From: Candidatus Melainabacteria bacterium RIFCSPHIGHO2_02_FULL_34_12
Lineage (GTDB): Bacteria; Cyanobacteriota; Vampirovibrionia; 2-02-FULL-35-15
Assembly: GCA_001784555.1 (NCBI GenBank)
Contig: MFRM01000005.1
Location: 99,802 to 163,801, forward strand
Reading direction: 5' to 3'
Length of the DNA stretch: 64,000 nt
Part shown: in pieces, positions 1 through 64,000 of the stretch
How the letters are laid out: each line of letters opens with the position of its first letter
Position numbering within the stretch: the stretch's first letter is position 1
Notes under the pieces: generated by a model
What the model was told of the DNA's origin: nothing
What the model saw: the letters and a program-made list of their open reading frames with translations, nothing else
The model's database searches: none
Translations under genes and position numbers: made by a program

Positions 1-176
1 AAGGGTATCAAGGGATTTATCCGGCAGAGTAGTTGATGAGGCATCATTTAATCCTGTATATAGAGAACTTGCCGCAAGAACCAGGCTTCAAAGAAATCAA
101 AATAGATTTGTAATCTCTGCCTGACTTTTCATTTTCATTTACTTATAAAATCTATCTGTTATTTGTATGGCAAAGT

Positions 177-950
177 ATGGCAAAACTAAAATTAATTTCT
201 TGGAACGTAAACGGAATAAGAGCTCAGCAAAAAAAAGGATTTGTCGAATGGCTAACAAAAACAAGTCCGGATATTCTATGTGTTCAGGAAACTAAGGCTC
301 ATATTGAGCAGCTAAATAACGAACTTATTAATCCTGACGGCTATAAATCTTTTTGGTCAAGCGGAGAAAAAAAAGGCTATAGCGGAGTTGCTACCTTTAC
401 AAAAAAAGAACCAAAAAAAATCGAATCTGGCCTTGGAGTAAAAAAATGTGACAGTGAAGGGAGGATTTTAATTACTGACTATGATGATTTCATCTTATTT
501 AATATTTATTTCCCAAATGGACAAAGAGACCAAGAAAGATTAAATTACAAGATGGGATTTTACGATGAGTTTTTAAAATATATTGATGACTTAAAAGAAA
601 AAGGTAAAAAAATAATTGTATGTGGTGATGTAAACACTGCTCATAAAGAAATAGATCTGGCTCGTCCTAAAGAAAACATAAATACAAGTGGGTTTTTACC
701 CATTGAAAGGAAATGGATGGATAAGCTTGTAGAACATGGTTACATAGATACTTTTAGAGAGTTTAATAAAGATAGCGGACACTACACTTACTGGGACCAG
801 ATTACAAGAGCCCGCGAAAGAAATGTAGGATGGAGGATTGATTACTTTTTTATTTCGCCAAATCTAAGAAAAAATTTAAAAAGCGCATTTATAATGTCAG
901 ATGTAATGGGTTCAGATCATTGTCCACTTGGAATTGAGATAGAACTATGA
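177..950 (+). CDS. xth: exodeoxyribonuclease III (AP endonuclease, Xth family)
   Basis: 257 aa; N-term [19 protein letters not shown]-fold motifs (QETK, DHCP) typical of ExoIII. Confidence 0.85.
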
Positions 951-1888
951 AGATATTAATAACAGGCGGAACAGGTTTTATAGGAAAAGCTCTAAGGAAA
1001 GAGTTGATTTTTAATAATCATGAGCTAACTATACTAAGTCGATATAAAAGAGAGGGCAGTGAGAAACTAAAATTTATATCATGGCACTGGAAACATCCAA
1101 AAGATTTGACAGAAATAATAGATGGAATGGATATTGTAATTAATCTTGCAGGTGAGTCTGTTGCAGGTAAAAAATGGACACCTGAACAAAAAGAAAAATT
1201 AAGAAGAAGCAGAATAGAAACTACAAAAGCAATTGTAGAAGCCATTAACAAATCAACAAAAAAACCAAAAAAATTAATCAGTGCATCAGCTGTCGGGATT
1301 TACGGCGACAGAAAAGATGAAAAAATTATCGAGGATTCTATTTTAGGATCTGATTTTTTAGCATCTATATGCAAAGACTGGGAACTTGAAGCAAGAAAAG
1401 TAGAGACTTGCCGTGGCACGTCTCTTGTAATCCTAAGATTTGGAATTGTTCTTGGAGCAAATGGCGGTGCACTAGAAAAAATATTGCCTCCATTTAAGAT
1501 GTTTATTGGCGGTCCATTAGGAGCAGGGAAACAGTATATGTCATGGATAGCACTTGATGATGTGGCTGGAATAATTAAATATGCTATTGATAATGATCAT
1601 ATTTCAGGAATATTTAATGCAACAGCACCAAATCCAGTAACAAATAAAGAGTTTTCAAATGTACTTGGAAAGATTTTAAACAGGCCATCGTTTATGCCAG
1701 TACCTGCATTTGCACTAAGGTTTTTAATGGGAGAAATGGCAGATATTGTACTCACAGGGCAAAAAGTTTTACCGGAAAGAGTACAAGCAGCAGGTTATGA
1801 ATTTAAATATGAAAAACTAAGAGATGCTCTTAAAAGTATCTTAAAAGAATCAGCAGCGGGAAGCCCGAGCTTGTCGAGGACTATATAA
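947..1888 (+). CDS. NAD-dependent epimerase/dehydratase family protein (TIGR01777/YfcH-like)
   Basis: 313 aa; Rossmann GGTGFIG at N-term; start overlaps xth stop (ATGA). Confidence 0.7.
1400..1427. repeat. 28-bp GTAG...CTAC palindromic element, degenerate copy, in frame in epimerase gene
   Basis: gtagagacttgccgtggcacgtctcttg; arms agagacNtgcc pair with 1 mismatch; encodes [10 protein letters not shown]. Confidence 0.5.
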
Positions 1889-1894
1889 AAAAGT

Positions 1895-1967
<73 letters not shown>

Positions 1968-2143
1968 AAACGACAGAATATTTATAGCACCTTTTTCATT
2001 ATAAAAAATTGTATCCCTAATTTCTTATTATTTTTCTTATTTGTTTTACTTGTCAAAGTCAAACCGGCAGATTTTCCTTATCTGTTTCTTTCGCAAATAA
2101 ACTTACTATTGCATGATTTTGATTCTCAAAAATCATTTATTCA

Positions 2144-3283
2144 TCAAACGGTCAATCTCTTCTTTTCTATCAATTTATTATTTATTAAGTTATGAAAAAC
2201 AAAATTTGGTGTCAACAGCTTCATGCAGCTTAAATGAGAACATTGAACCTTCACATCACATGGCTGGCATGGTAATAGCTGATTTAACCTAAGAGGAAAT
2301 ACTGATCGTCCGATGGGAAGCCATTTTTCAGGTCTTGTTGGTCCATATAAAACATAAGTAGGTATTCCTGAAGCTGCTGCCAAATGTGCATTTCCTGAAT
2401 CTGTAGAAATTGCCAGATCAAGTCCTTTATAAACCGAATAGCATTCTCTTAAATTAGTTAATCCGCACAAATCAAGAAATTTAAATTTTTTTCTATTCTC
2501 ACAAAGTTTAATAATCTCCTCATAGACTAATTTATCTGATTTAGCTCCTGTAAAAACAAACTGTGCTTCATATTCTTTAAATAAATAATCCATAAGCTTT
2601 GCAAAATACCTTTTAGGCCATTGTTTATATGGATGTGCACTACTAGCATGAATAAGAACTTTTGGTTTGTAACGATCGAGCCTGACTAAAAATCCATTAG
2701 CTTTGGATTTTTCAAAATCTGTCGGGAAAATTTCAGGGCTGTACCTGTAAGGTTCAATTCCAATTACCCTTAAGCAGTTTAAATAATTATCTAATTCATG
2801 AATATTTTTGTCGTATTTTACTGGATGTGTTAGTAGAAAAGAGCGAAGTTCAGTATTAAATCCTACTTTATACTTAATACCTGAAAGTGCTGCTAGAAGT
2901 GCACTTGAAAAGGAACGTTTTAAAACAAATGCGAGATCGTAATTTTCACTACGTAAACCCTTGGCACAATCTATAAATGAATTATATGTTGTATAAGTCT
3001 CGCCCTTTCGCCGGCTCGCCTCATTGCCGGTTCGTTCATATTTATGAAATTTAGAATTGTCATAGTAAAAAATATTATTTAAATCTGGATTTCCTTCAAG
3101 GATTTCCCCGCTATTTGGTGATACCAGAATATCTATCTGCACATCTGGGAAATGTTTTCTGACATTTTTTATAAAAGGGATGGTAAGAACTGTATCGCCG
3201 ATAAATCTGTAGCGAAGGATTAAAATTTTTTTTATGGTTTTTGTATCTAACATTTTTATACGTGAATTGCTTCTCCTAGACAA
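2144..3283 (-). CDS. glycosyltransferase family 9 (LPS heptosyltransferase-like)
   Basis: 379 aa; N-term ILILRYRFIGDTVLTIPFIKNVRKHFPD typical of GT9 heptosyltransferases. Confidence 0.7.
   Translation of the reverse strand: MSRRSNSRIKMLDTKTIKKILILRYRFIGDTVLTIPFIKNVRKHFPDVQIDILVSPNSGEILEGNPDLNNIFYYDNSKFHKYERTGNEASRRKGETYTTYNSFIDCAKGLRSENYDLAFVLKRSFSSALLAALSGIKYKVGFNTELRSFLLTHPVKYDKNIHELDNYLNCLRVIGIEPYRYSPEIFPTDFEKSKANGFLVRLDRYKPKVLIHASSAHPYKQWPKRYFAKLMDYLFKEYEAQFVFTGAKSDKLVYEEIIKLCENRKKFKFLDLCGLTNLRECYSVYKGLDLAISTDSGNAHLAAASGIPTYVLYGPTRPEKWLPIGRSVFPLRLNQLLPCQPCDVKVQCSHLSCMKLLTPNFVFHNLINNKLIEKKRLTV
3004..3034. repeat. possible degenerate copy of the xTxCGCCG octamer-tandem repeat family
   Basis: ttcgccggctcgcctcattgccggttcg, a GC-rich patch in an AT-rich gene, resembling ttcgccgatacgccgatacgccggttcgcc at 25305 and 58148. 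Confidence 0.3.
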
Positions 3284-4668
3284 TCCTCTAATGCTTCTAA
3301 CAGAACCTCAGAATATGTGGGATGGGCATGAATTGAATTTATGACTTCCTCTACGGTAAGTTCATTTTGCATGGCAATAACAATTTCATGTATGAGATTT
3401 GATGCTTCAGCTCCAATTATATGAGCTCCAAAGATTTTTTTTGTTTTTTCATCCATTAAAACTTTTGCAATGCCTTCTGTAAGCCCGCTGGCTTTAGCTT
3501 TTCCGCTTGACAGAAATAAATATTTCCCAGTTTTATAAGAAACATTACTATCTTTAAGTTCTTCTTCGGTTTTTCCTACAAAAGCAATTTCCGGATATCC
3601 AAATATACATGAAGGAATGACTGAGCCTGTGAACTCCCTGTTATTTCCGTTATTCCCGCAAATATTTGCTGCCACTGTACGTGCCTGATAGCTTGCAGTA
3701 TGTGCAAGCTGTGGGAATTTAGTTACATCTCCAATTGCCCAGATATTATGGACATTAGTTTTTAAAAACTTGTCGACTTTAATATAGTCCGGCAGTTCTA
3801 GTTCTACTTTACATTCAGCTAGTCCAAGGTTCTGCGTATTTGACTCTCTTCCAACAGAAATTAATACCTGATCAAATTCTTCTCTTATTTTTTCTGAAAT
3901 CTCTGTGCTTAAAAACTCAACAACTACCGAATCAGATTTTTTTTCAATAAATTTTGTAGCGAAGTTTGGTTTAAGATTTATCCCTCTGCGCTTCAGGCTG
4001 CGGACAAGATTTTCAGAAATTTCAGAATCAAGTATCGGGCATATTTTTTCTTTAATTTCAGAAATTGTAACTGTTGAACCAAGAAGATTATAAATCCTTG
4101 CAAACTCAATCCCTATGGGACCTGAACCAATAACTAGAAGATTTTTAGGAACAGCGGGAATATTCCAGATATGGTCGCTTGAAACAATTAGCTTTCCATC
4201 AAACTCAAACCCTGGAATTGATTTTGGTCTTGATCCTGTAGCAATTATTATTTCATCTGCAAATATGACCTGATTTCCGTCTTTAGAAGTGACTTGGATT
4301 TTTCCCTCAGCTAAAAGTTTCGCTTCTCCATGAATTAATTTAATTTGTTTTTTCATTAAAAGCTTTTCAAGTCCTTGTTGTAATTGCTTAATTACTTCGC
4401 TTTGAAAAGCTTTTAACCTTTCTATATTTATGCTTAAATTTTCTCCGTGAAATATTTTTTTCTTAATTACAGATTCTCGGAAGTGCTCAAAAAGGCTTAC
4501 ATGATCCAGTAGTGCCTTGGTCGGTATGCAGCCTACATTAAGGCATGTGCCGCCAATACCAGCTTTTTCAATTATGGTTACTTTATGATTTTCCTTACTT
4601 AGTAATACAGCAGCATGGTAGCCACCAGGACCTGAACCAATAATTACTATGTGTTTTTCCTTATTCAT
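3256..4668 (-). CDS. lpdA: dihydrolipoyl dehydrogenase
   Basis: 470 aa; FAD-binding GSGPGGY, redox-active GGTCLNVGCIPTK, C-terminal dimerisation HAHPTYSE. Confidence 0.85.
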   Translation of the reverse strand: MNKEKHIVIIGSGPGGYHAAVLLSKENHKVTIIEKAGIGGTCLNVGCIPTKALLDHVSLFEHFRESVIKKKIFHGENLSINIERLKAFQSEVIKQLQQGLEKLLMKKQIKLIHGEAKLLAEGKIQVTSKDGNQVIFADEIIIATGSRPKSIPGFEFDGKLIVSSDHIWNIPAVPKNLLVIGSGPIGIEFARIYNLLGSTVTISEIKEKICPILDSEISENLVRSLKRRGINLKPNFATKFIEKKSDSVVVEFLSTEISEKIREEFDQVLISVGRESNTQNLGLAECKVELELPDYIKVDKFLKTNVHNIWAIGDVTKFPQLAHTASYQARTVAANICGNNGNNREFTGSVIPSCIFGYPEIAFVGKTEEELKDSNVSYKTGKYLFLSSGKAKASGLTEGIAKVLMDEKTKKIFGAHIIGAEASNLIHEIVIAMQNELTVEEVINSIHAHPTYSEVLLEALEDCLGEAIHV

Positions 4669-5031
4669 TTCTTTTTACCTATTATGACAGAAATAAAAAA
4701 AGCTGTTAGTAATTTAACAGTAACTAATAAATATCTAGGAGGAAGCTGTTTGTTTAAAGACGATTTTGAAATACATGTAAGATTCTATTCTCTTTAATTA
4801 ACAACTTACAGACAAGTCATCTCCTTTAAAATTAAGTCTTTTTTAAGTTACTTACATTAAAAAGACTTCTCTACTACCTCTTATTAATTAAATTTATAAT
4901 AAAAAGAGATAAAAGATAAATAAGAAGTTAATTAGGTCTAAGCTTGTGGTTTATGGATAATTAGATATAAAATAGATGCCAGGGAAGTAGAAAAGTAAAA
5001 AACAGAATAATTAAGAGGTTTCTAATTAATT

Positions 5032-6177
5032 ATGGACGTAGAAGTTAAAACAGAATATTTAAAAAAAGTAGTTTCATGTACATCTAAAGCTACAGCAAAT
5101 AAAGCAATACAGCCTATTTTAAATAATTTACTTCTTTCATGCACAAATGGTTCACTAGTAGTTTCAGCTACAGATTTAGACCTAGCCATTGAATGTAAAT
5201 TACCTGCAGAGGTTTCAAAACCCGGGAAAGTTACACTGCCTGCTAAAAAATTTGATGAAATAGTAAGTAAGATACCAGGAGAAAACATAAATCTTTCAAT
5301 AGATAAAAACCAACTCACAAAAATCATAAGTGATAGATCTAAGTTTCAGATAAATGGAACCTCACCGGATGAGTTCCCGGAAATTATAAAAAAATCAGAA
5401 TTAGAAAATGTTTACACAATAAGTCAGGAAGAACTCTTACAGGCAATATCACTTACTTCTTTTGCCACTTCAAAATTTGAAACTACCAGTGTTTTATCCG
5501 GCGTAAATTTTGAAATTTCAGGTGATGAATTTGAAATTGGTGCAACAGACGGAAGTAGGTTAGCCAGATACATTGGAAATCTTTTAAATTCTAAAAAGGT
5601 CTCTAAAGAGCAAAAATCAAAACATGCAATAGTTATTCCATGGCGCGCAGTGACAGAGCTTGAAAGATTAATTACAAACTTTAAAGACGGAAATAATGAG
5701 GTTTCTTTTTATTTCATGCCTGGTCAGGTAATATTCCAGAACAATGATTTCTCACTAAGTACGAGATTAATTGATGGTAATTTTCCGGCTTATGACAAGT
5801 TAATCCCAAAAGAACAACCCCTGAAAGTTGAATTTTTAAGATCTGAGTTTTTATCATCACTTGAAAGAGTTGCAATTCTGGCAAATGAAAGAACTAATGT
5901 TATTAAACTTTCGCTGTCAAAAGGATCAAAAACTATGCAGCTAAGTGCAAACTCTCCTGACTATGGAAATGCTACAGATGAAGTCGATGTCACTTATTCT
6001 GGCGATGATTTGGATATAGCATTTAATTACAGATATATGTCTGAGGCGCTTAGAAATTTAAGAATTGATAAGCTTGTTATTCAGCTTGAGGGTTCTTTAA
6101 GTCCAATTGTCTTAAAACCAAATGAAAAAGTAAATTACAATTATACATACCTTGTAATGCCTGTCCAGATTAGATAA
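5032..6177 (+). CDS. dnaN: DNA polymerase III beta sliding clamp
   Basis: 381 aa; three-domain clamp-like sequence; 360-bp AT-rich non-coding region upstream. Confidence 0.75.
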   Translation: MDVEVKTEYLKKVVSCTSKATANKAIQPILNNLLLSCTNGSLVVSATDLDLAIECKLPAEVSKPGKVTLPAKKFDEIVSKIPGENINLSIDKNQLTKIISDRSKFQINGTSPDEFPEIIKKSELENVYTISQEELLQAISLTSFATSKFETTSVLSGVNFEISGDEFEIGATDGSRLARYIGNLLNSKKVSKEQKSKHAIVIPWRAVTELERLITNFKDGNNEVSFYFMPGQVIFQNNDFSLSTRLIDGNFPAYDKLIPKEQPLKVEFLRSEFLSSLERVAILANERTNVIKLSLSKGSKTMQLSANSPDYGNATDEVDVTYSGDDLDIAFNYRYMSEALRNLRIDKLVIQLEGSLSPIVLKPNEKVNYNYTYLVMPVQIR

Positions 6178-6188
6178 ATTGAAACAAA

Positions 6189-7577
6189 ATGGCTGTAACT
6201 ACCCAGTTTAATGCTTTATTTTCCACCTCTGAAATCAAAGAACTTTTTGGATTTGAAATCCAGGGGTCTAATGAATTCTCACTTTCTACTGATTCAAGAT
6301 CAATAACAAAAGATCAAATTTTTATTCCCCTGTTCGGAGAAAAATTTGACGGACATGATTTTATAAATGATGTCATGGATAGAAATGTAAGGGCTTGCCA
6401 TGGCAAGCCCTTACCAGTGTTTTGTCAACAAGACAAATTATTTAAAGTGCAAGATAAATATAAATCAAACCTTATTCTTGTAGAAAATACACTTGAAGCT
6501 TATCAAAAACTAGCAAATTACCATAGAAAAAAACTAAAAGCAAAAGTTATTACTATCACCGGCAGCTCGGGAAAAACCACAGTAAAAGAACTTATTGCAT
6601 CTGTACTTTCACAAAAATATAAAGTTCATAAAACAGAAGCAAACTATAACAATGAAATCGGAGTTCCTAAAACCATTCTTGAAACCACACCAGATACGGA
6701 AGTGCTAGTGCTTGAACTAGCAATGAGAGCAAAAGGTGAAATCAGACTTTTATCTGAAATATCTGAACCAGACATTGCCATTATTATAAATGTTGGTTCT
6801 GCTCATATAGGACGACTTGGAAGCTTAAGTAACATCATAGAAGCTAAATGTGAAATATTTGAACATGTAAAAAAAGGTGGGATTGGGATTATACATAAGA
6901 ATGGACAATTAATTGATTATCTAAATACAAAAGATCTTAAAAATATAAATGACTTTATAAAATTTGATATTTCAGATTTAGAAGCCAAAGTTCTTTTTAA
7001 AGACGGTAAGTCAAAGTTTATTTTAGACGGAGAAGAATATTTCATTAATGCACAAGGCAAAACACATATTTTAAATTCAATCCTTGTCATAAAGCTTGCT
7101 AAAAAACTTGGCCTAAATAAGAATGAAATTCAAAATGGTCTTTCAAAATTTAAAATACCTGAAGGACGTGGTAATGTTCTTAAGATAAAGGATGAGGTGT
7201 ATATAATTGACGAATCTTATAATGCAAATCCAGATTCACTGAAGGCAGCAGTTTTAAATTTAGTTGATTCCTGGAGTGAGGACTATAAAAAAGTTTTAGT
7301 CATAGGCGAGCTGGCTGAGCTTGGAGAGCAGCAGGTGGGCTTATTAACTGAACTTGGCATATGGTTAAGAGATAAACCAATATACAAATTGATTACGGTG
7401 GGGACTAAACTTAATACGCTAGCCTCATCTTTAAGTTCTAAAAATGTTGCAAATGTTGCAAATACTGATGAGTGCTGTGCTATCTTAAATGATATTCTTG
7501 TCCCTAAAACAGTTGCACTTATAAAGGGCTCACATGTTGCAGGACTGAATAAGGTAATAAATTATTTTCTAAAATAA
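6189..7577 (+). CDS. murF: Mur ligase family, probably UDP-MurNAc-tripeptide--D-Ala-D-Ala ligase
   Basis: 462 aa; ATP-binding ITGSSGKTT motif, Mur ligase middle and C domains. Confidence 0.6.
   Translation: MAVTTQFNALFSTSEIKELFGFEIQGSNEFSLSTDSRSITKDQIFIPLFGEKFDGHDFINDVMDRNVRACHGKPLPVFCQQDKLFKVQDKYKSNLILVENTLEAYQKLANYHRKKLKAKVITITGSSGKTTVKELIASVLSQKYKVHKTEANYNNEIGVPKTILETTPDTEVLVLELAMRAKGEIRLLSEISEPDIAIIINVGSAHIGRLGSLSNIIEAKCEIFEHVKKGGIGIIHKNGQLIDYLNTKDLKNINDFIKFDISDLEAKVLFKDGKSKFILDGEEYFINAQGKTHILNSILVIKLAKKLGLNKNEIQNGLSKFKIPEGRGNVLKIKDEVYIIDESYNANPDSLKAAVLNLVDSWSEDYKKVLVIGELAELGEQQVGLLTELGIWLRDKPIYKLITVGTKLNTLASSLSSKNVANVANTDECCAILNDILVPKTVALIKGSHVAGLNKVINYFLK
6387..6414. repeat. 28-bp GTAG...CTAC-type palindromic element (perfect), in frame in murF
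   Basis: gtaagggcttgccatggcaagcccttac is its own reverse complement; encodes VRACHGKPL. Confidence 0.8.
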
Positions 7578-7590
7578 GAAGGAAACTTTC

Positions 7591-8895
7591 ATGGATAGAC
7601 CAAGGATTAAAACTGATCTTACTAACTATTTTGGCTTGGAACAAGGTACTGATTTCAGAGGACAGCAGGATAAAGTTTTCAGCATAATTTCAAGTCTTTA
7701 TAACTCAAAAGCTAACATTCCTAGTATGACTGGCTGGTTAAATCTACCTCATGAAACACAGTCCTTCGATGATATAAATAAGTTTGTATCAGATATAAAA
7801 AACTCGGATAAATATGAACATCTTTTAGTCTTTGGAATTGGCGGATCCAGCCTCGGTGCACAAGCACTTATTGAAGCATTAAACACTCCGCTCTGGAACA
7901 GGCTTTCACGTGGAAAAAGAAAAGGTTTTCTAACCGTTGATTTTATTGATAATCTTGACCCGGGAATTATAAGAACTATCTTAAGCAGACTTAAGCTTGA
8001 CCAGACATTATTTGTAATTATTTCAAAAACCGGCGGAACAGTAGAAACTGTAGTTCCTATGCTTATTGCAAAAGAATGGGCAGAAGAAAGCGGAATAAAT
8101 TTCTTTAAACAATGTGTTTTTATAACCACAAAAAATAAAGGTCTTTTATCTGATCTGTCTCAAAAGCATGGAGCACCTTTGTTTCCCATTCCTGAAAATG
8201 TAGGCGGCAGATATTCTATGTTTTCCCCCGTAGGACTTTTACCTGCTGCGCTCTGTGGAATTGATATAAATGAAGTAAGAGCTGGATTGCTTGAAGCTGA
8301 TCGTATTTCTCAGGTCCAGGATTTAAAAGCAAATATTGCAGCCAGCATTGCACTTGCTGCTTTCTTTTCTTATCAGAATGGGAAAAATATTTTTGTGCTT
8401 ATGCCTTACTCTACATCCATGAAGCGTTTTGTGGACTGGTTTGTACAATTATGGGCAGAATCACTTGGAAAATCAAAAAAAGGTTCAACACCACTTCCTT
8501 CTATTGGTGCTACAGATCAACATTCACAAATCCAAATGTTTAATGAAGGACCGAACGATAAACTTATCTGCTTTCTAAAAATAAATAAACATAAAAGAGA
8601 TTTAACGGTGCCTGATTATTCCAGTGAGTCACCTGAGTTTAGACCCTATGCTGGACATAAAGTAGGTGAGATATTAAATATTGAGCTGGATGCTACACGT
8701 CGTGCACTTACTGAAAACCAAAGATCAAATATTTTAATTACGCTTCCTGAGCTCGATGAATATTACATTTCACAGCTTATGTTTATATTAGAAGTTTCTA
8801 CTGCAATTTGCGGGCACCTTTTAGGTGTAAATCCATTTGATCAGCCTGGAGTAGAGCTAGCAAAAAGATACACGAAAGAAGCACTATCAAACTAG
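7591..8895 (+). CDS. pgi: glucose-6-phosphate isomerase
   Basis: 434 aa; SIS-domain motifs FGIGGSSLG and GGRYS. Confidence 0.8.
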   Translation: MDRPRIKTDLTNYFGLEQGTDFRGQQDKVFSIISSLYNSKANIPSMTGWLNLPHETQSFDDINKFVSDIKNSDKYEHLLVFGIGGSSLGAQALIEALNTPLWNRLSRGKRKGFLTVDFIDNLDPGIIRTILSRLKLDQTLFVIISKTGGTVETVVPMLIAKEWAEESGINFFKQCVFITTKNKGLLSDLSQKHGAPLFPIPENVGGRYSMFSPVGLLPAALCGIDINEVRAGLLEADRISQVQDLKANIAASIALAAFFSYQNGKNIFVLMPYSTSMKRFVDWFVQLWAESLGKSKKGSTPLPSIGATDQHSQIQMFNEGPNDKLICFLKINKHKRDLTVPDYSSESPEFRPYAGHKVGEILNIELDATRRALTENQRSNILITLPELDEYYISQLMFILEVSTAICGHLLGVNPFDQPGVELAKRYTKEALSN

Positions 8896-8914
8896 GCTAG
8901 GATAATTACCCTAA

Positions 8915-9670
8915 CTACCTCACTGCCACCATTTCTTTTTTCATAAGCTCTTTTATTTGTTTTATTGAAACATCTTTATAGTGAAGTATTGATGCCAGTA
9001 GTGCAGCATCACAATTTGTCTTTTTAAAAACCTCTGTCACATGCTCAATTTTTCCTGCACCGCCAGATGCAATTACTGGAACATTTACTGCATCTACCAC
9101 AGCTTTTGTAAGTTCAATGTCATATCCTTCTTTTGTACCGTCAGCATCCATACTGGTAAGTAAAATTTCACCAGCACCCAGTGATACCGCTTTTTTAGCC
9201 CATTCAATAACATCTAGTCCGGTGTTTTCACGCCCGCCTTTTATGTAGACTTTCCATTTCGCTGCTTTCTCTTTCTTTGCATCAATGGCTAAAACAATAC
9301 ACTGTGAACCAAATGCCCTTGCCCCTTCTTTTATAAGATCAGGATTTTTAATTGCTGAAGTATTAATAGTGATTTTATCAGCGCCGGCACGTAAAATATC
9401 TTTCATTTGATCTACAGTAGAAATCCCGCCACCTACTGTAAATGGAATAAATACTTGCTTTGCTACAGCCTCGACAATTTCAATTATTGTTTTTCTTTCC
9501 TCATGGCTTGCAGTTATATCCAAAAAACAAAGCTCATCAGCGCCCTGTTCGTTATAATATTTAGCCAGCTCAACAGGATCACCGGCGTCTTTAAGATTTA
9601 AAAACTTAGTGCCTTTGACAACACGTCCGTCTTTTATGTCAAGGCAGGGGATTATACGCTTGGCTAGCAT
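8915..9670 (-). CDS. hisF: imidazole glycerol phosphate synthase cyclase subunit HisF-like (orphan; possibly WbuZ-type)
   Basis: 251 aa; [11 protein letters not shown], (beta/alpha)8 HisF signature GADK and SGGAG; no other his genes nearby. Confidence 0.75.
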
Positions 9671-9679
9671 AGATTAATT

Positions 9680-11479
9680 TTACTTCGGCTCAACCACTCT
9701 AATAGAAAGCTCTTTTAACTGTTTATCTGATACTTCACTGGGTGCTTCAGTAAGCGGGCAGCTGGCGTTTTGGGTTTTAGGGAATGCAATAACATCACGG
9801 ATAGATTTATTTCCTGTTAGCAGCATTACTAACCTGTCTAAACCCAGTGCCAGACCGCCATGTGGAGGTGCTCCTAAACTTAATGCATCCAGTAAAAATC
9901 CAAATTTATCTTTAGCAGTATTTTCATCCAGTCCTAATATTTTAAACACCTTGCTTTGAAGTTCCATATCGTGAATTCTTATGCTGCCACCGCCTATTTC
10001 AGTTCCGTTATAAACAATGTCATAAGCTGCTGCTTTGGCTACTTCTGGATTTGAATCTAATAAATGAATGTCTTCAGGTTTCGGAGAGGTAAACGGATGA
10101 TTTACTGAGTTTAGTCTTTTTTCCACTGGATCATATTCAAAGACTGGAAAGTTTACAAGCCAAGTCATAGCATGTTTAGTTTCATCAATGAGCCCGAGTT
10201 TTTCTCCCAGATGAAGTCTTAGTCTTCCTAATGCCTGAGCAACTATTTTTGGTTTGTCTGCCACAAAAAGTAAAGTATCACCAGATTTTACACCAGCTTT
10301 ATTTTTCATTTCATTTATTTCTTCATCTTTAAAAAATTTAACTATGGGTGAACTTACCTGACCGTCAGATTTAAATGTAATCCATGCAAGTCCTTTTGCC
10401 CCGAACTCTTTAGACATAGTGAGTGCTTTTAAATCATCCATTTCTTTTCTGGAATACTCAGATATTCCAGAAACACAGAGACATTTAACTTCTCCGTTTG
10501 ACTTTGCAATTTCACTAAATGACTTAAACTCACTTTTTGCCATTATGTCAGTAAGGTCTACAAACTCAAGGCTAAATCTAAGATCAGGTTTGTCTGAACC
10601 ATAAAGAGACATAGCTTTGTCATAGTCCATTCTGGGAAAGGGTTTGCTTAGTTTTATTCCAGCTACATTAAATGCACTTATCAAAACCTCTTCCACAGCA
10701 CCTATAACATCTTCCATATCAATAAATGACATCTCTATGTCTACCTGTGTAAATTCAGGCTGTCTGTCTGCTCTTAAATCTTCATCACGAAAGCACCTGG
10801 CGATTTGATAGTATTTCGGGAAGCCGCTTATCATGAAAAGTTGTTTAAAAAGCTGCGGTGACTGTGGCAGTGCAAAAAACTTGCCCGGCTGGACTCTGCT
10901 TGGGACCAGATAGTCCCTGGCGCCTTCAGGAGTGGCTTTAGTGAGAATAGGAGATTCCAGCTCATAAAACCCCAGATTATTTAAAGTGTTTCTAATTGCT
11001 TGTGTAATTTTATGCCGTGTAATAAAAGTTTTTTGCATTTTTTCTCTACGCAGATCTAAGAAGCGATATTTTAGTCTGACATTTTCATCTACATCTTCTG
11101 CCTGATCCAGCGTAAAAGGAAGCGGTCTTGATTTATTTAAAAGCTCTATCTCCGCAGGATACATTTCTATAGTACCGGTAGGAAGATTTGAGTTTTCAGT
11201 GCCTTGTGGGCGTTTAGTCACAGGACCTTTTACAATTACCACATATTCATTATGCAGATGTTCAAAAACTTTGTGTACTTCTTTATTCTTAGCCGGATCG
11301 GCTACTATCTGGAAGCGTCCAGAATGATCCCTAAGTTCAATAAAAATAATTCCACCAAGATCCCGCGTAGTGTCTACCCAGCCGCCTACTGTAATAGGTT
11401 TTCCAATATCTGATTCTTTTAATTCTCCGCAAAAATGAGAACGTTTTAATTTTGTTTTAGTTGTAACTTCGGTTGACAT
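9680..11479 (-). CDS. aspS: aspartate--tRNA ligase
   Basis: 599 aa bacterial-type; class II motifs [16 protein letters not shown] and [11 protein letters not shown] insertion domain. Confidence 0.9.
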
Positions 11480-11502
11480 TAGATTTTATATTTTACCGCA
11501 GG

Positions 11503-12789
11503 TCACTCCAAAACCCTAATCACATTCTCTACCTGTTTCACAGCATTTAATTTCTTCATCTCAATAATTGCATTTTGTATTTTTTCTTCTTTTACTGAAT
11601 GAGTAAGTAGTGTAATTGATGCTGTACCGTCGTGGTTTGTGCCTCTTTGAGTAAGTGCATTTATGCTTACATCATATTTACCGCAAATAGTTCCAAGCTG
11701 TCCTACCACTCCAGGTTTATCTTCTGCTCTTACTCTTAAAAAATAACAGTTTACTGTTTCTGAAATAGGTTTTATTTTCGCATAATTTTTATGATGACAT
11801 GTAAGTTGAGGATTTGGCTCTCTTGAGGAAGAAAGTTGTGCCACAAGAAGATTTATATCACCCACTACTGAACTTGCAGTGGGTAATTCTCCTGCACCGC
11901 GTCCTATAAGTGTAAGTTCACCGACAAGATTTCCTTCCACCAGCACCCCGTTATTTACACCAAAAACAGATGCAAGCGTATTTGTATTTTTAATAAATGC
12001 AGGATGAACCCTTATGTCAATTTTTTTGTCTGGATCAATTTTTGCAAGACCGATAAGTTTTAACCTGTATCCGAGTTCCTCAGCAAGACTTATATCCTCT
12101 GGTGTAATTTTTTCAATTCCTTCTGTATACACTTCATTTATTTTTATTCTTTCGTGAAATGCAATGCTTGCAAGGATTGCAAGCTTATATGCAGCGTCTT
12201 TACCGGAAATATCATTGGTAGGATCAGGCTCAGCGTAACCCAGCTTTTGTGCATCTTTTAAGCACACATCAAAATCTATATTCTTATTTAGCATTTCGGT
12301 GAGAATATAGTTTGTAGTGCCGTTCAAAATCCCCATGATTTTTGAGAAAGTATTTGCACTTAGAGTTTGTTTAAGAGTATTTATTATAGGAATGCCGCCA
12401 CAGACACTGGCCTCAAACTGAATCTGTACGTTTTTTTCTCTAGCCAAATCAAAAAGCTCGGCGCCATGTGTAGCAATTAAATCTTTATTTGCTGTAACAA
12501 TATGTTTTTTGTTTTGAATGGCTTTAGTAATAAGCTCTTTTGCAGGATTTATTCCGCCGAGAACTTCTACAATAATTTCGATTTCTGGGTCATTGACGAT
12601 TTCGTTTAAGTTTGATGTTAGTAGAGACGTTGTATACAACGTCTCTACTGGCCTTTTTTTATTTATGTCTCTTACACCGATTTTTTTAATTTCAATGTAT
12701 GGATGATTGATCAGGGTTTTTATTACACCTGTACCGACAGTTCCAGCACCAAGCAGTCCGATTTTTATTTTTTTATTAGATTCCGGCAT
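11503..12789 (-). CDS. hom: homoserine dehydrogenase
   Basis: 428 aa; NAD-binding GLLGAGTVG, catalytic domain, C-terminal ACT domain. Confidence 0.8.
   Translation of the reverse strand: MPESNKKIKIGLLGAGTVGTGVIKTLINHPYIEIKKIGVRDINKKRPVETLYTTSLLTSNLNEIVNDPEIEIIVEVLGGINPAKELITKAIQNKKHIVTANKDLIATHGAELFDLAREKNVQIQFEASVCGGIPIINTLKQTLSANTFSKIMGILNGTTNYILTEMLNKNIDFDVCLKDAQKLGYAEPDPTNDISGKDAAYKLAILASIAFHERIKINEVYTEGIEKITPEDISLAEELGYRLKLIGLAKIDPDKKIDIRVHPAFIKNTNTLASVFGVNNGVLVEGNLVGELTLIGRGAGELPTASSVVGDINLLVAQLSSSREPNPQLTCHHKNYAKIKPISETVNCYFLRVRAEDKPGVVGQLGTICGKYDVSINALTQRGTNHDGTASITLLTHSVKEEKIQNAIIEMKKLNAVKQVENVIRVLE
12621..12648. repeat. 28-bp GTAG...CTAC palindromic element (perfect), in frame in hom
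   Basis: gtagagacgttgtatacaacgtctctac; encodes PVETLYTTSLL on the minus strand. Confidence 0.85.
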
Positions 12790-12875
12790 ATTTAAAAATC
12801 ATAACTTATATTTATGAGAAAAATCTAATCATGTAACATGTATTAGATAATAAAACTAATTATAAAATAAACTTT

Positions 12876-13586
12876 ATGACAAATAGAATCCACGGACATT
12901 ACTTTATGCCTGACCCAAGAAGAAGAAGTCCTTTCACTCAATTTATTCATGAGTCTGTTCAAAGAGCTTCTGGCGTAACACATTCAGATTTAAGTTTAAT
13001 AGGCATGCATAATATGCCTGAAATTGCATCAGCTGTTACTCAGATGCTTATGGCTTGTCCAGTAAGAATTCGTAATGTAATTTTAAGTGCTTCAATAAAA
13101 AACGGATTTCTTGTAAGTCAGGCAAGACAAGGAAGATTTATGCTTCCAGTACAAGAACCTGTAAGAAAGATGATTGAGTACAGAGGTGAAGGAGAAGAAT
13201 TATTTTCAAGGATTGCAGACATTCAAAATCTCAAAGTGAATTTTACAACTGCTACTCAGAATGCACTTTTATGTACAGAAGAAAATGCTTGCATAGCAAG
13301 AAGAACACATATCTTTAATTTATTTTCATCATGCGGAGTAACTACTGTTAGTGATTTTGCTAATCTTGATATTCCTAATATGAGACTTATGGAATATCAA
13401 ATGGAGCTGACTAACTTTTACAATCCGGATTTAGATTCTAAAAGAATAGATGCAGAATATATATTAATTCTCCAGACAATGCAAAGAATTGTACAGAATC
13501 AGGGTTTTGTCCTCTATGCTCACATAGGAGCTACCAAAGCAAACATTTTTTGTGGGCCACCTGGAGCACTTATTTCTGGAACATAA
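12876..13586 (+). CDS. hypothetical protein (orphan, no recognisable domain)
   Basis: 236 aa ORF, locally GC-richer than its housekeeping neighbours. Confidence 0.4.
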   Translation: MTNRIHGHYFMPDPRRRSPFTQFIHESVQRASGVTHSDLSLIGMHNMPEIASAVTQMLMACPVRIRNVILSASIKNGFLVSQARQGRFMLPVQEPVRKMIEYRGEGEELFSRIADIQNLKVNFTTATQNALLCTEENACIARRTHIFNLFSSCGVTTVSDFANLDIPNMRLMEYQMELTNFYNPDLDSKRIDAEYILILQTMQRIVQNQGFVLYAHIGATKANIFCGPPGALISGT

Positions 13587-13678
13587 ATAATAAAGAAAAA
13601 ATAAAGATTTACATTTGATTAAACAAATCTAATGTAAAGGCCTTTACTCTTTATATTTAAAAACCTTAGTATATAAAT

Positions 13679-14278
13679 ATGAAACTGGATGCAATAAATT
13701 TAGGGACATTCACAAGGCAAAGCATAAGTGTGCTGTTGGCCTTAAGACAAGAACAAAGAAAAGCAGAAACACTTGTATTAAATGAATTAGTTGTAGACGA
13801 TAAGATTGCCCCACTTGATATAAAGCTAATGATAGAACATGGCTATGTAGTGGTTACAACTGAATTTAAAGATGATGCAGGCAATGAGCATACAGAACCT
13901 TTATTTGAATTAATTGGAACGACAGGAAAAGTTATGAGCTTACTTGAAAGTGGTTTGCCTGATGATAGTGAGGGAGTTAGGCGAGTCATGGAAAGAGCAG
14001 TTAGAGAATCTATTGAAGGATTACATGATGCAGACTATCTTCTAGCCAGAAGATTCATTGCACAGCACAGCCCTATCCGGATTGCAGAAACACCAGCTCA
14101 TCTAAGAGGATCTAGAAGAGTTCCCGGTTCCAAACCTATGTGTAATTTAGAACTGGTAGCATTAATGTCTTCAGGGGCAAATCCTATTAAAATACCTCCT
14201 GATCATATTGCTGATGATCTTTTACTTGAGGTTGGATCTAAAAAATCCAGAATAAGAATTTTAAGAGACGCTGCATAG
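13679..14278 (+). CDS. hypothetical protein (orphan)
   Basis: 199 aa ORF co-oriented with the preceding orphan. Confidence 0.4.
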   Translation: MKLDAINLGTFTRQSISVLLALRQEQRKAETLVLNELVVDDKIAPLDIKLMIEHGYVVVTTEFKDDAGNEHTEPLFELIGTTGKVMSLLESGLPDDSEGVRRVMERAVRESIEGLHDADYLLARRFIAQHSPIRIAETPAHLRGSRRVPGSKPMCNLELVALMSSGANPIKIPPDHIADDLLLEVGSKKSRIRILRDAA

Positions 14279-14531
14279 GTTATTTATCCTTTCCAGCTAT
14301 CAAAACCTCACCAAAATAAAATTTACCCTTCTCTTTTATTAAATAAATTTTATTTTCAATAGTCACTATACAAGTTCCCTTCTGAATATTGATTTTAATT
14401 GAATATTAATGAGTGATTTCTAATTGTGTATTTTGTATAGTGCAGATTTGGTCTTCTCTATTATCATTGTGATTTGCTAAAGATTCTGATAACTTTGAAA
14501 GAGATTTTAAAAAGTATTTGGAGGAAAAGAA

Positions 14532-15716
14532 ATGGCATTAAGAGTAGAAGATTTTCAAAAGGGTGGTTTTGAATTAAGGCCAAAATTACCAGGGAATGGT
14601 TCACAACATCTATGGAGAGGAACTGAAGCTGAAACATATCTGGCAGCAAACAGAAAAAGAATCCCTTCTTTCTTTAGTGGACAATATGCAGATCTAACCT
14701 TAGATAAATTTTGTGAGTTAGCAGTAAAGGCTGGTTGTAAAGCAGTTGAACTTGCATGCTGGGGAAAATGTGGCATTGACGTTCAAAAAGCTGCAACTGA
14801 TGAAAAATATTGCCAAGATATTCTTGAAACTGTTGCAAAGCATGGATTGGTACTGGAATCAATTAGTAGCCATTTAGTAGGTCAAGCAATTTCAGATGAA
14901 ATTATTGATGTAAGACATAAAGGCATTTTATCGCCAGATATATGGGGAGATGGAAACCCTGTGGGTGTAAGAACTAGAGCTATTGAGAAAATGAAACTTA
15001 CTGCAATAGCAGCAAAGAATTTAAATGTAAAAGTTGTAAATGGATTTACAGGCTCAAGAACCTGGCATCAGGAAGTATATGATTTCCCACCAACTCCAGC
15101 TGAAGTTTTACATAGAGGATATGTACAATTTGCAGATGATTGGAAGCCAATACTTGATGTATTTGGAGATAACGGTCGCTATTTTGCTCTTGAAGTTCAT
15201 CCAACAGAGCAGGCATTTAACCTGCATACTGCAGATAAAGCTATGAGAGCTTTAGATGATCATGAGCATTTTGGTTTTAACTATGATCCTAGTCACTTTG
15301 AACATCAAAGGATTAAACCAGATTTAGCTGCTGCATATTTATTACCAAGAATATTCCATGTTCATGATAAGGATGCTGAAAATGTTGAAGGTAACGGAGT
15401 TCATAATGCAGGCAAATATAACGGTGGAGTAAGATTTAGCGATGCAGATGTAGGCTGGGATTTCAGGTCACTTGGAAAAGGTGGTATTAACTTTAATGCA
15501 GTTACCAGAGCTTTAAATGCATATGGAAATAAAGAGCTTATGTATATAGGACCTAGATCTAAAGAATGGGAAGATGGGAATATGGACAGAGAAGATGGAG
15601 TTATAGAATCAGGGGCACATCAAAGAACCATTGATTTTACGCCATCATACGTTGCATTTGATCAAGGAATGGCAGATGCTTCAAAAACAGCACCAACAGA
15701 TGCTCCTAAACCATAG
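14532..15716 (+). CDS. sugar phosphate isomerase/epimerase family (xylose-isomerase-like TIM barrel)
   Basis: 394 aa; SD ggagga upstream; conserved E/H/D metal-ligand pattern (ALEVHP, HVHDKD). Confidence 0.5.
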   Translation: MALRVEDFQKGGFELRPKLPGNGSQHLWRGTEAETYLAANRKRIPSFFSGQYADLTLDKFCELAVKAGCKAVELACWGKCGIDVQKAATDEKYCQDILETVAKHGLVLESISSHLVGQAISDEIIDVRHKGILSPDIWGDGNPVGVRTRAIEKMKLTAIAAKNLNVKVVNGFTGSRTWHQEVYDFPPTPAEVLHRGYVQFADDWKPILDVFGDNGRYFALEVHPTEQAFNLHTADKAMRALDDHEHFGFNYDPSHFEHQRIKPDLAAAYLLPRIFHVHDKDAENVEGNGVHNAGKYNGGVRFSDADVGWDFRSLGKGGINFNAVTRALNAYGNKELMYIGPRSKEWEDGNMDREDGVIESGAHQRTIDFTPSYVAFDQGMADASKTAPTDAPKP

Positions 15717-15825
15717 TTCTAACCTTTGCTGAGACAGTTTTTCTTAATCTTGGAAAATTAGATTATGAAAACACTGAATTTTTTGAAAGGCAGATACCTA
15801 CTCTTAAACCCCTTCTTCTACATAC

Positions 15826-16926
15826 TTAAATATTAATTTTAAGCTGACTGTTTTCTGTATTTTTTCTCTCAACATTTAAATACTTAAATGCAGCATCAGT
15901 TACTATTCTTCCTCGCGTAGTTCTGGTTAAAAATCCTGCCTGTAGTAGATATGGCTCATAGCAATCTTCTATAGTCTGCCTCTCTTCACCCAGCGTTGCT
16001 GCCAGTGCATCTATTCCTACAGGACCTCCGTTGTAGTTTTCAATAATAGTTCTTAAAAGAAGCTTATCGTTTTCATCCAGACCGCTTGGATCTATTTTAA
16101 AAAGTTCAAGTGCACGTATGGTATCTTCTTTTTCTGTAACATCAATATTTTCATGCTGCGAAAAATCTCTTACTAGTCTGCTTAGTCTATTTGCAATTCT
16201 TGGAGTACCTCTAGCTCTTTTTGCGATTTCAAATGCTGCATCCTTCGTGATTTTGTATTTTAATACTTTACTTGAGTTTTCAATAATCTGGACTAGCTCC
16301 TCCTGACTGTAAAACTCCATTTTATAAATGTGTGTAAACCTGTCCCTAAGCGGGCTTGATAATGTACCAAGCCTTGTAGTGGCGCCGACAAGAATAAATC
16401 TGTTTACAGGAAGCCTGGCTACTCTAGCTGCCTGAGATTTTCCTACCGTAAGATCCAAAACATAATCTTCCATTGCTGAATAAAGAAGCTCTTCTGTAAC
16501 TTTGTTTAATCTGTGGATTTCATCTATAAATAAAACATCGCCTGAATTTAATGAAAGTAAAACACCGATAATATCTTTTGGCTGGGTAAGTGCAGGTGCG
16601 CTAAAAACTTTTGCTTCAGTACCGAGTTCGCGCGCCAGGATTATGGCACAGCTTGTTTTTCCAAGGCCAGGAGATCCATAAAGTAAGAAATGTCCAATGC
16701 TTGTAAGATCGCCTCTTTTTTTTGCAGCACCAATACAAACACGTAATAACTCTTTTAGTCTGCTTTGACCAATATACTGACTTAAATTATGCGGTCTTAA
16801 ACTTGGTTCAAATTGTTGATCAAGTTGTGTTGGTTCTGATTTTAAAGAGATCGTAGTTTGTGATATTTTATTCTTTTTTTTTATATCTTTTTCAGGTTTA
16901 TTGTCAGAGGTTGAGATTATTGTCAT
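15826..16926 (-). CDS. ruvB: Holliday junction branch migration ATPase RuvB, with ~25 aa N-terminal extension
   Basis: 366 aa; Walker A GSPGLGKTS, LRP motif, winged-helix C-term. Confidence 0.9.
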   Translation of the reverse strand: MTIISTSDNKPEKDIKKKNKISQTTISLKSEPTQLDQQFEPSLRPHNLSQYIGQSRLKELLRVCIGAAKKRGDLTSIGHFLLYGSPGLGKTSCAIILARELGTEAKVFSAPALTQPKDIIGVLLSLNSGDVLFIDEIHRLNKVTEELLYSAMEDYVLDLTVGKSQAARVARLPVNRFILVGATTRLGTLSSPLRDRFTHIYKMEFYSQEELVQIIENSSKVLKYKITKDAAFEIAKRARGTPRIANRLSRLVRDFSQHENIDVTEKEDTIRALELFKIDPSGLDENDKLLLRTIIENYNGGPVGIDALAATLGEERQTIEDCYEPYLLQAGFLTRTTRGRIVTDAAFKYLNVERKNTENSQLKINI

Positions 16927-17111
16927 ATGTTTATTGTATTGTAAATAATAATGCCATAGTTTTGGTTAAAACATTAAAACTTAATAACGTAGGACTGGCT
17001 TGATTTTTACATTTGGTGTAGAGTATTACTCAGTATTTTCGGGGCTTTCAGGTTATGAAGAACTGAAAATCTAATCAAATAGATAACTTTAAGATAAGAG
17101 AGGATAAAAAT

Positions 17112-17390
17112 ATGAACAAAGCAGACTTGATCGAATTAATAGCAAATAAAACAGGTACAAGCAAAAGGCAAGCAGAAGATTGTCTTGATATGGCAATCAG
17201 TGCAATTACAAAATCAGTTGCAAAAGGTGAAAAAGTAACCCTTGTTGGTTTTGGAACATTTCAAAGAAGAGAGCGCAAAGCCAGAAAAGGGCGCGACCCA
17301 AGAACAGGTGCAGAAATTAATATTCCTGCAAAGAAAGTTCCGGCATTCAGCGCAGGCAAACAATTTAAAGGCACTGTAAATAAAAAATAA
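17112..17390 (+). CDS. hup: DNA-binding protein HU
   Basis: 92 aa; MNKADLIE...GFGTF...RNPRTG-type arm (RKGRDPRTGAEI). Confidence 0.9.
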   Translation: MNKADLIELIANKTGTSKRQAEDCLDMAISAITKSVAKGEKVTLVGFGTFQRRERKARKGRDPRTGAEINIPAKKVPAFSAGKQFKGTVNKK

Positions 17391-17398
17391 TCCCTTCC

Positions 17399-17426
17399 GT
17401 AGGCGGGGTCCCGGGATCCCGCCTAC
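17399..17426. repeat. 28-bp GTAG...CTAC palindromic element, intergenic hup/oxidoreductase
   Basis: gtaggcggggtcccgggatcccgcctac, near-perfect palindrome 8 bp after the hup stop; no U-tract follows. Confidence 0.8.
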
Positions 17427-17437
17427 GTGAGATCATT

Positions 17438-18409
17438 ATGAAAACAAACATTGCACTTGTCGGATGTGGTAGCTGGGGCAGAAACCTGGCACGTAATCTT
17501 TATAGCCTCGGCGTTTTGTCTACCGTATGTGATGCAGATCCAAAAATTCTTGATTTTGTAAAAAAAACATATAGCGTAAAAATTACAGTTAATTTTTCTG
17601 ATGTAGTTTCAGATCCAGAAATAAAAGGTGTAATAATTGCAACTCCTTCACATACACATTATGCTCTTGCCAGACTTGCGCTCCTTGCAGGAAAGCATGT
17701 GTATGTAGAAAAACCGTTGGCACGAGGATATCTCCAGGCTCAGGAATTAAGCCATCTGGCAGGTGTGAAAAATTTAACCCTTATGGTTGGACATCTTTTG
17801 GTTTATCATCCTGCTGTAAATTGCCTGAGAGAATTAATTTTTAACGGCGAGCTTGGGGAAATAAGATTTTTAAATAGCGACAGAAGAAACTTTAATCAAA
17901 AAGCAAGAAGAGATAATAATGTTATCTGGGATCTTGCCCCGCATGATATTTCAATGATGAGTTATATTTTAGGACTGGAGCCGGCAGGAATTATTAATGC
18001 ATGCGGCTGGTCTACAAATAATGATTCTGTAATTGATGTGGCTCACTTGGATATAAATTTCCCGGGAGATATTCCTGCACATATTCATAATTCATGGATT
18101 GATCCACAGAAACAGGTTTTACTTACAGTAAACGGCAGTAAAAAAACAGCAGTTTTAAATGACATAAGAAAAGAAAACAAACTTGAACTTTATTCAGTAG
18201 AAGCAGACGGAACAGTAAATATTGATTCAGTAAGTTTCAGCGAAGAAGAACCCCTGAAATTAGAATGTGAACATTTTATTCATTGTATAGAGTCAGGCGA
18301 AGCACCGCGCTCAGACGGAACCAGCGGCTATCAGGTAGTTAAAATCCTGGAAGAAGCTGAGCAAAAGATGCATATAGAGAGCCGCATGGCGCTCTCGCGA
18401 TATATTTAA
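17438..18409 (+). CDS. Gfo/Idh/MocA family oxidoreductase
   Basis: 323 aa; N-term Rossmann VGCGSWG, EKP motif. Confidence 0.7.
   Translation: MKTNIALVGCGSWGRNLARNLYSLGVLSTVCDADPKILDFVKKTYSVKITVNFSDVVSDPEIKGVIIATPSHTHYALARLALLAGKHVYVEKPLARGYLQAQELSHLAGVKNLTLMVGHLLVYHPAVNCLRELIFNGELGEIRFLNSDRRNFNQKARRDNNVIWDLAPHDISMMSYILGLEPAGIINACGWSTNNDSVIDVAHLDINFPGDIPAHIHNSWIDPQKQVLLTVNGSKKTAVLNDIRKENKLELYSVEADGTVNIDSVSFSEEEPLKLECEHFIHCIESGEAPRSDGTSGYQVVKILEEAEQKMHIESRMALSRYI
18375..18398. repeat. possible degenerate palindromic element at 3' end of oxidoreductase gene
   Basis: tagagagccgcatggcgctctcgc; imperfect arms gagagc/gctctc; resembles the copy at 53936. Confidence 0.3.
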
Positions 18410-18502
18410 CAAAACCCATACAAATCAGTCTAGACAGAAAACATTTCAGGTAGTACAATATTTTCAAGCTTAGAAATAAATATTTAAGGAACTGCATAAA
18501 TA

Positions 18503-20041
18503 GTGCCACAGGTAAGTTTATTACAAAGAATTGTAAGACCAGGGGTTGTTCTTGCTGCTTTAGGAGCAGCAGGACTAGCCGTTAATTCTCAAGTAAATGA
18601 AAACCAAGCTCTTAGAGAACAAGATACAAACTTAAAGGAAACCTTAGATGAAAAAGAAACAGAAAGAAGCCAACAAATTGCTGCTCAACAAAGTGCAATA
18701 GCAAAACTTATACAGGAATCAAATCGAAAAAGTTCTGAATTTGATGGAAGACTTACCATACTTACACAAGCACAAGAAGATGAAAGAAATGAAAGAGATG
18801 ATCTAGTCGGAAGATTAGCTCAAACAGAAGATGAAAATCTTAGTTTAAAAGATAAGCTTGAAAATGAAAAAGCTAGAAATGAAGAACTTGCCACTGCATT
18901 AGATAACCTGACAAAAGTTGTTAGTTCAAAAGAAGATAAAGACGAGCTTGTTAAAGCAATTCAAAAAGTTGAACCATCTACTGTAATGATTGAGTCAGAT
19001 AGTGCAAAATGGGCTGGATCCATTTGGAAAATTAATGGAAAATTATTTCTTTCAACCGCAGCTCATCCTTATACAGATGTTGGGGACTTTGTTTTAACTG
19101 AAATAAAAGTAAAAGGACCAAATTACTCCTTTAAAATAACACCACCACCATTTAATGGAAATAAAGTAGCATTTTTCTCCTTTGCTGAGGAAAGCGATCT
19201 TGCTCTTATTCCATTACCTGATGATATTGTGAAAACTTTACCACCTGGCATTGGGCTTCCGCTTAGAAATTTAGCAAAAGATCCATTAAGAAAAGGGGAA
19301 GAAGTTCTTACTATAGGAAATCCAATTGGTCTTGAGCATACAGCAACACTAAGAACTATTTCTGGTTTGGGCAGATTTTTTGATCTGACTAATGGGGATA
19401 ATATAACCAAAGGGCAACACCTTGCAGAATATATTCAACTAGAGCCTGCTTTAAATGTTGGTAATTCAGGCAGCTCAGTAGTTGATTTAGAAGGAAGAGT
19501 AATAGCAATCTCATCATTTACAAATAGACAGGGCATAATGCCAACTGGTTTTGCAATAACAAATCTTAAAGAAACTCTCCAAGGCAGATGTGGCATGGAT
19601 GTAATGAGTGATGATGAAAAGTTAGCCTGGGAAATAAAGCGAATATCTAATCTTCGAAATCCTGCAAATATACCGTTGGTTTTAGCGGGCATTATTCCAG
19701 ATGAGGAAAGAATCCCTGAGCTGCCAGATTATAATGATGTAAGAACAAGGGCTTTAGCGCAAAGAGCAGAACAAGTAAGACAGAGATTACAATTTTTTGT
19801 GTCTTTATTTGGTGCTTTAAGAAAGCTTCCTGAATTCAAACCTCCTATACCAGACGATGGTTTGCCGTCTATAGAAGTGCCACCAGCCCCAGAAGATTTT
19901 TCTGAGGACACACCTTTAGTACCCATGCCAGATCCCTTATTTTCAGGACCAGATAAAAGCAAAGAGGTAGCACCTCCGCCAGCTGAAGAATCAGATGAAA
20001 AAATTATAAAGCTGGAAGAAAATGCTCCAGCACCTAAATAG
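18503..20041 (+). CDS. trypsin-like serine protease with N-terminal TM/coiled coil and Pro-rich C-terminus
   Basis: 512 aa, GTG start; S1 triad context TAAHP, DLALIPL, GNSGSS (cf. HtrA GNSGGP). Confidence 0.55.
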   Translation: MPQVSLLQRIVRPGVVLAALGAAGLAVNSQVNENQALREQDTNLKETLDEKETERSQQIAAQQSAIAKLIQESNRKSSEFDGRLTILTQAQEDERNERDDLVGRLAQTEDENLSLKDKLENEKARNEELATALDNLTKVVSSKEDKDELVKAIQKVEPSTVMIESDSAKWAGSIWKINGKLFLSTAAHPYTDVGDFVLTEIKVKGPNYSFKITPPPFNGNKVAFFSFAEESDLALIPLPDDIVKTLPPGIGLPLRNLAKDPLRKGEEVLTIGNPIGLEHTATLRTISGLGRFFDLTNGDNITKGQHLAEYIQLEPALNVGNSGSSVVDLEGRVIAISSFTNRQGIMPTGFAITNLKETLQGRCGMDVMSDDEKLAWEIKRISNLRNPANIPLVLAGIIPDEERIPELPDYNDVRTRALAQRAEQVRQRLQFFVSLFGALRKLPEFKPPIPDDGLPSIEVPPAPEDFSEDTPLVPMPDPLFSGPDKSKEVAPPPAEESDEKIIKLEENAPAPK

Positions 20042-20064
20042 AATAAATAAAAAATCTCTAAAAA

Positions 20065-20355
20065 TTATGATTTAATGGACTTACCGTGATAAGTCTCTGT
20101 ATTTTTCTCAATTGCACAAATTAATTCTTCTGCAAAATCATCTCCAAATACAGTTCTAAATTCATGATTTGCTTTTATAAGACTTAGCCAAGAACCTTTA
20201 TGAGTCATTTTAGTAATTAATTCATCAGCAACAAATGAAGGAGATTTTCTTATTGACCAGTATGAAACAAAATCATTTACTACTTCAGGTGCAATATCTT
20301 TTACCTGACTTAGGATTTTTTCAACTTCACTATCTTTTTTTATTAAATCTTTCAT
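20065..20355 (-). CDS. hypothetical small protein
   Basis: 96 aa ORF only. Confidence 0.3.
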   Translation of the reverse strand: MKDLIKKDSEVEKILSQVKDIAPEVVNDFVSYWSIRKSPSFVADELITKMTHKGSWLSLIKANHEFRTVFGDDFAEELICAIEKNTETYHGKSIKS

Positions 20356-20532
20356 GGCTATGTTTTTCTTTCCCCTAAATCAATTATCCTAATAGTTGAT
20401 TTTTAAGATTGTTACATTGATCACATTAGCTGCTTATTTTGGCTAAAAATTGTTATTTTGCCTGGGAAGTTAAACATACAGTGAAGTGGGTATATGTGAT
20501 CGCCATCACAATAATGCCTTAAAATAAAACTA

Positions 20533-23286
20533 ATGAAGTTTTTAAAAATTAATTTAGTCTTTTTAGCCATTCTTGTTTCTGGTTTTTATTTATTATTCTT
20601 TCAAAGTAATATTTTCTCATTCTCAAAAGAATATTCTGACTTTGCTACCCCTGAAGAACTTATAACCAGAAATCAAATTCTTTCGATGCCATGGCAAAAA
20701 TTAAACGGGCCGTTTGGCGGACAAGGATATACGATAAGATTTAGTCCAAGCAACACAAATAAAATAATTGTTACTGACTCATTTGCAGGGATTCATGTTT
20801 CAAATGACAGAGGACTTACCTGGAATGAAAGTGATGAAGGAATAGATTCACGTTCTGGAAAGTCAGGAGATGCTGTTCCAGTTTTTGTCACCACCATAGA
20901 TCCAAATAATCCAAATAGAATATGGTGTGGTGTAAAAAACGCAATGGGAGTATTTCTTTCCACAGACGGAGGAATTACATGGCAGCATAAAGATAACGGC
21001 CTGCCTAGCGGAAGTGAGGTTGAAATAAGAGGGCTTGCAGTAAAGCCAGGTGATTCGAATACTGTCTTTGCAGCAGGAGATTTAGAAGAAATAGGTCCTA
21101 TTATGGGAGCATTCCAAAGAACACAAGGAATAGTTTACAGAACTACTGATGGCGGAGAAAACTGGACCCAGGTTTTATCCGGAGGCAATCTTTTTAAGGA
21201 CATAATAATTGATCCAAATAATCCTAATACAACTTATGTAGCAAGCGGATTTTTTGACAGACATCAGCTTGAAAAATTAGAAGGTGTATATAAAAGTACT
21301 GATGGCGGGACTGTATGGTCCCAGATAAATAATGGAATAAGAAATCTTTATGTCACAAATATAAAATTTGACCCGGAAAATCCAAATATAATTTGGGGAA
21401 CAACAGGAATGATTCCTCAGTTTGACACTGATGTTGAAAATCAAGACGGCGCAATTATTGTAACTAAAGATGCAGGAATGACCTGGACAGAATCTAAAAG
21501 ACAGCGTAACAGCGGTGCACCGCAAATTTATTCAGCACTGGGAATCAGCCCGACAAATTCAAATGTAATTTATGCAGGAGCATTTGGATTTTTTGTTAAA
21601 TCGACTGATGGCGGAATGACATGGACAGAGACTGGTTTTGGTCCGCTTGGATCAAATCCTGGACATCCGATAGATATTGAAGTAGATCCAGACAATGAAA
21701 ATATTGTTTATGTAGACAGTTATGTAGGAGGGGTTTTTAAATCTACAGACGGTGGAAAAACCTGGGTAACAAATGCATTTGGATATTCCGGATCTGAAAC
21801 AAGAGGAGTGGCTGTAAGCTCTGATAATAATAATGTTTTTGCTACATCCAGATCAGGCATATTTTTAAGCAAAGATAAAGGAATAAACTGGCTGCCAGTA
21901 GGACTTGGAGATATTAAGCTGGATGAGCTTCAAGCAGTTTCTCTGAATCCTATTGATAATAATAAAATCCTTCTTGGTGACAGTCAAAATGCAATGAATT
22001 CAATATTTCTTAGTGTTGATGGAGGAATGAGCTGGAAAACAGTTTTTATGCTTTTTAATGAAGATTTTTCAGCTCGCCCAAGCAGCACAGGTTTAGACGG
22101 AGAAATTGTTTTCACTGACATAAAATGGTCTAAGTCAAATCCAAATATTGCCATTGCTTCCTGTGTAAAAAAATCATTGTTTCACGACTTTGTTGACTCA
22201 ATCGGGTGGGGAACTTTTAAATCTGTAAATGGCGGAATGACATGGACAAATAAACAAAATGGAATCTCAGGATTTAAAAATACCTGGTCTCTTGATATAG
22301 ATCCTGCAAATGAAAATATTGTTTATGCAGCTACAAATGACTCAGGCATAGTAAAAAGTATTGATGGCGGAGAAAACTGGACTCAAATAAATAATGGCTT
22401 TGATAATGAAAAATCTTTTCATTCAATATCAATTTACTCTGCAAATACAATGGTGCTTTTGGCAGGAAGTGCTAACGGACAGATTTTTAGATCTGAAGAT
22501 AATGGAGAAAGCTGGACCCCTGTATTATCTGATGTGCGTGAAAACGATAACATTGTTTCAATTGTTTTTAATCCAGTAGCATCTACACATCAGGTTTATG
22601 CCGGCGCAAATGCAACCGGATTTTATGTATCTGGTGATGATGGAAATACCTGGACTCAATTTAATGACGGTTTATTAATTCGTGAATTAGAAAATCTGGC
22701 AGTTACACCGGACGGTTCTAGTGTTTATGCAGCAACAAATGGAGGGGGGATTTTCAGGCTTCCAATAACAGGAGGCAATTTAACCCTGACCAGAAACCAA
22801 ACTGAAATCCCAAGCAATGCAGGCATAGATGCTGAAAATAATACAACTGTATCAAGCTCATCTAGCAGTGGTGGAGAAAGCCATGAAACAAGCTCAGGTG
22901 GTGTCGATGTAAATGCAAACCCTGACGATTTTTCTTTTACACTAAGTGGCAAGGCAGCACATGGGATAAAAGTTTCTTCTAAAAAACCAACAAAAAGTTT
23001 TGTCATTCTTAGTCTAGATGAAAATACAATAAATACTTTTATTAACAAGAAGGTTTTAGTTTCATCAAATTTTTCCACTAATGCTGTAAAAATTAAGCCA
23101 CCCAGTTTTATAGTAAACAGTAAAAGAAACAAAATCAAAATTTTGATTTCTATTAAATCAAAAGACAGCCTGAAAGATATTATTACAGGTGAATTGCCAG
23201 AAGAAATTAAATTATCATTTAATCTTTTACTTCCAGGCACAGAAATAATTAAGCAAACAGAGATTCCCTTAACGTACGAAGAATAA
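20533..23286 (+). CDS. secreted BNR/Asp-box repeat protein (sortilin/Ycf48-like beta-propeller)
   Basis: 917 aa; N-terminal hydrophobic signal; >10 S/T-x-D-G-G-x-T-W Asp-box repeats. Confidence 0.7.
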   Translation: MKFLKINLVFLAILVSGFYLLFFQSNIFSFSKEYSDFATPEELITRNQILSMPWQKLNGPFGGQGYTIRFSPSNTNKIIVTDSFAGIHVSNDRGLTWNESDEGIDSRSGKSGDAVPVFVTTIDPNNPNRIWCGVKNAMGVFLSTDGGITWQHKDNGLPSGSEVEIRGLAVKPGDSNTVFAAGDLEEIGPIMGAFQRTQGIVYRTTDGGENWTQVLSGGNLFKDIIIDPNNPNTTYVASGFFDRHQLEKLEGVYKSTDGGTVWSQINNGIRNLYVTNIKFDPENPNIIWGTTGMIPQFDTDVENQDGAIIVTKDAGMTWTESKRQRNSGAPQIYSALGISPTNSNVIYAGAFGFFVKSTDGGMTWTETGFGPLGSNPGHPIDIEVDPDNENIVYVDSYVGGVFKSTDGGKTWVTNAFGYSGSETRGVAVSSDNNNVFATSRSGIFLSKDKGINWLPVGLGDIKLDELQAVSLNPIDNNKILLGDSQNAMNSIFLSVDGGMSWKTVFMLFNEDFSARPSSTGLDGEIVFTDIKWSKSNPNIAIASCVKKSLFHDFVDSIGWGTFKSVNGGMTWTNKQNGISGFKNTWSLDIDPANENIVYAATNDSGIVKSIDGGENWTQINNGFDNEKSFHSISIYSANTMVLLAGSANGQIFRSEDNGESWTPVLSDVRENDNIVSIVFNPVASTHQVYAGANATGFYVSGDDGNTWTQFNDGLLIRELENLAVTPDGSSVYAATNGGGIFRLPITGGNLTLTRNQTEIPSNAGIDAENNTTVSSSSSSGGESHETSSGGVDVNANPDDFSFTLSGKAAHGIKVSSKKPTKSFVILSLDENTINTFINKKVLVSSNFSTNAVKIKPPSFIVNSKRNKIKILISIKSKDSLKDIITGELPEEIKLSFNLLLPGTEIIKQTEIPLTYEE

Positions 23287-24756
23287 AATATCCTCTTCTA
23301 ATTTAATCCCTTTAATTTTTGCAAGCCCAGGCCACGTGTTTCGCCATCGTAGGGTTGAGGTTACCTCAACCCTGGCATGATCGGGAATCTCAAATTCATA
23401 CGTCGTTATGTCGGATTTACCTGCCATAATTCTTGTATCACTTGCAATAAAAACATTCCACCAATCAGGCGGTGGAATGTCTCTTATACCGGGCGCACCA
23501 CGGTGTGCCCCTACAAATCGCGTACCATATTCACTATATGTTTCGGAGAGAATCTTTGCAAATAATTTTCCTGGTTTGTTTTTTAAATTGCCTGCATAAA
23601 TTGGTAATTTTGGACCTTTGATTTGTACGGGTTGTAGAGACGGGGTTACCCCGTCTCTACGGTTTTTATATTTAACATCAATAACAAGAATTGCATTTCT
23701 CATCGGAGAACCTGTTGGGAAGCTATGACCGAAGTTGTTGTTTGAGACTTTTGCGGTGACGATTAGTATATTGTTGCCATTTGTTGAGACGCCCCGATGG
23801 GGCGTCTTTACGGTGATCATTAGATCAACATATTTCTTCCTAAACTCATGGGGATTGCTGCTCAAGAAACTATGACTATGAATCTGGTGGTAAGGACGTG
23901 ATTTTTGTTTTATATTTGGATTATCAACGATTGAAAAACGCTCTGTCAGAGCGTCTCTACCGGGTTTCATATGACAACTTTGACACTGCACACCTTTTTT
24001 TGCTGCCGGACTATTTGCCCATTCTGTAAATGTTGAGTAAATTTGTACATTTCCATTTGAGCCATCATGGCATTTAGCACAGATGAGACTTGTTTTATAA
24101 AGCGAATTATATTTTAATTCCTCATTTTCGCCGTATTTTTGCTCTGTTTCATCATCAATTCGTTCTATTTTTATTGAGTCCTTAATTGGTCCAAACCTTA
24201 TATCCTTCATTCCTTTGCATGTTCGTAAAATATTTAAACCTTCGACTCCTTTTTTAAATGGATTTTGATCTACACTTTCAATCTTATGACAGAAATCACA
24301 GGAGATACCGTTTGTTTTTTTTGCATTGCGTTTTCTTAAATCAATATCATTAAGACGCCCTGCCGGGGCGTCTCTACCGGATAATGTTGCTTCAGGGTTG
24401 TGGCAGAGAGCACAATTCCCATTTTTATCAGGGTGATCTTCTTTAAATCGTTTATAAACTTCTAAAAAGAAAGGATTGTTTTGGCTCATGGAATGTTTAT
24501 CATCTTTCCATTCTTTGTAATAAGCTATGTGACATGAAGAACAATTTTTTAAAAGTAATTCCCCTTCTTTACTGGATGTGTTTGGGTCAAACCATTTATA
24601 GACGGTGCATGTATCGTTGTGTGTTGTAGAAGCGTATTCCAATACGCCTCTACTTTGTTTTGGTGATGAAGCAATGACGTGAAACGTTTGTGAAATAAAA
24701 ATAAATGACAAAATCGTTGTAGAAATTAAAACAATAATCTTTTTATAAATAGACAT
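23269..24756 (-). CDS. pentaheme c-type cytochrome (NrfA-like size; family uncertain)
   Basis: 495 aa; signal peptide; five CxxCH motifs (CSSCH, CALCH, CDFCH, CAKCH, CQSCH); contains six palindromic-element copies. Confidence 0.65.
   Translation of the reverse strand: MSIYKKIIVLISTTILSFIFISQTFHVIASSPKQSRGVLEYASTTHNDTCTVYKWFDPNTSSKEGELLLKNCSSCHIAYYKEWKDDKHSMSQNNPFFLEVYKRFKEDHPDKNGNCALCHNPEATLSGRDAPAGRLNDIDLRKRNAKKTNGISCDFCHKIESVDQNPFKKGVEGLNILRTCKGMKDIRFGPIKDSIKIERIDDETEQKYGENEELKYNSLYKTSLICAKCHDGSNGNVQIYSTFTEWANSPAAKKGVQCQSCHMKPGRDALTERFSIVDNPNIKQKSRPYHQIHSHSFLSSNPHEFRKKYVDLMITVKTPHRGVSTNGNNILIVTAKVSNNNFGHSFPTGSPMRNAILVIDVKYKNRRDGVTPSLQPVQIKGPKLPIYAGNLKNKPGKLFAKILSETYSEYGTRFVGAHRGAPGIRDIPPPDWWNVFIASDTRIMAGKSDITTYEFEIPDHARVEVTSTLRWRNTWPGLAKIKGIKLEEDILFFVR
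23349..23375. repeat. GTAG...CTAC-family palindromic element in cytochrome gene
   Basis: gtagggttgaggttacctcaaccctgg; 11-bp arms; encodes ARVEVTSTLR. Confidence 0.65.
23634..23660. repeat. GTAG...CTAC palindromic element (27 bp) in cytochrome gene
   Basis: gtagagacggggttaccccgtctctac; encodes RRDGVTPSL. Confidence 0.85.
23784..23811. repeat. GTAG...CTAC-family palindromic element in cytochrome gene
   Basis: ttgagacgccccgatggggcgtctttac; encodes VKTPHRGVS. Confidence 0.7.
23945..23960. repeat. partial or degenerate element (right terminus gtctctac) in cytochrome gene
   Basis: gtcagagcgtctctac; encodes GRDALTE. Confidence 0.4.
24351..24377. repeat. GTAG...CTAC-family palindromic element in cytochrome gene
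   Basis: taagacgccctgccggggcgtctctac; encodes GRDAPAGRL. Confidence 0.75.
24636..24663. repeat. GTAG...CTAC palindromic element in cytochrome gene
   Basis: gtagaagcgtattccaatacgcctctac (2 mismatches); encodes SRGVLEYAS. Confidence 0.7.
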
Positions 24757-24769
24757 TCATATTTATTTT

Positions 24770-25069
24770 TTATGCTGCCCGATTTCTTTGAATTGTATTT
24801 GTATTGAAAGTAATTGCTTGCTCATTGGTACCTTCCCACTCATTGTTTCCATCAGGTTTTATTTGAACATCAACTACCCTGGACCACTTTACTCCACTTG
24901 CAGTTGGAGTATAACCTAATAAAACAAATCTTGAAAAGTCCTGGCGATCGGTAAGAGCAGTTTCTTTAATCACAGGTTTTTCTCGCTCGGATTCTAACTC
25001 AGTCCGTTTTGGCTCAAATTGAAGGATTGATCTTCCATTTCCTTGACTTGTAAACAGATTAACTTTCAT
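24770..25069 (-). CDS. hypothetical small protein between aconitase and cytochrome genes
   Basis: 99 aa ORF co-oriented with its neighbours. Confidence 0.3.
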   Translation of the reverse strand: MKVNLFTSQGNGRSILQFEPKRTELESEREKPVIKETALTDRQDFSRFVLLGYTPTASGVKWSRVVDVQIKPDGNNEWEGTNEQAITFNTNTIQRNRAA

Positions 25070-25139
25070 AATGCCTCTCCCTTTTATTTATTTTATAGAA
25101 AATTCTAAGCTTAAACATAACATTAATCAAGTATTTCTT

Positions 25140-27779
25140 TCACAATCTATTCTTCTCACTAAACCATTTCATAAACTCAGTTACATTTCCTTTAAATTGA
25201 TCTATAAGTACTTTCTTAAAAAGATTTGGCTCAGAACCAGCTCTAAAAACTTCTATTTTATATGGAGTGTCCAGAACATGCTCACAGATAATTGAGAATT
25301 CCTCATTCGCCGATACGCCGATACGCCGGTTCGCCGACACGTTTTTCCTAATCTTTACTTCTACATCTCTTTTATCAGCATCTAATTTATCTAAACCATA
25401 AATTGAAATTAAATCTTCTCTATCGAGCTTTGCTCTGTCAGCAGGGTTTTTATATGTCATATAAAATAACCCCTGTTCAATTGCATTTTCTCTGTGAATT
25501 GGGGCAAAGCTTTCGGCTATACAGACCCTTGCCCTTAAGTGTCTTGGAATAAATGCTGCTGCTTCACGTGAACTGCCCGAACCAAAAAGTTTTCCACCTA
25601 CCATCACTGAACCATTATTATTTTTCTTATATTCTTTTCCTAGATTATAGTAATACTGAGGATCTCTATTTTCCTGAGAAGCCTTACTTTCAAAGAATCC
25701 AAGCTCAAGTTCAAGAAGATTTCCTCTTTTTGGAATATAGTTTATTCCTGCAGCAGATAAATCATCTGTGGTTACATTGTCACCAAGAACTATTAGTACA
25801 GGAATATTCTCAAACTTATCTGGCGGGATGTCGTACATATCATCAGGAAGTGCTGAAATTGTTTTTCCATCATAAAGTACTTCTATTTCTTTGGATTTGT
25901 CTTTTGGTGCAGGAAGAATAAATGCTGGTCTTTTGCCATCTGGGTTATTAAAATCATTTGAGATAACGGGTGTTAATTTTGCTTCGCTTGTAGGATTTGA
26001 AAGTTTTATTTTTACTTCTTTGCCGGATTCGTCTTTAGTTATAAATGATCTTGAGTCTGGATCATAACTATCGAATCTTCCACAACTGGCTAGATATACT
26101 ACAACTGCAGGACTTGCCAGATAAACCTGATCGATTTTAGATTTAGTGCCTGCTCTTCCCATGAAATTTCTGTTAAAGGATCTAACAGATGCAGTATCTT
26201 CCTCCGGAGCAAATCCCATACCGATACAAGGACCACATGCACTGTCAAGAAGAATAAGATGTCCCTTTTCAATGAGTTCTTTAATAGTTGTGTTTGACTG
26301 AACTGAAAGCCAGCCGTCACGTGAGCCGTAAGTAACGCTTATAGGAGTTTTTCTTTTTGCTTTATTTTTTGCAAGCTGTAAATTTGCCCACACGGCAGCT
26401 TCAATATCATCTTTTCCAGAATGTGTGCAGCTTCCAATACTGCCTGAGCTGATGTCAAGGCTTAATTTCCTTTTTTCATAGGATTTTTTAATGTCTATTT
26501 CCTGTACGACGAAATTAATAAGGGTTTCTTGTGGGGTGGCGCGTAAAACGGGCGTACCGCGGCATACTCCTACAAAATCTTTTACCTTTTCTTTGTCCAC
26601 CTTACCGTCTTTTAAAAAATCTTTGTATCGAGAAAATATTTCTTCGTTTATAAAATTAATAACTTTTGGAATTTCATCCAGGTAAAAAACGTTTTTTGGA
26701 TTTCCAGGAAGTGCCAGTGCAGGATGTATTTCTTTTGAGAGGTCATATTCAAGAACTTTATCATAATATTTCCCAGGGTCTTTTATGACCTCAGGATCCG
26801 GATTTAAATCTTTTAGATTTTTTTCAGTCCATTTTGCCAGATCAGATCTATTTCTTGATTCAAGATATTTTACTACCTCTTCATCAGGAGGAAAAAGCCC
26901 TGTACCCATTCCTCCGTCTACGAGGGAATTTGTAATAGAACTTCTGCCCACGACAGAAACTGATTTTACTCCTTCTCCAAAAAACTCAATATAGCTTCCA
27001 TTTCCTTCATTTCCAAAAAGTCTGATAATATCCCTGTTTAATAATTGAACAATTTGTTTTGGTTCGGTTCCTTCAGGCAATGAACCCTTAAGATGAACCC
27101 CAATTATAGGATTTCTGTCTACTGCCATAGGAAGTCCGGCTGCAAGTGATTTTGCAATGCTCCAGCCGCCTTTTCCAATAGCAAACATACCCATTCCGCC
27201 AGCTGTTGGTGTATGTGAATCAGAGCCAAAAAGCACTCCGCCTGGCATATCAAAATATTCATCGCTTACTCTGTGGCAGATACCGTTTCCAGGAAGTGAA
27301 AAAACTATTCCTCGCTTACTTGAGCTGGTTCCTAAAAACTTAATTCCTTCTTTGTCCTGAATAATTGCCTGTTCAATTCCATAATCGACTTTTATATTAT
27401 GGTCATAATATAAAACTGTAAGAATGTCAGACTGATCTCTTCCAAGAAGTTTAAATAAAAGTTCTGCCTGAAGAAGAAGTAATTTTCCTGTAGCATCCTG
27501 AATTAACAGGAGATCTGGTCTTAAATAAATAATAGAACCTTTTATAACCGGATCTCCTGCATCCAGATGTGCATACCAGATTTTTTCAATTGCAGTTAAT
27601 GGGTTTTTAATTTTCCCGACATATTTAGATTCACTGAATATTTTTGGTCTTGTGTTTTTTATCTTTAAAACAAAGTTTTTATCTTCAGGTGTATCCGGGT
27701 AACCATCTAATTCCCTTCGTGGATCATATACAATTGGTTCTGGAATTTTAGGTGGCTTAGGAATAATTTGAGTAGTCAT
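25140..27779 (-). CDS. aconitase family protein (aconitate hydratase-like) with ~60 aa N-terminal extension
   Basis: 879 aa; IQDATG, SHTPTAGGMG, CGPCIGMG, SGSSREAAA aconitase motifs. Confidence 0.7.
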   Translation of the reverse strand: MTTQIIPKPPKIPEPIVYDPRRELDGYPDTPEDKNFVLKIKNTRPKIFSESKYVGKIKNPLTAIEKIWYAHLDAGDPVIKGSIIYLRPDLLLIQDATGKLLLLQAELLFKLLGRDQSDILTVLYYDHNIKVDYGIEQAIIQDKEGIKFLGTSSSKRGIVFSLPGNGICHRVSDEYFDMPGGVLFGSDSHTPTAGGMGMFAIGKGGWSIAKSLAAGLPMAVDRNPIIGVHLKGSLPEGTEPKQIVQLLNRDIIRLFGNEGNGSYIEFFGEGVKSVSVVGRSSITNSLVDGGMGTGLFPPDEEVVKYLESRNRSDLAKWTEKNLKDLNPDPEVIKDPGKYYDKVLEYDLSKEIHPALALPGNPKNVFYLDEIPKVINFINEEIFSRYKDFLKDGKVDKEKVKDFVGVCRGTPVLRATPQETLINFVVQEIDIKKSYEKRKLSLDISSGSIGSCTHSGKDDIEAAVWANLQLAKNKAKRKTPISVTYGSRDGWLSVQSNTTIKELIEKGHLILLDSACGPCIGMGFAPEEDTASVRSFNRNFMGRAGTKSKIDQVYLASPAVVVYLASCGRFDSYDPDSRSFITKDESGKEVKIKLSNPTSEAKLTPVISNDFNNPDGKRPAFILPAPKDKSKEIEVLYDGKTISALPDDMYDIPPDKFENIPVLIVLGDNVTTDDLSAAGINYIPKRGNLLELELGFFESKASQENRDPQYYYNLGKEYKKNNNGSVMVGGKLFGSGSSREAAAFIPRHLRARVCIAESFAPIHRENAIEQGLFYMTYKNPADRAKLDREDLISIYGLDKLDADKRDVEVKIRKNVSANRRIGVSANEEFSIICEHVLDTPYKIEVFRAGSEPNLFKKVLIDQFKGNVTEFMKWFSEKNRL
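25305..25340. repeat. xTxCGCCG octamer tandem repeat, in frame in aconitase gene
   Basis: ttcgccgatacgccgatacgccggttcgccgac; encodes VSANRRIGVSANEE. Confidence 0.6.
26550..26573. repeat. decayed copy of the GTAGGGGCGTA-subfamily element in aconitase gene
   Basis: gggcgtaccgcggcatactcctac; right half matches copies at 41140 and 32269, left arm mutated; encodes VGVCRGTPVL. Confidence 0.4.
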
Positions 27780-27798
27780 GATTTAATTTTACACGAAT

Positions 27799-27827
27799 GT
27801 AGAGACATTGCGGCGCAATGTCTCTAC
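27799..27827. repeat. 29-bp GTAG...CTAC palindromic element, intergenic; supplies TAG stop of nagB-like gene
   Basis: gtagagacattgcggcgcaatgtctctac; 20 bp upstream of aconitase start. Confidence 0.85.
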
Positions 27828-28630
27828 AAATATTTTGCTGCGTCTTTATCAGTAATCACAATAAGATTTTTATGTAGTAATAATGCACTTGCAGATGCTT
27901 TTTTTATATTTACTTTTTTATCTCTAAATGCTAACTGAATTGACTTTGCTTTTTCTTCTCCATATGCAATAAGAAGTGCCTTTCTGGATTTTAAAATGTC
28001 TTGTATACCCAAGGTGATGCCCTTTACAGGGGCTTGCTGCAGCAAGCCCCTACATCGGATCTTTTTTATAACTATTGGATGTAGATCCACCACTCTCATT
28101 TTTGAATCTATTGATGACTTCCCTGTAGTGTTATAAGCAATATGTGGATCATACTCAGCTCCAATCCCCAGAATTATTAAATCAATTCCTTTATTTTTTC
28201 TTATGAACTCATTAGCTTTTTTTATTGTTTCTTTTGGATTTTTTGATCCATCCATTAGAAAAACATTCTTTGGATTTACTGTTTTAAATAAAGGTTTTAG
28301 TTTGTCTCTTATTTCAAGATTAAAACTAATCGAGGAATCAGGTTTTACCCCTAGATTTTCATCAATCTGAAAAAGTTTTACTTTTTTCCATTTGTTTGGG
28401 TTTAAACTAACATCTTTTGAGATTAATTTATATAAATCATCAATGGTTTTTCCTGCTGCAAGACCTATAAGCGAATCCGGCTTTTTTAATATTTGGTTTT
28501 TAATTACTTCAAAGGCTTTTTTATCCCCTGATTTTTTGTCTTTTGTAATTAATATTTTTCTTTTCATTTGTTTGGCAAATCTTTTATAAAGACGGTAAGA
28601 TAGAGCAATGATTTTTATTATATTTTGCAC
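27824..28630 (-). CDS. glucosamine-6-phosphate deaminase / 6-phosphogluconolactonase family (NagB/Pgl)
   Basis: 268 aa; LIILGIGAEYDPHIAYN resembles the NagB/Pgl GxGxDGH motif. Confidence 0.55.
   Translation of the reverse strand: MQNIIKIIALSYRLYKRFAKQMKRKILITKDKKSGDKKAFEVIKNQILKKPDSLIGLAAGKTIDDLYKLISKDVSLNPNKWKKVKLFQIDENLGVKPDSSISFNLEIRDKLKPLFKTVNPKNVFLMDGSKNPKETIKKANEFIRKNKGIDLIILGIGAEYDPHIAYNTTGKSSIDSKMRVVDLHPIVIKKIRCRGLLQQAPVKGITLGIQDILKSRKALLIAYGEEKAKSIQLAFRDKKVNIKKASASALLLHKNLIVITDKDAAKYL
28026..28053. repeat. GTAG...CTAC-family element (GGGGCTTGC subfamily) in nagB-like gene
   Basis: acaggggcttgctgcagcaagcccctac; encodes CRGLLQQAPVKG. Confidence 0.7.
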
Positions 28631-28638
28631 AGGCGATT

Positions 28639-29337
28639 ATGTCAGATGAAATTAATAAACTAAGAAACAAAGTTATTGTATCAGTCCAGGCTGAAGGAAG
28701 TGAACCGTTAAATTCTCCTGAGAATTTACTGGCACTTAGCCAGTCAGTAATAAATGGCGGAGCTGGCGGACTCAGGCTATGCGGCATAAAAAATATAAAG
28801 CACATAAAGAAAAAAGTTTTGGTACCCATTATCGGACTTACAAAACTAGAACCTACTCCTTTTAACTGGCTGGATACAGTATATATTTCAGCAAAAATTA
28901 GCGACATAAAAGAACTGATTACATGCGGTGTCGAATTTATTGCAGTGGACGGAACTAAGAGACCACGGGCAGATGGATCGACTCTTGAAGATCAAATAAT
29001 TCTTATAAAAGAAAACAATAAAATTGCAATTGCAGATATTTCTACATTTGATGAAGCTATGGGTGCTGCAGAACTTGGAGCTGATATAGTCTCTACTACA
29101 CTTAGTGGCTATACAAAAGAAACCAGATTTAAAGTAAATGAGGGACCGGATTTTGAACTTTTAGCTGAACTTACACAGGAATCCCCAGCTCCAGTAATTA
29201 TGGAAGGAAGAATCTGGTATCCTCAGGAAGTAAAAAAAGCATTTGAAATGGGAGCATTTGCAGTTGTAATAGGAACTGCAATAACCAGACCTCATATGAT
29301 TACAAAAAGATTTGTAAGTGTTGCACCGAAGGAATAG
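28639..29337 (+). CDS. putative N-acetylmannosamine-6-phosphate 2-epimerase (NanE-like)
   Basis: 232 aa; NanE-like TIM barrel; divergently adjacent to nagB-like gene. Confidence 0.55.
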   Translation: MSDEINKLRNKVIVSVQAEGSEPLNSPENLLALSQSVINGGAGGLRLCGIKNIKHIKKKVLVPIIGLTKLEPTPFNWLDTVYISAKISDIKELITCGVEFIAVDGTKRPRADGSTLEDQIILIKENNKIAIADISTFDEAMGAAELGADIVSTTLSGYTKETRFKVNEGPDFELLAELTQESPAPVIMEGRIWYPQEVKKAFEMGAFAVVIGTAITRPHMITKRFVSVAPKE

Positions 29338-29357
29338 AAAAATCTTAGAGGCAAGGC

Positions 29358-30359
29358 TTACATAATCCCATAAGATTTTGGTAGTAATGTCTCATCTGCC
29401 TCTGGCATTGAAATATCTTGTCCAATTTTTAGTAAACAGAATGCTTTATCAATAATTGTAGCTAACGATTTTACAGGTGCATGGTGTGCGTTAAGGATTG
29501 CATGAGCTTTTGCTCTTTGCCCATCAAGCAAATAATCACCTTCATAGTATCTGTTCATTGATATAAATAGTCTGCATAATTCTGGATTTGATTTTTCTAA
29601 GCTTCCTAAAAAGTCTGCATTTTCAGAAAAAACAGCTGTATAGTAGCCCGCTGGATTTTGTCTAAGTTTTTCTAAAGCTTCTTCGGGAGTTCTAGCCCAT
29701 TCAGTTTTTTCAGAAAAGTTGTCACTTTCATACATATTAATAATTCCCTTGAAATGGTCGCTAAGCGAATATTCATTCCAAATATGTGAGTGTAAAAGTA
29801 TTTTCCCACTTGCTAAGTGTGATTTTGCTTTATCGACAACTGTTTGTGTTTCATTTGCCTCTGGTGGTGCAGAAACAGTTGTAGGATTGCGAACCTCAAG
29901 AACTTCAAATAATGGTGCGTATAAAGCATCAGCAATTTTTTCAGCAGTCATGTTTGGGAAGACAGCTAAATGAGCAGTATTATCGTTTACTTTATCTGAT
30001 TTATCACTTGCAACATAAATGCAAAGTACATCCCTGTCATGGTCTCTTTTTGCACCTTTTAAAGCATTAATATGTTTAGTGTCAGCTACAACTCCCAGCC
30101 AATCACCTCTTGGATCAAACTCATCAGTGATTATTATTCTTTCAGGAGGTATGCCGCTTAAAATTAGCCTTTCTCTTATGCTTGCGGCAGCACATGGAGA
30201 CTCAGCAAGAACTGCTATATTACCTGTTTCATTTGGGTAAGCAAGGATAAGTTCATTTAGATCTTTTACAGCTCGAACCGATAAATCTGGCAGAGTTTCT
30301 GCTGCAGGCAGTGATGGACTAGAAGTAAATCTTCGATTGGCTGGTTCTATAATAGTCAT
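29358..30359 (-). CDS. hypothetical protein (orphan)
   Basis: 333 aa ORF, no recognisable motif. Confidence 0.4.
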   Translation of the reverse strand: MTIIEPANRRFTSSPSLPAAETLPDLSVRAVKDLNELILAYPNETGNIAVLAESPCAAASIRERLILSGIPPERIIITDEFDPRGDWLGVVADTKHINALKGAKRDHDRDVLCIYVASDKSDKVNDNTAHLAVFPNMTAEKIADALYAPLFEVLEVRNPTTVSAPPEANETQTVVDKAKSHLASGKILLHSHIWNEYSLSDHFKGIINMYESDNFSEKTEWARTPEEALEKLRQNPAGYYTAVFSENADFLGSLEKSNPELCRLFISMNRYYEGDYLLDGQRAKAHAILNAHHAPVKSLATIIDKAFCLLKIGQDISMPEADETLLPKSYGIM

Positions 30360-30443
30360 GAAGGATATTTTATAAGCTATCAGAAGTCATAAATGTGTAT
30401 TATTAAAGATATTTTATCTTTTGAATAGCCAAGTCTTTGTAAG

Positions 30444-31286
30444 TTAAGTAAAAAGTAATTTTTGAACAAAGGGTGCTGTACTTAATCTTGCAACTGTTGC
30501 ACTATCAGTCAGTTTAATTTCTCTAGTGGCTTCTGGTGGAGGGTCTTCTTCTACAGAAAGGTTAAAGTAACGCAGATAAAGAGGTTTCATTCCTGTGAAC
30601 AAATTTACTAACTCAAGTGCAAGAAGAATACGATGTTTATTTTTAATTGCATCAGCAGAATTAATCCTTGCTTGAGTTATAAGATCCTGTCCAAGAGCAA
30701 CCTTAGCTTTAGCGATTTTTTCTTTTGCAATAGCTTGTATATCTGTTTGGTCAGTATGCTGACTTATAAGTCTAAGAAAGTCATCCTCATCGGGTGAATG
30801 AAACTTAAGTAGCTCTCTATTTCTATTAAAAGATGGTTTAAACAATTCACTGAGCAATTCATATGCTCTATCGCATGCATCTTGCATTTCCGGATCAAGA
30901 GGATGTCTTTCTTTTAATTGACCATGCCTTCGATGTGCATCCGATAATCTTTCTAAAGCACTAAAAATCGTTTCAATCCTGTTTGCATAACCGTTGGGAT
31001 TAAAAATGCCGTTTGTTATTTCCTCGTGAAAGATTTTATTTACTGCATAAATAAAGGCAGAGAGATTTAATCTGTTTACAGTTTTTCTTCTGCCTGTACT
31101 GTTTGAGGTTTTATGATAAGCAAGATCAATCTGACTCTTAAAAAGTGCTCTTTTGTAGTTAAGTCCTGACAATTCAATAATAATTTCAAATGGATCAGAG
31201 CTAGCTGAAGTAATTAACGGACTGACAACAGTTTGTGGCAGTGCTGTTGTTGTATTTCTTACGGTATCTGCAATAGCTGGTGACAT
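30444..31286 (-). CDS. hypothetical protein (orphan)
   Basis: 280 aa ORF co-oriented with the preceding orphan. Confidence 0.4.
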   Translation of the reverse strand: MSPAIADTVRNTTTALPQTVVSPLITSASSDPFEIIIELSGLNYKRALFKSQIDLAYHKTSNSTGRRKTVNRLNLSAFIYAVNKIFHEEITNGIFNPNGYANRIETIFSALERLSDAHRRHGQLKERHPLDPEMQDACDRAYELLSELFKPSFNRNRELLKFHSPDEDDFLRLISQHTDQTDIQAIAKEKIAKAKVALGQDLITQARINSADAIKNKHRILLALELVNLFTGMKPLYLRYFNLSVEEDPPPEATREIKLTDSATVARLSTAPFVQKLLFT

Positions 31287-31339
31287 TGTTTAAATGTTAG
31301 CAAGATAGGTAAAGAATCAGAATGTATTATTAAAGGAAT

Positions 31340-32794
31340 TTAATTTTCTTTGTTCTTTTTTGGTTTAAAACCCTTTAAGAGGCTGCTTTGTGGCTTTATT
31401 TGTGATCTTTGCATATTATTTGGCATAACATTTCCAGGATTCATCATGCCTTTTCCCTGTCCGCTAAACATACCCATCATTTTTTTCATTTTTGAGAATT
31501 CACTGACTAATTGATCTGCATCTTTTTCTTTTAGTCCGGCCCCGCGTGCAATTCTTCTTTTTCTGCTTAGATTTAAAAGAGATGGTTTCATTTTTTCTTC
31601 TTTACTCATGCTTTGAATAAGGGATTTAAACTTTTTCATTTTTACTTCACCTTCAGAAAGTAATTTTTCCTGAGTGTTTTTATCTATGTTTACTCCCATA
31701 TTCCCAAGCATTCCACCCATGCCCATCATATTAAATATATTTGAAAAATCACCCATCTTTGACATCATGTTTTGAGCAGAAAGAAAAGATTCAAAATTAA
31801 AATCACCTAACAATTGTTTTTCTATTTCTTTAGCCTCGTCTTCTTTTATTTTTTCCTGGGCTTGTTCTACCAGAGTTAGTACATCACCCATTCCAAGGAT
31901 TCTAGATGCCATGCGCTCAGGATAAAACTCCTGAAGATCGTCAATTTTTTCTCCAACACCTGCAAACTTTACTCGTTTTCCTGTTTCCTCTACTACAGAA
32001 AGAGCGGCGCCGCCTCTGGCATCACCGTCCAGCTTTGTAAGAATAATTCCTGTAATTCCAATCTGTGTGTTAAATGCAGCTCCTATATTTGCTGCTTCCT
32101 GACCCAACATAGAATCTATTACCAAAAGTTTTTCATCTGGTTCAACAGTTCTGTCTATAAGCAAAAGCTCAGCCATCATTTCTGTATCGATCTGTAATCT
32201 CCCTGCGCTGTCAAGGATGACTACGTCGTGGTTATTTTTTTTTGCGTGGTCAATAGCGTTTTGCGCCAGTAGGGGCGTATGGCCATACGCCCCTATATCG
32301 CCTGGCATTTGATATACTGCTATGCCAATTTGATTTCCTAGTATATTTAATTGCTCCACAGCAGCAGGACGTTTTAAATCTAATGGCACTAAAAGCGGGT
32401 TTTTACCTTTTTTCTTTAAAAAGTTTGCCAGCTTTGCACAGGTAGTAGTTTTACCGGCACCCTGAAGACCGAGCATTAATATTACAGATGGCGTAGCATT
32501 GATGTTGAGACGCTCCATTGGGGTGTCTGTACCGCCAAGAAGATTTGTAAGCTCATCACTAATTATTTTTATAAAAAACTCGCTGGGAGAAACTCCCTTT
32601 AAAACTTCCTGACCAATTGCTTTTTCACGTACCTTATTTGTAAATGTTTTAATGGCTTTTAAACTAACGTCAGCATCTATAAGTGCTCTTTTTATCTCAC
32701 GTATGGCAATATCAATATTTTCTTCAGTAATTTTTGACTGAGAGCGAAGAGATTTAAAGATGTTTTGGAGATTTTCTGTTAATTGATCGAACAT
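31340..32794 (-). CDS. ffh: signal recognition particle protein Ffh
   Basis: 484 aa; GLQGAGKTT, DTAGR, KLDGDARGG, M-domain Met-rich tail. Confidence 0.9.
   Translation of the reverse strand: MFDQLTENLQNIFKSLRSQSKITEENIDIAIREIKRALIDADVSLKAIKTFTNKVREKAIGQEVLKGVSPSEFFIKIISDELTNLLGGTDTPMERLNINATPSVILMLGLQGAGKTTTCAKLANFLKKKGKNPLLVPLDLKRPAAVEQLNILGNQIGIAVYQMPGDIGAYGHTPLLAQNAIDHAKKNNHDVVILDSAGRLQIDTEMMAELLLIDRTVEPDEKLLVIDSMLGQEAANIGAAFNTQIGITGIILTKLDGDARGGAALSVVEETGKRVKFAGVGEKIDDLQEFYPERMASRILGMGDVLTLVEQAQEKIKEDEAKEIEKQLLGDFNFESFLSAQNMMSKMGDFSNIFNMMGMGGMLGNMGVNIDKNTQEKLLSEGEVKMKKFKSLIQSMSKEEKMKPSLLNLSRKRRIARGAGLKEKDADQLVSEFSKMKKMMGMFSGQGKGMMNPGNVMPNNMQRSQIKPQSSLLKGFKPKKNKEN
32269..32296. repeat. 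GTAG...CTAC palindromic element (GGGGCGTA subfamily) in ffh
   Basis: gtaggggcgtatggccatacgcccctat; encodes GDIGAYGHTPLL. Confidence 0.8.
32505..32532. repeat. degenerate element in ffh, related to copy at 23784
   Basis: ttgagacgctccattggggtgtctgtac; encodes GTDTPMERL. Confidence 0.5.
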
Positions 32795-32952
32795 GATTTT
32801 AAGATCTATTCTATTAAAAAATTCAAGGAAAACATATATTTGTATGTGTATATTTGTTTAGGCAATATTTTTCTCTCAATATTAAAATTTTTTAATCTGT
32901 AAGAAGAGAAAATCCTCTTTATTTTATGTAGAATATCCTGTAACTAATCGAT

Positions 32953-34533
32953 ATGAAAGTACAAAGACCAACTCAAACTCAAAGCCAGTTGCCCGCAGAT
33001 TATTTTAGGCAAGTAGTTAACGAACACGATGGCAGATTAAATCATAAAAAGGTTCAAAGACCAAATACTTATTTGCCTGGTCAACTTGACTTGCTTGGAG
33101 AAGGTAATCCAGCTACCTGTCTCCAAATAGGAGGATTTGCATTAATTAATCCAAGGCTTATAGGTCCAGGTATTAATCAGCTTTTGTCCGATTTAGGCAG
33201 GCAGCTTCCGCTTGATTTTGTAATTTCTGATGTTTATGAACCAGAAAGATCATATGAAGCTGCACTTGTAGACGGTGCCTGGAATGTGACCGGTGAAAAA
33301 ATAAAAAGAATAGGTTCTGAAATTATATCTAACAGACTGGCTGCTTTGTCTCAAGGATCAGATGAATATCCAAGAGGCCTGCCGTTAAATAGAGTTGTCA
33401 ATTATGTCCCAAGAAGTTTATTAGAAAGTGGAGCATTAGAAAATGGTGTTCTTAAATTAGACGGCAGAGAAGTTGAAATAAAATTTGGTTTTGTCACTAC
33501 CCCTGTAAATGATCACGCTCCTGCAGTTGAATTATTGACTTCAAACGGGATTGGGAATGTATACAATGAAAAACCTTACGGACAAGCAATGAACCCTCAA
33601 TTACCTGACATTATCGAAAGACAAATGTTAGCTGGTGCAAAGGGAGTGGACTTTTTTGTTTATGGTGAAGCAATAACTTATTTAAAAGAACATGAGGATT
33701 TACTTAGACAGTTTGGAAACCTTACAGCCATTCATGCTGTTTGCAGTGAACCGTGGCTACCGGAACCCGGAAGAGAATGGTTGATGATTGAGGAAATTGC
33801 AGGAAGCGGGGTTTTTGCTGATACTGCCTCCCATTCAGCAGCAATGACGGATGATTTTATTAGATGGTGGTGTAGGAATGAAGGATTAAGTTTAAACAAT
33901 GCTTCTCTGGATGCGTTTGACAGAGCAAGAATTCTTGGATATGAAGCAGGTGACTTACATCTTGAAACGTATGGAACAACAAAAGGTTCTCTTAGTACGA
34001 AAGATGGCAGGGTAGAGATTTCTCTTAGCGGTGGAAAAGGCGCAGGAGGCAGGCCAGGTGGTTCCCAAGGAACAGAAGAATCATTCTTAGGAATGGTCCT
34101 TGAGTTTGAAAAAGGAAGAGTAATAGTAAATCTTGGTTATCCTAAAAAACATAATCCGCATGTAGTTTATATTCCTGATGACAGAGCAGAAAAAGTTGAA
34201 TGCCATGAAATTTTAAATGGTGCTCTTGGCTACAATGTAATGCTTGCGGATTGGGCAGTTAAATCACAAGGACATGACATTGCAGATGGAAGAATCCAGA
34301 ATTGTTCAACAGCAGCAAGAAATGCCATGGCTTATTTAACAAGAGCATATGCTCAGGCAAAGCAAGAAGGTTATCTGCTTAGTTTTTATCCTTTAGGTGA
34401 AATACCCATGGGTAACTTTGCGCAAGGAGCAGTATATCCAAGCATAGAAATTGCAGGAACTCAATCTGCATTTGAAGTTATGGGGAAATCTGCAGGGATA
34501 AATAGAAACAAATTTCCTTTTTCTCTCTCTTGA
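32953..34533 (+). CDS. hypothetical protein (orphan)
   Basis: 526 aa ORF, Gly-rich stretch, no recognisable domain. Confidence 0.4.
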   Translation: MKVQRPTQTQSQLPADYFRQVVNEHDGRLNHKKVQRPNTYLPGQLDLLGEGNPATCLQIGGFALINPRLIGPGINQLLSDLGRQLPLDFVISDVYEPERSYEAALVDGAWNVTGEKIKRIGSEIISNRLAALSQGSDEYPRGLPLNRVVNYVPRSLLESGALENGVLKLDGREVEIKFGFVTTPVNDHAPAVELLTSNGIGNVYNEKPYGQAMNPQLPDIIERQMLAGAKGVDFFVYGEAITYLKEHEDLLRQFGNLTAIHAVCSEPWLPEPGREWLMIEEIAGSGVFADTASHSAAMTDDFIRWWCRNEGLSLNNASLDAFDRARILGYEAGDLHLETYGTTKGSLSTKDGRVEISLSGGKGAGGRPGGSQGTEESFLGMVLEFEKGRVIVNLGYPKKHNPHVVYIPDDRAEKVECHEILNGALGYNVMLADWAVKSQGHDIADGRIQNCSTAARNAMAYLTRAYAQAKQEGYLLSFYPLGEIPMGNFAQGAVYPSIEIAGTQSAFEVMGKSAGINRNKFPFSLS

Positions 34534-34545
34534 TTATTATCCTAT

Positions 34546-34569
34546 TGCGGCACTTAATGGTGTGCCGCG
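34546..34569 (+). terminator. possible terminator hairpin after orphan gene
   Basis: gcggcac-ttaatggt-gtgccgc; the T-run is ~15 nt away rather than immediately after. Confidence 0.3.
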
Positions 34570-34693
34570 ACGATTATCCCAGTTTTTAAATATGTTTTGA
34601 AGATTGTCAGATAATTGGTCAAACATTGTTTTATGGTAAAGACATAGATATTAACCTCTGATATAATACTAAATAATTAAAAAAGGAGAAAAT

Positions 34694-35050
34694 ATGTCTA
34701 TAGTTCAAGCTGCTTTAGCGCCTGGCGCAGTAAAGCCTTCCTCATTAATTAAACCGGGAGCCCGTATATCCGATATTCCAGTAAAAAACAGTGATGGCAG
34801 TCCTTTAGATGGATACGCTGTATTTATCAGTGGTAATCTGTCGCCTGCACTTACAAATGTAGGAATATTTAGAGAGCCTTTTAAAGGACCTATTAACTTT
34901 TCAAGAGAAACAAACACAAAAACAGTATTTCTTTATCCTAGTCAGTTGGGTTTATCAGTGTTAGATAGCGAACAAAGAGATGTTAGCCATGATTTTATAG
35001 TAACTGCCCAGGCTCCTATGAATTATAAAATCCCTCGCTGCCACGCTTAG
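34694..35050 (+). CDS. hypothetical protein
   Basis: 118 aa; strong SD aaggag 8 nt upstream. Confidence 0.4.
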   Translation: MSIVQAALAPGAVKPSSLIKPGARISDIPVKNSDGSPLDGYAVFISGNLSPALTNVGIFREPFKGPINFSRETNTKTVFLYPSQLGLSVLDSEQRDVSHDFIVTAQAPMNYKIPRCHA

Positions 35051-36596
35051 CGGTTACGAAGTGTTTTTCAATAACCTCTTTATTTAAAAATCCCTGAATA
35101 TTGTCCCATGGCAGTTTTATTTTCTCATCCCACTTTTTAAAAATAAAATAATCTGCATTTATTTTTTCTTCTTTCAATGCTTTATTAAAGCTGCCAAGAG
35201 TACTTCCATATTTATATGCTTTTACAAGTGCTTTATTTATGCTTCTGTCTCCGCGTGATATAAGTGCCTGAATAAGTGACCATCTGTAACTTTCTGCTCT
35301 AAAATCCACTCCTATTTGATGCAGTTCTTTTGAATAATATTTTAATTTTTTTTCAGCGTCTTTATCTACTCCATACCACTGGAATGGTGTACCTGCTTTT
35401 GGTACAAAGACAGAACTTCCCCAGACTAGCTTTTTAGTTTTGTTTTTTAATTTAATTTCTTTCAAGAAATTAACAGTTTCTTTTAAATCACTATCGGTTT
35501 CATGTGGTAATCCAACCATTCCATAAAGTTTTATAGATTTAAAACCAGCATTATAAATAGTCTCAATAGAGTTTGTTATGGTCTGGTTGCTGACTTTTTT
35601 ATTTATTATCTCGCGCAGTCTTTCTGAACCTGTTTCAACTGCCATGGTTATTGACTTTGCGCCTAATTCAAAAAGTCCGTTCGCAAGATTTTTAGATATA
35701 GTATCTGCTCTTACTGATGCAATCTGGACATGGATTTTATTTTCCTTGTTTTGTCCATTGAGATATTCAATCAATCCTTCAAATTCCGGATGTTGTGTAA
35801 CCGATGCTCCGAGCAACCCGATTTTATTTGTATGTTTTAAACCAAAATCAATTACTGGAATTAAACTTTCTTTTAAATCAGGTGTACGGAAAGGAAGTGA
35901 ACCGTAACTAGCTAAACAAAACCTGCAAAGCTCAGGACAGCTGCGTACTACCTCGACAATAAAAGTATCAGGCCAAACGGAATTTGGGGTAAGGATGGAT
36001 GAGGAGGTAAGGTTACCACGATTTGTTTTTCGTTTTGTTGTAGGGAACAGTCGCAACTGTTCCCTACAAGAGGGAACATAAACACCATCTAATTTTGCCA
36101 AGGCATTTAATTTTTCCTCACGGTTTAAATCTTTTATTTCAACAATTTTATTTATAAAACCTTCTGCAATTTCTTCTAAATCGCCAGTCAGAAAGAAATC
36201 AAAATTATCACAAAATGGCTCAGGATTTGCATTTGGGACCTGTCCGCCACAAAATATAATAGGATCCTTTTCGCCTCTTTCATTTGAATATAAAGGAATA
36301 TTATTTTTTTCTAACATTGAAAAAATATTTTTATAATCCAGCTCCCACGAAAATGAAAAACCTACGTATGAGGGTCTAGCATTGAAACCTGATTTACCGG
36401 AATTTTCTTCTATATCCGTAAACCACCGTATGGCTTTTAAATCCTCGTTCTGATTAAATAACTTCCATGCAGTTTGAAAACCCAGACTTGCCATACCGAC
36501 AGAGTATATATTTGGAAATGCAATTGCCATGAGGCTTGCATCTCTTTGCTTAGCAGGTATGTTAATTATGATTTTTTCTTCTTGAAATAAAGACAT
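35016..36596 (-). CDS. B12-binding-domain radical SAM protein
   Basis: 526 aa; CPELCRFC (CxxxCxxC) radical SAM motif; N-terminal B12-binding-like domain. Confidence 0.7.
   Translation of the reverse strand: MSLFQEEKIIINIPAKQRDASLMAIAFPNIYSVGMASLGFQTAWKLFNQNEDLKAIRWFTDIEENSGKSGFNARPSYVGFSFSWELDYKNIFSMLEKNNIPLYSNERGEKDPIIFCGGQVPNANPEPFCDNFDFFLTGDLEEIAEGFINKIVEIKDLNREEKLNALAKLDGVYVPSCREQLRLFPTTKRKTNRGNLTSSSILTPNSVWPDTFIVEVVRSCPELCRFCLASYGSLPFRTPDLKESLIPVIDFGLKHTNKIGLLGASVTQHPEFEGLIEYLNGQNKENKIHVQIASVRADTISKNLANGLFELGAKSITMAVETGSERLREIINKKVSNQTITNSIETIYNAGFKSIKLYGMVGLPHETDSDLKETVNFLKEIKLKNKTKKLVWGSSVFVPKAGTPFQWYGVDKDAEKKLKYYSKELHQIGVDFRAESYRWSLIQALISRGDRSINKALVKAYKYGSTLGSFNKALKEEKINADYFIFKKWDEKIKLPWDNIQGFLNKEVIEKHFVTAKRGSEGFYNS
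36040..36067. repeat. 28-bp GTAG...CTAC palindromic element (perfect) in radical SAM gene
   Basis: gtagggaacagtcgcaactgttccctac; sister of copy at 42210. Confidence 0.85.
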
Positions 36597-36975
36597 GATA
36601 CGTTATTATTGTACGTTAGATTTAGCGATAATCATGAACAAACCAAATAAAAAAGTAATTCAAAGTGAAGAAATTTACGAAATATATGACAGGTTAAATA
36701 AACATTATTTTAACGGGTCATTGCCATATATTAGGATACTTTGGACAAATACATTTGGGCATGGAGAATGGTTTAAACAATTTGGGGATTTTATTGCACT
36801 ACCTGGAAAGAAACCGTTTATAAGGCTTTCACAAAAGCTCTGTAGTGATCCAAAAGAAATAGCACGTGTTCTTTATCATGAAATGGTTCATTTTTGGCTC
36901 TATGTAAATAAGAAACCATGGGGTCATACGAAAGAATTTAAGAAAAAACTTAAAGAGTTTAAATTAGAAGTGTAG
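36595..36975 (+). CDS. SprT-like zinc metalloprotease domain protein
   Basis: HEMVHFW...H (HExxH + downstream H); true start may be the ATG at 36634. Confidence 0.5.
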   Translation: MIRYYCTLDLAIIMNKPNKKVIQSEEIYEIYDRLNKHYFNGSLPYIRILWTNTFGHGEWFKQFGDFIALPGKKPFIRLSQKLCSDPKEIARVLYHEMVHFWLYVNKKPWGHTKEFKKKLKEFKLEV

Positions 36976-37017
36976 CTTTTTAAAGTCATATAAATTTTTC
37001 TGCTATTATTATTAACC

Positions 37018-38139
37018 ATGGCATTGCATCTTGTAAGAACAAAACAAATCACCTCTCAGAATATTGAAAAAAATATTGAAAATATTCCGGAGCTAATGAA
37101 TGCTTGTTTATTTTATGGACCTTATGATATACGAAATGAAAAAATCTCTGTTCCGCAAATTAACGATAATGAGATACTTGTAAAAATTAAAGCAGCTTTA
37201 ACTTGTGGCACTGATTTAAAAACCTTTCAGAGGGGTCATCCACTTTTAATAAAATCTATCCCTTCTACTTTTGGACATCAGTTCTCAGGAGTAGTAGTTA
37301 AAACTGGTACAAATGTTAAAAACTTTAGCGTGGGACAGAGAGTAGTAGCACTTAATTCCACTCCATGTTACCAATGCAGATTTTGTATAAAAGAACAATT
37401 TAGCCTCTGTGAAAACATTGAATTTTTAAATGGAGCATATGCAGAATACATTGCAGTACCTGAAAACATAGTTAAGCATAATACTTATGAAATCCCGGGA
37501 AATATTCCATTTGAAGCTGCTGCATCACTTGAAGGACTTGCAGTAGTAATTCATGGAATTGAAAGATCTGAAATATCCAGTGATAAAACAATTTGTATTA
37601 TCGGCACAGGATCAATAGGTCTTATGTTTGTAGCTCTTGCAAAACTAAACGGCGCTAAAGTTATTTCAATAGGCAGAAAAGATTACAAATTAAATGCAGC
37701 AAAAAATCTTGGAGCTGATTATGTTTTAAATATGACAGAGTTTGGAAATCCTGAAGACTTGCAAAAAAAAGTAAATAATCTGACAAATGGTTTCGGGCCT
37801 GAAATAGTTATTGAAGCTGTGGGTCAGCCAGAGACATGGGAACTTGCTACTAGATTAGTCACCAGAGGCGGACTGGTTAATTTTTTTGGAGGATGTAAGA
37901 AAGGTTCTAAAGTCGAACTTGATACTTACAGGCTTCATTATGATGAGCTTAAGTTAATAGGAGTTTTTCACCATACTCCAAAACATGTACAAACCGCTTT
38001 AAATCTACTTAAAAACGGCTCATTCCATGAAAAAGTATTTGAAAAGATAATTACCCATATTGTTCCTCTCAGAGAACTGGAAAAAGCATTTTTAATGCAT
38101 CAGTCCGGAGATGCAATTCAAGTAGCTGTTAAGCCCTAG
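37018..38139 (+). CDS. zinc-dependent alcohol dehydrogenase (MDR family; threonine/sorbitol dehydrogenase-like)
   Basis: 373 aa; catalytic and structural Zn Cys clusters (CGTD, CYQCRFC), GTGSIG Rossmann. Confidence 0.75.
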   Translation: MALHLVRTKQITSQNIEKNIENIPELMNACLFYGPYDIRNEKISVPQINDNEILVKIKAALTCGTDLKTFQRGHPLLIKSIPSTFGHQFSGVVVKTGTNVKNFSVGQRVVALNSTPCYQCRFCIKEQFSLCENIEFLNGAYAEYIAVPENIVKHNTYEIPGNIPFEAAASLEGLAVVIHGIERSEISSDKTICIIGTGSIGLMFVALAKLNGAKVISIGRKDYKLNAAKNLGADYVLNMTEFGNPEDLQKKVNNLTNGFGPEIVIEAVGQPETWELATRLVTRGGLVNFFGGCKKGSKVELDTYRLHYDELKLIGVFHHTPKHVQTALNLLKNGSFHEKVFEKIITHIVPLRELEKAFLMHQSGDAIQVAVKP

Positions 38140-38170
38140 TTATATCTTAAAGTCATTTATTTTCTTGATT

Positions 38171-38350
38171 TGTATCACGGGAGTTTTATTGCGCCCGAGC
38201 GAAAAACTCGGGAGCTTGCTCCCGGAGATGTGAGCGAGTAGCAACAAAACGCCTCCTTACTAACGCTTCCCGATGCCCATGGCTCAAATCGGCGAAAAAC
38301 TCTGTGAGCTTGCTCCAGAGATAGTCGATTTGAAGGGAGGCGTTTTATAA
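38171..38350. other. GC-rich structured element with tandem direct repeats nested in an 11-bp inverted repeat
   Basis: direct repeats at 38199-38242 and 38291-38335; IR aaaacgcctcc/ggaggcgtttt at 38246-38256 and 38336-38346; T-run follows. Confidence 0.5.
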
Positions 38351-38392
38351 TCTTATGTTGTGGTATAAATTACATTAAAGGAGTTACAGGAT

Positions 38393-38947
38393 ATGAAATC
38401 CGCAAGAAGATATTTAATAGTACTAACAGCATTAATCTCGTTAATAGCATTTTCAAACAATCTTTCCATTGCACAAAATAAAGAGACAAACTTAGAGGAA
38501 AGAAAAGCAATGACAGGCGGAGGCGGGACCTCTGGAGTTGTTGATTCAGCATGTGCATGTCTGGAGCCAGGCAATAAAGCTATTTTAAAAGCTTACGGTT
38601 CGCTAGAAGAAGATGAATGGCCAAAAGCAATAGTTGAATCAAAAAATGCCATCGAAACAATTAATAACCTTGCTAAGACATGTAAGTGTCCTGAAGTTGA
38701 TACATATAAAAAGGTTGCTGACTCATTTCTAAAATATGCTCAGGGTGGAAATCACCTGGATGGAGCTGATGAACCAAATTGTCCATTTGCACTTAAGGTC
38801 TACGGAGAAGCTATCAGCGGATTAACTGAGGCAATACCGAAAATTACAAACAAAGACGTTAAAGATAATGTTAAAAACATTCTTGAATATGCTCAGGAAG
38901 AACAGCAGTTTGTAAAAGATGAGTGTCAAGAAGAGAAAAAATCCTGA
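38393..38947 (+). CDS. secreted Cys-containing hypothetical protein
   Basis: 184 aa; signal peptide MKSARRYLIVLTALISLIAFS; SD aaaggag. Confidence 0.45.
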   Translation: MKSARRYLIVLTALISLIAFSNNLSIAQNKETNLEERKAMTGGGGTSGVVDSACACLEPGNKAILKAYGSLEEDEWPKAIVESKNAIETINNLAKTCKCPEVDTYKKVADSFLKYAQGGNHLDGADEPNCPFALKVYGEAISGLTEAIPKITNKDVKDNVKNILEYAQEEQQFVKDECQEEKKS

Positions 38948-40488
38948 TAGTACAGCTATTCTTATTTTTTACCTTTATTGGCCTTTATTTAAGACTTGCT
39001 GGAGTCGGGCATTCAGCGTCTTATTCCATTAATCCAGCAGAGGCTTCTTATGTTTTAAAAATAATTTCTCCGTTCAGAAGCCTTTTTCAGTTTCATTCAT
39101 TTCATTCCTCGCCTTTATTTTTGTTTATTAATTCGCTCATAGTTTTTATTTCATCATTTTCTTTTGATTTAAATACTTTGTTGAATAAACTTGATGTAGA
39201 TCCAGCAGTTATTTACCTCCCCCTTAGATATTTAAGTGCTTTTTTTAGTGCAGGCTCAGTTGTTATTATTTATTTTATCGGCTCCTTATTCACTGCTACA
39301 TGTGGAGTTCTTGCCAGCGGTTTTCTGGCTGTATCTCTGTTACATGTGAAGTTTTCTGGATTAATTCATCCCTTTAGCGGAGTCATATTCTTTTTACTGT
39401 TATCCCTCTACTTTACGCTTAAATTTAACTACAAACTTTCTTTTTTATTTGCTTTGCTTTCTTCTCTTATGCATTATTCGGGTTTAATAAGCATACTTCC
39501 TTTATTGTTTGTTTTGGCTTTAAAAAAAGAATATGTGGAATTAAAATCTGTTCTTGGCAGGTTCGTTTTTTTGTCTGTAATATTAAATCTTTTTGTTGTT
39601 ATTGATTTTGTTTTTTTATTTCCTAAAATATTAAATTCTTATTTTATTGGTTATAATAATTATCACTTAAGTTCCTTTCTTCTTTATCTTTTTAAATATC
39701 TATGGCATGGAGTGGGTCCTGTAGTCTGGCTTTCAGCAGTTTTCTCACTTTTATATTTAAAAAATTATGATAATCTAAAAATCAAGGTTTTATTTTTAAT
39801 ACCAATCGCATATCTTGCATTTATTGGTTTGTTTCATTTTACAGAGCTTGGTTATGCTGTGTTGCTGGTACCGTTTTTTTGCCTAGCCTCTGCATTATTT
39901 TTTAGTTCTTTTTACAGAGAAGATAATGAAAGAAAGTTTATTTTCATTCTCCTTGTTTTATTTGCTCTATGGATTCCGTTCAAATATTCAGTTAAATACA
40001 ATAAACTTATGAGTTTGCCGGATACTCGTACTATTGCTAGTGACTGGGTTAAAGAAAATGTATCAGATAGAATGAAGATTGCCTGGGATAAAAACAGCCT
40101 GCAGTTAAACTGGCAGAATGCTTATGATAAGAAGGAATTAAAAGGCTTAACAGGTGAAGCAGTACTTCTTCTAAATCGAAGAAACTTTCCGATTGAATAT
40201 GATTTACTTAAGAAAAAAGACTGGTTTAAGTTCTTAAGAAAAAAAGCAGACTATGTTGTTATAAACAGCTATGATTATGAACTTACATTAAAGCAGTCTG
40301 GACAAATTCCAAAGAAAAAATATTATTTAAAGATGCTTAAGCAAAAACCATATATGGTTTTTGATCCATATCTTAAAGACTACGATAAAAAAACAAAACA
40401 TTCTTTGCCTGAAGAATTATACTCACCCTTTCTTAGCCTCTGGCAAAGAGAGCGTTCGGGACCTGTGATTAAGGTGTATAAGATATGA
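38923..40488 (+). CDS. polytopic membrane protein, possibly ArnT/PMT-like glycosyltransferase
   Basis: 521 aa; ~10 hydrophobic helices then soluble C-terminal domain. Confidence 0.4.
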   Translation: MSRREKILIVQLFLFFTFIGLYLRLAGVGHSASYSINPAEASYVLKIISPFRSLFQFHSFHSSPLFLFINSLIVFISSFSFDLNTLLNKLDVDPAVIYLPLRYLSAFFSAGSVVIIYFIGSLFTATCGVLASGFLAVSLLHVKFSGLIHPFSGVIFFLLLSLYFTLKFNYKLSFLFALLSSLMHYSGLISILPLLFVLALKKEYVELKSVLGRFVFLSVILNLFVVIDFVFLFPKILNSYFIGYNNYHLSSFLLYLFKYLWHGVGPVVWLSAVFSLLYLKNYDNLKIKVLFLIPIAYLAFIGLFHFTELGYAVLLVPFFCLASALFFSSFYREDNERKFIFILLVLFALWIPFKYSVKYNKLMSLPDTRTIASDWVKENVSDRMKIAWDKNSLQLNWQNAYDKKELKGLTGEAVLLLNRRNFPIEYDLLKKKDWFKFLRKKADYVVINSYDYELTLKQSGQIPKKKYYLKMLKQKPYMVFDPYLKDYDKKTKHSLPEELYSPFLSLWQRERSGPVIKVYKI

Positions 40489-40493
40489 ACAAT

Positions 40494-40533
40494 GTCATTG
40501 CGAGGAGGAACGTAGTGACAACGAAGCAATCCC
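40494..40533. repeat. TGTCATTGCGAG...ACGAAGCAATC repeat family, solo copy
   Basis: shares 12-nt and 11-nt termini with copies at 46833 and 46927; lies 6 bp after the stop of the upstream gene. Confidence 0.6.
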
Positions 40534-40617
40534 GGACTAACTTGCGTAAATCGATCGGGATTGCCACGCCTCCCTTCCGGTGCCACCAGCAATTAATGAA
40601 TTGGATATAATATTCCC

Positions 40618-41907
40618 ATGGGTTTACAAATCAAAGAAACTGATACTATAACACAACTCAAATCTGCAAAAGCTGCATCACGTAAGCTTGCTAAAGCTTC
40701 AAATGAAGAAAAAAATAAAGCACTTAATTTAATTGCTGATGAGTTACTTTTATCTAAAGATGTAATACTAAGTGCAAATAAAAAAGATCTCGAAGCAGGT
40801 AAGAACAGTAATCTTTCAAATGCACTTCTAGACAGGCTTATGTTGGATGAGAAAAGACTTTCAGGCATGGCAGAGGGGATAAAAAAAGTACTAGCCCAAA
40901 AAGATCCTGTGGGTAATAAAATTGCCTCATGGAAACACCCTAAAGGCATGATGATTACAAAAGTCTCTGTGCCGCTGGGTGTAATATGTGTAATTTATGA
41001 AGCCAGACCTAATGTCACTACTGATGCAGTTTCACTAGCCGTAAAATCAGGAAATGCCATTATTCTTCGCGGAAGTCAGCATGCTACAGAATCAAACCAA
41101 GCAATTGTGGATTGCATACATCGTGCATTGAAAAATCTCGTAGGGGCGTACCATGGTACGCCCTTGTTGAATGAGGGAATTGTTCAATTCATCGCCTCAA
41201 AAGACCGTGAAGAAACCATAAAAATCCTTGAAGCAAAAGATTATGTAGATCTTGTTATTCCAAGAGGCGGTGAAGACCTAAAAGATTTTGTTTTAAAACA
41301 TTCTAAAATACCGGTGATAGGAGCAGGCGGCGGTACATGTCATTTATTTATAGATGAAAGTGCAAAAGAAAATATGGCAGTAGATATTGCATTTAATGCT
41401 AAAACCCAAAGACCTGGGGTTTGTAATGCCATTGAAACTGTTTTAGTCCATAAAAATATAGCTAAAAATATTCTTCCTAAATTACAAGCAAAATTAAATG
41501 AAAAAAAAGTAGAGATATTTGCATGTGACAGAACAGGAAAAATTATTTCAGATGTAAAACCTGCAACAGAAGAAGACTGGTATAAAGAATACCTGGATTT
41601 AAAAGTAGCAGTGAAAGTTGTAGATTCACTGGATGAGGCTATTGAACATATAAATAAATACGGCACTCGTCATTCAGAATCCATAATTACAGAAAATAAA
41701 GAAAACGCTTCTAAATTTCAGGATGAAGTCGATGCTGCTTGTGTTTATGTAAATGCCAGCACACGTTTTACTGACGGCGAAGAATTTGGATTTGGATCTG
41801 AGATAGGAATTTCCACGCAAAAATTACATGCACGTGGACCAATTGCACTTGAGCAGCTTGTGACTTATAAATATTTAATTTCAGGTGAAGGACAGACTAG
41901 GACATGA
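40618..41907 (+). CDS. proA: gamma-glutamyl phosphate reductase
   Basis: 429 aa; aldehyde dehydrogenase fold, VIYEARPNVT and C-terminal QKLHARGP. Confidence 0.85.
   Translation: MGLQIKETDTITQLKSAKAASRKLAKASNEEKNKALNLIADELLLSKDVILSANKKDLEAGKNSNLSNALLDRLMLDEKRLSGMAEGIKKVLAQKDPVGNKIASWKHPKGMMITKVSVPLGVICVIYEARPNVTTDAVSLAVKSGNAIILRGSQHATESNQAIVDCIHRALKNLVGAYHGTPLLNEGIVQFIASKDREETIKILEAKDYVDLVIPRGGEDLKDFVLKHSKIPVIGAGGGTCHLFIDESAKENMAVDIAFNAKTQRPGVCNAIETVLVHKNIAKNILPKLQAKLNEKKVEIFACDRTGKIISDVKPATEEDWYKEYLDLKVAVKVVDSLDEAIEHINKYGTRHSESIITENKENASKFQDEVDAACVYVNASTRFTDGEEFGFGSEIGISTQKLHARGPIALEQLVTYKYLISGEGQTRT
41140..41166. repeat. GTAG...CTAC-family element (GGGGCGTA subfamily) in proA
   Basis: gtaggggcgtaccatggtacgcccttg; 20-bp perfect palindromic core; encodes LVGAYHGTPLL. 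Confidence 0.8.
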
Positions 41908-42461
41908 TGAATCGGCAAACTGCCTCACGGCCAGGTAGCCGTATAGGTCTTTTTGGCGGTACCTTTAATCCTATTCACAATGGGCATTTACAGATGGCTG
42001 ATAAGGCACTTAAAGAATATAAGCTTTCAAAGGTGTATTTTATTCCGTGTGGAATTCCGCCTCATAAAAAAATTAAAGATCTTCTTCCTGCAAAGCTCAG
42101 GTATAAACTTGTGAAAGATGCTATTAAAGGAAAAAAATATTTCAAGGTTCTGGATATAGAAGTTAAAAAAAAGAAACCATGTTATACGATTGATACCGTT
42201 AAAACCCTTGTAGGGACCAGTCGCGACTGGTCCCTACTGTATTTTTTAATCGGACAGGATGAATTTGAAAACCTAAAAACCTGGAATAAACCAAATGAAC
42301 TTGCAAAGCTAGTCACCTTTCTGGTTTTGCCAAGAAGCCTAAAAAAGATTAAACCACCTAAAATAAAAAATCTACAATGGTCACCTGTTCATACAAAGTT
42401 AATTGATATATCAAGTACTGAAATCAGAAGAAATATCAAACCACCGCACAAGCCCCGTTAG
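41904..42461 (+). CDS. nadD: nicotinate-nucleotide adenylyltransferase
   Basis: 185 aa; [12 protein letters not shown]; start overlaps proA stop. Confidence 0.8.
42210..42237. repeat. 28-bp GTAG...CTAC palindromic element (perfect) in nadD
   Basis: gtagggaccagtcgcgactggtccctac; encodes [11 protein letters not shown]. Confidence 0.85.
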
Positions 42462-43695
42462 CAGCTTTTTTTAATTCTTCTACCTTATCTAATTCTTCCC
42501 ATGGAAGATTTAGATCCAGTCTGCCAAAGTGTCCATATGATGCAGTATTTCTATAAAATACGCCCTTATTTAATTTCGGGAGATTTTGCATATTGAACTT
42601 TTTAATAATTGCAAGTGGTCTTAAGTCAAAAACCTGATTTACTATGTCGCATAGAACAGTGTCTTTAGCTTTTCCTGTGCCGAAAGTTGAAACACTTATA
42701 GAGATTGGTTTTGCTACGCCGATAGCATATGAAACCTGTACCTCACAGTGTCTGGCAAGTCCTGCAGCTACAATGTTTTTTGCAATGTACCTGGCTGCAT
42801 AACATGCGGATCGGTCTACTTTTGTAGGATCTTTTCCTGAAAATGCACCGCCACCGTGTCTGGCATATCCTCCGTAAGTATCAACTATAATTTTTCTTCC
42901 TGTAAGACCAGCATCTCCCTGAGGTCCGCCGATTACAAATCGTCCCGAAGGATTAATAAAATACTTAGTTTCATTATCAATTAAATGACTAAGCTGTTCA
43001 ACAACCGGCTTAATGACAAATTCCCTCATATCAGCTTCAATAAACTTTTGAAGATCGCTATTTTCAGTTTTTCCATTTATTTTTGCTGCATGTTGGGTGG
43101 ATATTACAAGAGTGTCAATTCTTTTTGGCATCCCTTTTTCATCATATTCAATGGTTACCTGTGTTTTACCGTCAGGTCTGAGATATGGAAGAGTACCTTT
43201 TTTTCTAACCTGTGAAAGCTTCAGTGCAAGTTTTTGGGCAAGGCTTATAGGAAGTGGCATAAGTTCAGGTGTTTCATCACATGCAAATCCGAACATTAAT
43301 CCCTGATCTCCTGCTCCAAGCTTATCTATTTCATCGCTTGAATCTTCATCTCTGTGTTCTTTTGCCGTAGTTACTCCCTGACTAATATCTGGAGATTGTT
43401 CTTTAACACAGACAATAACACCACATGTATGTGCATCAAAACCACCAGCATCAGGACCTGCATAGCCAATTTCTTCAATGGTTTTTCTTGCAAGTGTATC
43501 AAAATCAATGCGTGTCTTTGATGTAATTTCTCCACCAACTACAACTAGCCCAGTGGTAGCATATGTTTCACAAGCTACACGGCTTTTAGGATCACCAGCC
43601 AGTGCTGCGTCCAGCACTGCATCAGATATTTGATCACATAATTTATCCGGATGTCCTTCAGTTACTGATTCTGATGTAAACAATCGTTTTGCCAT
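42436..43695 (-). CDS. metK: S-adenosylmethionine synthetase
   Basis: 419 aa; [28 protein letters not shown]. Confidence 0.9.
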
Positions 43696-43699
43696 AATA

Positions 43700-43885
43700 A
43701 GAATTCTCCTTCTTTAATTGAAAGCGATGTTACTTGCTTTAAAGTTTTATCGCTCATCTATCTGGAATTAGCACCGTTGCAACCACTGAAATATAAACTT
43801 CTTTTGTATCTCTGTTTTATCTCTGCGGTTCAGGTTGCTGTAGCTTCGTTGGGCCAGTCCCTCTGCTACTCTGGATAAGCCTGTT
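43700..43885 (-). promoter_or_regulatory. SAM-I (S-box) riboswitch in metK leader
   Basis: minus strand CTTATCCAGAGTAGCAGAGGGACTGGCCCAACGAAGCTACAGCAACC...GGTGCTAATTCCAGATAGATGAGCGATAA matches the S-box core; extended P3; SD AAGGAG before ATG. Confidence 0.75.
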
Positions 43886-43907
43886 AGTTAACAGGATCCT
43901 GTTAACT
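43880..43907. promoter_or_regulatory. operator-like palindrome with three TTAACAGG half-sites in metK/thioesterase divergent region
   Basis: cctgttagttaacaggatcctgttaact; 22-bp perfect palindrome agttaacaggatcctgttaact; overlaps TATAAT at 43907-43912. Confidence 0.45.
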
Positions 43908-43979
43908 ATAATACCCCAAACACCATTTTTTGAAAACGTTTTATCAATGAAATGTCCCTACTTCTTGTAAAATTAGATC

Positions 43980-44384
43980 ATGACTTTTAACAAAAAAATT
44001 GGAGCAAAGGTTATAACCCGTAAAAAGGGTTATTGCAAAGTTAAGTTAGACATGAAACCAAATCATTTAAATCATGGCGGAATTGTTCATGGCGGTGTAT
44101 TAGCAACTTTATGTGATATTGCTTTAGCCGGTGCAATTGAAATGGCTATGGCAAAAGAAGAGTGGTGCGTAACTGCGCAATTGAATATACAATTTCTTTA
44201 TCCTGCATTTCCAAATGAACCAATTTTTGGTTTTGGCCAGTTAATAAAAAAAGGAAATACACTTGCATTTGTAGAAGGCGGAGTTAAATCAAAAAGCAAT
44301 AAACTTCTTGTGAAAGCCCAAGGAATTTGGGTCATCAAAAGTAAAAAAAATAAAAGAATTAAAAAGGCTAAATCTTTAGGTTGA
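43980..44384 (+). CDS. PaaI/YbgC-type hotdog thioesterase
   Basis: 134 aa; GGIVHGGVLATLCDIA motif. Confidence 0.7.
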   Translation: MTFNKKIGAKVITRKKGYCKVKLDMKPNHLNHGGIVHGGVLATLCDIALAGAIEMAMAKEEWCVTAQLNIQFLYPAFPNEPIFGFGQLIKKGNTLAFVEGGVKSKSNKLLVKAQGIWVIKSKKNKRIKKAKSLG

Positions 44385-44388
44385 CTTT

Positions 44389-45096
44389 CTAAATTCCTGC
44401 TTTTGTTTTAATCCACTCTTCAAGCTTTTCTTTGCTTGGAATAAGAACTTGTTTTGATTCAGTAGGAATAATTAAACCTTCATCTCTAAGTTCGCTAAAT
44501 GCACGGTTTACTGTTTCACGTGGTGAATCAGACATCTTACCAATTTCTGACTGTGTAAGTTTTGGCAGAAGAAGACCTTCTTTTGTCATTTTTCCGTGTT
44601 CATTTGCAATAGTTATAAGTGCTTTTGCAATTCTTGCTGCTGCTGGCAGTGAAACACTGCTAAGTCTGCTGCTGGTGAGTCTTAATCTTCTGCAAAACTC
44701 CCTGCTAAGTGCCAGATGTACTGAAGGATAGGTTTGTAACATTTCCAGAAAATCTTTCTGTGAAAATACAAGTACTTCTACTTCCTGATTTCCTGCAGTT
44801 ACATCAGCTGATCTAGGTTCTGAGTCAATCGCAGACATTTCACCAAAAAAATCTCCAGGCTCAAGATATGCCAGTACCTTTTCACGCATGGTAGGGTCAA
44901 TGGCTTTTACAATTACATTTCCGCTGCTAACTATATAAAAAGAATGTTCTTCATCTTCAGTTATTATGATTGAAGCCTGGGCAGCATAGTTTTTTCTGGT
45001 GCACATAAGTGCAATTTCTTCAAGTTCAGCAGGCCCCATATCCTGAAATAAGGAAACCTGTGAAATTTTATTTATTACTGACGACGATATTGTCAT
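44389..45096 (-). CDS. Crp/Fnr family transcriptional regulator
   Basis: 235 aa; cNMP-binding domain + C-terminal HTH SQSEIGKMSDSPRETVNRAFSEL; start may be a downstream Met. Confidence 0.75.
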   Translation of the reverse strand: MTISSSVINKISQVSLFQDMGPAELEEIALMCTRKNYAAQASIIITEDEEHSFYIVSSGNVIVKAIDPTMREKVLAYLEPGDFFGEMSAIDSEPRSADVTAGNQEVEVLVFSQKDFLEMLQTYPSVHLALSREFCRRLRLTSSRLSSVSLPAAARIAKALITIANEHGKMTKEGLLLPKLTQSEIGKMSDSPRETVNRAFSELRDEGLIIPTESKQVLIPSKEKLEEWIKTKAGI

Positions 45097-45823
45097 TAAC
45101 TTTTTTTTTCTTCTTCTCGAATGCAGGCTTTAACCAGGGTTCTGTCGCAAGAGCTAGTTTAACCATTTCACTGCAGACAATTTGAGTTTCACCTTGTGGC
45201 CTGCCAGTATCTCCTTGCACTCTTACATTATTTAAATGAATCAATGCAGCAAGAGAAGTTGTGCATACCATTCTAGTCGATATTGCAGAAGGCAGAACAT
45301 ATCTTGCAAGCTCTGCTGATTCTCTTTTACCCAAACCACTCAATCTATACTCCTTATATAAGACCATATACTGATCATGAGCAGCTTCCATAAGTTTTTT
45401 AAATGAATTATTATCTACACCCTCTGGCTGGATATATCTAAAACCTGTTTCGTAAGGGACATACCTTTGGGATTCCTGATCAATGGTTACTCCTACCTGA
45501 TGTCTTACGATCTGATGACTTACTACTCTGGAGCAGACAATTACATAGCTAAAATTAGGATGGCTGTATGTTGTTCTGTGGCCTCTTTCCATTAACCCGA
45601 CAACTAATCCTGTTCGTTTTTCTTCAGGTGTTTCATTCCATTCTTGTTCAAGTTCAGGCATAGATTTAACTGAATAACAAACCCGTGCAGCACGCCAAAT
45701 AAGATATTTCATGTTTTGAGTATATTGAATCAGCTCAACTGAAGGTGCAATTGGTTCAATTATTCTTTTTTCAATGTTATCGTTTATTTCTTTTTCAACT
45801 TCTTCCCTGGATTTTGGCGGCAT
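45068..45823 (-). CDS. thyX: flavin-dependent thymidylate synthase ThyX
   Basis: 251 aa; ThyX-like RHQ...ESQRY signature region. Confidence 0.7.
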   Translation of the reverse strand: MPPKSREEVEKEINDNIEKRIIEPIAPSVELIQYTQNMKYLIWRAARVCYSVKSMPELEQEWNETPEEKRTGLVVGLMERGHRTTYSHPNFSYVIVCSRVVSHQIVRHQVGVTIDQESQRYVPYETGFRYIQPEGVDNNSFKKLMEAAHDQYMVLYKEYRLSGLGKRESAELARYVLPSAISTRMVCTTSLAALIHLNNVRVQGDTGRPQGETQIVCSEMVKLALATEPWLKPAFEKKKKKVNDNIVVSNK

Positions 45824-45926
45824 AAATTTTTACCTCGTTTATATTTAATATTTTAAAATAAAAGATAGTTGCTGACGTTAAGGCTTTGCCCTTACAATAT
45901 GGCAACGATATATAATAAAGAAACCA

Positions 45927-46751
45927 ATGGCAGATTTACTGAAAAACAAACTAGCTGTAATTACAGGTGCTGGTCGTGGAATAGGCCGTGCAACTGCAGC
46001 TTTATTTGCAAAAGAAGGCGCAAAGGTTTTTCTTTGTGATGTTGATAAGGATCCGTTGGAAAAAACAATAAATGAAATTAAATCAATTAATAGACATATT
46101 TCTGGTATATCGGGCGATGTAACAAAACAATCCGACGTACAAAACATAATGAAAAAGGCAGCAGAATTTGGTAATGGTTCTATAGATATTCTTTGTAATA
46201 TTGCAGGCATTACACGTGACAGGGTAATTCAAAAGATGACGCTTGAGGACTGGAATTTTATTATTAGCATTAATCTTACCGGGACTTTTAATTGTATTCA
46301 GGCTGCTGAGCCATATATTCGAGAAACAGCAAAAAATGAACTTGAAAAAACAGGAAAAATTAATTCTCGCTCCATAATAAATATTTCATCTACTTCCGGT
46401 ACTACTGGAAATCCCGGTCAAATTAATTATGCAGCAAGCAAAGCAGGAATAGTAGGACTTACAAAAACCGTAGCTAAGGAATGGGCAAGATATAACATAA
46501 GATGTAATGCAATTGCTCCTGGAGTAATCGAAACCAGGCTTACCCAGGCTAAAAAAGAAGGTGAAGATTTTGGTATTCCTGAAAAACAAAAACAAATGCT
46601 TTTAAATCTGCAAAAAGAAACAGGACTAGCCAGAGATCCAGGTCAACCAGAAGACGTTGCAAATGCAATTTTATTTTTTGCATCAGATTTATCTTCTTAT
46701 GTTACAGGTCAGGTGCTGACAGTGGCTGGCGGCGTGATAGGCAGTATTTAA
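45927..46751 (+). CDS. fabG: SDR family oxidoreductase, 3-oxoacyl-ACP reductase-like
   Basis: 274 aa; TGAGRGIGRA, NAG, YxxxK (YAASKAG). Confidence 0.75.
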   Translation: MADLLKNKLAVITGAGRGIGRATAALFAKEGAKVFLCDVDKDPLEKTINEIKSINRHISGISGDVTKQSDVQNIMKKAAEFGNGSIDILCNIAGITRDRVIQKMTLEDWNFIISINLTGTFNCIQAAEPYIRETAKNELEKTGKINSRSIINISSTSGTTGNPGQINYAASKAGIVGLTKTVAKEWARYNIRCNAIAPGVIETRLTQAKKEGEDFGIPEKQKQMLLNLQKETGLARDPGQPEDVANAILFFASDLSSYVTGQVLTVAGGVIGSI

Positions 46752-46832
46752 ATATAATAATCTAGGCTTGACCTCACAAATATTGTCAGAGTTGTGAGGA
46801 GCGGTAGCGACGAGATACATCACATCAAAATT

Positions 46833-46877
46833 GTCATTGCGAGAAGTCCGCCTGAGGCGGACGACGAAGCAATCTCA
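46833..46877. repeat. TGTCATTGCGAG...GAAGCAATC family copy B (left arm of MITE-like inverted pair)
   Basis: tgtcattgcgagaagtccgcctgaggcggacgacgaagcaatctca; internal palindrome gtccgcctgaggcggac. Confidence 0.65.
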
Positions 46878-46926
46878 TATTGCGATTAAGCTTAAGGAAG
46901 GTTTATTATTACCGTTATTTGCGTTG

Positions 46927-46966
46927 TGAGATTGCTTCACCCGCCTAAGGCGGGTTCGCAATGACA
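46927..46966. repeat. TGTCATTGCGAG...GAAGCAATC family copy C (inverted right arm)
   Basis: tgagattgcttcacccgcctaaggcgggttcgcaatgaca is the reverse complement of copy B with a variant core; ends 8 bp before the stop of the 912-aa gene. Confidence 0.65.
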
Positions 46967-46973
46967 TGAACTG

Positions 46974-49712
46974 TTAAAACAAATCTATCAATTCTTCCTC
47001 TGCTGATTTTGAACTTCCGCTGCCTGGTCTGACTTTAACAGATTCTACTTTTGGTCTTTTTTCTTTTTCTCCCGGAATAGTTTCTACAAGCGCTTCTTCA
47101 GGCGGAAGATCTTTCACTGGGGCTGATTCAAATGATTTTACTGCCTGAGGCTGACTTTCAGACGGAGTAGGTGCTGTACCTAGCTCTTGTGATTGTGCTC
47201 CACTTTCAACATAACCTTTTAAATCTATTACTTTGTTTGAAATCATAACAGTGCCAGGCTTTGTGGTAAAAGGTGTATATAAAATTGATTGCTGAATTGC
47301 CCTGGCATCATATGCAATTCTGCCTAAAGCATTACTTGAGATTTGAATTTTACCCCTGTCTTCATTATCTACAATAAGTGCACCGTTAATTGAAACGTTT
47401 CCATCTATTCTTAAATTCCCTTTTACATAAATTATTCCATTAAAATCAACAGGACTTCTACTGTCTCCTCTTATTTCTACATCGCCTATGGGTCTGCCCT
47501 GATTATCTGCCCTGGTGTCTATTATTAAAATCCCTTTTCCTGCAAGAACATTATTTTCATCGTAAGTAGGAGTTCCGTCTACATATGTGAGTAACATATA
47601 TCCCACAGGAATATCATTTTCATCTCTAGGAATAGTCCCGTCACTTGTATATAAATCAGCAAGTTCTGCATATTGCTCAATGTTTGTTCTAAATAAGTTT
47701 CTTGCATTTGCAGACTGTGGAATGCCCAGCGCAAAATCTTTTGGAATAATGTGTTTTTCTGCTTCTGTGCCCTCAATTTTTTCTTTTGAGATTATTGGTG
47801 GCACAAACTGAAATACCTGATCGCCCTCATAATGAAAATCTTTCAAGCCTGGAGGTACCAACTCAATAGTATTTCTTCCTATATTACTCACCACTGCATA
47901 ATCCAGCTCAGAAAGTCTGTCGCTTTCTTTATAAACTGCTACTAACGAACCTGGTGTAAATCCAACCTCTGCCGGTGATTTTGGCAAAGGGGGCGTAGTT
48001 TCTGTGCCTGTATTTGTGTCAATTGGTTCTGATGGTTCTTCCGGAGGTCCTTCTACTACCAGATTAGTATTTGAAATATATGTAGGTTCTGTGAGTGTAG
48101 TCATAGCTGTTGTAGCTCCGAGTATCTGATAACTTCCCCCATCAAAGGAAATCTCTCCATTAGTAGTAACTGCACTTTGGATATTTGGGATCTGTCTTTG
48201 GACTACTTCACTGACGGTTCTGGTTATTTTCCCTACCATTGCTGATGTTTCAAGTAACCATGTAGTTTCAAGATCAATATTTGCAAAAGGACTTAATTTT
48301 TCTTTCTCTGTCAGATCTTCTTCCTCCTCTTCTTCTTGTTCAACAAGCTCTTCTTCGGGCTCTTCTTTTTTCTCTTCTTCCTTTTTTTCTTCAAGCTCCT
48401 CTTCCTCGTCAATTATAGGAAGCAGGTTTTCTACCACTCTAAGTCCAAGTAACGTTAAACTAGAAGTTACTACAGCTGTGTTATTAGTTATTTCAATATG
48501 ATCCTCATCAGGTGCAATAACATTAAAAATCCATGTATTTGATAGACCTCCTTCAGTTGCAACAACCAGTGAGTGAACACCAGGCTCAACATTTCTATCA
48601 ATGCTTAAGCTTATTAAAAGTTGTTTGCCGTTAGATAATTGATCTTTTAATTTTGGAATTATTCCGCAGACGTCAGGAACTACTACAGGAAGCCCTTTTT
48701 TCAAATAGAGCTCATCTCCGGAAACAGTAAGGTAAATATTTCTTTGTCCAGCCTTGATTTCAAGAAATTGTTTATTGTCATTTGTGGTTACCTCATAAAT
48801 AGCAGGTCTTAAGCTCCCATCAAAAGATGGGATTATATAAAATTCACCTCTGGCATTTTCCCAATAAAAATTATTTAACCCAGCCATTACATCCATTCCA
48901 ATTAAAAATTCAACTGTAGGACCAGCTTTAACATCTTCTATGACAATATTTTTATTTGAAAACCTGGGCTGGTGATTATATGAAAAGTTCTCTCCTGCTA
49001 CAAGAAACTCGGATCTTTTATTTCCTTCACTGTAATTTGGAGACAATGCAGTAATTTTTGGAATTGGAAGCTTAGCTTTATACGGTGTTTTTTGGTCCTG
49101 GACTATATCTTTAAGTTTAAGATTTATTTTTTTATCTTTGTAAACAACAACCATTGTTCCGGGATTTAAAACTGTTCCCTGCGGAATATCAATGTCTCCT
49201 ACCATTGAAATATTTGCTTCTGGTCTTAAAGCAGGGCTTTCTTCTGCTTGTTCCAATGGAGTTTGCGGTCGTTCTTGTTCTTCACTGGTGGTTTCTATTT
49301 CTTCAGGCGGCTCCCTAAATGTGATATATCTCAGGATCTTTAATATTTCATCTGCGTAATATTCATCAAAATCTTCTGTTACTTCACTAAATTCATCTTC
49401 AAAATCTTCTTCACCAAATTCTTCGAATCCTTCATCTTCTGATTCACTGCTCTTAAGTTTTTCTTCCTGCTTGGGAGAAGGTTTTATTTTTTGTTTTGTG
49501 TTTAGCCTTGCTTTTATTCTTTCATTTATTCCTTCACTAATTGCAATTGCAGCCATGGTATTCTGGTTTGATTGCATCTGGGAAAGATTTACAGACACAA
49601 GGAGATAAGATACTCCAACCAAGCCTGAAAAAATAAAGGTGAGAATTAAAGCAAAAGGAAGAGTTAAGCCGTATTCGTTTCTTTTGTTATTTATTGCCAA
49701 GTGAATGACCAT
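46974..49712 (-). CDS. large membrane-anchored protein, TadG/PilX-like N-terminus, acidic low-complexity middle, beta-rich C-term
   Basis: 912 aa; N-term KRNEYGLTLPFALILTFIFSGLV resembles TadE/TadG/PilX pseudopilin-like N-termini; poly-E/K tracts. Confidence 0.4.
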   Translation of the reverse strand: MVIHLAINNKRNEYGLTLPFALILTFIFSGLVGVSYLLVSVNLSQMQSNQNTMAAIAISEGINERIKARLNTKQKIKPSPKQEEKLKSSESEDEGFEEFGEEDFEDEFSEVTEDFDEYYADEILKILRYITFREPPEEIETTSEEQERPQTPLEQAEESPALRPEANISMVGDIDIPQGTVLNPGTMVVVYKDKKINLKLKDIVQDQKTPYKAKLPIPKITALSPNYSEGNKRSEFLVAGENFSYNHQPRFSNKNIVIEDVKAGPTVEFLIGMDVMAGLNNFYWENARGEFYIIPSFDGSLRPAIYEVTTNDNKQFLEIKAGQRNIYLTVSGDELYLKKGLPVVVPDVCGIIPKLKDQLSNGKQLLISLSIDRNVEPGVHSLVVATEGGLSNTWIFNVIAPDEDHIEITNNTAVVTSSLTLLGLRVVENLLPIIDEEEELEEKKEEEKKEEPEEELVEQEEEEEEDLTEKEKLSPFANIDLETTWLLETSAMVGKITRTVSEVVQRQIPNIQSAVTTNGEISFDGGSYQILGATTAMTTLTEPTYISNTNLVVEGPPEEPSEPIDTNTGTETTPPLPKSPAEVGFTPGSLVAVYKESDRLSELDYAVVSNIGRNTIELVPPGLKDFHYEGDQVFQFVPPIISKEKIEGTEAEKHIIPKDFALGIPQSANARNLFRTNIEQYAELADLYTSDGTIPRDENDIPVGYMLLTYVDGTPTYDENNVLAGKGILIIDTRADNQGRPIGDVEIRGDSRSPVDFNGIIYVKGNLRIDGNVSINGALIVDNEDRGKIQISSNALGRIAYDARAIQQSILYTPFTTKPGTVMISNKVIDLKGYVESGAQSQELGTAPTPSESQPQAVKSFESAPVKDLPPEEALVETIPGEKEKRPKVESVKVRPGSGSSKSAEEELIDLF

Positions 49713-49735
49713 ATCTTTTTTATAGCATATGGGCT

Positions 49736-50512
49736 TTATTCTTTAAGAGAAACTTCAGATTCTTCCCACTTAGGATTTTTCCATTGTGTACCGTCTTCAA
49801 ATATTACCCTGCCTACTCTTACACTGTAGGCTTCTCCATTTCGCTTTGAATCCAACTCATTATATTCAATAACTTTTTTCTCATAAGGGATAATTGGATC
49901 TGAGACTATAGTTTCCTTCATTAGTGTTTGGGTTTGTGTAAAAGGAATCCTTCTTTCCCAGATTAAGAGTGCTGAGTTAATTATTTTAGGTGTCTGATTT
50001 GAAAGTTTTACCCAGTATTGAAAGTCTACATTTTTTATTTTCAGAAATTGTGTTTTTGTGTTTTTGACATCTGCATCTACGATAAATAAAGGATCTTCTT
50101 GACTTGTAACTACCTCTAAATATCTTTTAGCTTTTTTTGTATCCTTAATTACTTGTTTGCGTTCATTTAGTCCTTGTCTTAAAACTATTTTTTTCTCATA
50201 ATTTTTTTGTCGAATTTCTGCTTTTTTTGCTCTTTCTTCTTCTATGAGTCTTCTTTTAATTTCTTTCTTTTCAAGTCTTTCTAATCGCTTTTTTTTCCTT
50301 GCTTCTTGTTTTTCTTTTTTAAGTCTTTCTTTAAGTTCTTTTCTTTCAAGTCTTTGTTTTTCTCGTAATTGAGCTGTTTCTGATGTAGGTGGTTCAGTTA
50401 CTTCTTTTTTTTCTGGTTCTGTTGTTTCTTGAGAGTAAGATATTTTTTGATTCACCGTAGATATCAGGCATATCAGTGTAATAGTTACAATAATTTTTTT
50501 TAAGTTTTTCAT
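49736..50512 (-). CDS. secreted K/E-rich hypothetical protein
   Basis: 258 aa; signal peptide; charged coiled-coil then globular C-term; sits between secretin and the 912-aa gene. Confidence 0.35.
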   Translation of the reverse strand: MKNLKKIIVTITLICLISTVNQKISYSQETTEPEKKEVTEPPTSETAQLREKQRLERKELKERLKKEKQEARKKKRLERLEKKEIKRRLIEEERAKKAEIRQKNYEKKIVLRQGLNERKQVIKDTKKAKRYLEVVTSQEDPLFIVDADVKNTKTQFLKIKNVDFQYWVKLSNQTPKIINSALLIWERRIPFTQTQTLMKETIVSDPIIPYEKKVIEYNELDSKRNGEAYSVRVGRVIFEDGTQWKNPKWEESEVSLKE

Positions 50513-50521
50513 AATATCTTT

Positions 50522-52216
50522 CTACCCACTTGGACTACCAATCTTAATAGCTCTATCTTTTTCAGCAGTTATATTTTCTTCAGGTATGTTTCTGATGGTG
50601 GGTGTAATAAGTACAATTAATTCACTCTGGCTCTTTTGTCTGTTTCTGTTGTTTATATAATCTCCAATAAGAGGAATCTTAGTTAAAAATGGTAATCCTA
50701 CTCTGTCTGTGGAGGTGTTATCAATTATTAATCCGCCAATTGCTACAGTTTCACCATCCCGAACCTGGACATCGGCATTAATTCTTCTTCTGGTAGTTGT
50801 TGCAGGAACAGTTACACCGTTTTGAGTAGTGGTTCCAGAATTATCTGAAACCTCAATTTGTATTTTTGCAGTAATTAAACCACCGGCACCAACTATTGGG
50901 GTAATGCTTAATGCAGTACCTGCAGTGATTCTTTGTAATTGTTGAGTAGCAACCACACCTATTTGTTGACCTTGTCCGGTTGCAGCACCTAATACAAGGT
51001 TAGTGTCCTGGTCAATATTTATCATCGCAGTTCTGCCGGAAAGTGAAACAAGTTTTGGGTATGCACGAACCTGTGCCAGTCCTGCTCTTTCAAGATAAGT
51101 GATTTGTTTATTAAAGATTTTCCACATATCTGCACTGAAGTCAAAAAGTGTAACACCTCTGGCTATTTTTCCTATGACAAATCCACTATCCCTGAATATT
51201 TGAAGATCTTCTGATGCTCTTTTTTGCACCTCAATTAATTTTAGTTCCAGCTCAACCTGTGGCAATGGCTTATCAATTCTATCCAGGAATTCTTTGATTC
51301 TTCTTAAATCATTTGGAGAACCGTCAGCAATAATCGAGTTTTGGTCATTGCTTATTCTTACGTTTGTTCTTACTTCTACAGGCAATAATGCCTGAACATC
51401 CATTGCTTCAAGATTCATAAGTGGAAACATCTTGGTTTCCTGACCCACTGTAAAGTTTTTATTTAGCCTGTTATAAATAACATAGGTTTCATTAGCATCA
51501 CCTGATGTAGTATAGTCGAATGATGTACCGCTTAGCACAAGCTTTAGTGCTTCTTCGATGTTTACATCTCTTACGCGACAGCTCACCCGCTCAGTAGGTG
51601 TGGCAGTAAGAACAATATCAATTCCGTACTTATTTGCAAGGTCTTTTAAAAGTGTTGCTAAGTCCTGATTATCGTATGATATGTCTGCAGTTCTTTCCAG
51701 TAGTGGCAGACTCTTGTCAACAGTAGTAGCTCCTAACCCAAAAATCATTATAGGATTTGCAGTGCCGCCTTTTATTACTGTGTAGCCGGTTCCAGTAGTT
51801 GTAAAATTTACCATTGATGCATCAATCAAGCTAAAAAAAGCTTCTTCAAAAGTCTGATCCTGGATTTCTATTACTGCAATGGTTTCATCATCTCTTATGT
51901 CACTTCCCACCGAAAGGCTTTTCCCGCTTATTCTTGCAAGGGTTGCAAAGGCATCTTTAATTGCGATGTTTCTTGCAGAAAAAGTAATTAAATCTTCACT
52001 GGGTATTTTTTTTGCCTCTTTTTTTGTAACAGACTCATCTTTTTTTGTTTTTTGATTTAAAATATCTTTCCCAAGTTCCGTTTCGATCGTAGGTGCTATG
52101 TCTAAATCAAAATCTTGGGCAATTACCTCACCTGAAGTGCAAATTAAGATAAATGCTAAAAGGAAAATTAAAAGTAAAAAAAGTTTTTTACTAAAATGTT
52201 TTATTATCTTTTTCAT
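50522..52216 (-). CDS. secretin (GspD/PilQ/RcpA-CpaC superfamily outer-membrane channel)
   Basis: 564 aa; signal peptide; two secretin N-domains; C-terminal secretin core ...VGLPFLTKIPLIGDYINNRNRQKSQSELIVLITPTI. Confidence 0.75.
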   Translation of the reverse strand: MKKIIKHFSKKLFLLLIFLLAFILICTSGEVIAQDFDLDIAPTIETELGKDILNQKTKKDESVTKKEAKKIPSEDLITFSARNIAIKDAFATLARISGKSLSVGSDIRDDETIAVIEIQDQTFEEAFFSLIDASMVNFTTTGTGYTVIKGGTANPIMIFGLGATTVDKSLPLLERTADISYDNQDLATLLKDLANKYGIDIVLTATPTERVSCRVRDVNIEEALKLVLSGTSFDYTTSGDANETYVIYNRLNKNFTVGQETKMFPLMNLEAMDVQALLPVEVRTNVRISNDQNSIIADGSPNDLRRIKEFLDRIDKPLPQVELELKLIEVQKRASEDLQIFRDSGFVIGKIARGVTLFDFSADMWKIFNKQITYLERAGLAQVRAYPKLVSLSGRTAMINIDQDTNLVLGAATGQGQQIGVVATQQLQRITAGTALSITPIVGAGGLITAKIQIEVSDNSGTTTQNGVTVPATTTRRRINADVQVRDGETVAIGGLIIDNTSTDRVGLPFLTKIPLIGDYINNRNRQKSQSELIVLITPTIRNIPEENITAEKDRAIKIGSPSG

Positions 52217-52357
52217 AAATTATGTGACTATATAACAAAAAAAAAGACAATTCATTTGAGTTAAGGTTCCATCTTGTAAGGTCATGGTTGTCCTGAACTG
52301 AATATATATCTTATGTTTATCTTAAACGATTATCTTTAACTGTGATAATGATAATCT

Positions 52358-53671
52358 CTACGTAGATTTACGCTTATGTTCTGTCTTAATCTTTTCAATT
52401 ATGTCTTTGACTTGTTGCTCTGAAAGACCGCTTGATATTCCGGAACCTTCTTCTTGTTTTGATTCCTTAAAATCACCTTTGACTACAGAGAAATTTGATG
52501 CAAGCCATGGTGTTGGAGAAGGTGCTCTGGGAGCATCCGGATCATTTGTTTTATTTGTATATGGATTATATCTGTCGATAATTGGATCAGTGTCTTTTTG
52601 TAATTTTTCTACTTCTTTTTGGATTACTTCATTGTGCTGTGCAGTTAATGATTGTTTTAAAATATTCTTTTCTTCATTAACATCTGCTTTAGCAGGAATT
52701 ACAGTGGCAGATTCAAGCAATGATGAGCTGGTACCTGATACACTGGCAGGTTTTTTTGGATCAATTACTTTTGTAGGCTGAAGAGGTCTTTGTTGTTGTT
52801 CTCTGGCAGACGGAGTAATTATCTTTACATCAGGCGGAGGTTGCATTTCTTTTAGCTTTGTAACCACACTGACAAGAGCAGGCTTCTTAGCTTCTTCCCT
52901 AAGTCTTCTTGCTTCCTGAGCTGCCTGTCTGGCAGCTTCTCTTGCTTGAATAAGTGCAAGCTTTGCAGCCTCTTTTGCTTTTTTAAGTCTTTCTTTTTCT
53001 TGATGCTTTTCTGATTTTACTCTTTGTTTTTCAGTACGGATTCTTTCTTTTTCAGCACGTTTTTCAGCTCTTAATCCTTCTTTTTCCTGTCTAAGAACCT
53101 GACGTAATTTGTCTTTTTCTTTTCTTAAATATTCTTTTTCTTTTTGAAGGAGTTTCTTTTCTCCCTCCCTTGCTTTTTTAACCCTTAATTTTAATTTTTC
53201 ACGGGCTTTCTTTTCCTTTATTTTTTGTTTTTTCTTTAAAAGCTTTATCTTAAGTGCTTTTTTAATTCTAAGTTTCCTTAGCTTATCAAGCTTTGCTCTG
53301 AGTTTCTTTTTCTTTTTTTCTCTTTCAGCACGAATCCCAGTTAATTTTTTAATCTGAGCTAGTTTTTTAGCTTTTATTTTTTTATCTTTTAGAAATTTTT
53401 GCTTTTTAAGTTTTGACTTAAGAAGTTTAAGCTTTTTCTTTAATGTCTTGTCTTTTTTACCTTTTTTTGAGCCTTTTAACTTTTGAAGTTTTAATTTATC
53501 TTTCTTTTTACTTTTTAATTTCTTTGAGCTTTTTGCAGAACCAAAATCAAAAGATAAGCCACTATATAGCTTTTTTCTTTCAAGCTCACAATCCCTACAG
53601 GATCCAGGCCTGTAGTCTACTGTGTTCTTTGTGCTTAGCTTTATCCCGCAAACCTTACAAAATTCTGCCAT
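52358..53671 (-). CDS. N-terminal zinc-ribbon, extremely Lys-rich coiled-coil protein
   Basis: 437 aa; CKVCG...CRDCE then ~250 aa of K/E/R repeats, Pro/Ser-rich tail. Confidence 0.4.
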   Translation of the reverse strand: MAEFCKVCGIKLSTKNTVDYRPGSCRDCELERKKLYSGLSFDFGSAKSSKKLKSKKKDKLKLQKLKGSKKGKKDKTLKKKLKLLKSKLKKQKFLKDKKIKAKKLAQIKKLTGIRAEREKKKKKLRAKLDKLRKLRIKKALKIKLLKKKQKIKEKKAREKLKLRVKKAREGEKKLLQKEKEYLRKEKDKLRQVLRQEKEGLRAEKRAEKERIRTEKQRVKSEKHQEKERLKKAKEAAKLALIQAREAARQAAQEARRLREEAKKPALVSVVTKLKEMQPPPDVKIITPSAREQQQRPLQPTKVIDPKKPASVSGTSSSLLESATVIPAKADVNEEKNILKQSLTAQHNEVIQKEVEKLQKDTDPIIDRYNPYTNKTNDPDAPRAPSPTPWLASNFSVVKGDFKESKQEEGSGISSGLSEQQVKDIIEKIKTEHKRKST

Positions 53672-53851
53672 GTATTTACTTAAACTCTACTCTCCAATTT
53701 AATAGTATAGAGTAAAAGTACATTTCTGGCCAAGAGATTACTACATACTGTCGTTAAATTATTATGTATATTGGACAGTTTAGAGGATAAAGCTAGAATT
53801 TTTAAATTCTTATTCTGATAATCCGGTATCCGATCTTCTGATTCTCTGAAA

Positions 53852-53924
53852 GGGCCCATAGCTCAGTTGGTAGAGCGTTTCGTTCGCAACGAAGAGGTGG
53901 CGGGTTCGAATCCCGCTGGGTCCA
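53852..53924 (+). tRNA. tRNA-Ala (anticodon CGC)
   Basis: cloverleaf with G3:U70 wobble pair, anticodon loop TTCGCAA, T-loop GGTTCGAATCC. Confidence 0.8.
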
Positions 53925-53935
53925 GAGAACAATTA

Positions 53936-53963
53936 GTAGAGCCGCGATTAATCGCGGCTCTAC
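53936..53963. repeat. 28-bp GTAG...CTAC palindromic element (perfect) between tRNA-Ala and sigma factor 3' ends
   Basis: gtagagccgcgattaatcgcggctctac is its own reverse complement; T-rich flanks on both strands, so a possible bidirectional terminator. Confidence 0.85.
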
Positions 53964-53967
53964 TGTC

Positions 53968-55023
53968 TTATATTCCTTTTACAAGTGACAAAAGATGTTT
54001 TCTCATGCTTATGTTACTTCGTAACTTATAAATAGCACGTACTTCAATTTGCCTTACTCTTTCTATGCTAATTTCCAGCATATGTGCTATTTCAATTAAA
54101 CTTCTTTCTTCGCTTATTTGCAAATTTTCGTTTATTCTAAATTTTAGCCTGATAACTTCTTTTTCTCTTTCAGTTAGAAGTGAATCGATTGCTTTATTAA
54201 CCTCGTCTGATAATAATTTTTGATCTGATTTTTCATCAGAGGTTATTTCTATTTCTTCAGTTTCAAGCAAATCGCCAAGACTTGAGTCTTGTTCATTTCC
54301 TACTGGCAGGTCTAGAGATATCGGCTGAATTTCTGACTTAAGAACTTTTTCTATTTTTTTCTTTGGGAAACCTGTTGCAATTGAAAGATCTTCAATATTT
54401 GGCTCTCTCCCCAGTGCAGAAGGCAATGCTTCTTTTGCCTTTCTTAATTTAAGAAGTACTCCTTGAATAGAATTTGGCAATCTGATTATTCTGCTTTTTT
54501 CGGAGATAGCTCTTGTTATTGCCTGCCTGATCCACCAGGTAGCGTAGGTGGAAAATCTATATCCAAGCCTATAATCAAATTTTTCAGCTGCTTTAATTAA
54601 TCCAAGATTACCTTCTTGAATTAAATCTAAAAGATCTAGACCTTTTGAATTATATTTTCTGGCAATACTAACCACAAGCCTTAGGTTTGCCCTTATTAAT
54701 TTTTGTCTTGCAATGTGTGCTAATTTTTTTTGTTTTAAAGTAGCGTTATCAGTTAAACCTTCAGAGAATATCCTTGCAAGTCTAAGTTCTTCATTTGCTT
54801 TTAAAAGCGGTGTTTTAGAAATCTCTTTTAAATAAGTAACAAGAGCATTGTGAGCCTTTCTGTCTGTGTCCACTTTGTCTAAATTTGTGTTTAAGTGTTG
54901 ATTAAGAAAGTCCTCAATTTGAAAGCCTTCATTAACCCCCTCTAGAAACTCAGCATCGTCCATATCTTCAATATTTAGATTTTCCATATTTTTTATAGCT
55001 TTCCTGTAATAGGAAATATCCAC
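53968..55023 (-). CDS. sigma-70 family RNA polymerase sigma factor (compact RpoD-like)
   Basis: 351 aa; region 2 [28 protein letters not shown]; region 4 HTH. Confidence 0.8.
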
Positions 55024-55135
55024 TTTTAGAGCTTATTTTCACGGGGGCGGCCCTATGTAACCTTAGTAAATTCAATTTTATTTCTTATATAAATTCTGTT
55101 TTTAAGGGGTACAGCGAAAAATCAAAAATGAGTTT

Positions 55136-55675
55136 TTAAACAAGATTTATGAACATTATGTATCCGTCCTGAAAATTCCCGTCAGATTTTTTTATAGCAT
55201 TTGGAATTGTACCTATAATTTTAAAGCCAAGTTTTTGCCACAGATTTACAGCAGGTTTGTTTTCTTTAAAAACAAGATTAAAAATAATTCCTCTATAACC
55301 CATCTCTTTTGCAATGTCAATAGAACATTTCCCAAGGTGAAAACCAATTTTTTGTCCTCGATATTCTTTTCCGACAATGTATCCACAGTTAGCAATGTGT
55401 GATGAATTTCCGGCAAAGTTAGGTTTTAAATAAAATCCTCCGGCAATTTCTTTACCCTTCTTACAGATAAGAACTTTTGACCCTTTTGGGAAGAAGTAAC
55501 CAAGAAAGTCATCAAAACTATATGGCAACGTATGCGGATAAGAATCCCCTTCTTTAATTATTTCAAGAAAGAGTTCATATAATTCTTTTCTTTCTGAATC
55601 TGTACAAAAGTCAAAAGAAAAGCCTTTACTGGACAGTTCATTATTTTGAATTCTTAATAATAAATCGTTTATCAT
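55136..55675 (-). CDS. GNAT family N-acetyltransferase
   Basis: 179 aa; GNAT-like acetyl-CoA binding motif QKIG/GHLG. Confidence 0.65.
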   Translation of the reverse strand: MINDLLLRIQNNELSSKGFSFDFCTDSERKELYELFLEIIKEGDSYPHTLPYSFDDFLGYFFPKGSKVLICKKGKEIAGGFYLKPNFAGNSSHIANCGYIVGKEYRGQKIGFHLGKCSIDIAKEMGYRGIIFNLVFKENKPAVNLWQKLGFKIIGTIPNAIKKSDGNFQDGYIMFINLV

Positions 55676-55750
55676 AGTTTATTAAAAGTATAACTTATTA
55701 ACTACTACGTTATTCTAATGCAAAATAATCAGGTTTTACCAACTAGGCTT

Positions 55751-55790
55751 TTTAATAAAACGAGGCTTGTCTGATTTACTCAGCAAGCCG
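55751..55790 (-). terminator. intrinsic terminator on minus strand upstream of GNAT gene
   Basis: minus strand GGCTTGCTGA-GTAAA-TCAGACAAGCC then TCGTTTTATT; preceded by a second 9-bp-stem hairpin at 55806-55844. Confidence 0.5.
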
Positions 55791-55947
55791 AGTGGTCTAT
55801 GGAAAGGCAGCTCTGAGGAGCAACGTCACCGCAAGAGCTGCCTGTGGTAATAACATAACTTATTAGAGATAATAAAAAAAACAATTATTTCATATTTCCA
55901 AGGCGGGGTGTAGAATGGAGATTGTTAATTAAAGAAGGATTATTTTA

Positions 55948-56391
55948 ATGAAAAGTATAGACTCCGAAAATCAAATTTCTTGTTTAGTGGATTATGGCAT
56001 TGTTTATTCAAAAAGAGATATGATTAGAATTTTAAGAGATCTGGATCGTGTTGAATATATAGATATGATTGATAATCTTTCTGTAGCAAAAGGCGAAGGT
56101 TTTGTAATTGAAGTTTATGCAAATTCATATGACTCAACCATAGTGTTTAATAACAGACTTCATATTAATGTTAATGGCTTTGACTTTCTGAAAATAAAAA
56201 CTACCCCTGAAAAAATTATTGAACTTATTTCTGGTCACAGAATAATAAGATTAAAACCACTTACAAATATTTTAAAATCAAACCAAGCAGCAATAGAAGA
56301 AGAAATTGATGAACAAAGAATTGCTCTTGCCAGCCAGTTTGGCTGTGATAATGAAGTAGAGATGGATTATACGGATCAGGGGAATTTATGA
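55948..56391 (+). CDS. hypothetical protein
   Basis: 147 aa; SD aagga upstream. Confidence 0.4.
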   Translation: MKSIDSENQISCLVDYGIVYSKRDMIRILRDLDRVEYIDMIDNLSVAKGEGFVIEVYANSYDSTIVFNNRLHINVNGFDFLKIKTTPEKIIELISGHRIIRLKPLTNILKSNQAAIEEEIDEQRIALASQFGCDNEVEMDYTDQGNL

Positions 56392-56392
56392 C

Positions 56393-56420
56393 GATAGAGA
56401 CAGGATCACCCTGTCTCTAC
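56393..56420. repeat. 28-bp GTAG...CTAC palindromic element, intergenic; supplies TAG stop of scpB
   Basis: gatagagacaggatcaccctgtctctac; starts 2 bp after the TGA of the upstream plus-strand gene. Confidence 0.8.
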
Positions 56421-57160
56421 AATACGTTTTGTGGTTGTTCTGTATTTGCATTTGCAGCTTCATTCTTTAATGCTTCTTCCAGTTCTTTTTGCTTTTCTTT
56501 TTCTTTAGTACGTCTTAAAGCTTCTTCCTGAAGTCTTTCTTTAATTTTTGCCGCATCCTGAGTAAGTCTGAAATATTGCTGGAATTTTTTAGTGGTTTTT
56601 AGAATATATGAAAGCCCCTGTGGTTTTTTAGTGATTAAATCCATTTCAACCAGTTCATTTATGTGATCATATGCGCCTGAGCCTCTCATATCAATTACTT
56701 CTGACTGGAGAACAGGTTCTTTAAGTGCAATTGCAGAAAGCGTTCTCATCGGACCTGGATTTAACTCAAGCGGCATCATGTCTGTGACTATGTTTAAATA
56801 CTGGGTTTTTACCTGAATTATATAGCCGTCATCAGTTCCTATTTCCAGCCCGCCATTTCTGTCTTCATATTCCTGAATGAGCTGAACCAATGCTGACTGA
56901 ACATCTTCATATGCTGCGTTTAACATCTTTGCTATGGCACCAGTTTTAACTGGCAGATCAGTAACAAAAAGTACTGCTTCAACCTGTGCTTTTAAATCAG
57001 ACTTAAGTGCATTTGCAATTGCACCTAGAGTAGAAGGACCTTGTGATATTTCTTCCAGGGTATTTTCTTCTTCTTCTTGGTTTTCAGAATCAACTTCAGG
57101 TTTTATTTCAATGCTTTCATTATTGTCATTGACTTCCTGATTCTCCAGGATGGTTTCCAT
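56417..57160 (-). CDS. scpB: segregation and condensation protein B
   Basis: 247 aa; winged-helix ScpB motifs (VEAVLFV, GAYDHINELVE), acidic N-term. Confidence 0.75.
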   Translation of the reverse strand: METILENQEVNDNNESIEIKPEVDSENQEEEENTLEEISQGPSTLGAIANALKSDLKAQVEAVLFVTDLPVKTGAIAKMLNAAYEDVQSALVQLIQEYEDRNGGLEIGTDDGYIIQVKTQYLNIVTDMMPLELNPGPMRTLSAIALKEPVLQSEVIDMRGSGAYDHINELVEMDLITKKPQGLSYILKTTKKFQQYFRLTQDAAKIKERLQEEALRRTKEKEKQKELEEALKNEAANANTEQPQNVL

Positions 57161-58106
57161 TGTCTGTCACCTCGCTTTCGTTATTTATTTCTGTTAGATC
57201 TATAATTTTATCTTCTTCGGGCTTGTCTTTTTTACCGGTTATTTTATCTTTTATTTTTTCAATAATACCTTTTTTCTTCTTTTTTACTTTTTGTTTCTTT
57301 GCTTCTTGTTTCTCTGCTTCTTGCTTCTTTTCTTCTGGCTCTTCAATCACAGTGCCTGCTCTATATACATAAACCTCACTGTACATTTCGTTTTGAACCA
57401 GGACAACTTTTTGGACATGTGCCAAAAATAAAAGTGCAATAAAAGATTTGATTTTATCATTAAGTATTTTAGAAAGAAAACTTAATGTAATTGGCTTTTC
57501 ATCAGTAAGATGCTCTTCAATAATAGCTTCAATTTTTTCAACAACTTTATCAAGATCTTCTTCCTGAGTTATTTCAAGAAGATCGTCCGGAGTTTCAGGA
57601 GCAATAATGGTAAATGCACGTTCTGCTCTTAATTTTGCCCTAACTGCTCTTCTTTCTTCTTCTTCTTCTGCCTGCTGAAGTGCAAAAATTAAATCTGTAA
57701 GCAGGATTTTACGTTTTCTTTGCTGCTTACTTAAAGAGCTTCTTACAAGAAAAGACTCAAGCTTTGAAACATCAATTCTGATTTCTCCATCTTCGGTTAA
57801 AATCTCATCTTCAGGGAAGAAGTTTTCAGTCTGCTGACTGGCAAGAAGAGTTTCATTTGATAAATTTAGAAGGATATCTGACTTTAAGCGCAAAAGTACA
57901 CTTGCAAAAAAGATTGCTCTTCCGGCATTAAGTAGATTTTCTCTGGGGCTTTTATCCAGTGCTGCTAGATATTTATCAGTTAAATCAATAATATCTATAT
58001 CCCAGGGATCAATATCACCTTTTTCGGCAAGCTGGACAAGTATTTCAAGCCCGCCACCTAGGTTTTTAACATCAATCTTTTCTTTTATTTGTTCAACTTG
58101 TCCCAT
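57126..58106 (-). CDS. scpA: segregation and condensation protein A
   Basis: 326 aa; DPWDIDI motif; adjacent to smc and scpB. Confidence 0.75.
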   Translation of the reverse strand: MGQVEQIKEKIDVKNLGGGLEILVQLAEKGDIDPWDIDIIDLTDKYLAALDKSPRENLLNAGRAIFFASVLLRLKSDILLNLSNETLLASQQTENFFPEDEILTEDGEIRIDVSKLESFLVRSSLSKQQRKRKILLTDLIFALQQAEEEEERRAVRAKLRAERAFTIIAPETPDDLLEITQEEDLDKVVEKIEAIIEEHLTDEKPITLSFLSKILNDKIKSFIALLFLAHVQKVVLVQNEMYSEVYVYRAGTVIEEPEEKKQEAEKQEAKKQKVKKKKKGIIEKIKDKITGKKDKPEEDKIIDLTEINNESEVTDNGNHPGESGSQ

Positions 58107-58147
58107 TTTTTCCCTTATTTCGCCGTCTCTTATTTCTTCTTGTCCTT

Positions 58148-58180
58148 TTCGCCGATACTCCGATACGCCGTTACGCAGTC
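58148..58180. repeat. xTxCGCCG octamer tandem repeat spanning the smc stop codon
   Basis: ttcgccgatactccgatacgccgttacgcag; near-identical to 25305-25340. Confidence 0.6.
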
Positions 58181-61100
58181 ATGAGCTCTGGTTCTTCATC
58201 TTTTTTCTTTTGCATGTTTTGAACACCAATTATTTGTGTAAATCCATCTGTTCTAAGTGTTACGCCAATAGCCTGATCTGACTTTTCAAGCATGTGCCTT
58301 CGTAAACTTACTACTACAAACTGAGCATGTATTGATTGTTTTTTTATCATTTGTGCAAGTCTTTCGGCATTTATACTGTCAAGAAACATATCTACTTCGT
58401 CAAATGCATAAAACGGTGCAGGAGAATATCTCTGCAGTGCAAACATAAAGCTAAGTGCTGTAAGGGATTTTTCACCGCCTGACATTGCTTCAAGGCGTTG
58501 CATTTTTTTATCACGAGGACGTGCTCTGATTATAAGACCTCCGCCAAATGGATCTTCCGGATTTTCCAGAACCAATTCTCCATGTCCAAATGAAAGTTCA
58601 TGAAATATTTCCTGGAAATACTTATCTACTCCTTGAAATGTTTCAAAGAAATTTATCTTTTTTTGCTCGCTGTAGGAGCTAATTTTATTAGTAATAGCTT
58701 CTTTTTCTTTACTAAGTGAAGTCAGCTTATCTTTAATTTCCTGCTGGCGACTTGTCACATTATCGTACTCATTGATAGCACGCATGTTCACAGGCTCCAA
58801 AGCCCTCATTCTTTTTTCAATACTTTCAATTTGTTTGATTATTTTATCCAGGTCAATATTTTCAGGGAGTTTATATTCTTCGTTTTGTGTTTGTTCTTCA
58901 AATTTTGTACGTAAATCACCAAGATCCTGTTCAAGCTCGCGGAGTTTAAGCTCTATAGAAGTTACTTTTTCAGCAAACTGCTCTATAAGCTGCTGCAGCT
59001 CTCCTTTTTGCTCACCTTTGTTTATAAGACCGTTTGAAATTTCATTACGCTTTGTATTTAATTCGCCCAAACGCTTAATTTCACTTGCACTTTCTCCTTC
59101 CAGCTCGCCTACTTTTTCTTCAAGTAATTTTAATTTAGCTTCGTGCTCCGGCAATTCATTTATAATTCTTTCAATTTCTTTCTGGGAATTTGTGATTTTT
59201 CCCTCGTATTGTTCTTTTGCTTTTAAATTAAACTCAGCTTCTACAGCATAACTTCTGTTTTCAGTAACAATCTCCTGAAGTTTAGTCTCACAGTCTTTAG
59301 TTTTTGATTCAATGTCCTGTGTATCTGTCACAAGTGCTTCAAGGCTGGTGTCTTTTATACCTGCAGCTATTTGCTGTAACTCTACTTCCAGATTTATAAT
59401 ATCCTGTTCTTTTTCTTTTACTTTTTTGTCAAGTTTTTCCAGCTCTTCTGTGTTTGTTTCTATGCTTGTTGCAAGCTCAGTCACTTTTTCTTTACTGATT
59501 TCTGAGGTCTGTGTAAGTTTTTTAATTGTTTCAATTAAAGAAGAGTTGTTTGTTTCTTCTTTTGTAATCTCAGTTTTTAAAGTGTCAAACTCTTCTTTTG
59601 CTTCTTCAACTTGTTTGCTTAGTTCATTTAAATCATTTTCAAGCTGACTTACATAATCCTGAAGGGACTTTACTTCTCTTTGCAGTCTTTCTTGTTCTGC
59701 TTCTCCTGAAACTCCAAAACTTATGTTTGATTTTGCCTGAGAGCCACCAGTAATAGCTCCGCTTTTTTCAAGCAAATCACCTTCAAGTGTTACCATTCTG
59801 TTTTTGCCGATGTTTTTTCTGGCATTATCCAGGGTGTCCATTATTATGGTGTCACTAAATGCATAATAAAATGCATCTTTGTATTTATTTTCAAACTTTA
59901 TTAAATCCATTGCTGAGCCAAGTGCTCCTTTTTGGCTCGTGGGTAATAAAGAAGGAGCTGGTTTTAATTTATTTAAGGGTAAGAATGTAGCTCTTCCGCT
60001 GTGTGTGCTTCTTAAGAGCTCAATACATTTTGCAGCTATTGCATCAGTATCCACGACAATAGCTTTTAATCTGTTTCCTGAAGCAACTTCAATTGCAGTT
60101 TTATATTTTTCTTCTACATAAACAAGCTGTGCAAGTGTGCCGTGAACACCTTTTATGCCAGCACTCAACACTGTATCTACTGCTGCACCAAGCCCGCCAG
60201 CTTCTTTAGTTACTTGCTTGTGAACTTCAAGCTTATCCAGCTCACGTTCTAGTTTTGCAAGTTTTTTAGTTCTTTCATTTAACTCTTCTCTAGTCTCAAT
60301 TTCTTCGGCTTTAAGTTTTGAGATGTGTTTTTGAAGTGCTGCATGTTTTTGCTGAAGCTGGCTTAGTTTTGAGTTTTTATAGTTATTGCTTTGGGTTAGT
60401 TCCTTTAGTTCGCTAAGAGATTTCTCAGCTTCTTCTTTTGTCTGAGTTAAGTCATCCTTTAAATGAATAATTTGTTCTTCAAGTCTGGTGTATTTCGTGA
60501 GAAGCTCTTCTTTATCCTGCTTGTGATTATTTATTTTCTTCTGAACTTCAAGGATTTTTGTGGTGGAGAGGTTTTGGTTTTGTCCTTTGGATTTTAGTTT
60601 GTCCTGAAGTTTTTGATATTCCTGATTTAATTTCCAGATTGCATCTTCAAGTTTTTCTTGTTCTTTTTTGTTTTTTTCTTTTTTTCTTTCAAGATCGTTT
60701 AATTTTTTATCTAAAGTTTTAATTTCACTTTCTAGATTTTCAATGTTATCTTTATGGTCTTTAATTTGTTTGTTTAAAAAGTCAACTGTAGACTGAGTTT
60801 TGCTTATTTCAATTTTTGCAGTCTCAAGCTCTTCACTGAGTTTTCTCTGGTTTTGCTCTGTAATTTTCTGAACTTCATTTTCAATGTCTGCTATGGTTTG
60901 TTTATCAGCTTCTATCTCGTCGTTTAATTGACCAAGCTTTATGATAGAATCAGTTCTTTTTTGCCTGAGAGTTGCGTTTTCTTCCTTGAGTAAATTGTAT
61001 TCAGTTTCTACCTTATTTAGCCTTGCTGCCAGACAGTGTTTTTCCAGCTCCCTAAGTTCATTTTTAAGTTTCAAATATTTTAGTGCTTCATTTCTTTCAC

Positions 61101-61731
61101 CTTCAAGCTGTCTTAGCCTCTCATCCAGCTCAAGCATGATTATATTTTCTTTTTCAACTGCTTCCTGGACTTTTTGCAGCTCTATCTGTGCAAGTTCAAT
61201 TTTTCTGTCAAAGTCAGCAACCCCTGCAAGCTCATCTATAATTTTTCTACGCTCATTAAGTGACATGCTGATGATGGATGTAACGTCACCCTGCATAACT
61301 ACGTTATATCCATGAGGGCTTATGTTATAGGAAAGAAGTTTGTCGTGAACTTCAGTAAGCGTGCAAGTTCTGCCGTCCATGTAATAAGTACTGGTGTATC
61401 CGTTATCTTTTACTTTTATTTTTCTTGTAACTTCAATTTCAATTTCTTTGTCATCGGTAAATTTTATGGTTGCCTGAGCTTCTTTTTTCCCGCTTAAATT
61501 ATTTATAAGATCAGGAAGTCTCTCAGCCCGCATGGTTCTTGAGCTTGAAAGTCCAAGTGCAAATAAAATACTGTCGATAATATTTGATTTTCCTGAACCA
61601 TTTGGTCCGGAAATGGTTGTAAATCCTGGAAGAAACGGAACAAGTGTTCTTTTCCCAAAGGATTTAAAATTATCAATTTCAATTTCTTTTAAACGTAACT
61701 TTGTATCCATAATTTCCTTTAAAAAGGACAT
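58171..61731 (-). CDS. smc: chromosome segregation protein SMC
   Basis: 1186 aa; Walker A GPNGSGKSN, long coiled coils, hinge, C-terminal signature/Walker B. Confidence 0.9.
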   Translation of the reverse strand: MSFLKEIMDTKLRLKEIEIDNFKSFGKRTLVPFLPGFTTISGPNGSGKSNIIDSILFALGLSSSRTMRAERLPDLINNLSGKKEAQATIKFTDDKEIEIEVTRKIKVKDNGYTSTYYMDGRTCTLTEVHDKLLSYNISPHGYNVVMQGDVTSIISMSLNERRKIIDELAGVADFDRKIELAQIELQKVQEAVEKENIIMLELDERLRQLEGERNEALKYLKLKNELRELEKHCLAARLNKVETEYNLLKEENATLRQKRTDSIIKLGQLNDEIEADKQTIADIENEVQKITEQNQRKLSEELETAKIEISKTQSTVDFLNKQIKDHKDNIENLESEIKTLDKKLNDLERKKEKNKKEQEKLEDAIWKLNQEYQKLQDKLKSKGQNQNLSTTKILEVQKKINNHKQDKEELLTKYTRLEEQIIHLKDDLTQTKEEAEKSLSELKELTQSNNYKNSKLSQLQQKHAALQKHISKLKAEEIETREELNERTKKLAKLERELDKLEVHKQVTKEAGGLGAAVDTVLSAGIKGVHGTLAQLVYVEEKYKTAIEVASGNRLKAIVVDTDAIAAKCIELLRSTHSGRATFLPLNKLKPAPSLLPTSQKGALGSAMDLIKFENKYKDAFYYAFSDTIIMDTLDNARKNIGKNRMVTLEGDLLEKSGAITGGSQAKSNISFGVSGEAEQERLQREVKSLQDYVSQLENDLNELSKQVEEAKEEFDTLKTEITKEETNNSSLIETIKKLTQTSEISKEKVTELATSIETNTEELEKLDKKVKEKEQDIINLEVELQQIAAGIKDTSLEALVTDTQDIESKTKDCETKLQEIVTENRSYAVEAEFNLKAKEQYEGKITNSQKEIERIINELPEHEAKLKLLEEKVGELEGESASEIKRLGELNTKRNEISNGLINKGEQKGELQQLIEQFAEKVTSIELKLRELEQDLGDLRTKFEEQTQNEEYKLPENIDLDKIIKQIESIEKRMRALEPVNMRAINEYDNVTSRQQEIKDKLTSLSKEKEAITNKISSYSEQKKINFFETFQGVDKYFQEIFHELSFGHGELVLENPEDPFGGGLIIRARPRDKKMQRLEAMSGGEKSLTALSFMFALQRYSPAPFYAFDEVDMFLDSINAERLAQMIKKQSIHAQFVVVSLRRHMLEKSDQAIGVTLRTDGFTQIIGVQNMQKKKDEEPELMTA

Positions 61732-62067
61732 TAAATATTAATAGCTTTTATAGACAGTAAGACTATATTTTTTATCATATTATCCATTACTTGGCCAGCA
61801 AATTTAGAATCTATTAATACACAACATGTATATATGGCAATATGTTAGGTACACCAGATATATCGTAGAGACATAAATAAGTAGACCTTTTCATATGGTC
61901 GGTTGATTTGCATATTATGTTCCATAGCTGGAGACTAGCTACCCAGAAGCCACTAATTAGAGAACTATAAGTAGAAATCACTCAGTCTTGATTAAAAAGT
62001 TTTAATCATTTTCTAATTGACAAGGAAAATAAAAATGTGGCCTAATAATGCTAAGTAGATATTAAAA

Positions 62068-62583
62068 ATGTTATTAATAATAGCAGTTAGCAACAATATT
62101 CCTTGGCGTAATCTAATACTAGCTGGTACAGATGGCGGTTGGGTTAGTCCTTGGTGGGCTTCAAGCGTAGGTGGCATACAAGCAGCAAAACCAGTTTCTG
62201 ATTCAGATGAAAAATCTAAGTATCATATTTTTGGAATAGCATTTGATGGACCAGTTAAGGTTCATGATGATCTTAGAATAGGGATTCGCAGCGATGGCAG
62301 ATACTTAGTAATTAACGGTACCATTGGATCACTTAAATTAGTTGATCATGAAATTCCGATTACAGATTTATCTGCTGATGAAGAAACACTAGATACAAAT
62401 CCTAAACTTAAAGAATTTTTTGAAAAGACAATTTCAGTTGCAGAAAGTCTAAATGCTAAACCAGGTATTTTGGTAATTGATCCAACAGGCATGTCAACTG
62501 ATATGTTAGTAGAAAAACTTGCACAGTTGTTTGGAATAAATCTCCAAGAGCCTTCCGATAGACCTGATGAGCAGCCTCAGTAA
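62068..62583 (+). CDS. hypothetical protein (orphan)
   Basis: 171 aa ORF after 336-bp AT-rich spacer. Confidence 0.35.
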   Translation: MLLIIAVSNNIPWRNLILAGTDGGWVSPWWASSVGGIQAAKPVSDSDEKSKYHIFGIAFDGPVKVHDDLRIGIRSDGRYLVINGTIGSLKLVDHEIPITDLSADEETLDTNPKLKEFFEKTISVAESLNAKPGILVIDPTGMSTDMLVEKLAQLFGINLQEPSDRPDEQPQ

Positions 62584-63530
62584 GCTGATTTTGCTAAGGG
62601 TTTTTCACTCTGTAGATGTGCTTGACCTACTATTTCATTAATGGAGCTAATTTTCATTTGCTCCATATATTTTTTTAATCCTTCAATAATTTCAATACTT
62701 GCTTTTGGATTTACAAAGTTTGCAGTGCCTATTTGAATAGCACTTGCTCCGCAGAGTAAAAATTCAATAGCATCATCTGTAGTATGAATGCCGCCTATTC
62801 CAATAATTGGAGTTTTTGGAAACTTTTTATATGTTTCCCAAATCATCCTGAGTGCAATTGGTTTTATAGCCGGTCCGCTATAACCGCCGACACCGCGAGG
62901 CAAAACAGGTTTTTTAGTCCAACGGTTTATAGCCAGACCAAGAACAGTATTTATTAAACACAAACCATCAGATCCTGCATCAATACAGGCTTTGGCGATT
63001 TCTGTAATGTCTGTAATATTTGGAGAAAGTTTTGCCCATACAGGAATATTTGTAATTTTTTTAACTTCACTCACCATAGTAAATGCTTTTTTTGGATCCT
63101 GGCTGAAATCCAATCCGCCTTCTACATTTGGACAGGAAAGATTTAATTCAATTGCACAAAACTCAGATTTATTTTTAATAACATCAACTGCCTGTAAATA
63201 ATCATCCAGAGTTTCACCGACAATATTTATTACACATGTAACTTTTTGTTCAGTTAAATAAGGCAGCTCATTTTTTACAAAATATTCAATTCCCGGATTT
63301 TGAAGACCTATGGAATTTAACATTCCGCATGCAGGAGAAACTTCCACTACACGTGGCGTAGGATTTCCGACCCTTGGTTTTATGCTTAAACTTTTAGTGA
63401 CTATACTGCCCAGATCGCTCAGTTTAAAATAGGGTTCAAATTCTCTAGCTGCAACACCACAGGTGCCAGAGGCAAGTAAAATAGGATTTTTTAATTTTAC
63501 TTTGCCAAGGTTTGTTTCAAGTGATGACAT
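62577..63530 (-). CDS. pyrD: dihydroorotate dehydrogenase catalytic subunit (class 1-type PyrD)
   Basis: 317 aa; NPILLASGTCG, FMN-binding GIGGI. Confidence 0.8.
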   Translation of the reverse strand: MSSLETNLGKVKLKNPILLASGTCGVAAREFEPYFKLSDLGSIVTKSLSIKPRVGNPTPRVVEVSPACGMLNSIGLQNPGIEYFVKNELPYLTEQKVTCVINIVGETLDDYLQAVDVIKNKSEFCAIELNLSCPNVEGGLDFSQDPKKAFTMVSEVKKITNIPVWAKLSPNITDITEIAKACIDAGSDGLCLINTVLGLAINRWTKKPVLPRGVGGYSGPAIKPIALRMIWETYKKFPKTPIIGIGGIHTTDDAIEFLLCGASAIQIGTANFVNPKASIEIIEGLKKYMEQMKISSINEIVGQAHLQSEKPLAKSAY

Positions 63531-63883
63531 TAATTTACTAATTGTAATATGGCAGTTGGAGCAGCATCACCACGTCTTGGAACTGTTTTAATAAGCCTGG
63601 TGTAGCCGCCTTTTCTAGATTTGAAATTTCCGACGGTTTCATTAAAGAGTTTCTTTAAGACATCTTTTTCATATAAGAAACCAGAAGCCTGGCGTCTGGC
63701 ATGCATGTCTCCTCTTTTTGCAAGGGTAACCAGTTTTTCAATTTCTCTTTGAACGGCTTTTGCTTTTCCAAGAGTGGTTTTAATTTCACCATACTTGAAG
63801 AAAGAATTTGCAAGTGTTCTAAGCACTGCTTTTCTTTGATCGGCTGGTAGCGAAAGTCTGTTCCTTTTTTTTAAATGTCTCAT
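63530..63883 (-). CDS. rplQ: 50S ribosomal protein L17
   Basis: 117 aa; MRHLKKRNRLSLPADQRKAVLRTL. Confidence 0.9.
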   Translation of the reverse strand: MRHLKKRNRLSLPADQRKAVLRTLANSFFKYGEIKTTLGKAKAVQREIEKLVTLAKRGDMHARRQASGFLYEKDVLKKLFNETVGNFKSRKGGYTRLIKTVPRRGDAAPTAILQLVN

Positions 63884-64000
63884 GCTGAAAATACTTCGCT
63901 TTCCATACCGCCTTCTTGATAATTTGCAGCCATAGCTTCATCAGCCAGGTGTAATCCCATTGCATGTAATCTTTCCAGAACTTCATCTGCTGATTTCTTT
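63879..64000 (-). CDS. rpoA: RNA polymerase alpha subunit, C-terminal end (partial; continues beyond window)
   Basis: reverse strand reads ...KEISADEVLERLHAMGLHLADEAMAANYQEGGMESEVFSA*; TGA overlaps rplQ ATG (ATGA). Confidence 0.8.

Follow-up and report, generated by a model that had tools for sequence, protein, structure and literature searches.

RPE-1-type elements are about 100-150 bp long, have a sequence unrelated to that of the elements considered here, and reside in reduced, obligately intracellular Alphaproteobacteria. In-frame RPEs, as well as intragenic GTAG REPs, have been documented (PMC3733652), and in the passages of that paper that concern RPEs (Ogata et al. 2000, via PMC3733652) they appear as palindromic repeats, several of which may share one gene, in frame in protein genes that are still apparently functional, the encoded peptides being thought to occupy tolerant positions. 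GTAG REPs and REPIN-RAYT systems (Di Nocera et al. 2013, PMC3733652; Bertels and Rainey) consist of short GC-rich hairpin repeats whose GTAG end is conserved while complementary stem positions vary, and which form many subfamilies; some REP copies lie in frame within genes (Opitutus terrae, Thauera; PMC3733652). REPINs are also reported to stay at a position while the REPIN found there changes (REPORTH preprint, bioRxiv 10.1101/2024.10.14.618302).

The repeats that we describe, in a pentaheme cytochrome c gene on a 64-kb stretch of DNA (the window) from a groundwater Melainabacterium, resemble both systems in these respects. They differ from REPs in that the GTAG is base-paired at both ends (GTAG...CTAC), whereas the REP tag is unpaired and found at one end, and in being about 89% intragenic (77 of 87 elements; coding share of the sequence 94%), where REPs are mostly extragenic. 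They differ from REPINs in being single palindromes rather than doublets, and from REPIN-RAYT systems in that no RAYT gene was seen in the sequence inspected, namely the window plus some 160 kb from related loci. Melainabacteria were not among the lineages of the REP survey (PMC3733652). As for RPEs, the passages of PMC3733652 on them describe neither six short copies in one 1.5-kb gene nor systematic reuse of codon positions by different palindromes across orthologs. No RAYT/Y1 or other transposase was found in the window, nor any transposase among the Pfam matches listed for the ortholog loci, and mobility of the elements is therefore inferred rather than demonstrated.

The closest solved relative of the host protein, both by sequence profile (E 5.7e-11) and by fold (E 4.8e-8), is the pentaheme cytochrome c552 of Thermochromatium tepidum (5ZE8). 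In 5ZE8 and the related MccSep/ExtKL polysulfide reductase (bioRxiv 10.1101/2025.11.18.688581), as here, five CxxCH motifs in an N-terminal domain are followed by an Ig-like domain, which in 5ZE8 and MccSep likewise carries an H-x-x-P-T-G-x-P-x-R-N-type loop; the C-terminal domain of the window protein (pLDDT 80-97 in model 2) matches the C-terminal region of 5ZE8 by profile ('hamPTGaPfRN') and by fold. The differences are that identity with 5ZE8 is only about 20%, that the NCBIfam ExtKL model gives 25.9 bits where its cut-off is 250, and that a comparison of motifs, rather than a direct alignment, gives D-G-U-P in MccSep and T-G-S-P here, with Ser in place of Sec/Cys; no palindrome-encoded inserts are reported for these relatives. 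Pfam multiheme models PF13435 (37.6 bits), PF22113 and PF14522 match the window protein. Its N-terminus, MSIYKK-IIVLISTTILSFIFI-SQTFHVIA/SS, looks Sec-like by eye and is predicted to form a single helix (residues 2-29), in keeping with the signal peptide first described for this 495-aa frame; the five heme motifs described with it are also present (Table 1). A proposed check for cytochrome-maturation genes (ccs/ccm) found none within the window.

Table 1. Features of the cytochrome gene, in window positions
Feature	Position	Strand	Remarks
Pentaheme cytochrome c gene, 495 aa	23269..24756	-	intact ORF; N-terminal five-heme region and C-terminal Ig-like beta domain
Predicted Sec-type signal peptide, ~residues 1-30	24667..24756	-	MSIYKK / hydrophobic core / VIA-SS; sequence read by eye
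Heme motif 1, CSSCH, C72-H76	24529..24543	-	invariant in 34 orthologs and 57 family members, including other phyla
Heme motif 2, CALCH, C115-H119	24400..24414	-	invariant, same sets as motif 1
Heme motif 3, CDFCH, C153-H157	24286..24300	-	invariant, same sets as motif 1
Heme motif 4, CAKCH, C226-H230	24067..24081	-	invariant, same sets as motif 1
Heme motif 5, CQSCH(M), C258-H262, M263	23971..23985	-	invariant, same sets as motif 1
C-terminal Ig-like beta-sandwich domain, ~residues 300-495	23272..23859	-	carries conserved GHSFPTGSPMRN motif
Element S1, GTAGAGGCGTATTGGAATACGCTTCTAC (gene strand), SRGVLEYAST	24626..24653		linker from signal peptide to first conserved Cys
Element S2, GTAGAGACGCCCC GGC AGGGCGTCTT, GRDAPAGRL	24351..24377		7 residues past heme motif 2; z -3.2
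Element S3, GTAGAGACGCTCTG A CAGAGCGTTTTT, GRDALTERF	23934..23960		immediately past heme motif 5; z -3.6
Element S4, GTAAAGACGCCCC ATC GGGGCGTCTCAAC, VKTPHRGVST	23783..23811		loop joining predicted strands 310-317 and 329-339; z -5.9
Element S5, GTAGAGACGGGGT A ACCCCGTCTCTAC, RRDGVTPSLQ	23634..23660		perfect 13+1+13; loop joining strands 354-363 and 377-380
Element S6, AGGGTTGAGGT A ACCTCAACCCTAC, (A)RVEVTSTLR	23349..23373		turn 458-462 and start of strand 463-472; z -5.0
Degenerate GTAG-type remnant, GTAGGGGCACACCGTGGTGCGCCC (gene strand), FVGAHRGAP	23491..23514		8/9 pairs; no significant hairpin, z 0.16
Inverted repeat, AGACATTCCACC / GGTGGAATGTTT	23451..23482		11/12 bp; right arm is conserved host WWNVF coding sequence

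The element family is lineage-specific and consists of GC-rich perfect palindromes of 27-30 bp, with 14-nt arms made up of a conserved GTAGRGRC terminus and about six variable interior bases. The 64 kb hold 25 GC-rich palindromes, where block shuffles average 2.05, and seven of the 25 fall within the 1.49-kb cytochrome gene (binomial P = 1.2e-6; scan-statistic P = 3e-4). The strict terminal pattern has five matches against 0.00 expected, and strict copies number 32 in 228 kb of Melainabacterial loci as opposed to none in 569 kb of sequence from other phyla. No other gene of the window exceeds two palindromes under a loose criterion, as had been claimed, or one family element.

All six in-frame copies reported earlier were recovered, and encode about 57 residues (some 55 had been estimated), with a net gain over the short ortholog forms of only about 30. 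One correction concerns S3, previously taken for a half copy at 23945: it is full-length with one arm decayed by two C->T changes (gene strand), and the same codons hold a perfect palindrome in ortholog L008 and a different palindrome in L006. As single-stranded DNA the six have folding energies between -6.9 and -13.6 kcal/mol (z between -3.2 and -6.2), among them S1 (12 pairs, one mismatch; -9.1 kcal/mol, z -6.1) and S5 (-13.6 kcal/mol, z -6.2). Other orthologs fill each of the six sites too, and the palindromes there often differ in their interiors. Other palindromes occupy the S1 linker in L007, L021 and L022; at S2, RDAPxGRL-type peptides are present in 12 of 34 orthologs and a three-residue form, 'DNN', in others, the segment being 18 aa long versus 6 aa in outgroups; and S4 is filled throughout the large ortholog clade by palindromes of unrelated interior. 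S5 is filled in L007, L011 and L019, with a decayed AT-rich remnant in L001, while S6 is filled in L006, L007, L011 and L019 with differences confined to compensated third-codon-position changes. S6 adds almost no length, being no longer than the strand that stands there in non-palindromic form in other orthologs, and calling it an 'insertion' may therefore be a misnomer.

Where do the encoded peptides lie in the protein? In the confident model of the C-terminal domain, S4 and S5 each occupy a beta-hairpin loop, and S6 spans a turn and the start of a strand; S1-S3 were assigned to loops by alignment, because the heme domain that holds them is modelled at pLDDT <50. Homologues from other phyla have short loops at the insert sites, and none of the six reported copies disrupts a heme ligand. 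These placements support the view that the 9-10-residue peptides, rich in R, G, D, P, T and S, are tolerated as loop extensions. The earlier suggestion of a protein that tolerates loop insertions unusually well thus holds as regards tolerance, given that all six sites are filled elsewhere, but not as regards 'unusually', since SRP54 orthologs carry equal numbers of elements per residue.

Two further repeats, absent from the preliminary description, lie in the gene. The remnant at 23491-23514 sits within a segment that replaces a conserved 'HG..GI.FRK' block, and the left arm of the inverted repeat at 23451-23482 stands where conserved LGIPAQ codons were. The word of this inverted repeat has no dispersed copies, every other match being to host WWNV codons of orthologs, and we infer a local template-switch inverted duplication. 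Beyond the six copies, then, one window-specific rearrangement does overwrite a lineage-conserved segment of 20 aa, with nine positions (residues 414-430) that are highly conserved elsewhere; this change could be harmful to the protein.

Across the cytochrome family we count ten element sites, seven of them shared. Persistence of site with turnover of sequence is general here, 15 of 29 sites being shared, and is seen in SRP54, homoserine dehydrogenase, glucosamine-6-P isomerase-like and aconitase genes as well; an intergenic spacer beside the GFO/IDH/MocA oxidoreductase gene holds palindromes with different interiors in four genomes. The palindrome is kept at the DNA level while the encoded peptide changes, and ortholog identity is 0.06-0.22 in the insert columns versus 0.68 elsewhere. 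As to the earlier suggestion that a locally favourable DNA structure is targeted, ortholog comparison yielded no definable target motif, target-site duplication or clean empty site.

Taken together, we consider it probable that this is a functional, Sec-exported pentaheme cytochrome and that its gene family has some ten permissive sites where REP/RPE-like elements build up. Under this reading the frame would be a vertically conserved gene of c552 (5ZE8)-like architecture, and its palindromes would belong to a genome-wide, lineage-specific family behaving like REP/REPINs and RPEs. Because the genome is about 93% coding, most copies land in genes, and the survivors would be only those that are in frame, out of the TAG phase and placed in loops whose structure permits them; the roughly ten sites would be long-lived, the window copy happening to have six filled. 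Copies may spread or be replaced through single-strand transposition of a RAYT-like kind, or else through conversion with other copies as donors; allelic recombination may shuffle loop cassettes, whether filled or empty; and palindromy would be kept by replacement or hairpin-templated repair rather than by selection on an mRNA hairpin.

An alternative, which overlaps in part with this account, is that the palindromes are not inserted mobile DNA but are made and kept perfect in place by hairpin-templated synthesis, one arm being copied onto the other by template switching or fold-back, with possible capture of adjacent host sequence. The inverted repeat with its conserved host arm and lack of dispersed copies fits this, as do the unchanged length at S6, the compensated third-position differences between ortholog arms, a length difference of 12-24 nt between filled and empty forms, never exactly the 27-28 nt of an element, with flanks that diverge too, and divergence between close sisters that peaks at and around the sites. 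Subfamilies recur across different genes and genomes, however: the arms and core of S6 in L006 (TAGAGTCGAGGT-N-ACCTCGACTCTA, with a single differing loop base) reappear in the BNR gene of L014, and the window palindrome at 36036 in L010. Such identity requires copying between loci, and conserved GTAGRGRC termini with variable interiors indicate a sequence-specific protein rather than generic replication error; moreover, the host-derived repeat by itself has, by our own estimate, a chance probability of about 0.03 within the gene. We regard synthesis in place as unlikely.

The hairpins could instead serve this gene specifically, either in the mRNA, by pacing translation or export for heme attachment, or as recombination cassettes that diversify the exposed loops of an extracytoplasmic redox protein. 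Several cytochrome orthologs are indeed the most element-rich genes of their loci (7, 4, 4, 3 and 3 elements), the sites outlast saturated synonymous divergence (dS 0.9 to >3), and they are the local peaks of divergence between sisters just mentioned. Against this, G.T is not in excess among sense-strand stem mismatches (24 G.T vs 36 A.C), Rfam gave no match for the elements, occupancy is patchy even between sisters, orthologs with no or one element (L001, L009, L010) are equally conserved, and cytoplasmic housekeeping genes such as SRP54 carry the same elements at equal density. A gene-specific role thus seems very improbable to us.

Slightly less credible again is that the window copy is becoming a pseudogene whose open frame is a leftover. 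Among 16 orthologs it carries the most elements; its C-terminus is slightly shortened, and it alone has the rewrite of residues 414-430, a stretch that holds nine of the 16 positions at which it departs from highly conserved columns. Yet the 495-codon frame is open; the five heme motifs and about 100 invariant columns are kept in 33 aligned homologues; dN/dS, with element columns masked, is 0.06-0.16; and the window branch is no longer than that of its sister and shows no acceleration (0.077 versus 0.068 for the sister). Outside element-affected segments the protein departs from highly conserved columns at five positions, as does its nearest relative, and the rewritten segment is an excursion peculiar to Melainabacteria, where outgroups have just 2 aa. 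An identical (100%) protein occurs in a Ca. Melainabacteria MAG, and nine contigs from several sources carry an identical protein. With 37 homologues at 48-70% identity and synteny kept in at least eight loci, the gene is, judged on its sequence, conserved, under purifying selection and functional, rather than decaying under relaxed constraint as had been proposed. Nor is there support for the earlier remark that a multiheme cytochrome is unexpected amid reduced-looking content: it is a stable, syntenic gene of the lineage, and the window genes are ordinary free-living housekeeping genes. Finally, although chimeric reads can in principle give rise to palindromes, we found no evidence for an assembly or sequencing artefact, and the presence of the same family in independent NCBI, ENA, JGI and Logan assemblies, at orthologous codon positions and always in frame, leaves that reading with practically no credence.

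If REP/RPE-like elements do accumulate at permissive sites of a functional cytochrome, the phenomenon of palindromic elements inside protein genes is one already known, for which Melainabacteria are a new lineage.

The palindromes dispersed through the window belong to a family whose consensus is a 27-30-bp perfect palindrome with 14-nt arms, each arm consisting of a conserved GTAGRGRC end and then about six variable bases. The GTAG(R)G end has its counterpart C(Y)CTAC at the opposite end, both inside the stem, and every family copy is a lone palindrome around a centre of 0-5 nt, none showing the inverted-doublet organisation of REPINs. The strict terminal pattern matches five times in the window (0.00 expected), and a looser, calibrated detector, which also catches palindromes outside the family, finds 25 GC-rich palindromes in these 64 kb of 35.4% G+C against a shuffle mean of 2.05. 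Sixteen related loci (228 kb, coding share 94%) contain 87 elements, 77 of them (~89%) within ORFs. The strict 13-nt-arm pattern, which overlooks most cytochrome copies and served solely as a between-phyla control, recovers 32 copies from the 228 kb of Melainabacterial loci and 0 from 569 kb of other phyla (73 loci). On the basis of the shuffle, 228-kb and other-phyla counts, we therefore consider the family real, dispersed, lineage-specific and mostly intragenic. No prior description of palindromes in Melainabacteria was found in the literature, and Rfam, run at a permissive threshold over window positions 22000-26000, returned zero matches.

The looser detector's reach beyond the family is illustrated by aconitase, where a conserved coding palindrome (GGCTCTCTGCCAGATGGAATAGAGCC-like) occupies one position in three loci; lacking GTAG ends, it is host sequence and not a family member. 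Perfect family palindromes also stand close to tRNA-Ala and in the spacer following aconitase, where they could be transcript-end hairpins, though neither has a T-run.

Against this background the minus-strand pentaheme cytochrome c gene (1.49 kb) stands out, holding 7 of the 25 window palindromes (binomial P = 1.2e-6, scan-statistic P = 3e-4). All six copies claimed for it in the preliminary description are present (S1-S6), and the remaining window genes indeed carry two palindromes at most. The copy at 23945, previously taken for a half copy, is in fact a full one (S3) with one arm decayed by two transitions, and is perfect in the ortholog at locus L008. Folded as single-stranded DNA, S1-S6 give hairpins of -6.9 to -13.6 kcal/mol (z -3.2 to -6.2). 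Copies are in frame within conserved ORFs here (six), in SRP54, in homoserine dehydrogenase and in others.

Positions of the features discussed, in the window and in related loci carrying cytochrome orthologs (L numbers)
Feature	Sequence	Positions (strand)	Context and basis	Filled elsewhere
Cytochrome c gene	window	23269-24756 (-)	495-aa ORF	
S1	window	24626-24653	linker past signal peptide (alignment)	L007; neighbouring linker position in L021, L022
S2	window	24351-24377	after heme motif 2 (alignment; heme domain pLDDT < 50)	L006, L008; decayed in L007, L009, L010
S3	window	23934-23960	after heme motif 5 (alignment; heme domain pLDDT < 50)	L006, L008
S4	window	23783-23811	loop between strands 310-317 and 329-339 (second AF2 model, C-terminal domain)	L006, L007, L008, L009, L014
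S5	window	23634-23660	loop between strands 354-363 and 377-380 (second AF2 model, C-terminal domain)	L007, L011, L019
S6	window	23349-23373	turn 458-462 and start of strand 463-472 (second AF2 model, C-terminal domain)	L006, L007, L011, L019
Degenerate GTAG-type remnant	window	23491-23514	ends family-like; z 0.16, does not fold	
11/12-bp inverted repeat	window	23451-23482	right arm is conserved WWNVF codons	
BNR/Sortilin-VPS10/PSII_BNR-like gene	window	20533-23286 (+)	convergent with cytochrome gene	
99-aa ORF	window	24770-25069 (-)	directly upstream of cytochrome gene	
Family palindrome, perfect	window	27798-27828	44-nt spacer, aconitase / glucosamine-6-P isomerase-like genes	
SRP54/Ffh gene	window	31340-32794	element at 32270-32295	
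MITE-like element	window	46833-46966	intergenic	
tRNA-Ala	window	53852-53924		
Family palindrome, perfect	window	53935-53964	11 nt downstream of tRNA-Ala	
GTAG palindrome	window	17398-17427	spacer beside GFO/IDH/MocA oxidoreductase gene	
GTAG palindrome	L006	15717-15754	same spacer; HU gene on other side	
GTAG palindrome	L008	6951-6980	same spacer; HU gene on other side	
GTAG palindrome	L009	15622-15657	same spacer; HU gene on other side	
Aconitase coding palindrome	L001	6042-6069	host sequence	
Aconitase coding palindrome	L006	7718-7743	host sequence	
Aconitase coding palindrome	L010	6479-6504	host sequence	

The encoded protein has five CxxCH motifs (C72, C115, C153, C226 and C258) and an N-terminus that, judged by eye, resembles a Sec signal. 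A 'Candidatus Melainabacteria' MAG of groundwater origin encodes a protein 100% identical to it, and 37 homologues share 48-70% identity. Pfam returns generic multiheme models alone (PF13435, PF22113, PF14522). Among the families suggested beforehand, NrfA and Hao-like models do not reach their cut-offs, in contrast to the cytochrome c554 / c-prime model PF13435, which is matched at residues 72-157 with 37.6 bits (gathering cut-off 20.8); as a model of multiheme motifs in general, it tells little about function. For NrfA the score is 11.5 bits against 24.1 (PF02335; PDB NrfA chains at E 0.1-0.2), NrfB models score 13-18 bits against cut-offs of 167-184, and OmcA/MtrC membership falls far under the curated NCBIfam/Pfam cut-offs. 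The best solved relative by sequence profile is the Thermochromatium tepidum pentaheme cytochrome c552 (PDB 5ZE8; E 5.7e-11 over three collinear stretches), which likewise has five CxxCH motifs and a C-terminal Ig-like domain. Fold searches with a first AF2 model (mean pLDDT 48) returned generic beta-sandwich noise and a deeper alignment was required; a second model built from 57 sequences (pTM 0.54; pLDDT 80-97 in the C-terminal domain) retrieved 5ZE8 in Foldseek (E 4.8e-8, probability 1.00, 287 columns) with no other match below 1e-3. A five-heme plus Ig-like layout is also common to the MccSep/ExtKL proteins, whose defining feature is a Sec/Cys within the D-G-U-P loop (bioRxiv 10.1101/2025.11.18.688581). 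By motif comparison the cytochrome family has T348-G349-S350-P351 in place of D-G-U-P, and is therefore a relative of MccSep/ExtKL and not a member; the NCBIfam model NF040886 gives 25.9 bits against an equivalog cut-off of 250.

Where do the inserts fall in this protein? In homologues from other phyla, the loops at the insert sites are short and nearly constant in length: 6 aa at S2 (18 in the window protein), 13 at S3 (18), 10 at S4 (18), 12 at S5 (19) and 15 at S6 (18). Ortholog identity to the window protein is 0.06-0.22 in insert columns as against 0.68 across the remaining mature protein, and S1-S6 touch none of the residues invariant in an alignment of 34 orthologs; the disruption of heme ligands envisaged in the preliminary description is not seen for the six copies. 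In the modelled C-terminal domain, S4 and S5 are predicted to lie in loops and S6 at a turn and strand start, while exposure of S2 and S3 is inferred from the alignment alone, the heme-domain model having pLDDT < 50. Constraint is kept elsewhere: the 34-ortholog alignment retains every heme motif and about 100 invariant columns, and with 23 homologues from other phyla included, the five CxxCH motifs, M263, H295, H344, P347 and T348 remain invariant. Candidate axial ligands are H88, H293, H295, H344 and M263. The suggestion of a protein tolerant of loop insertions is supported by sites filled in other orthologs, short outgroup loops and low identity in insert columns. A decaying gene with an ORF open by chance is not supported: dN/dS is 0.06-0.16 against eight orthologs (element columns masked), heme motifs and synteny are conserved, and the branch of the window gene shows no acceleration (0.077 against 0.068 for its sister L006).

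The conserved synteny, seen in at least eight loci, puts the cytochrome gene downstream of the aconitase gene and in convergent orientation to a BNR/Sortilin-VPS10-like gene of ~910 aa. The two genes are always convergent, with an overlap of a few codons, and the retention of this pairing in at least eight loci, distant orthologs (L011) included, suggests a functional link between them. The 99-aa ORF directly upstream has no Pfam match, and small ORFs occupy the same upstream position in L006 and L094.

When the DNA of the orthologs is threaded onto their aligned proteins, the palindromes of the cytochrome family fall at about ten discrete sites, seven of them common to at least two genomes, and each of the six window sites is filled in other orthologs. 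Cytochrome orthologs are in several cases the most element-rich genes of their loci (7, 4, 4, 3 and 3 elements; 2.1-2.8 per kb, compared with 0.35-0.4 in the flanks), and those of L001, L009, L010 and L011 carry 0-1. The hotspot characterises the cytochrome gene family as a whole, and the window copy, with six sites filled simultaneously, is its most extreme member. High load is not peculiar to an extracytoplasmic cytochrome, since SRP54 reaches 4.1 elements per 1000 aa, level with the cytochrome-family mean of 4.2. The same sharing of sites, with turnover of the sequences there, is found in the SRP54, homoserine dehydrogenase, glucosamine-6-P isomerase-like and aconitase genes, 15 of 29 sites being common overall. 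In the essential SRP54/Ffh gene, four genomes (window, L001, L006 and L009) have palindromes at four sites, two of which are each common to three genomes with differing interiors.

At common sites, the palindromes mostly differ in their interiors while ends and symmetry are kept. Arm interiors at S4, for example, read GACGCCCC, GGGGCACGCC, GATACGCC, GACGCGAT and GGGCGGGTTT across orthologs. A clean count of compensated changes comes from S6 only, as pairwise counts at S1-S5 are confounded by register shifts due to unequal loop lengths; in four orthologs sharing one register, two of the 11 inner pairs at S6 vary and no pair is broken, the variable pairs being compensated fully at third codon positions (GTT/TCA vs GTC/TCG; AGG/ACC, AGA/ACT, AGT/ACA). 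At S3 the peptides vary (GRDALTERF, GRGIPSERL, RRDAPAERL) and the DNA is still palindromic. With the peptide drifting and the palindrome staying, the constraint or process must act on nucleic acid. Selection on an mRNA hairpin shows no sign, since sense-strand stem mismatches have no excess of G.T (24, against 36 A.C). The spacer beside the GFO/IDH/MocA oxidoreductase gene has a GTAG palindrome in four genomes, with completely different interiors. The arms and core of S6 in L006 reappear in the BNR gene of L014 with the loop base alone differing, and the palindrome at window position 36036 reappears in L010; such identity across genes and genomes means that copying between loci must occur.

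Occupancy is patchy even among sister proteins on a neighbour-joining tree built from conserved columns. S2 is present in the ortholog proteins P0006, P0004 and P0003 and absent from their sisters P0017, P0014 and P0016, and S5 and S6 occur both in the window clade and in P0031, a distant ortholog. The length difference between filled and empty forms is 12-24 nt and in no case equals one element; P0005 illustrates decay through an internal 6-nt deletion, and L001 retains AT-rich remnants at S4 and S5. Among three close sisters (L092, L093 and L095; 11-18% DNA divergence, 82-89% identical overall), divergence peaks exactly at S1, S2, S3, one further site and S4, and reaches into the flanks (alignment A3, columns 361-420, 741-840 and 921-1000). 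These peaks fit either a reshuffling of loop 'cassettes' by allelic recombination or hypermutation localised near the palindromes. As for the suggested targeting of a favourable DNA structure, because flanks are mosaic or divergent, neither a target motif, a target-site duplication nor a clean empty site could be defined from them or from closely related filled/empty pairs.

Element-related DNA strikes conserved residues in one place only, positions 23451-23514 of the window. There, in a rearrangement seen only in the window copy and absent from the preliminary description, 'HG..GI.FRKIA..LGIPAQ', kept in 13/13 other orthologs compared, is replaced by 'TRFVGAHRGAPGIRDIPPP' (residues ~411-430), five residues shorter in alignment. 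The segment contains what we rank as a degenerate remnant only, and not as a seventh element, because it folds no better than shuffles, together with an inverted repeat whose left arm has no dispersed copies. This repeat, with a chance probability in the cytochrome gene that we estimate at ~0.03, we read as an inverted duplication produced by a local template switch. Of the 16 departures of the window protein from 215 highly conserved columns, 9 are due to the rewritten segment and 5 lie outside segments affected by elements, a number matching the nearest relative. No other finding argues as strongly for some functional cost as the rewritten segment. It lies within a Melainabacteria-specific excursion, represented by 2 aa in outgroups and modelled with low confidence, and the loss of the conserved segment may be tolerated.

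A second, unrelated repeat family is represented by a MITE-like element of ~130 nt that has the terminal repeats GTCATTGCGAG...CTCGCAATGAC and GC hairpins in its interior. It is found in frame in the cytochrome orthologs P0002, P0015, P0016, P0020, P0035 and P0036, and in several orthologs adds 25-45 residues (VIARS..ATKQS...EIASS..RND); its GACG/CGTC-containing arms resemble CGTC-tagged REPs (PMC3733652).

Among known palindromic systems, RPE-1 of Rickettsia measures ~100-150 bp, a size that sets RPEs apart from the 27-30-bp, GTAGRGRC-ended elements described here. The in-frame Rickettsia elements are also mentioned in PMC3733652, and in-frame presence in intact conserved ORFs is common to both. 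Di Nocera et al. described super-families of GTAG-tagged REPs, cyanobacterial ones included, in which complementary stem positions vary and some copies are intragenic and in frame (PMC3733652). Like these, the present elements are short (20-40 bp class), GC-rich, multicopy palindromes. Three differences are evident: the tag is present in both, but in REPs it is unpaired and at one end, whereas here GTAG is paired and at both ends; REPs are mostly extragenic, typically downstream of genes, in contrast to the intragenic majority here; and REPINs are inverted doublets, as opposed to single palindromes. Using REPORTH, it was reported that the position of a REPIN persists while the REPIN there changes, and RAYTs (REP-associated Y1 transposases of IS200/IS605 type, whose genes usually have the repeats on either side) were suggested to modify or replace REPINs (bioRxiv 10.1101/2024.10.14.618302). 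No Y1_Tnp/RAYT or other transposase was found by Pfam (E <= 1e-5) among the 48 window proteins, nor were RAYT, transposase or cytochrome c maturation genes present in the Pfam lists of annotated ortholog loci; the proposed check for ccm/ccs genes likewise yielded no Ccs/Ccm gene among the 48.

An improbable reading is that these Melainabacteria have an active process, guided by sequence, that detects the GTAGRGRC ends and, at codon positions that stay fixed, rebuilds perfect palindromes or exchanges them for others. The agent might be an enzyme of RAYT type or synthesis templated on the hairpin; sites would outlast saturated synonymous divergence while interiors turn over, and neighbouring host coding sequence would now and then be drawn into a new palindrome, as might have happened at the 23451-23482 repeat. 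If true, the elements would be a standing mechanism for rewriting protein loops, as opposed to a passive insertion load.

Intragenic palindromic repeats are known mainly from Rickettsia and a few REP-rich bacteria, and the present family adds both a new host, an uncultured sister lineage of Cyanobacteria, and a new element type, mostly intragenic and with symmetric GTAG...CTAC ends. For annotation, the elements explain many odd short segments of the 'RDAPxGRL', 'VETPxRGVS' and 'AGLKPAP' type in metagenome-predicted proteins. The cytochrome family itself constitutes a natural insertion-tolerance map, with about ten positions taking 7-10 added residues while constraint is kept. The main value lies in the cross-ortholog evidence for long-lived sites with palindrome upkeep at the DNA level. 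If that upkeep is active replacement or templating, it would bear on the long-term persistence of REP-like elements and would provide a route by which selfish DNA makes new protein loops.

Follow-up and report, generated by a model that had tools for sequence, protein, structure and literature searches.

Quentin et al. (2018, BMC Genomics 19:475, PMC6006769) associated subclass 2.4 of the TnpAREP/RAYT proteins (Bertels group 4) with 'double foot' REPs, whose 5' foot is GT[AG]G and whose 3' foot is C[TC]AC. The proteins of this subclass carry the motifs NH[IFV]H, WQ and YIxNNP, their hosts are Cyanobacteria, Bacteroidetes and members of scattered phyla, and in-frame REPs, inserted between the HuH and Tyr motifs of the tnpAREP gene itself, have already been described for them (PMC6006769). 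The GTAG-tagged REP super-family, which includes the cyanobacterial GTAG-12, -15 and -16, was described by Di Nocera, De Gregorio and Rocco (2013, BMC Genomics 14:522, PMC3733652). According to that report, TAG stop codons are known to arise from the termini of GTAG REPs, intragenic copies encode extra residues, and Rickettsia palindromic elements (RPEs) are mentioned alongside. It also places REPs typically at most 20 bp from the 3' end of an ORF in a convergent or tandem arrangement, where they are presumed to act as RNA elements (PMC3733652).

We analyzed a 64-kb stretch of DNA (referred to as the window) from an uncultured, non-photosynthetic melainabacterium, in which short palindromes with GTAG feet are dispersed mostly within genes and provide the TAG stop codon of two genes. 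We are confident that these palindromes are double-foot REPs of RAYT subclass 2.4, and that stop donation was an incidental by-product of insertion and purifying selection, with no remodelling of the C-termini. The family is a known system in a new host lineage, and it extends the double-foot REP/RAYT subclass 2.4 to Melainabacteria, with variants identical to those of Nostocales plasmids. In particular, the long hairpin, the presence of both feet, the REP within the RAYT gene and, very probably, an associated Y1 HUH protein with its motifs in the same genome were similar to the described subclass 2.4 system, whereas the host and the location of the copies were different, as approximately 80% of the window copies lie in frame in housekeeping genes. 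Compared with the description of GTAG-tagged REPs, the window elements are likewise short GC-rich GTAG palindromes whose intragenic copies code for extra residues; in contrast, the tag of GTAG-tagged REPs is unpaired at one end and the elements are mostly extragenic and often dimers, while the window copies have mirrored tags, are single and are mostly intragenic. The predominantly extragenic location of classical REP, REPIN and BIME elements was not found among the window copies, and neither was their arrangement in inverted doublets or clusters. The genome is one in which palindromes that are called 'extragenic' are about 80% intragenic.

RPEs, which were reportedly described by Ogata et al. 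in 2000, are palindromic, lie in frame in housekeeping protein genes and are tolerated in surface loops. They are approximately 100-150 bp long, lack a GTAG foot and are not known to be associated with a RAYT. The window elements resemble RPEs as in-frame palindromes in housekeeping genes but not in size or consensus, as the window elements measure 27-31 nt and have GTAG feet. The small dispersed repeats (SDRs) of Nostocaceae, which Elhai et al. are said to have reported in 2008, have a length of 21-27 nt, are apparently mobile and are reportedly absent outside Nostocaceae. The window family is similar to SDRs in that both are very small, apparently mobile cyanobacterial repeats, and exact copies of the window family are present in plasmids of Nostocales.

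Copies were identified by a hairpin search and by inspection of half-sites, which revealed approximately 19 copies of 24-32 nt in the window. The feet have the form GTAG(A/G)G...C(T/C)CTAC; intact copies, 27-31 nt long, carry GTAGAG or GTAGGG at one end and CTCTAC or CCCTAC at the other, and decayed copies show one or two changes. The centre differs among copies and is self-complementary within each. Across copies, the stem contained 12-15 bp and the loop 0-5 nt, with a DNA dG of -9.6 to -16.2 kcal/mol and z values of -5.3 to -9.0. The window copies have the short hairpin expected of REPs, with a stem of 7-20 paired nt and a small loop, as well as a 5' foot, GT[AG]G, that is mirrored on the 3' side by the reverse complement, C[TC]AC. 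The word GTAGAGAC occurred 12 times in the window against 0.82 expected, and none of 100 shuffles reached 12. The family is dispersed and multi-copy, a second contig adding three copies in 20.5 kb, and all window copies are singletons, the nearest pair lying about 150 bp apart within one gene. When Rfam was applied to the window at gathering thresholds, two tRNAs and a SAM riboswitch were detected and the palindromes were covered by no family; the riboswitch (RF00162, 67 bits) is located at 43751-43881 on the minus strand, upstream of the S-adenosylmethionine synthetase gene (42436-43695). A full-text literature search for the literal GTAGAGAC/GTCTCTAC returned unrelated primer lists only.

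Fifteen of the 19 copies are intragenic, two overlap stop codons and two are intergenic, within a window whose coding fraction is 0.92. As assigned without strand, the intragenic copies begin with one in frame 0 at 1400-1428, with a degenerate 3' foot, in the epimerase gene (947-1888), followed by frame 0 copies in the Mur ligase gene (GTAAGGGCTTGCCATGGCAAGCCCTTAC, 6387-6414) and the homoserine dehydrogenase gene (AGTAGAGACGTTGTATACAACGTCTCTACT, 12620-12649). Six copies lie in the multihaem cytochrome gene (23269-24756): a REP-like copy with degenerate feet at 23350-23375, GTAGAGACGGGGTTACCCCGTCTCTAC in frame 1 at 23634-23660, GTTGAGACGCCCCGATGGGGCGTCTTTAC in frame 0 at 23783-23811, two decayed copies in frame 1 at 23933-23960 and 24349-24377, and GTAGAAGCGTATTCCAATACGCCTCTAC in frame 1 at 24626-24653. 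This gene, on the minus strand, encodes a multihaem-cytochrome-like protein of 495 aa, and its six REP copies or relics account for most of the length difference from its orthologues. A frame 1 copy inside the nagB-like gene (GTAGGGGCTTGCTGCAGCAAGCCCCTGTA on the minus strand, 28025-28053) lies in a loop whose length varies among orthologues. Two copies were found in ffh (SRP54), of which GTAGGGGCGTATGGCCATACGCCCCTAT at 32269-32296 is in frame 0 and a decayed one at 32504-32532 is in frame 1. The remaining intragenic copies lie in the radical-SAM gene (TTGTAGGGAACAGTCGCAACTGTTCCCTACAA, 36038-36069, frame 1), for which a different REP is present at the orthologous site of L016, in the aldehyde dehydrogenase gene ((G)TAGGGGCGTACCATGGTACGCCCTTGT, 41141-41168, frame 0) and in the nucleotidyltransferase (CTP_transf_like) gene (GTAGGGACCAGTCGCGACTGGTCCCTAC, 42210-42237, frame 0). 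The intergenic copies are CGTAGGCGGGGTCCCGGGATCCCGCCTACG (17398-17427), between the HU gene and the GFO_IDH oxidoreductase gene, and AGTAGAGCCGCGATTAATCGCGGCTCTACT (53935-53964), between the tRNA-Ala and sigma-70 genes. The former is a 77%-GC variant, CGTAGGCGGGG...CCCGCCTACG, with a start codon 10 nt downstream; a relative of this variant was observed at L019 4035-4064, in frame in a radical-SAM gene (peptide RRRGRASS).

The first of the two stop-donating copies is located at 27798-27828, where the plus strand reads TGTAGAGACATTGCG-g-CGCAATGTCTCTACA, so that 15 + 15 bases show perfect complementarity. Its minus-strand GTAG foot forms the stop codon of the nagB-like gene (27824-28567, minus strand), which encodes a 247-aa member of the glucosamine-6-P deaminase family (PF01182) that ends in ...AAKYL. 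On the minus strand, the 3' end of this ORF reads ...AAA TAT TTG TAG AGA C (...KYL*), and the TAG is the complement of 27824-27826, within the GTCTCTAC arm (27820-27827). The second copy, at 56394-56420 (aTAGAGACAGG atcac CCTGTCTCTAC), provides through its minus-strand foot the stop codon of scpB (56417-57160, minus strand), which encodes the 247-aa SMC-Scp complex subunit B ending in ...EQPQNVL. Here the 3' end reads ...AAC GTA TTG TAG AGA C (...NVL*), the TAG (56417-56419) lies within GTCTCTAC at 56413-56420, and the opposite arm (56394-56401) is ATAGAGAC, with one mismatch. Both gene calls were backed by NCBIfam and Pfam (glucosamine-6-phosphate deaminase family; TIGR00281 ScpB above cut-off), and TTGTAGAGAC is common to the two cases. 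The initial annotation had placed both TAG codons inside element arms, and this was borne out at each gene: the TAG stops of the nagB-like gene and scpB are made of element nucleotides. A candidate third donor, the gene at 52358-53671 (ACG-TAG-AGAT), was rejected, as no convincing palindrome follows its stop.

As single-stranded DNA, the hairpins at the two stops had dG values of -14.2 (nagB-stop copy) and -9.6 kcal/mol (scpB-stop copy) and z values of -9.0 and -6.1, and none of 200 shuffles folded as well as either. The intercistronic spacer between nagB and aconitase holds the nagB-stop copy, which is followed 18 nt downstream by the aconitase start codon. The stops of scpB and a 147-aa ORF (55948-56391) are convergent and separated by a 25-nt spacer, all of which is taken up by the scpB copy. 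Two stable hairpins in such positions could have been kept for a function in the RNA, where they would stabilize the mRNA 3' end, mark a processing site or form a terminator-like element, in which case the stop overlap would reflect selection for a hairpin at the gene end; the 3'-end location and presumed RNA nature of REPs in PMC3733652 point the same way. We nevertheless regard this explanation as unlikely. The T/U run of an intrinsic terminator was absent after the hairpin at both stops, where the mRNA strand continues with ATTCGTGTAAAA and TCGTCATAAATT; an RNA role would be implausible for the 15 intragenic copies; and relatives lack the hairpin at both positions.

The reading frames of the intragenic copies were as the initial annotation had given them, namely the two frames without TAG: seven copies read GTA-GAG or GTA-GGG (peptides VET...SL) and eight read xGT-AGA or xGT-AGG (peptides RD/RG...S[TL]), while the xxG-TAG frame was used by the two stop copies only. 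The annotation had taken this bias as a trace of purifying selection, an argument that we found to be circular, because an ORF cannot hold an in-frame TAG. By definition, a third-frame copy with an intact GTAG closes the ORF, and intragenic copies are therefore confined to the other two frames. These two open frames were equally used, at 7:8 in the window and 36:33 among the 136 metagenomic copies listed.

With random placement of 19 elements, the probability of at least two coincidences between a foot and a stop was 1.3e-4. A fairer null is the share of all TAG trinucleotides that are gene stops. In the window, 1.0% of 1479 TAGs are gene stops, which gives 0.25-0.28 expected donors for 26 foot TAGs against two observed (P≈0.03). 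For the metagenome sample, the expectation was built from per-GC-bin base rates of stop TAGs, and six stop donors were found against approximately nine expected (5.3 + 1.0 + 2.7) among the 136 copies listed from at least 120 loci. All six were in contigs with a GC content of at least 0.52, a bin in which 7.8% of TAGs are preceded by 100 or more codons without a stop. Since long stop-free stretches are common at high GC, these metagenome donors are no evidence of enrichment. The suggested enrichment of the TAG frame at 3' ends was thus marginal in the window and absent among the metagenomic copies listed, and stop donation is not generally enriched.

To compare the two C-termini, we used orthologues that included those of seven related genomes (aconitase 78-83% identical), whose loci were taken with 10-kb flanks. 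The hairpin was not found at the nagB-like and scpB stop positions in the relatives examined. An element-free NagB-like orthologue (L014) ends in ...GGA AAA TAT TTA TAA (GKYL*), at the same last residue as AKYL-TAG in the window, and the remaining NagB-like orthologues end 0-5 residues from the window end point. An element-free ScpB orthologue (L012) ends in EQPVAG-TAA, one residue shorter than the window protein with EQPQNVL-TAG. Measured past the YFRL motif, the ScpB tail has 48 aa in the window, and 114 orthologues have a median of 45 and an interquartile range of 41-49. The claim that insertion had remodelled the C-termini did not survive this comparison of ScpB and NagB-like C-terminal lengths, which showed no detectable remodelling: an orthologue without the element ends at the same residue for NagB, which is the outcome that the initial annotation had itself named as refuting, and within one residue for ScpB, and the ScpB tail is within the orthologue range. 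Judged from orthologue sequences that are 60-80% identical, neither protein is detectably remodelled, and a change of 0-3 residues would be compatible with the comparison.

It appears very unlikely from these results that the NagB-like and ScpB C-termini were truncated or remodelled by TAG-frame insertions, with the frame distribution as a record of purifying selection. Both stops are indeed element-derived, the last ScpB residues are QNVL in the window as opposed to EQPVAG in L012, the ScpB tail is hypervariable among orthologues, and the window shows a mild excess of stop donors. However, these points are set against the shared KYL end of the element-free L014 protein, a ScpB tail of ordinary length, a circular frame argument and the lack of enrichment among the 136 further copies listed. 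The earlier interpretation was right as to the element-derived stops and the structured repeat in frame, and it failed on the frame argument and on remodelling. Stop donation as such is published and an expected by-product, and neither protein was detectably changed here.

The TAG stops might instead have existed before the elements, which inserted beside them, so that (G)TAG would be derived from the target, as with the target tetranucleotide of IS200/IS605, and the gene would have donated the foot. Three of seven element-free NagB orthologues end in TAG (L017, L019 and L020), and TTGTAGAGAC is shared by both window cases. Moreover, the ScpB of L011 ends in QQQNVS-TAG-AGAC, at the same codon as the window protein, and retains the element's 5' half but no 3' arm. 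In contrast, TAA is the stop codon of the orthologues whose ends match the window protein exactly or to within one residue (L014 nagB and L012 scpB), and the intragenic and intergenic copies carry both feet as a symmetric unit between flanks that are otherwise unrelated. On balance, a pre-existing TAG target is quite unlikely. At the L011 site (1573-1600), the scpB stop reads TCG-TAG-AGACAT with the REP 5' half only, and the downstream gene order is unlike that of the window; from the half-element and the changed gene order, a rearrangement breakpoint appears to lie within the element.

Donation of the stop by an inserted double-foot REP remains our preferred explanation. The seven relatives carry 0-3 such hairpins per ~20 kb as compared with 13 in the corresponding window region, which indicates that the family expanded in the window lineage. 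Groundwater metagenome contigs were 99.5-100% identical to the window, and no presence/absence polymorphism of a REP was seen among the near-identical strain contigs L001-L010. Apparent differences of 100 nt in strain scaffolds (L002 1791-1801 and L009 1522-1532) were N-run scaffolding joins with duplicated flanks and were discarded as not being biological indels. Compared with distant PDB homologues, the REP-coded stretches showed near-zero length change and looked like replacements. Compared with close relatives, the REP sites are length-variable loops, and the shortest orthologues are 4-9 residues shorter; given this length variation among close relatives, we retained the description 'insertion into permissive loops'.

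At the radical-SAM site, the window carries GTAGGGAACAGTTGCGACTGTTCCCTAC and L016 carries GTAGGGGCTTGTTGCAACAAGCCCCTAC. Different REP variants were likewise present at orthologous loops in L014-L020 for the radical-SAM gene, both ffh sites, the internal nagB site and the cytochrome gene, with feet that were alike and self-complementary centres that were not (window 36038-36069, 32269-32296, 32504-32532, 28025-28053 and 23783-23811). L019 carries an identical variant, GTAAGGGCTTACCATGGTAAGCCCC, in both ffh and nagB. These observations suggest recurrent insertion at a few permissive sites or replacement of one REP by another. A more specific proposal is that double-foot REPs are mainly in-frame coding insertions here and that resident REPs are favoured targets of the subclass 2.4 RAYT, which would replace them or home into them, as opposed to a scarcity of permissive sites left by selection; we consider this possible but doubtful. 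If true, these genomes would present empty, filled and replaced sites as a natural series, and the mechanism of REP dissemination might be deduced from it.

Palindromes that differ in the centre while staying perfectly complementary, and that differ between genomes at orthologous sites, could also have formed in place by template-switch mutation (quasi-palindrome correction) with no mobile copying. This is extremely unlikely, as full-length variants recur identically at unrelated loci and contigs (the GCGATTAATCGC centre at least 10 times and the GCAAAATTTTGC centre at least 8 times), one variant is present in both ffh and nagB of L019, the window copy at 23634 is the same as the REP in a sister MAG's RAYT gene, and the feet are conserved in a family that is tightly tied to a RAYT gene. 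In-place formation, an RNA-level role and a pre-existing TAG target are each less well supported than spread by a RAYT.

A metagenome scan with the pattern GTAGAGACR-N7-11-YGTCTCTAC yielded at least 120 loci, with 136 copies listed. Among the matches listed, 88 of the 136 copies were perfect 28-nt palindromes, and the recurring centres were those named above, GCGATTAATCGC and GCAAAATTTTGC. The perfect 28-nt GTAGAGAC-N12-GTCTCTAC palindromes among the matches listed (L025-L144) were observed in contigs with a GC content of 0.29-0.66. At 13 of 120 loci among the matches listed, the REP was located inside an ORF of 190-230 aa with the motifs KYRI..RL..WDY..YFVTICT, MPNHIHGI and FAWQxRFYDHIIR..YIxNNP. 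These 13 RAYT genes with an in-frame REP are in L028, L030, L031, L047, L049, L065, L079, L081, L087, L097, L107, L137 and L142. Members of this ORF family matched Pfam PF01797 (Y1_Tnp) above the gathering score and the NCBIfam entry 'REP-associated tyrosine transposase' with E values of 1e-12 to 1e-18, and their homologues carry the database name 'REP element-mobilizing transposase RayT'. A Pfam scan of the RAYT-like ORF at L028 8246-8899 gave no match because it is interrupted by REP-coded inserts, whereas shorter homologues match PF01797 and NF047646. In 83 of 120 homologues, a REP-coded peptide was found just after the HUH motif. The named hosts of RAYT homologues are Roizmanbacteria (CPR), Ignavibacteria, Bacteroidota, Nitrospirota, Omnitrophota and Cyanobacteria; with the same palindrome foot on contigs with a GC content of 0.29-0.66, this indicates that the 8-nt foot is conserved across very distant hosts. 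The variant GTAGAGACGCGATTAATCGCGTCTCTAC was found with 100% identity in Calothrix and Kovacikia plasmids and near-identically in Nostoc and Trichormus, and 17 of the 18 records that it matched were from Cyanobacteria.

A RAYT gene was not found within the 64-kb window. The window ScpB has 100% identity to a protein of 'Candidatus Melainabacteria bacterium RIFCSPHIGHO2_02_FULL_34...'. The RAYT protein P0250 (OGI20681.1) and the window ScpB (OGI20470.1) share a MAG name, an accession block and assemblies, and by these P0250 is very probably encoded in the same genome as the window, on a different contig. P0250 contains the motifs PNHLHGI, FWQ and YIRNNP and matched PF01797 with 29.9 bits (cut-off 23) and NF047646 with an E value of 2.6e-17, which is below the 80-bit curated cut-off of that entry; its similarity to the solved E. 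coli TnpAREP was weak (E=0.13). Its gene (10001-10573 of L148) carries the in-frame REP TGTAGGGGCGGGGTTACCCCGCCCCTACA at 10307-10335, and this internal copy is its only REP, without flanking REPs in the 20 kb examined. The REP lies in frame between HuH and Tyr in P0250, in the sister-MAG RAYT P0147 and in all 13 RAYT genes among the loci listed. The conserved feet, the dispersed identical variants and the tight association with a Y1 HUH gene are consistent with a family mobilized by a RAYT.

PMC6006769 and PMC8266576 cite work on the E. coli TnpAREP that suggests how a RAYT would bind and cleave REP hairpins. By analogy with such characterized enzymes, the RAYT of this genome would recognize the hairpin and the GTAG foot on single-stranded DNA, cleave and rejoin it, and thereby spread copies. 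In a genome that is 92% coding, most surviving copies would lie within genes, where they would persist only in the two stop-free frames and in loops able to accommodate 7-10 additional residues; a copy in the third frame would end translation at its own TAG and could be retained only if it had landed at the extreme 3' end of a gene, by replacing the native stop. We propose such a replacement for the nagB-like gene and scpB, with purifying selection presumably removing disruptive copies. All surviving copies observed are either intragenic, in stop-free frames and variable loops, or located at gene ends or in intergenic DNA. We infer that mobility was catalyzed by the RAYT, and likewise in which direction each event ran and what part selection played. 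Annotation of such genomes should be made with caution, as inserts of 9-10 residues (VET..SL and RD..ST) and some TAG stops are derived from REPs.

A finding that is new here concerns the sister-MAG RAYT gene (P0147), which carries the in-frame REP GTAGAGACGGGGTTACCCCGTCTCTAC at L145 8108-8134. This copy is identical, base for base, to the window cytochrome copy at 23634-23660. We also observed a second, unrelated palindromic repeat family, CGAAGCAATCTC...GAGATTGCTTCG, which is present once in the window at 46866-46938 and, in relatives, lies in frame in variable loops (L014, internal to nagB; L020, cytochrome gene and nagB).

Follow-up and report, generated by a model that had tools for sequence, protein, structure and literature searches.

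Double-foot REP elements carry 5' GT[AG]G and 3' C[TC]AC and belong to RAYT transposases of subclass 2.4, which are characterized by the motifs NH[IFV]H, WQ, and YIxNNP, occur in Cyanobacteria, Bacteroidetes, and scattered phyla, and show in-frame REP insertions inside tnpA_REP; such an element could derive from a REP dimer via a central deletion (Quentin et al. 2018, PMC6006769). The GTAG-tagged REP super-family is defined by a 5' GTAG foot, an unpaired tag at one end of stems that form compensatory sub-families. Its members are mostly extragenic and often dimers, the foot often provides a TAG stop codon, intragenic copies are found in some species (Opitutus terrae, Rickettsia), and the families GTAG-12, -15, and -16 are cyanobacterial; the Rickettsia palindromic elements (RPE) are mentioned there as well (Di Nocera et al. 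2013, PMC3733652). REPINs consist of two inverted REPs and a spacer, about 100 nt in total, and are non-autonomous hairpins tied to a single-copy RAYT that form within-genome populations of related sequences (Bertels and Rainey 2011, PMC3116915).

Here we report an analysis of short palindromes in a 64-kb window, i.e., the whole stretch of DNA analyzed, of a Melainabacteria genome. We assign a probability of about 0.78 to their being double-foot REP elements, the non-autonomous partners of a RAYT (HUH-Y1) of the subclass-2.4 type. The window copies have the 5' GTAG foot and the mirrored 3' CTAC of subclass-2.4 REPs, whereas their host belongs to a non-photosynthetic lineage, a cognate RAYT of this genome has so far not turned up in the window, and many core types occur within 64 kb, with most copies in housekeeping genes. 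As in the GTAG super-family, there are intragenic copies and foot-supplied TAG stop codons, but the foot pairs with its mirrored counterpart, the units are single, and 15 of 19 are intragenic. With REPINs they share the form of a non-autonomous hairpin, presumably tied to a RAYT, and the population of related sequences in each genome; however, they are single palindromes, typically of 28 nt (range 27-29 nt), without a spacer and without a partner copy at 20-100 nt, and a REPIN identity was rejected. The RPE, from work of Ogata et al. in 2000, are reportedly palindromic repeats that occur in frame within conserved protein-coding genes, where they seem to be tolerated as parts of surface loops. 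RPE-1 is roughly 100-150 bp long and has another sequence, without the GTAG(A/G)G double foot; the likeness lies in the in-frame position within conserved genes and the difference in size, sequence, and an unrelated lineage. The class of double-foot REPs partnered by a RAYT is already described and no new category is needed; the assignment would extend it to the non-photosynthetic sister group of the cyanobacteria. What is unusual here is that most copies lie in frame inside housekeeping genes.

Anatomy and copy number of the palindromes

In the window (35% G+C), a palindrome of 27-29 nt occurs in about 19 copies. In each of them a hypervariable mirrored core separates the constant foot GTAG(A/G)G from its 3' mirror C(T/C)CTAC (Table 1). 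The family is real and far above chance, as a window simulated with a first-order Markov model held just 1-3 G+C-rich hairpins of any kind, and the head/tail pattern gave 0 matches across 100 dinucleotide shuffles. The first four nucleotides are GTAG or GTAA in 15/19 window copies, and in a set of 40 copies from the window and its relatives G, T, A, and G occupy positions 1-4 in 34, 32, 35, and 31 copies, respectively, with the feet paired in 70-78%. Intact copies end in CTAC or TTAC. Folded as single-stranded DNA, six intact copies gave -11.7 to -16.2 kcal/mol (z-scores -4.6 to -9), with stems of 12-14 bp and no shuffle folding equally well; each copy has 0-4 unpaired central bases.

Nearly every copy in the window has a different core. 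Copies were also found in seven related genomes, and since the GTAGGG-type copies, which include those at 36040 and 42210, and the GTAGAGAC-type copies have contigs and orthologous sites in common, they constitute one family. The sequences flanking 85 perfect copies show a weak preference for T at -1 (35/85) and A at +1 (36/85), and no duplication or conserved target was found in them; a MITE or IS-derived element was rejected on this ground. The subterminal hairpins of IS200/IS605 elements are recognized as single-stranded DNA by the Y1 HUH transposase, with a nearby tetranucleotide guiding cleavage. Unlike the window-type palindromes with these flanks, they are the ends of a gene-carrying IS with a defined target tetranucleotide.

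Table 1. Palindrome copies in the window (positions on the window; genes with their strand in brackets)
Position	Strand	Copy	Pairing	Location and remarks
1400..1427	.	decayed	10/14 pairs	within ORF 947-1888(+)
6387..6414	.	GTAAGGGCTTGCCA type	perfect	within murF 6189-7577(+), encodes VRACHGKPLP
12621..12648	.	GTAGAGACGTTGTA type	perfect	within homoserine dehydrogenase gene 11503-12789(-)
17399..17426	.	GTAGGCGGGGTCCC type	13/14 pairs	intergenic, 12 nt upstream of ATG at 17438
23349..23375	.	27 nt	tail eroded	within multihaem cytochrome gene 23269-24756(-)
23634..23660	.	27 nt	perfect	within the same cytochrome gene
23783..23811	.	29 nt	11/14 pairs	within the same cytochrome gene
23932..23960	.	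decayed	left foot gone	within the same cytochrome gene
24626..24653	.		12/14 pairs	within the same cytochrome gene
26548..26578	.	decayed, GGGCGTACCG type	has indel	within aconitase gene 25140-27779(-)
27799..27827	.	29 nt	perfect	intergenic; foot provides TAG stop codon of gene 27824-28630(-); missing from relatives L002, L003, L008
28026..28053	.	GGGGCTTGCTG type	head eroded	within glucosamine-6-P isomerase-like gene 27824-28630(-)
32269..32296	.	GGGGCGTATGG type	13/14 pairs	within ffh 31340-32794(-), encodes IGAYGHTPL
32505..32533	.	decayed		within ffh 31340-32794(-)
36040..36067	.	GTAGGGAACAGTCGCAACTGTTCCCTAC, core GGAACAGTCG/CAACTGTTCC	13/14 pairs	in frame within radical SAM gene 35016-36596(-), encodes CREQLRLFPT; ssDNA hairpin -14.8 kcal/mol
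41140..41167	.	GGGGCGTACCA type	tail eroded	within proA 40618-41907(+)
42210..42237	.	GTAGGGACCAGTCGCGACTGGTCCCTAC	perfect 28-nt palindrome	in frame within nadD 41904-42461(+), encodes 10 residues
53936..53963	.	GTAGAGCCGCGATT type	perfect	intergenic, between tRNA 53852-53924 and stop of sigma-factor gene 53968-55023(-)
56394..56420	.	27 nt		between convergent genes; tail provides TAG stop of gene 56417-57160(-)

Mirrored changes in the two arms

The preliminary description held that the copies at 36040 and 42210 are perfect palindromes differing at three positions, each difference being mirrored on the opposite arm. Three differences are indeed present, at positions 8, 16, and 21, and positions 8 and 21 are mirror partners (A-T changed to C-G). 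At position 16 (A versus G) the difference is unmirrored, the partner position, 13, being C in both copies; perfect symmetry thus holds for 42210, and 36040 has a C/A mismatch. Of the two proposed subfamilies, the pair 32269/41140 shows mirrored differences in three pairs (positions 12-14) and a one-sided erosion of the 41140 tail; between 6387 and 28026, three pairs are changed in mirrored fashion (positions 4, 13, and 14) and the 28026 head is eroded. The decayed copies noted at 1400, around 26548, and at 32505 were recovered.

In the set of 40 copies, which comprises 34 distinct cores, core positions 7-13 are paired in 262/280 cells compared to 114 ± 8.7 when right arms were shuffled among copies, a partly circular test as the copies had been found as hairpins. 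Because the feet of the 28-nt hairpins are constant, copies can be collected blind to their cores, which makes them an exceptionally clean natural data set for measuring compensatory change in a DNA hairpin without circularity. We used 135 metagenomic copies picked by their 8-nt ends alone (GTAGAGAC-N12-GTCTCTAC), with 87 distinct cores. The six core pairs are 6/6 in 85 copies, 5/6 in 33, 4/6 in 12, and 3/6 in 5. Double-sided changes amount to 203 cells versus 54.5 ± 10.3 in shuffles (0/500 reaching or exceeding the observed value), and the covariation score is 0.405 versus 0.111 in shuffles and 0.04-0.10 with partner columns slid, so that the outcome named as refuting in the preliminary description, a larger copy set lacking an excess of mirrored substitutions, was not obtained. 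Mirrored change alone is no proof of copying via a hairpin, and selective recognition and copying of intact hairpins fits equally.

Position inside genes and turnover between relatives

Fifteen of the 19 copies lie wholly within ORFs and two more overlap stop codons, in a window with a coding fraction of 0.91; the extragenic location that is a classical criterion for REPs therefore does not describe this family. The conserved genes hit by intragenic copies include ffh, murF, nadD, proA, and hom. A copy accounts for about 1-10 codons, gained or overwritten, in a variable loop, and the frame reading TAG is never used by the 15 intragenic copies. The intragenic location of most copies was not mentioned in the preliminary description.

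Turnover is much faster at the palindrome sites than in the sequence around them. Identical protein loops hold different core types in related genomes: about 40 orthologues (65-96% identity) of the 36040 site carry at least 7 different core types, the element being absent from deeper orthologues and from cyanobacteria, and the ffh site at 32505 holds three different types in relatives A, E, and H and is empty in C, D, F, and G. Genomes F and G have 90% nucleotide identity, which drops to 0.30-0.45 at palindrome sites only. Since one and the same loop is taken up again by other core types, resident copies appear to have been replaced rather than merely mutated. Compared to orthologues lacking the element, the net change in length is 0 to +30 nt, which simple insertion does not explain and which counts against the REP assignment.

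We tentatively consider, as a possibility that falls well short of even odds, that REPs act as exchangeable cassettes at fixed intragenic sites, where a hairpin of another type would take the place of the resident one, through excision and replacement or through conversion, and the length would change little or not at all. If so, stretches of about 10 codons for surface loops of housekeeping proteins (among them Ffh, NadD, aconitase, and RAYT itself) would be rewritten naturally by an enzyme, which would also explain why the REP inside each RAYT gene agrees in type with the other REPs of that genome. Two features, the many in-frame copies in essential genes and the fast turnover with type switching at fixed loops, bear both on how REPs are copied or replaced, for which to our knowledge no transposition assay has succeeded, and on whether REPs act as parasites, as neutral passengers, or as a source of variation in proteins. 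In annotation, the lineage-specific inserts of 8-10 residues derived from these elements can mislead alignments and trees.

Symmetry could also arise without any enzyme, by template switching during replication of a quasi-palindrome that, as quasi-palindrome correction does, copies one arm onto the other, so that mutations are erased or mirrored and new palindromes arise in place without a mobile element. Several sites look this way. In columns 356-366 of the Ffh alignment, a perfect GTAGCTGCGTTTCATGAAACGCAGCTAC is present in genome E, at the same length as in orthologues and with a right arm near the ancestral codons, and genomes B and B2 have a different palindrome; at the aconitase site (26548), ancestral GTA and TTA codons flank the palindrome, the net length against relatives being just +1 codon. 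Some feet are mutated symmetrically in L019, e.g., GGAG...CTCC and GCAG...CTGC, as well as in L003/L015, which in L019 is unexpected if selection preserves the GTAG foot. However, template switching leaves unexplained the shared GTAG(A/G)G foot and uniform length of 27-29 nt, the recurrence of the same core types between loci, and between genomes, that are unrelated, the proA copy at 41140, which is a clean 24-30-nt gain compared to seven relatives, and the association with RAYT genes. We regard it as an unlikely origin of the family, and it may well contribute to the symmetry of resident copies.

Association with RAYT genes and proposed mechanism

The assignment to mobile REPs draws on a survey of 120 metagenomic loci (770 kb) chosen by the palindrome alone. 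A REP-associated tyrosine (HUH-Y1) transposase gene is present in 5/120 loci, the palindrome lies inside that gene in 5/5, and in loci L023 and L077 same-type copies also flank it on both sides. All five proteins match NCBIfam NF047646 'REP-associated tyrosine transposase' (E 5e-13 to 9e-17) and have the motifs NH[LVFI]H, WQ, and YIxxNP in common; one matches E. coli TnpA_REP (PDB 4ER8) over the HUH and WQxRF...YIxxNP motifs, and their homologues carry the JGI name 'REP element-mobilizing transposase RayT'. The association was seen for the GTAGAGAC type only, and no RAYT-like ORF was found in 139 IMG/VR loci with GTAGGG-type copies. Searches of the 64-kb window and of related Melainabacteria DNA (about 250 kb) found no RAYT gene, and no close relative of the host was among the 120 loci. 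The enzyme is therefore linked through the family rather than the genome; a RAYT presumably acts in this genome as well.

Based on the known behavior of RAYT and IS200-type enzymes, we propose that the element, when on single-stranded DNA, would fold into a hairpin, and that RAYT would recognize the hairpin together with the GTAG foot and cleave and rejoin there. Copies with intact stems alone would be processed and copied, so that new copies would be perfect palindromes and a substitution would persist only if matched on the opposite arm, giving rise to co-varying arms. Copies no longer processed would decay arm by arm, mainly via transitions.

The symmetry had earlier been ascribed either to HuH/REP-type mobilization or to selection on a DNA or RNA hairpin. 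The REP identity is supported by the GTAG foot, the mirrored CTAC, and the RAYT loci; the RNA version fares poorly. Roles as transcription terminators or mRNA-stabilizing stem-loops have been proposed for REPs (PMC3733652), and three copies at gene ends (27799, 53936, and 56394), two of them overlapping stop codons, would suit such a role. However, 15/19 copies are within ORFs, where a terminator would harm, the elements are strand-symmetric and most lack a following T run, and G.U and A.C mismatches on the sense strand are equally common (19 versus 22 and 8 versus 8), this lack of a G.U excess pointing to the DNA rather than the RNA level. RNA-level selection is accordingly highly improbable. 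An Rfam search of the window matched two tRNAs and a SAM riboswitch and none of the palindromes, and a structured RNA family was rejected. Slighter still is the chance that the palindromes are immobile binding or cleavage sites of a dimeric DNA-binding protein with a host function (regulator, restriction-modification, or uptake), as their perfect dyad symmetry with constant outer half-sites might suggest, given the hypervariable core (34 distinct in 40 copies, 87 in 135), the presence or absence and free decay of copies between close relatives, the location of most copies within unrelated housekeeping genes, and the lack of the cyanobacterial HIP1 palindrome, a GCGATCGC octamer with 0 occurrences in the window. 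A point against the REP assignment is that typical REP populations have one master sequence per genome, as seen in L044, L066, L077, and L082, where a single sequence dominates, whereas nearly all cores in the window are different.

Anatomy and mirrored variation of the palindrome family

A hairpin scan identified approximately 19 members of one palindrome family in the window, all 27-29 nt in length, in which a constant foot, GTAG(A/G)G, and its mirror, C(T/C)CTAC, enclose a hypervariable and mirrored core. Sequences simulated with matching composition yielded just 1-3 G+C-rich hairpins, whatever their kind, the foot pattern had 0 occurrences in 100 shuffles, and the six intact copies that were folded have single-stranded DNA hairpin energies of -11.7 to -16.2 kcal/mol. 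Nearly each of the 19 window copies has its own core, whereas in several other genomes the copies within one contig are all identical to each other; the presence of several REP classes per genome is known in pseudomonads (PMC3686654).

The preliminary description held that the copies starting at 36040 and 42210 differ at three positions, each mirrored on the opposite arm. The coordinates and one mirrored pair, positions 8 and 21, are confirmed, but the remaining mismatching position, 16, is unmirrored, as both copies have C at its partner, position 13. Of the two, therefore, only 42210 forms a perfect palindrome, and 36040 has a C/A mismatch at its centre. The copies at 32269 and 41140, as well as those at 6387 and 28026, are indeed three mirrored pairs apart, and in each comparison one foot is also eroded one-sidedly.

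The window and seven related genomes together supplied 40 copies with 34 distinct cores. Pairing at core positions 7-13 was seen in 262 of 280 cells, compared with 114 ± 8.7 when right arms were shuffled among copies, and positions 9-12 showed all four bases as paired states. This test is partly circular because the copies had been found as hairpins, and metagenome copies were therefore selected by their ends only. A metagenome collection was scanned for the ends GTAGAGAC-N12-GTCTCTAC, with the core pairs having no role in selection, and at least 135 copies with at least 87 distinct cores were identified in at least 120 loci. Among the 135 copies listed, all six core pairs are formed in 85, five in 33, four in 12, and three in 5. 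The excess of mirrored changes over independent mutation, on which the proposal of co-varying arms depended, is present in this larger set: the 87 distinct sequences listed contain 203 double-sided cell changes versus 54.5 ± 10.3 after shuffling (0 of 500 shuffles as high), with a covariation score of 0.405 versus 0.111 for shuffled sequences and 0.04-0.10 for slid controls.

For the GTAGGG type on IMG/VR contigs, cores are fully paired in 79 of 146 copies with GTAGGGGC ends and in 6 of 20 with GTAGGGAC ends, among the matches listed. Copies of the GTAGGG and GTAGAGAC types were found on common contigs and at common orthologous sites, and we treat them as one family, with direct transposase association for the GTAGAGAC type only. 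Paired, variable-core palindromes of the forms GTAGGGGC...GCCCCTAC and GTAGGGAC...GTCCCTAC are common on IMG/VR contigs filed as viral (L140-L278), at a G+C content from 35% to 73% among the matches listed.

Association with REP-associated tyrosine transposases

Five of the 120 loci listed, all selected by the palindrome only, encode a protein of the REP-associated tyrosine transposase (RAYT) type. These five proteins share the motifs NH[LVFI]H, WQ, and YIxxNP, and match most of the NCBIfam model NF047646 'REP-associated tyrosine transposase' with E-values of 5e-13 to 9e-17, under its equivalog cut-off; in one of them, the HUH and WQxRF...YIxxNP motifs also match those of E. coli TnpA_REP (PDB 4ER8). 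The RAYT genes of loci L023, L040, L064, L071, and L077 carry an internal REP in the same variable linker with a core that differs per genome, and in L023 and L077 the gene is flanked on both sides by copies of one core type, which the internal REP matches. Quentin et al. 2018 (PMC6006769) reported the same palindrome and RAYT arrangement for RAYT subclass 2.4, whose members come from Cyanobacteria, Bacteroidetes, and scattered phyla. The five RAYT-bearing loci and the subclass match support the HuH/REP-type reading offered in the preliminary description, and the element is a member of a known, published kind.

A profile search retrieved 7,569 RAYT homologues with E ≤ 1e-20, many named 'REP element-mobilizing transposase RayT' by JGI; the 120 matches listed include no Melainabacteria name. 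RAYT-like ORFs were found neither by a motif search of all ORFs of the window and related loci nor by a stricter motif search of the 139 IMG/VR loci listed with GTAGGG-type copies. The 120 metagenomic loci listed include no close relative of the window organism, and a literature search found nothing specific on Melainabacteria with palindromes or RAYT.

Host genes and turnover at fixed sites

The window has a G+C content of 35%; metagenome-assembled Melainabacteria (Caenarcaniphilales-like) are its closest relatives, with ~80% identity in an aconitase protein. Assemblies of relatives include GCA_023250195.1, GCA_016201905.1, and GCA_001786505.1, and NadD has an exact match in ENA ERZ28563694. 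Contrary to the extragenic position implied by the name REP, 15 of the 19 copies lie entirely within ORFs and two others overlap stop codons, in a window with a coding fraction of 0.91. The copy-bearing genes are conserved, including murF, homoserine dehydrogenase, ffh, proA, nadD, aconitase, radical SAM, glucosamine-6-P isomerase-like, and multihaem cytochrome genes. The first base of the foot always falls at codon position 1 or 2; position 3, where TAG would be read, is never used. In the multihaem cytochrome gene, whose orthologues are just 55-68% identical, REP copies make up ~10% of the coding length. Two genes receive their TAG stop from a foot, as is also known from GTAG REPs (PMC3733652), and relatives without the 27799 copy have a TAA stop in the corresponding gene.

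Features of the window and comparison loci (window coordinates unless a locus is named; net changes are relative to empty orthologues)
Feature	Position	Strand	Remark
Copy 36040	36040-36067		GTAGGGAACAGTCGCAACTGTTCCCTAC
Copy 42210	42210-42237		GTAGGGACCAGTCGCGACTGGTCCCTAC
Multihaem cytochrome gene	23269-24756	-	Five REP copies: 23349, 23634, 23783, 23932, 24626
TAG stop of gene 27824-28630	27824-27826	-	Furnished by foot of REP 27799
TAG stop of gene 56417-57160	56417-56419	-	Furnished by foot of REP 56394
Palindromes with foot altered on both arms	L019 10832-10859, 11839-11866; L003 6104-6132; L015 12569-12597		
proA			Net change +24 to +30 nt
ffh, first site			Net change ~ +21 nt
Radical SAM, C-terminal site			Net change +12 nt
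Aconitase			Net change +3 nt
ffh, alignment columns 356-366			Net change 0; one arm near ancestral codons
Second nested palindromic family	46832-46966, 40493-40570		Both intergenic
tRNA	53852-53924	+	Followed, after 12 nt, by a perfect REP
Perfect REP	53936-53963		Ends 4 nt short of the stop codon of an opposite-strand sigma-70 gene
SAM riboswitch	43751-43881	-	Rfam RF00162, 67 bits; upstream of metK
metK	42436-43695	-	
Lysine-rich ORF	52358-53671	-	437 residues

At the site of copy 36040, element-type peptides occur in approximately 40 Melainabacteria radical SAM orthologues with 65-96% identity, and at least seven kinds are represented (CREQLRLFPT, RRERSRPFPT, xRDVACNVST, CxGLPWQAPT, xRDAINRVST, RRDRSRPVPT, and RRGLLQQAPT). 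The element is absent from deeper radical SAM orthologues and from cyanobacteria, the core types of this site recur at other window loci, and at least three more loops of the protein are occupied in some lineages. Type-switching was also observed at the nadD site 42210, two ffh sites, the glucosamine-isomerase and aconitase sites, as well as in the RAYT genes, in whose variable loop the resident copy is of its own genome's flanking type. Two related genomes, F (L014) and G (L018), share 90% nucleotide identity (79% at third codon positions), and identity drops to 0.30-0.45 only within ~30-90 nt at palindrome sites, a confinement that leaves long recombination tracts unsupported as the source of their differences. 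The 22.6 kb of locus L006 (CAZRTB010000001.1) contain no REP copies; its title 'uncultured Gammaproteobacteria bacterium' is probably wrong, because the locus is syntenic with Melainabacteria loci at 64-78% protein identity.

Net length changes among Melainabacteria orthologues range from 0 to +30 nt, and compared with PDB homologues NadD has gained one residue and Ffh three to four. A clean 10-codon insertion was thus rejected as the whole account: since the net change is not a fixed 28-30 nt, simple insertion does not fully explain the copies. Some copies have feet altered on both arms, namely GCAGGT...ACCTGC and GGAGAG...CTCTCC in perfect palindromes and GCAGAG...CTCTGC with an imperfect core, retaining symmetry despite the lost GTAG foot.

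Origin of the mirrored changes

The best-supported explanation is the standard REP mechanism, in which RAYT would act on the hairpin. Its substrate would be the single-stranded DNA hairpin plus the GTAG foot, and recognition and copying would be limited to intact hairpins; fresh copies would be perfect, and abandoned copies would erode one arm at a time. Since only intact hairpins would be copied, the arms would co-vary across the family.

Beyond insertion alone, resident copies may have been replaced or converted. Such replacement or conversion, together with template switching, is suggested by the hot type-switching sites, fast turnover, variable length, and symmetric feet. Enzyme-independent template switching in quasi-palindromes may help to preserve the symmetry of resident copies or give rise to new ones, but by itself it leaves unexplained why copies share a foot and a uniform length, why core types recur, and why the family is associated with RAYT.

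Selection on an RNA hairpin, included in the second alternative of the preliminary description, found no support. Transitions predominate among the mismatches, and sense-strand G.U and A.C mismatches are equally frequent (19 vs 22 and 8 vs 8), thus giving no sign of RNA-level selection; with this bias absent and no Rfam match on the palindromes, an RNA element was rejected. The constraint or mechanism works on DNA. A HIP1-type cyanobacterial palindrome was rejected, as the octamer is absent.

Within this known kind of element, the Melainabacteria host, the virtual lack of coding-sequence avoidance by the copies, and the rapid type-switching turnover at fixed protein loops may be new.

The window also contains a second, longer nested palindromic family, TGTCATTGCGAG(G/A)AG ... 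ACGAAGCAATC(T/C)C ... G(A/G)GATTGC ... TCGCAATGACA. In relatives, this family occupies the nadD and glucosamine-isomerase loops where the window has REPs, in some cases as 30-60 extra residues. A separate ORF encodes an extremely lysine-rich protein whose first 250 residues contain low-complexity KKLK/EKxK runs.

Follow-up and report, generated by a model that had tools for sequence, protein, structure and literature searches.

A secretin locus encoding a giant PilX-like pseudopilin in an uncultured Vampirovibrionia clade

Introduction

The closest described counterparts of the locus analyzed here are the minor-pilin tip complex of type IVa pili (PilX/FimU-PilVWXE, PilY1), the GspD-GspK pair of type II secretion systems (T2SS), the PilQ secretins of cyanobacterial and Deinococcus-Thermus type IV pili (T4P), the pIV secretin of filamentous phages, and a set of secretin accessory proteins (PilP, the GspC HR domain, TsaP, SlkA/SlkB of P. 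aeruginosa, and BfpG). Tip-located subunits without Glu5 have precedents in GspK and PilX. Small exported proteins that bind to secretins or plug them have been described (PMC13392014, PMC12531336), and in Cyanobacteria, the sister lineage, PilQ serves both pili and the export of slime (PMC12475490). Genes pilA/B/C/D/T are present in other Melainabacteria (PMC5877343, PMC4451040). Here, we compare with these systems a secretin locus from a clade of low-GC, uncultured Vampirovibrionia (Melainabacteria) of groundwater and bioreactors.

Results

The window (i.e., the whole 64-kb stretch of DNA analyzed) carries four co-oriented minus-strand open reading frames (ORFs), which were found at exactly the coordinates and lengths listed in a preliminary description (Table 1). 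The gaps between successive genes are 141 bp (g437 to the secretin gene), 9 bp (secretin to g258), and 23 bp (g258 to g912); the two short gaps and the shared orientation imply that the secretin, g258, and g912 genes are co-transcribed. These three tightly spaced genes, all encoding envelope proteins, are what stands of the four-gene module originally proposed, whereas g437 is cytoplasmic and separated from them by the longest gap.

Table 1. Features of the secretin locus, with positions in the window
Feature	Position	Strand	Length	Description and basis
Structured intergenic region	46752..46973	-		3' of g912, convergent with an SDR gene; nested inverted repeats
g912	46974..49712	-	912 aa	Giant PilX-like pseudopilin; alignments, AF2 model, profile search
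g912, disordered tail	46977-47000	-		Position given is that of the terminal, invariant EEELIDLF
g912, beta-rich domain	47259-47714	-		Residues 470-835; within it, residues 667-818 (position given) match the C-terminal domain of PilX_N proteins
g912, two TIG/Ig-like domains	48423-49070	-		Residues ~215-430
g912, acidic linkers				Disordered
g912, prepilin-type N-terminus and alpha1 helix	49503-49712	-		Residues 1-70
g258	49736..50512	-	258 aa	Periplasmic protein: signal peptide, variable P/Q-rich linker, single long charged helix 44-127 (84 residues); AF2 model, alignment
g258, conserved C-terminal beta-sandwich	49778-50122	-		Residues 131-245
Secretin	50522..52216	-	564 aa	Extra N-terminal domain ~75-150; STN/FecR_C-like N0 179-240; N1/N3-type Secretin_N 261-320; Pfam Secretin
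Secretin, core	50594-51094	-		Residues 375-541
g437	52358..53671	-	437 aa	K/R/E-rich coiled coil of ~250 residues; C-terminal motifs DPIIDRYNPY, PSPTPWLA, GLS..QVKDIIEKIK
g437, CxxC...CxxC zinc ribbon	53585-53659	-		Residues 5-29
Promoter-like site	53733-53704	-		Ahead of g437
tRNA-Ala(CGC)	53852-53924	+		Rfam tRNA 69 bits; ARAGORN
GC-rich hairpin	53934-53965	+	13-14 bp	With tRNA-Ala(CGC) within 53852..53965

g437 is a conserved cytoplasmic zinc-ribbon/coiled-coil protein. An alignment of 11 sequences, in which the ribbon was invariant in the 10 orthologues and the C-terminal motifs were conserved, bore out the N-terminal ribbon and coiled coil noted earlier and revealed neither a transmembrane segment nor a signal peptide. 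The protein had no Pfam or NCBIfam match and no PDB relative. Its gene invariably comes immediately before the secretin gene; this unbroken adjacency, the co-orientation, and the lack of a detected terminator between the two genes are the grounds for counting g437 within the module, and its membership is uncertain.

A plus-strand tRNA-Ala gene and a strong hairpin, both overlooked in the preliminary description, lie between the upstream sigma-factor gene and g437. Together they form the upstream boundary dividing the module from the sigma-70 gene. At the other end, the structured intergenic region (RNA minimum free energy of -79.7 kcal/mol; z=-7.7 versus shuffles) was present only in contigs of the same species as the window, and it is likely to be either a (bidirectional) terminator or an inserted element specific to the species, ending the transcription unit.

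Across the whole clade, the locus is fixed at a single chromosomal position amid housekeeping genes. In the window, its GC content equals that of its flanks. The secretin, g258, and g912 genes were contiguous in each recovered locus, and the block was intact where either flank changes, as in L007 (a different downstream flank) and in L013 and L047 (insertions of ~5.7 and ~5.4 kb, respectively, between the sigma gene and g437). The SMC-ScpAB...ThyX-Crp-MetK neighborhood is also syntenic across the clade loci. Because this whole SMC-to-MetK region is syntenic, conserved adjacency is weak evidence for functional linkage.

By its Pfam match (Secretin, E=1.3e-35, 123 bits), the 564-aa product is a genuine secretin; it has a Sec-type signal peptide, read directly from the sequence, and lacks a canonical lipobox; the earlier assignment as a full-length secretin with a signal peptide and a canonical C-terminal core was thus confirmed. 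In its N-terminal part, FecR_C exceeded the Pfam cut-off (31.8 bits; cut-off, 24.4), with STN (24.6 bits; cut-off, 28.4) and Secretin_N (24 bits; cut-off, 28.2) below their curated cut-offs. Neither an AMIN domain nor an S-domain was found. Identity across the clade was 62 to 81%.

This secretin came nowhere near the curated cut-offs of the PilQ, GspD, SctC, and MshL models. It resembles GspD in having N0/N1-type domains without AMIN, and GspD was nominally its top NCBIfam match; however, the score of 113 bits is far from the cut-off of 351, there is one Secretin_N-type domain in place of the N1-N3 of GspD, and the locus has no gspC-M operon. With PilQ it shares the core, an N1 domain, and an STN-like N0, and D. 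radiodurans PilQ ranked third in the PDB sequence search (5.7e-16). Unlike PilQ, it is much shorter, lacks AMIN or multiple ring domains, reached 111 bits against a TIGR02515 cut-off of 284, and its gene does not stand at the end of a pilMNOQ operon. The best-scoring sequence models were those of phage pIV, a protein of similar length: f1 pIV was the best PDB match (8.5e-23), and PHROG 1012 (M13 pIV) matched N0, N3, and the core collinearly over residues 176 to 541 (2.6e-41). In contrast to pIV, the secretin is chromosomal, clade-fixed, and unaccompanied by other phage genes, and it has an extra N-terminal domain.

g258 had been described as a charged coiled-coil protein with a signal peptide. 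Both features are present, but a conserved C-terminal beta-sandwich (~125 residues) had been missed. All 45 homologues belong to the same clade, and none had a Pfam match. Searches with the AF2 model (pLDDT of 85.5) returned only weak fold matches, to an ApaG-like beta-sandwich (3.3e-4) and to SadB (coiled coil and sandwich). Like the secretin accessory proteins named above, g258 is small and exported and has a beta-sandwich, and its gene directly follows that of the secretin. It differs from them in lacking any sequence or convincing fold relationship, in having no lipobox, and in its long single helix, which they lack. By analogy with these secretin-binding proteins, we infer that g258 may be a secretin-associated accessory protein.

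g912 is a giant PilX-like pseudopilin with a prepilin-type N-terminus, a helix, TIG/Ig-like domains, and a C-terminal domain shared with PilX_N-bearing proteins. The N-terminal motif R-x3-G|(F/L/M)TLPFAL was (nearly) invariant across 52 family sequences, with Gly-1 conserved and Glu5 absent. In the AF2 model (pLDDT of 74.7), the N-terminal helix spans residues 17 to 70 (54 residues); model and alignment agree with the N-terminal motif, acidic tracts, and beta-rich C-terminus seen initially. TIG was matched in 21/52 family members. The family failed the Pfam N_methyl and PilX_N thresholds (1/52 members, E=0.4), and g912 had no T2SSK (GspK) match.

A profile search of 1.84 billion proteins gave 90 matches in all. 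Those to profile positions ~690 to 817 were proteins of 120 to 610 aa with N-termini of the form G-[FIL]-[AT]-[LI] followed by hydrophobic residues; PilX_N was found in 9 of 25 such remote matches and DUF7305 in 2 of 25. The g912 C-terminal domain aligned with that of PilX_N-bearing proteins in hhalign (99.5%, E=6.8e-23), a score that is partly circular because alignment A4 (25 proteins) was drawn from the A2 profile matches, the independent element being the carriage of PilX_N. The N-terminus had been likened to TadE, TadG, or PilX; these results place g912 with PilX-type pseudopilins, and the searches gave no TadE, Tad, Flp, or CpaC-type signal.

Second-tier full-length relatives (E values of 1e-97 to 1e-136) stop at profile position ~825, and the C-terminal tail of ~75 residues with the invariant EEELIDLF is confined to the clade. 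Immediately 3' of these second-tier giant genes, which have no secretin neighbor, is a gene for a 142- to 148-aa protein with a canonical leader (G|MTILE or G|VTLVE); the L024 locus also has a T2SSF/PilC gene 9 kb upstream of the giant gene. As in type IVa tip complexes, g912 combines Gly-1, a hydrophobic N-terminus, and a long alpha1 helix with a large non-pilin domain, possibly an adhesin, in a tip-type subunit without Glu5 whose relatives adjoin canonical pilins. It is unlike them in its size, tandem TIG/Ig domains, acidic low-complexity linkers, threshold failures, and clade-specific disordered tail, and in that its gene adjoins a secretin gene outside a minor-pilin operon. Being the largest pseudopilin and lacking Glu5, it also resembles GspK. 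It may also be comparable with PilY1 and with ComZ, a large minor pilin of Thermus.

As had been noted, the secretin is without adjacent motor or platform genes: screening of the window for ATPase, platform, or PilMNOP/Tad genes gave nothing (ORFs of >=120 aa, Pfam E<=1e-5), a result that is not absolute given seven ORFs without a Pfam match, and the following 10 kb of the source contig likewise yielded none. PilC homologues are abundant among proteins named Melainabacteria or Vampirovibrionia, and in two cases the PilC gene stands by itself, flanked by recJ and an S1-domain gene. The contigs with solitary PilC had tetranucleotide correlations of 0.96 to 0.99 to the clade loci and 0.85 to 0.93 to outgroup loci, and one came from run SRR7369907, the same run as a g912 orthologue; composition and a shared sample, rather than a shared genome, make this link to the clade. 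Pilus genes thus appear to be scattered in the lineage.

Discussion

We favor, as the probable explanation, that the locus encodes the outer half of an ordinary machine of the type IV pilus/T2SS class with its motor genes elsewhere in the genome, rather than a motor-less system. An outer-membrane half of a Tad or T4P system encoded apart from its motor had been suggested; PilX-type g912, its prepilin-paired relatives, and the composition-matched solitary PilC genes support the T4P/T2SS class and not Tad. Nothing supports the other suggestion, a minimal or novel secretin-dependent system. Against the favored reading, the secretin is not assignable to the PilQ clade, lacks AMIN and adjoining pilMNOP, and scores best with pIV-type models. 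The failure of g912 at the N_methyl and PilX_N thresholds, its lack of Glu5, and the second-tier giant genes without a secretin neighbor also count against it.

In such a machine, prepilin peptidase would cut g912 after Gly15, and the hydrophobic helix would hold the protein in the inner membrane. It may cap a priming complex of minor pilins, like the Glu5-less GspK and PilX, and the filament tip would then carry it out through the secretin, with the Ig-like and beta-rich domains displayed as an adhesin. g258 may bind the secretin from the periplasmic side and aid its assembly or act as a spacer or plug, and g437 is possibly co-transcribed with the other three genes. The extension ATPase, PilC platform, prepilin peptidase, and major pilin would be encoded elsewhere, because pilus genes appear scattered.

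It is rather unlikely that the adjacency is incidental, with a secretin serving one system (protein secretion of the T2SS kind, uptake of DNA, or export of slime), g912 serving a different one as its pilus adhesin, g258 and g437 unrelated, and the genes kept together only through a young clade and a collinear chromosome. The entirely syntenic neighborhood, the second-tier giant genes without a secretin neighbor, and the solitary T4P genes such as PilC are consistent with this; however, the spacing implies co-transcription, the block stays whole despite changed flanks, all three genes encode envelope proteins, and a pseudopilin-tipped filament needs a secretin conduit.

We also regard as unlikely that g912 is an inner-membrane-anchored trans-periplasmic connector, a GspC or PilP/PilNO analogue standing in for the missing PilMNOP alignment complex, anchored by its helix, spanning the envelope with its long body, and docking through its EEELIDLF tail on the secretin N-domains or the g258 beta-sandwich. 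The occurrence of this tail only in the clade where the giant gene adjoins the secretin gene, the lack of pilMNOP in the window, the lack of Glu5, and the clade-restricted, tightly linked g258 all fit. The C-terminal homology to PilX-type pseudopilins, the conserved Gly-1/FTL prepilin motif, and the coupling of relatives to canonical pilin genes speak for a filament subunit instead, and Glu5-less tip subunits are already familiar.

An autonomous system, in which the secretin, g258, and g912 would suffice to export or display g912 with neither a PilB/GspE-type ATPase nor a PilC platform, is very unlikely. The window and the next 10 kb contain no recognized ATPase or platform gene, and the partner families, three in number, occur in this clade only; however, the prepilin-type leader of g912 implies a pilin pathway, PilC genes occur on clade-matching contigs, and we know of no secretin that works without an inner-membrane energizing machine.

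A filamentous (inovirus-like) prophage remnant, with a pIV homologue and g912 as a pIII-like adsorption protein, is highly improbable despite the pIV matches of the secretin, which would be expected of any short secretin, in view of the lack of PHROG matches for g912 and g258 (g437 had only a weak one, to a family of unknown function), the lack of Zot/pI ATPase, replication, and coat genes in the window, the absence of visible flanking att sites or inovirus core genes, the unchanged GC content, and the clade-wide position amid housekeeping genes.

The three non-secretin families (g437, g258, and g912) are without Pfam matches above threshold and confined to one Vampirovibrionia clade. As the outer half of a type IV pilus/T2SS-class machine, the locus would represent a type IV filament system in a form particular to this lineage.

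Locus organization and genomic context

The locus consists of four co-oriented minus-strand genes for a zinc-ribbon/coiled-coil protein (g437), a secretin, a predicted periplasmic protein (g258), and a giant PilX-like protein (g912), with intergenic gaps of 141, 9, and 23 bp, respectively. ORF calling reproduced exactly the coordinates and lengths given in the preliminary description. The GC content of the locus (~0.33 to 0.38) is the same as that of its flanks, and the remaining genes of the window (dnaN, a Mur ligase gene, aspS, hom, ruvB, the aconitase gene, ffh, metK, thyX, a Crp-type regulator gene, the SMC-ScpA-ScpB genes, a sigma-70 gene, and pyrD) are those of an ordinary chromosome. 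As had been claimed, no ATPase, platform, PilMNOP, or Tad genes were detected in the window at a Pfam E value of <=1e-5, a level at which seven ORFs gave no match. The next 10 kb of the source contig past the window contains only ribosomal protein genes, rpoA, and similar housekeeping genes. A six-frame scan of the window revealed no canonical prepilin leaders, with a pattern strict enough to miss even g912.

Coordinates of the four genes and of other features in the window
Feature	Position	Strand	Length	Remarks
g912 gene	46974-49712	minus	912 aa	
g258 gene	49736-50512	minus	258 aa	
Secretin gene	50522-52216	minus	564 aa	
g437 gene	52358-53671	minus	437 aa	
g912 codon 528	48129-48131			TAT to TAG in two other contigs
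tRNA-Ala(CGC)	53852-53924	plus		Between the sigma-70 and g437 genes, both minus; tRNA and hairpin together span 53852-53965
Structured region	46752-46973		222 nt	Convergent intergenic, past the g912 gene
Clade-conserved ORF	55948-56391	plus	147 aa	Between ScpB and sigma genes; no Pfam match
Sortilin/BNR-repeat protein and multihaem cytochrome	20533-24756		917 and 495 aa	Adjoining genes
ORF without Pfam match	12876-14278			
ORF without Pfam match	29358-31286			
ORF without Pfam match	32953-34533			
ORF without Pfam match	38393-38947			Signal peptide, many Cys residues
ORF without Pfam match	62068-62583			

The tRNA-Ala gene upstream of the locus is followed by a perfect 13- to 14-bp GC-rich hairpin. 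At the other end, the convergent intergenic region between the g912 gene and a gene for an SDR protein contains nested inverted repeats, and its predicted RNA is multibranched (minimum free energy of -79.7 kcal/mol; z = -7.7 versus shuffled sequences). No second copy of this region was found in the window, nor was there a match in Rfam. It is missing from related genomes, in several of which the SDR gene directly abuts.

Other features of the window were recorded in passing. The seven ORFs without a Pfam match at E <= 1e-5 encode proteins of 171 to 526 aa, none of which has a prepilin-like N terminus. Elsewhere, the gene for a Sortilin/BNR-repeat protein adjoins one for a cytochrome with MtrC/c554-like matches, a pair indicative of redox or extracellular electron-transfer capacity in a Melainabacterium.

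Distribution and conservation of gene order

The window sequence falls in a 103-kb metagenome contig (ERZ4903137), with identical copies in several other assemblies. We obtained 56 homologs of g912 (46 to 61% identity), and those with names are labeled Candidatus Melainabacteria. Only 10 of the 185,579 species genomes scanned encode g912; these are groundwater Melainabacteria metagenome-assembled genomes (MAGs), one "Caenarcanales" MAG, and one genome titled Gammaproteobacteria. The MAG titled "uncultured Gammaproteobacteria bacterium" (CAZRTB010000001.1, GCA_964602915.1; loci L015/L009) has the full Melainabacteria-type synteny from SMC to MetK, its proteins there are 51 to 86% identical to those of the window, and the taxonomic label in its title is probably wrong.

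No recovered locus breaks the order g437-secretin-g258-g912, but this is weaker evidence than it appears because the clade is collinear over the entire SMC-to-MetK region. The four-gene block is nevertheless intact in locus L007, despite a different downstream flank, and in loci L013 and L047, despite insertions of ~5.7 and ~5.4 kb, respectively, between the sigma gene and the g437 gene. That the four genes are neighbors only incidentally is unlikely.

The 147-aa ORF between the ScpB and sigma genes has a homolog (41% identity) at positions 5577 to 5996 of L026, a locus from a genome that encodes a full-length distant relative of g912 (here called the second tier). There it adjoins flhA, near the gene for that genome's giant pseudopilin.

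g912 as a probable giant pseudopilin

The N terminus of g912 reads as a prepilin-type leader, with a basic leader segment, Gly at position -1, and a hydrophobic stretch. R11 and G15 do not vary among 21 sequences, conservation of TLPFALILTFIF among 52 is complete or at least 90%, and in the 52-sequence alignment the N terminus R-x3-G↓(F/L/M)-T-L-P-F-A-L-I-L-T-F-I-F-S is nearly invariant. All members have Phe at position +5, replacing Glu; absence of Glu5 is typical of the tip subunits GspK and PilX. The protein fails the Pfam N_methyl and T2SSK models, and PilX_N (PF14341) was found in only 1 of the 52 family members, below threshold (E = 0.4). The resemblance to TadE/TadG proposed in the preliminary description was not borne out: g912 and its 51 homologs have no match to Pfam models of the TadE, Tad, or pilus-CpaD type at E <= 1, and Tad genes are missing from the window.

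An AlphaFold2 model of g912 (mean pLDDT, 74.7; 630 residues at >=70) has an unbroken helix at residues 17 to 70, as long as the alpha1 helix of a type IV pilin (block pLDDT of ~82 to 92 over residues 21 to 70). This is accompanied by two Ig-like domains (~215 to 430; weak Pfam TIG matches in 21 of 52 members), disordered acidic linkers, a beta-rich region (470 to 835), and a disordered tail ending in an invariant EEELIDLF. Structural comparison with Foldseek, which had been recommended earlier, was of limited use, returning generic tandem-Ig proteins for g912 (titin, receptor PTPs, and S-layer proteins in the PDB), which left the C-terminal domain uninformed, and weak beta-sandwich matches for g258. 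No usable match to g912, g258, or g437 came from Pfam or NCBIfam, and searching the PDB by sequence and by profile yielded nothing for these three proteins.

More was learned from distant relatives. Only 90 of 1.84 billion representative proteins matched a profile of the g912 family, namely, the family itself, the second tier, generic multi-Ig proteins, and a set of proteins of ~120 to 610 aa. Members of this last set align to profile positions ~690 to 817, and most start in PilX fashion (...RGGFAIVIVLLVSVV..., ...ERGIAILLVVLIVAIL...). Pfam PilX_N was detected in 9 of 25 and DUF7305, weakly, in 2 of 25. Profile-profile comparison of their alignment with that of g912 by hhalign gave 99.5% probability (E = 6.8e-23) over g912 residues 667 to 818, but the set was picked from matches to the same profile, and the independent element is therefore their PilX_N domain. 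The beta-rich C-terminal domain common to g912 and the PilX_N proteins has the pattern GxGILxVxG...FxGxIYVxGxLxIxGN...YD. Second-tier proteins (868 to 930 aa; E values of 1e-97 to 1e-136; ~26 to 31% identity) lack the C-terminal tail. At three loci of the second tier, the gene adjoining or overlapping the giant gene encodes a 142- to 148-aa protein whose leader is that of a textbook prepilin (SG↓MTILELMIALVIL, QG↓VTLVELLISLVI, and TG↓VSLVEILVTIVI), and none of the three loci has an adjacent secretin gene. Second-tier locus L024 has a T2SSF/PilC gene 9 kb upstream. From these sequence comparisons, g912 is assigned to the pseudopilin class, with its closest likeness to the Glu5-less, tip-located subunits PilX and GspK.

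Variation was also seen within the species. Two same-species contigs from other samples (L004 and L006) carry a stop codon at Tyr528, which truncates g912 ahead of the PilX-like C-terminal domain, and one of them also has Asp in place of His380, an invariant or nearly invariant residue; four further contigs do not differ from the window. The stop may represent a segregating allele by which a surface adhesin loses its function.

A secretin without subfamily placement

Of the four proteins, the secretin is conserved best (62 to 81% identity), and a metagenome scan with its alignment recovered loci from within the clade only. Its core gave a Pfam Secretin (PF00263) match at residues 375 to 541 (123 bits versus a cutoff of 27.5; E = 1.3e-35), and a Sec signal peptide without a canonical lipobox can be read off the sequence. 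The two N-domains originally described fared less evenly: FecR_C exceeded its cutoff (31.8 versus 24.4 bits; FecR_C/STN-like stretch at residues 179 to 240), while STN (24.6 bits) and Secretin_N (24.0 bits; Secretin_N-like stretch at 261 to 320) fell slightly short of theirs. The M13 pIV profile (PHROG 1012) is collinear with residues 176 to 541 (2.6e-41), which supports a predicted N0-N3-core layout.

None of the subfamily models reached its cutoff: PilQ TIGR02515 scored 111.4 versus 284.35 bits, GspD TIGR02517 scored 113.3 versus 351.35, SctC scored 89 versus 238, and MshL scored 86 versus 250. No AMIN domain was matched at E <= 0.1. Whereas GspD is expected to have an N0-N3 architecture, this protein has just one Secretin_N-type domain, and whereas PilQ belongs to a pilMNOPQ operon, the neighbors here are g437 and g258, with no PilM/N/O/P in the window. 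With the superfamily matched but every subfamily cutoff missed, the protein is therefore a secretin by class, without subfamily placement.

Among solved structures, that of f1 phage pIV is closest in sequence (8.5e-23), followed by T2SS GspD and Deinococcus PilQ; RcpA is the 10th PDB match (4.4e-12). Together with the PHROG 1012 (M13 pIV) match, this likeness would suit an inovirus remnant, but g912 and g258 have no PHROG match, g437 has only a weak match to a family of unknown function, Zot, coat, and replication genes are missing from the window, and housekeeping genes flank the locus in its fixed position. We consider such a remnant extremely improbable and reject a prophage origin; only the pIV-like secretin matched a phage family with a known function (phrog_1012).

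The g258 and g437 proteins

All 45 homologs of g258 come from the same clade, and none has a Pfam domain. In their alignment, a signal peptide ending in a conserved ...SQ(E/D) precedes a P/Q-rich linker that varies, a charged helical region, and ~125 strongly conserved C-terminal residues. The g258 model (pLDDT, 85.5) consists of a single 84-residue helix and a beta-sandwich; its weak, generic Foldseek matches include an ApaG-like protein (3.3e-4) and the trimeric lipoprotein SadB, which aligns across the coiled coil as well as the sandwich (~2e-3). Position and compartment suggest that g258 may be a periplasmic partner of the secretin. Precedents for such partners are PilP/GspC-HR, BfpG, and the recently described plug proteins SlkA/SlkB (PMC12531336, PMC13392014), which g258 would resemble in role.

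The alignment of g437 bears out the zinc ribbon (CxxC...CxxC) and basic coiled coil described previously. The ribbon (CKVCG...NTVDYRPGSCRDCELERKKLYS) is essentially invariant, and the coiled coil and three C-terminal motifs are conserved. The protein has no hydrophobic segment and is therefore cytoplasmic; no relatives were found in Pfam, NCBIfam, or the PDB. A promoter-like site precedes its gene and no terminator-like site was found between the g437 and secretin genes; the operon may begin with g437. A role for g437 as an anti-sigma factor for sigma-70 was set aside: the opposite-strand tRNA gene and hairpin lie in between, the ~5.7- and ~5.4-kb insertions in L013 and L047 separate the two genes, and the sigma factor is group 1/2-like (regions 1.2 to 4), not ECF.

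Probable location of the motor genes elsewhere

Published Melainabacteria genomes encode pilA, pilB, pilC, pilD, and pilT (PMC5877343), and a full type IV pilus gene set has been reported for Vampirovibrio (PMC4451040). With the PilC protein of L024 as a query, we recovered hundreds of PilC proteins, several of them named Melainabacteria/Vampirovibrionia. Two of the pilC genes (encoding P0302 and P0294; L027, positions 10001 to 11278, and L049, positions 3435 to 4745) are solitary, lying between recJ and a phosphoribosyltransferase gene on one side and small unannotated ORFs and an S1-domain gene on the other, and no pilB-pilT-pilC operon surrounds the PilC/T2SSF gene in either locus. The tetranucleotide composition of these contigs correlates at 0.96 to 0.99 with the window and clade loci, versus 0.85 to 0.93 with second-tier and other loci, and the sequencing run that gave P0302 (SRR7369907) also gave a contig with a g912 ortholog.

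Read most simply, these data mean that the lineage has dispersed pilus genes, of which the present locus forms the outer-membrane and tip part. Of the possibilities raised in the preliminary description, that of an outer half whose pilus motor is encoded separately is supported by the PilX-type domain, the pilin-paired relatives, and the solitary PilC contigs, as a system of the type IV pilus class and not of the Tad class. A minimal, novel secretin system was unsupported, and a secretin device operating without a motor is very unlikely.

Proposed mechanism and implications

Building on the secretin, the pseudopilin-type N terminus, the PilX-type C-terminal domain, and the relatives' pairing with canonical pilins, we propose with moderate confidence a mechanism in five steps. 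Prepilin peptidase would cleave g912 after Gly15; the cleaved protein would join other minor pilins in a priming complex and would ride the filament tip through the secretin; its Ig-like and beta-rich domains would act in adhesion; and g258 would dock on the periplasmic side of the secretin.

Because the EEELIDLF tail occurs only where the g912 gene is secretin adjacent, a connector role also suggests itself, in which g912 would stay anchored in the inner membrane and its clade-specific tail would dock on the secretin or g258; we judge this quite unlikely. More doubtful still is a version in which this docking replaces the PilMNOP complex, in the extreme without a PilB/PilC motor. If true, docking by the tail would be a new way to couple a secretin to a type IV filament.

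Under the tip-pseudopilin mechanism, the combination of a secretin, an accessory protein, and a giant tip pseudopilin without PilMNOP is an unusual arrangement whose components fit a known machine. Current understanding is not overturned; the locus is a lineage-specific elaboration of that machine. Since the pilus genes appear to be dispersed, co-localization finders (TXSScan-type) could report incomplete type IV pili. A probable role in the nonphotosynthetic sister lineage of Cyanobacteria is assigned to g912, g258, and g437, three families restricted to one clade and without a Pfam match above threshold. The EEELIDLF peptide and the tightly linked g258 are candidates for a new secretin-docking interaction, and g912, as a candidate giant tip adhesin, might serve in the attachment of these uncultured bacteria, some relatives of which are predatory.
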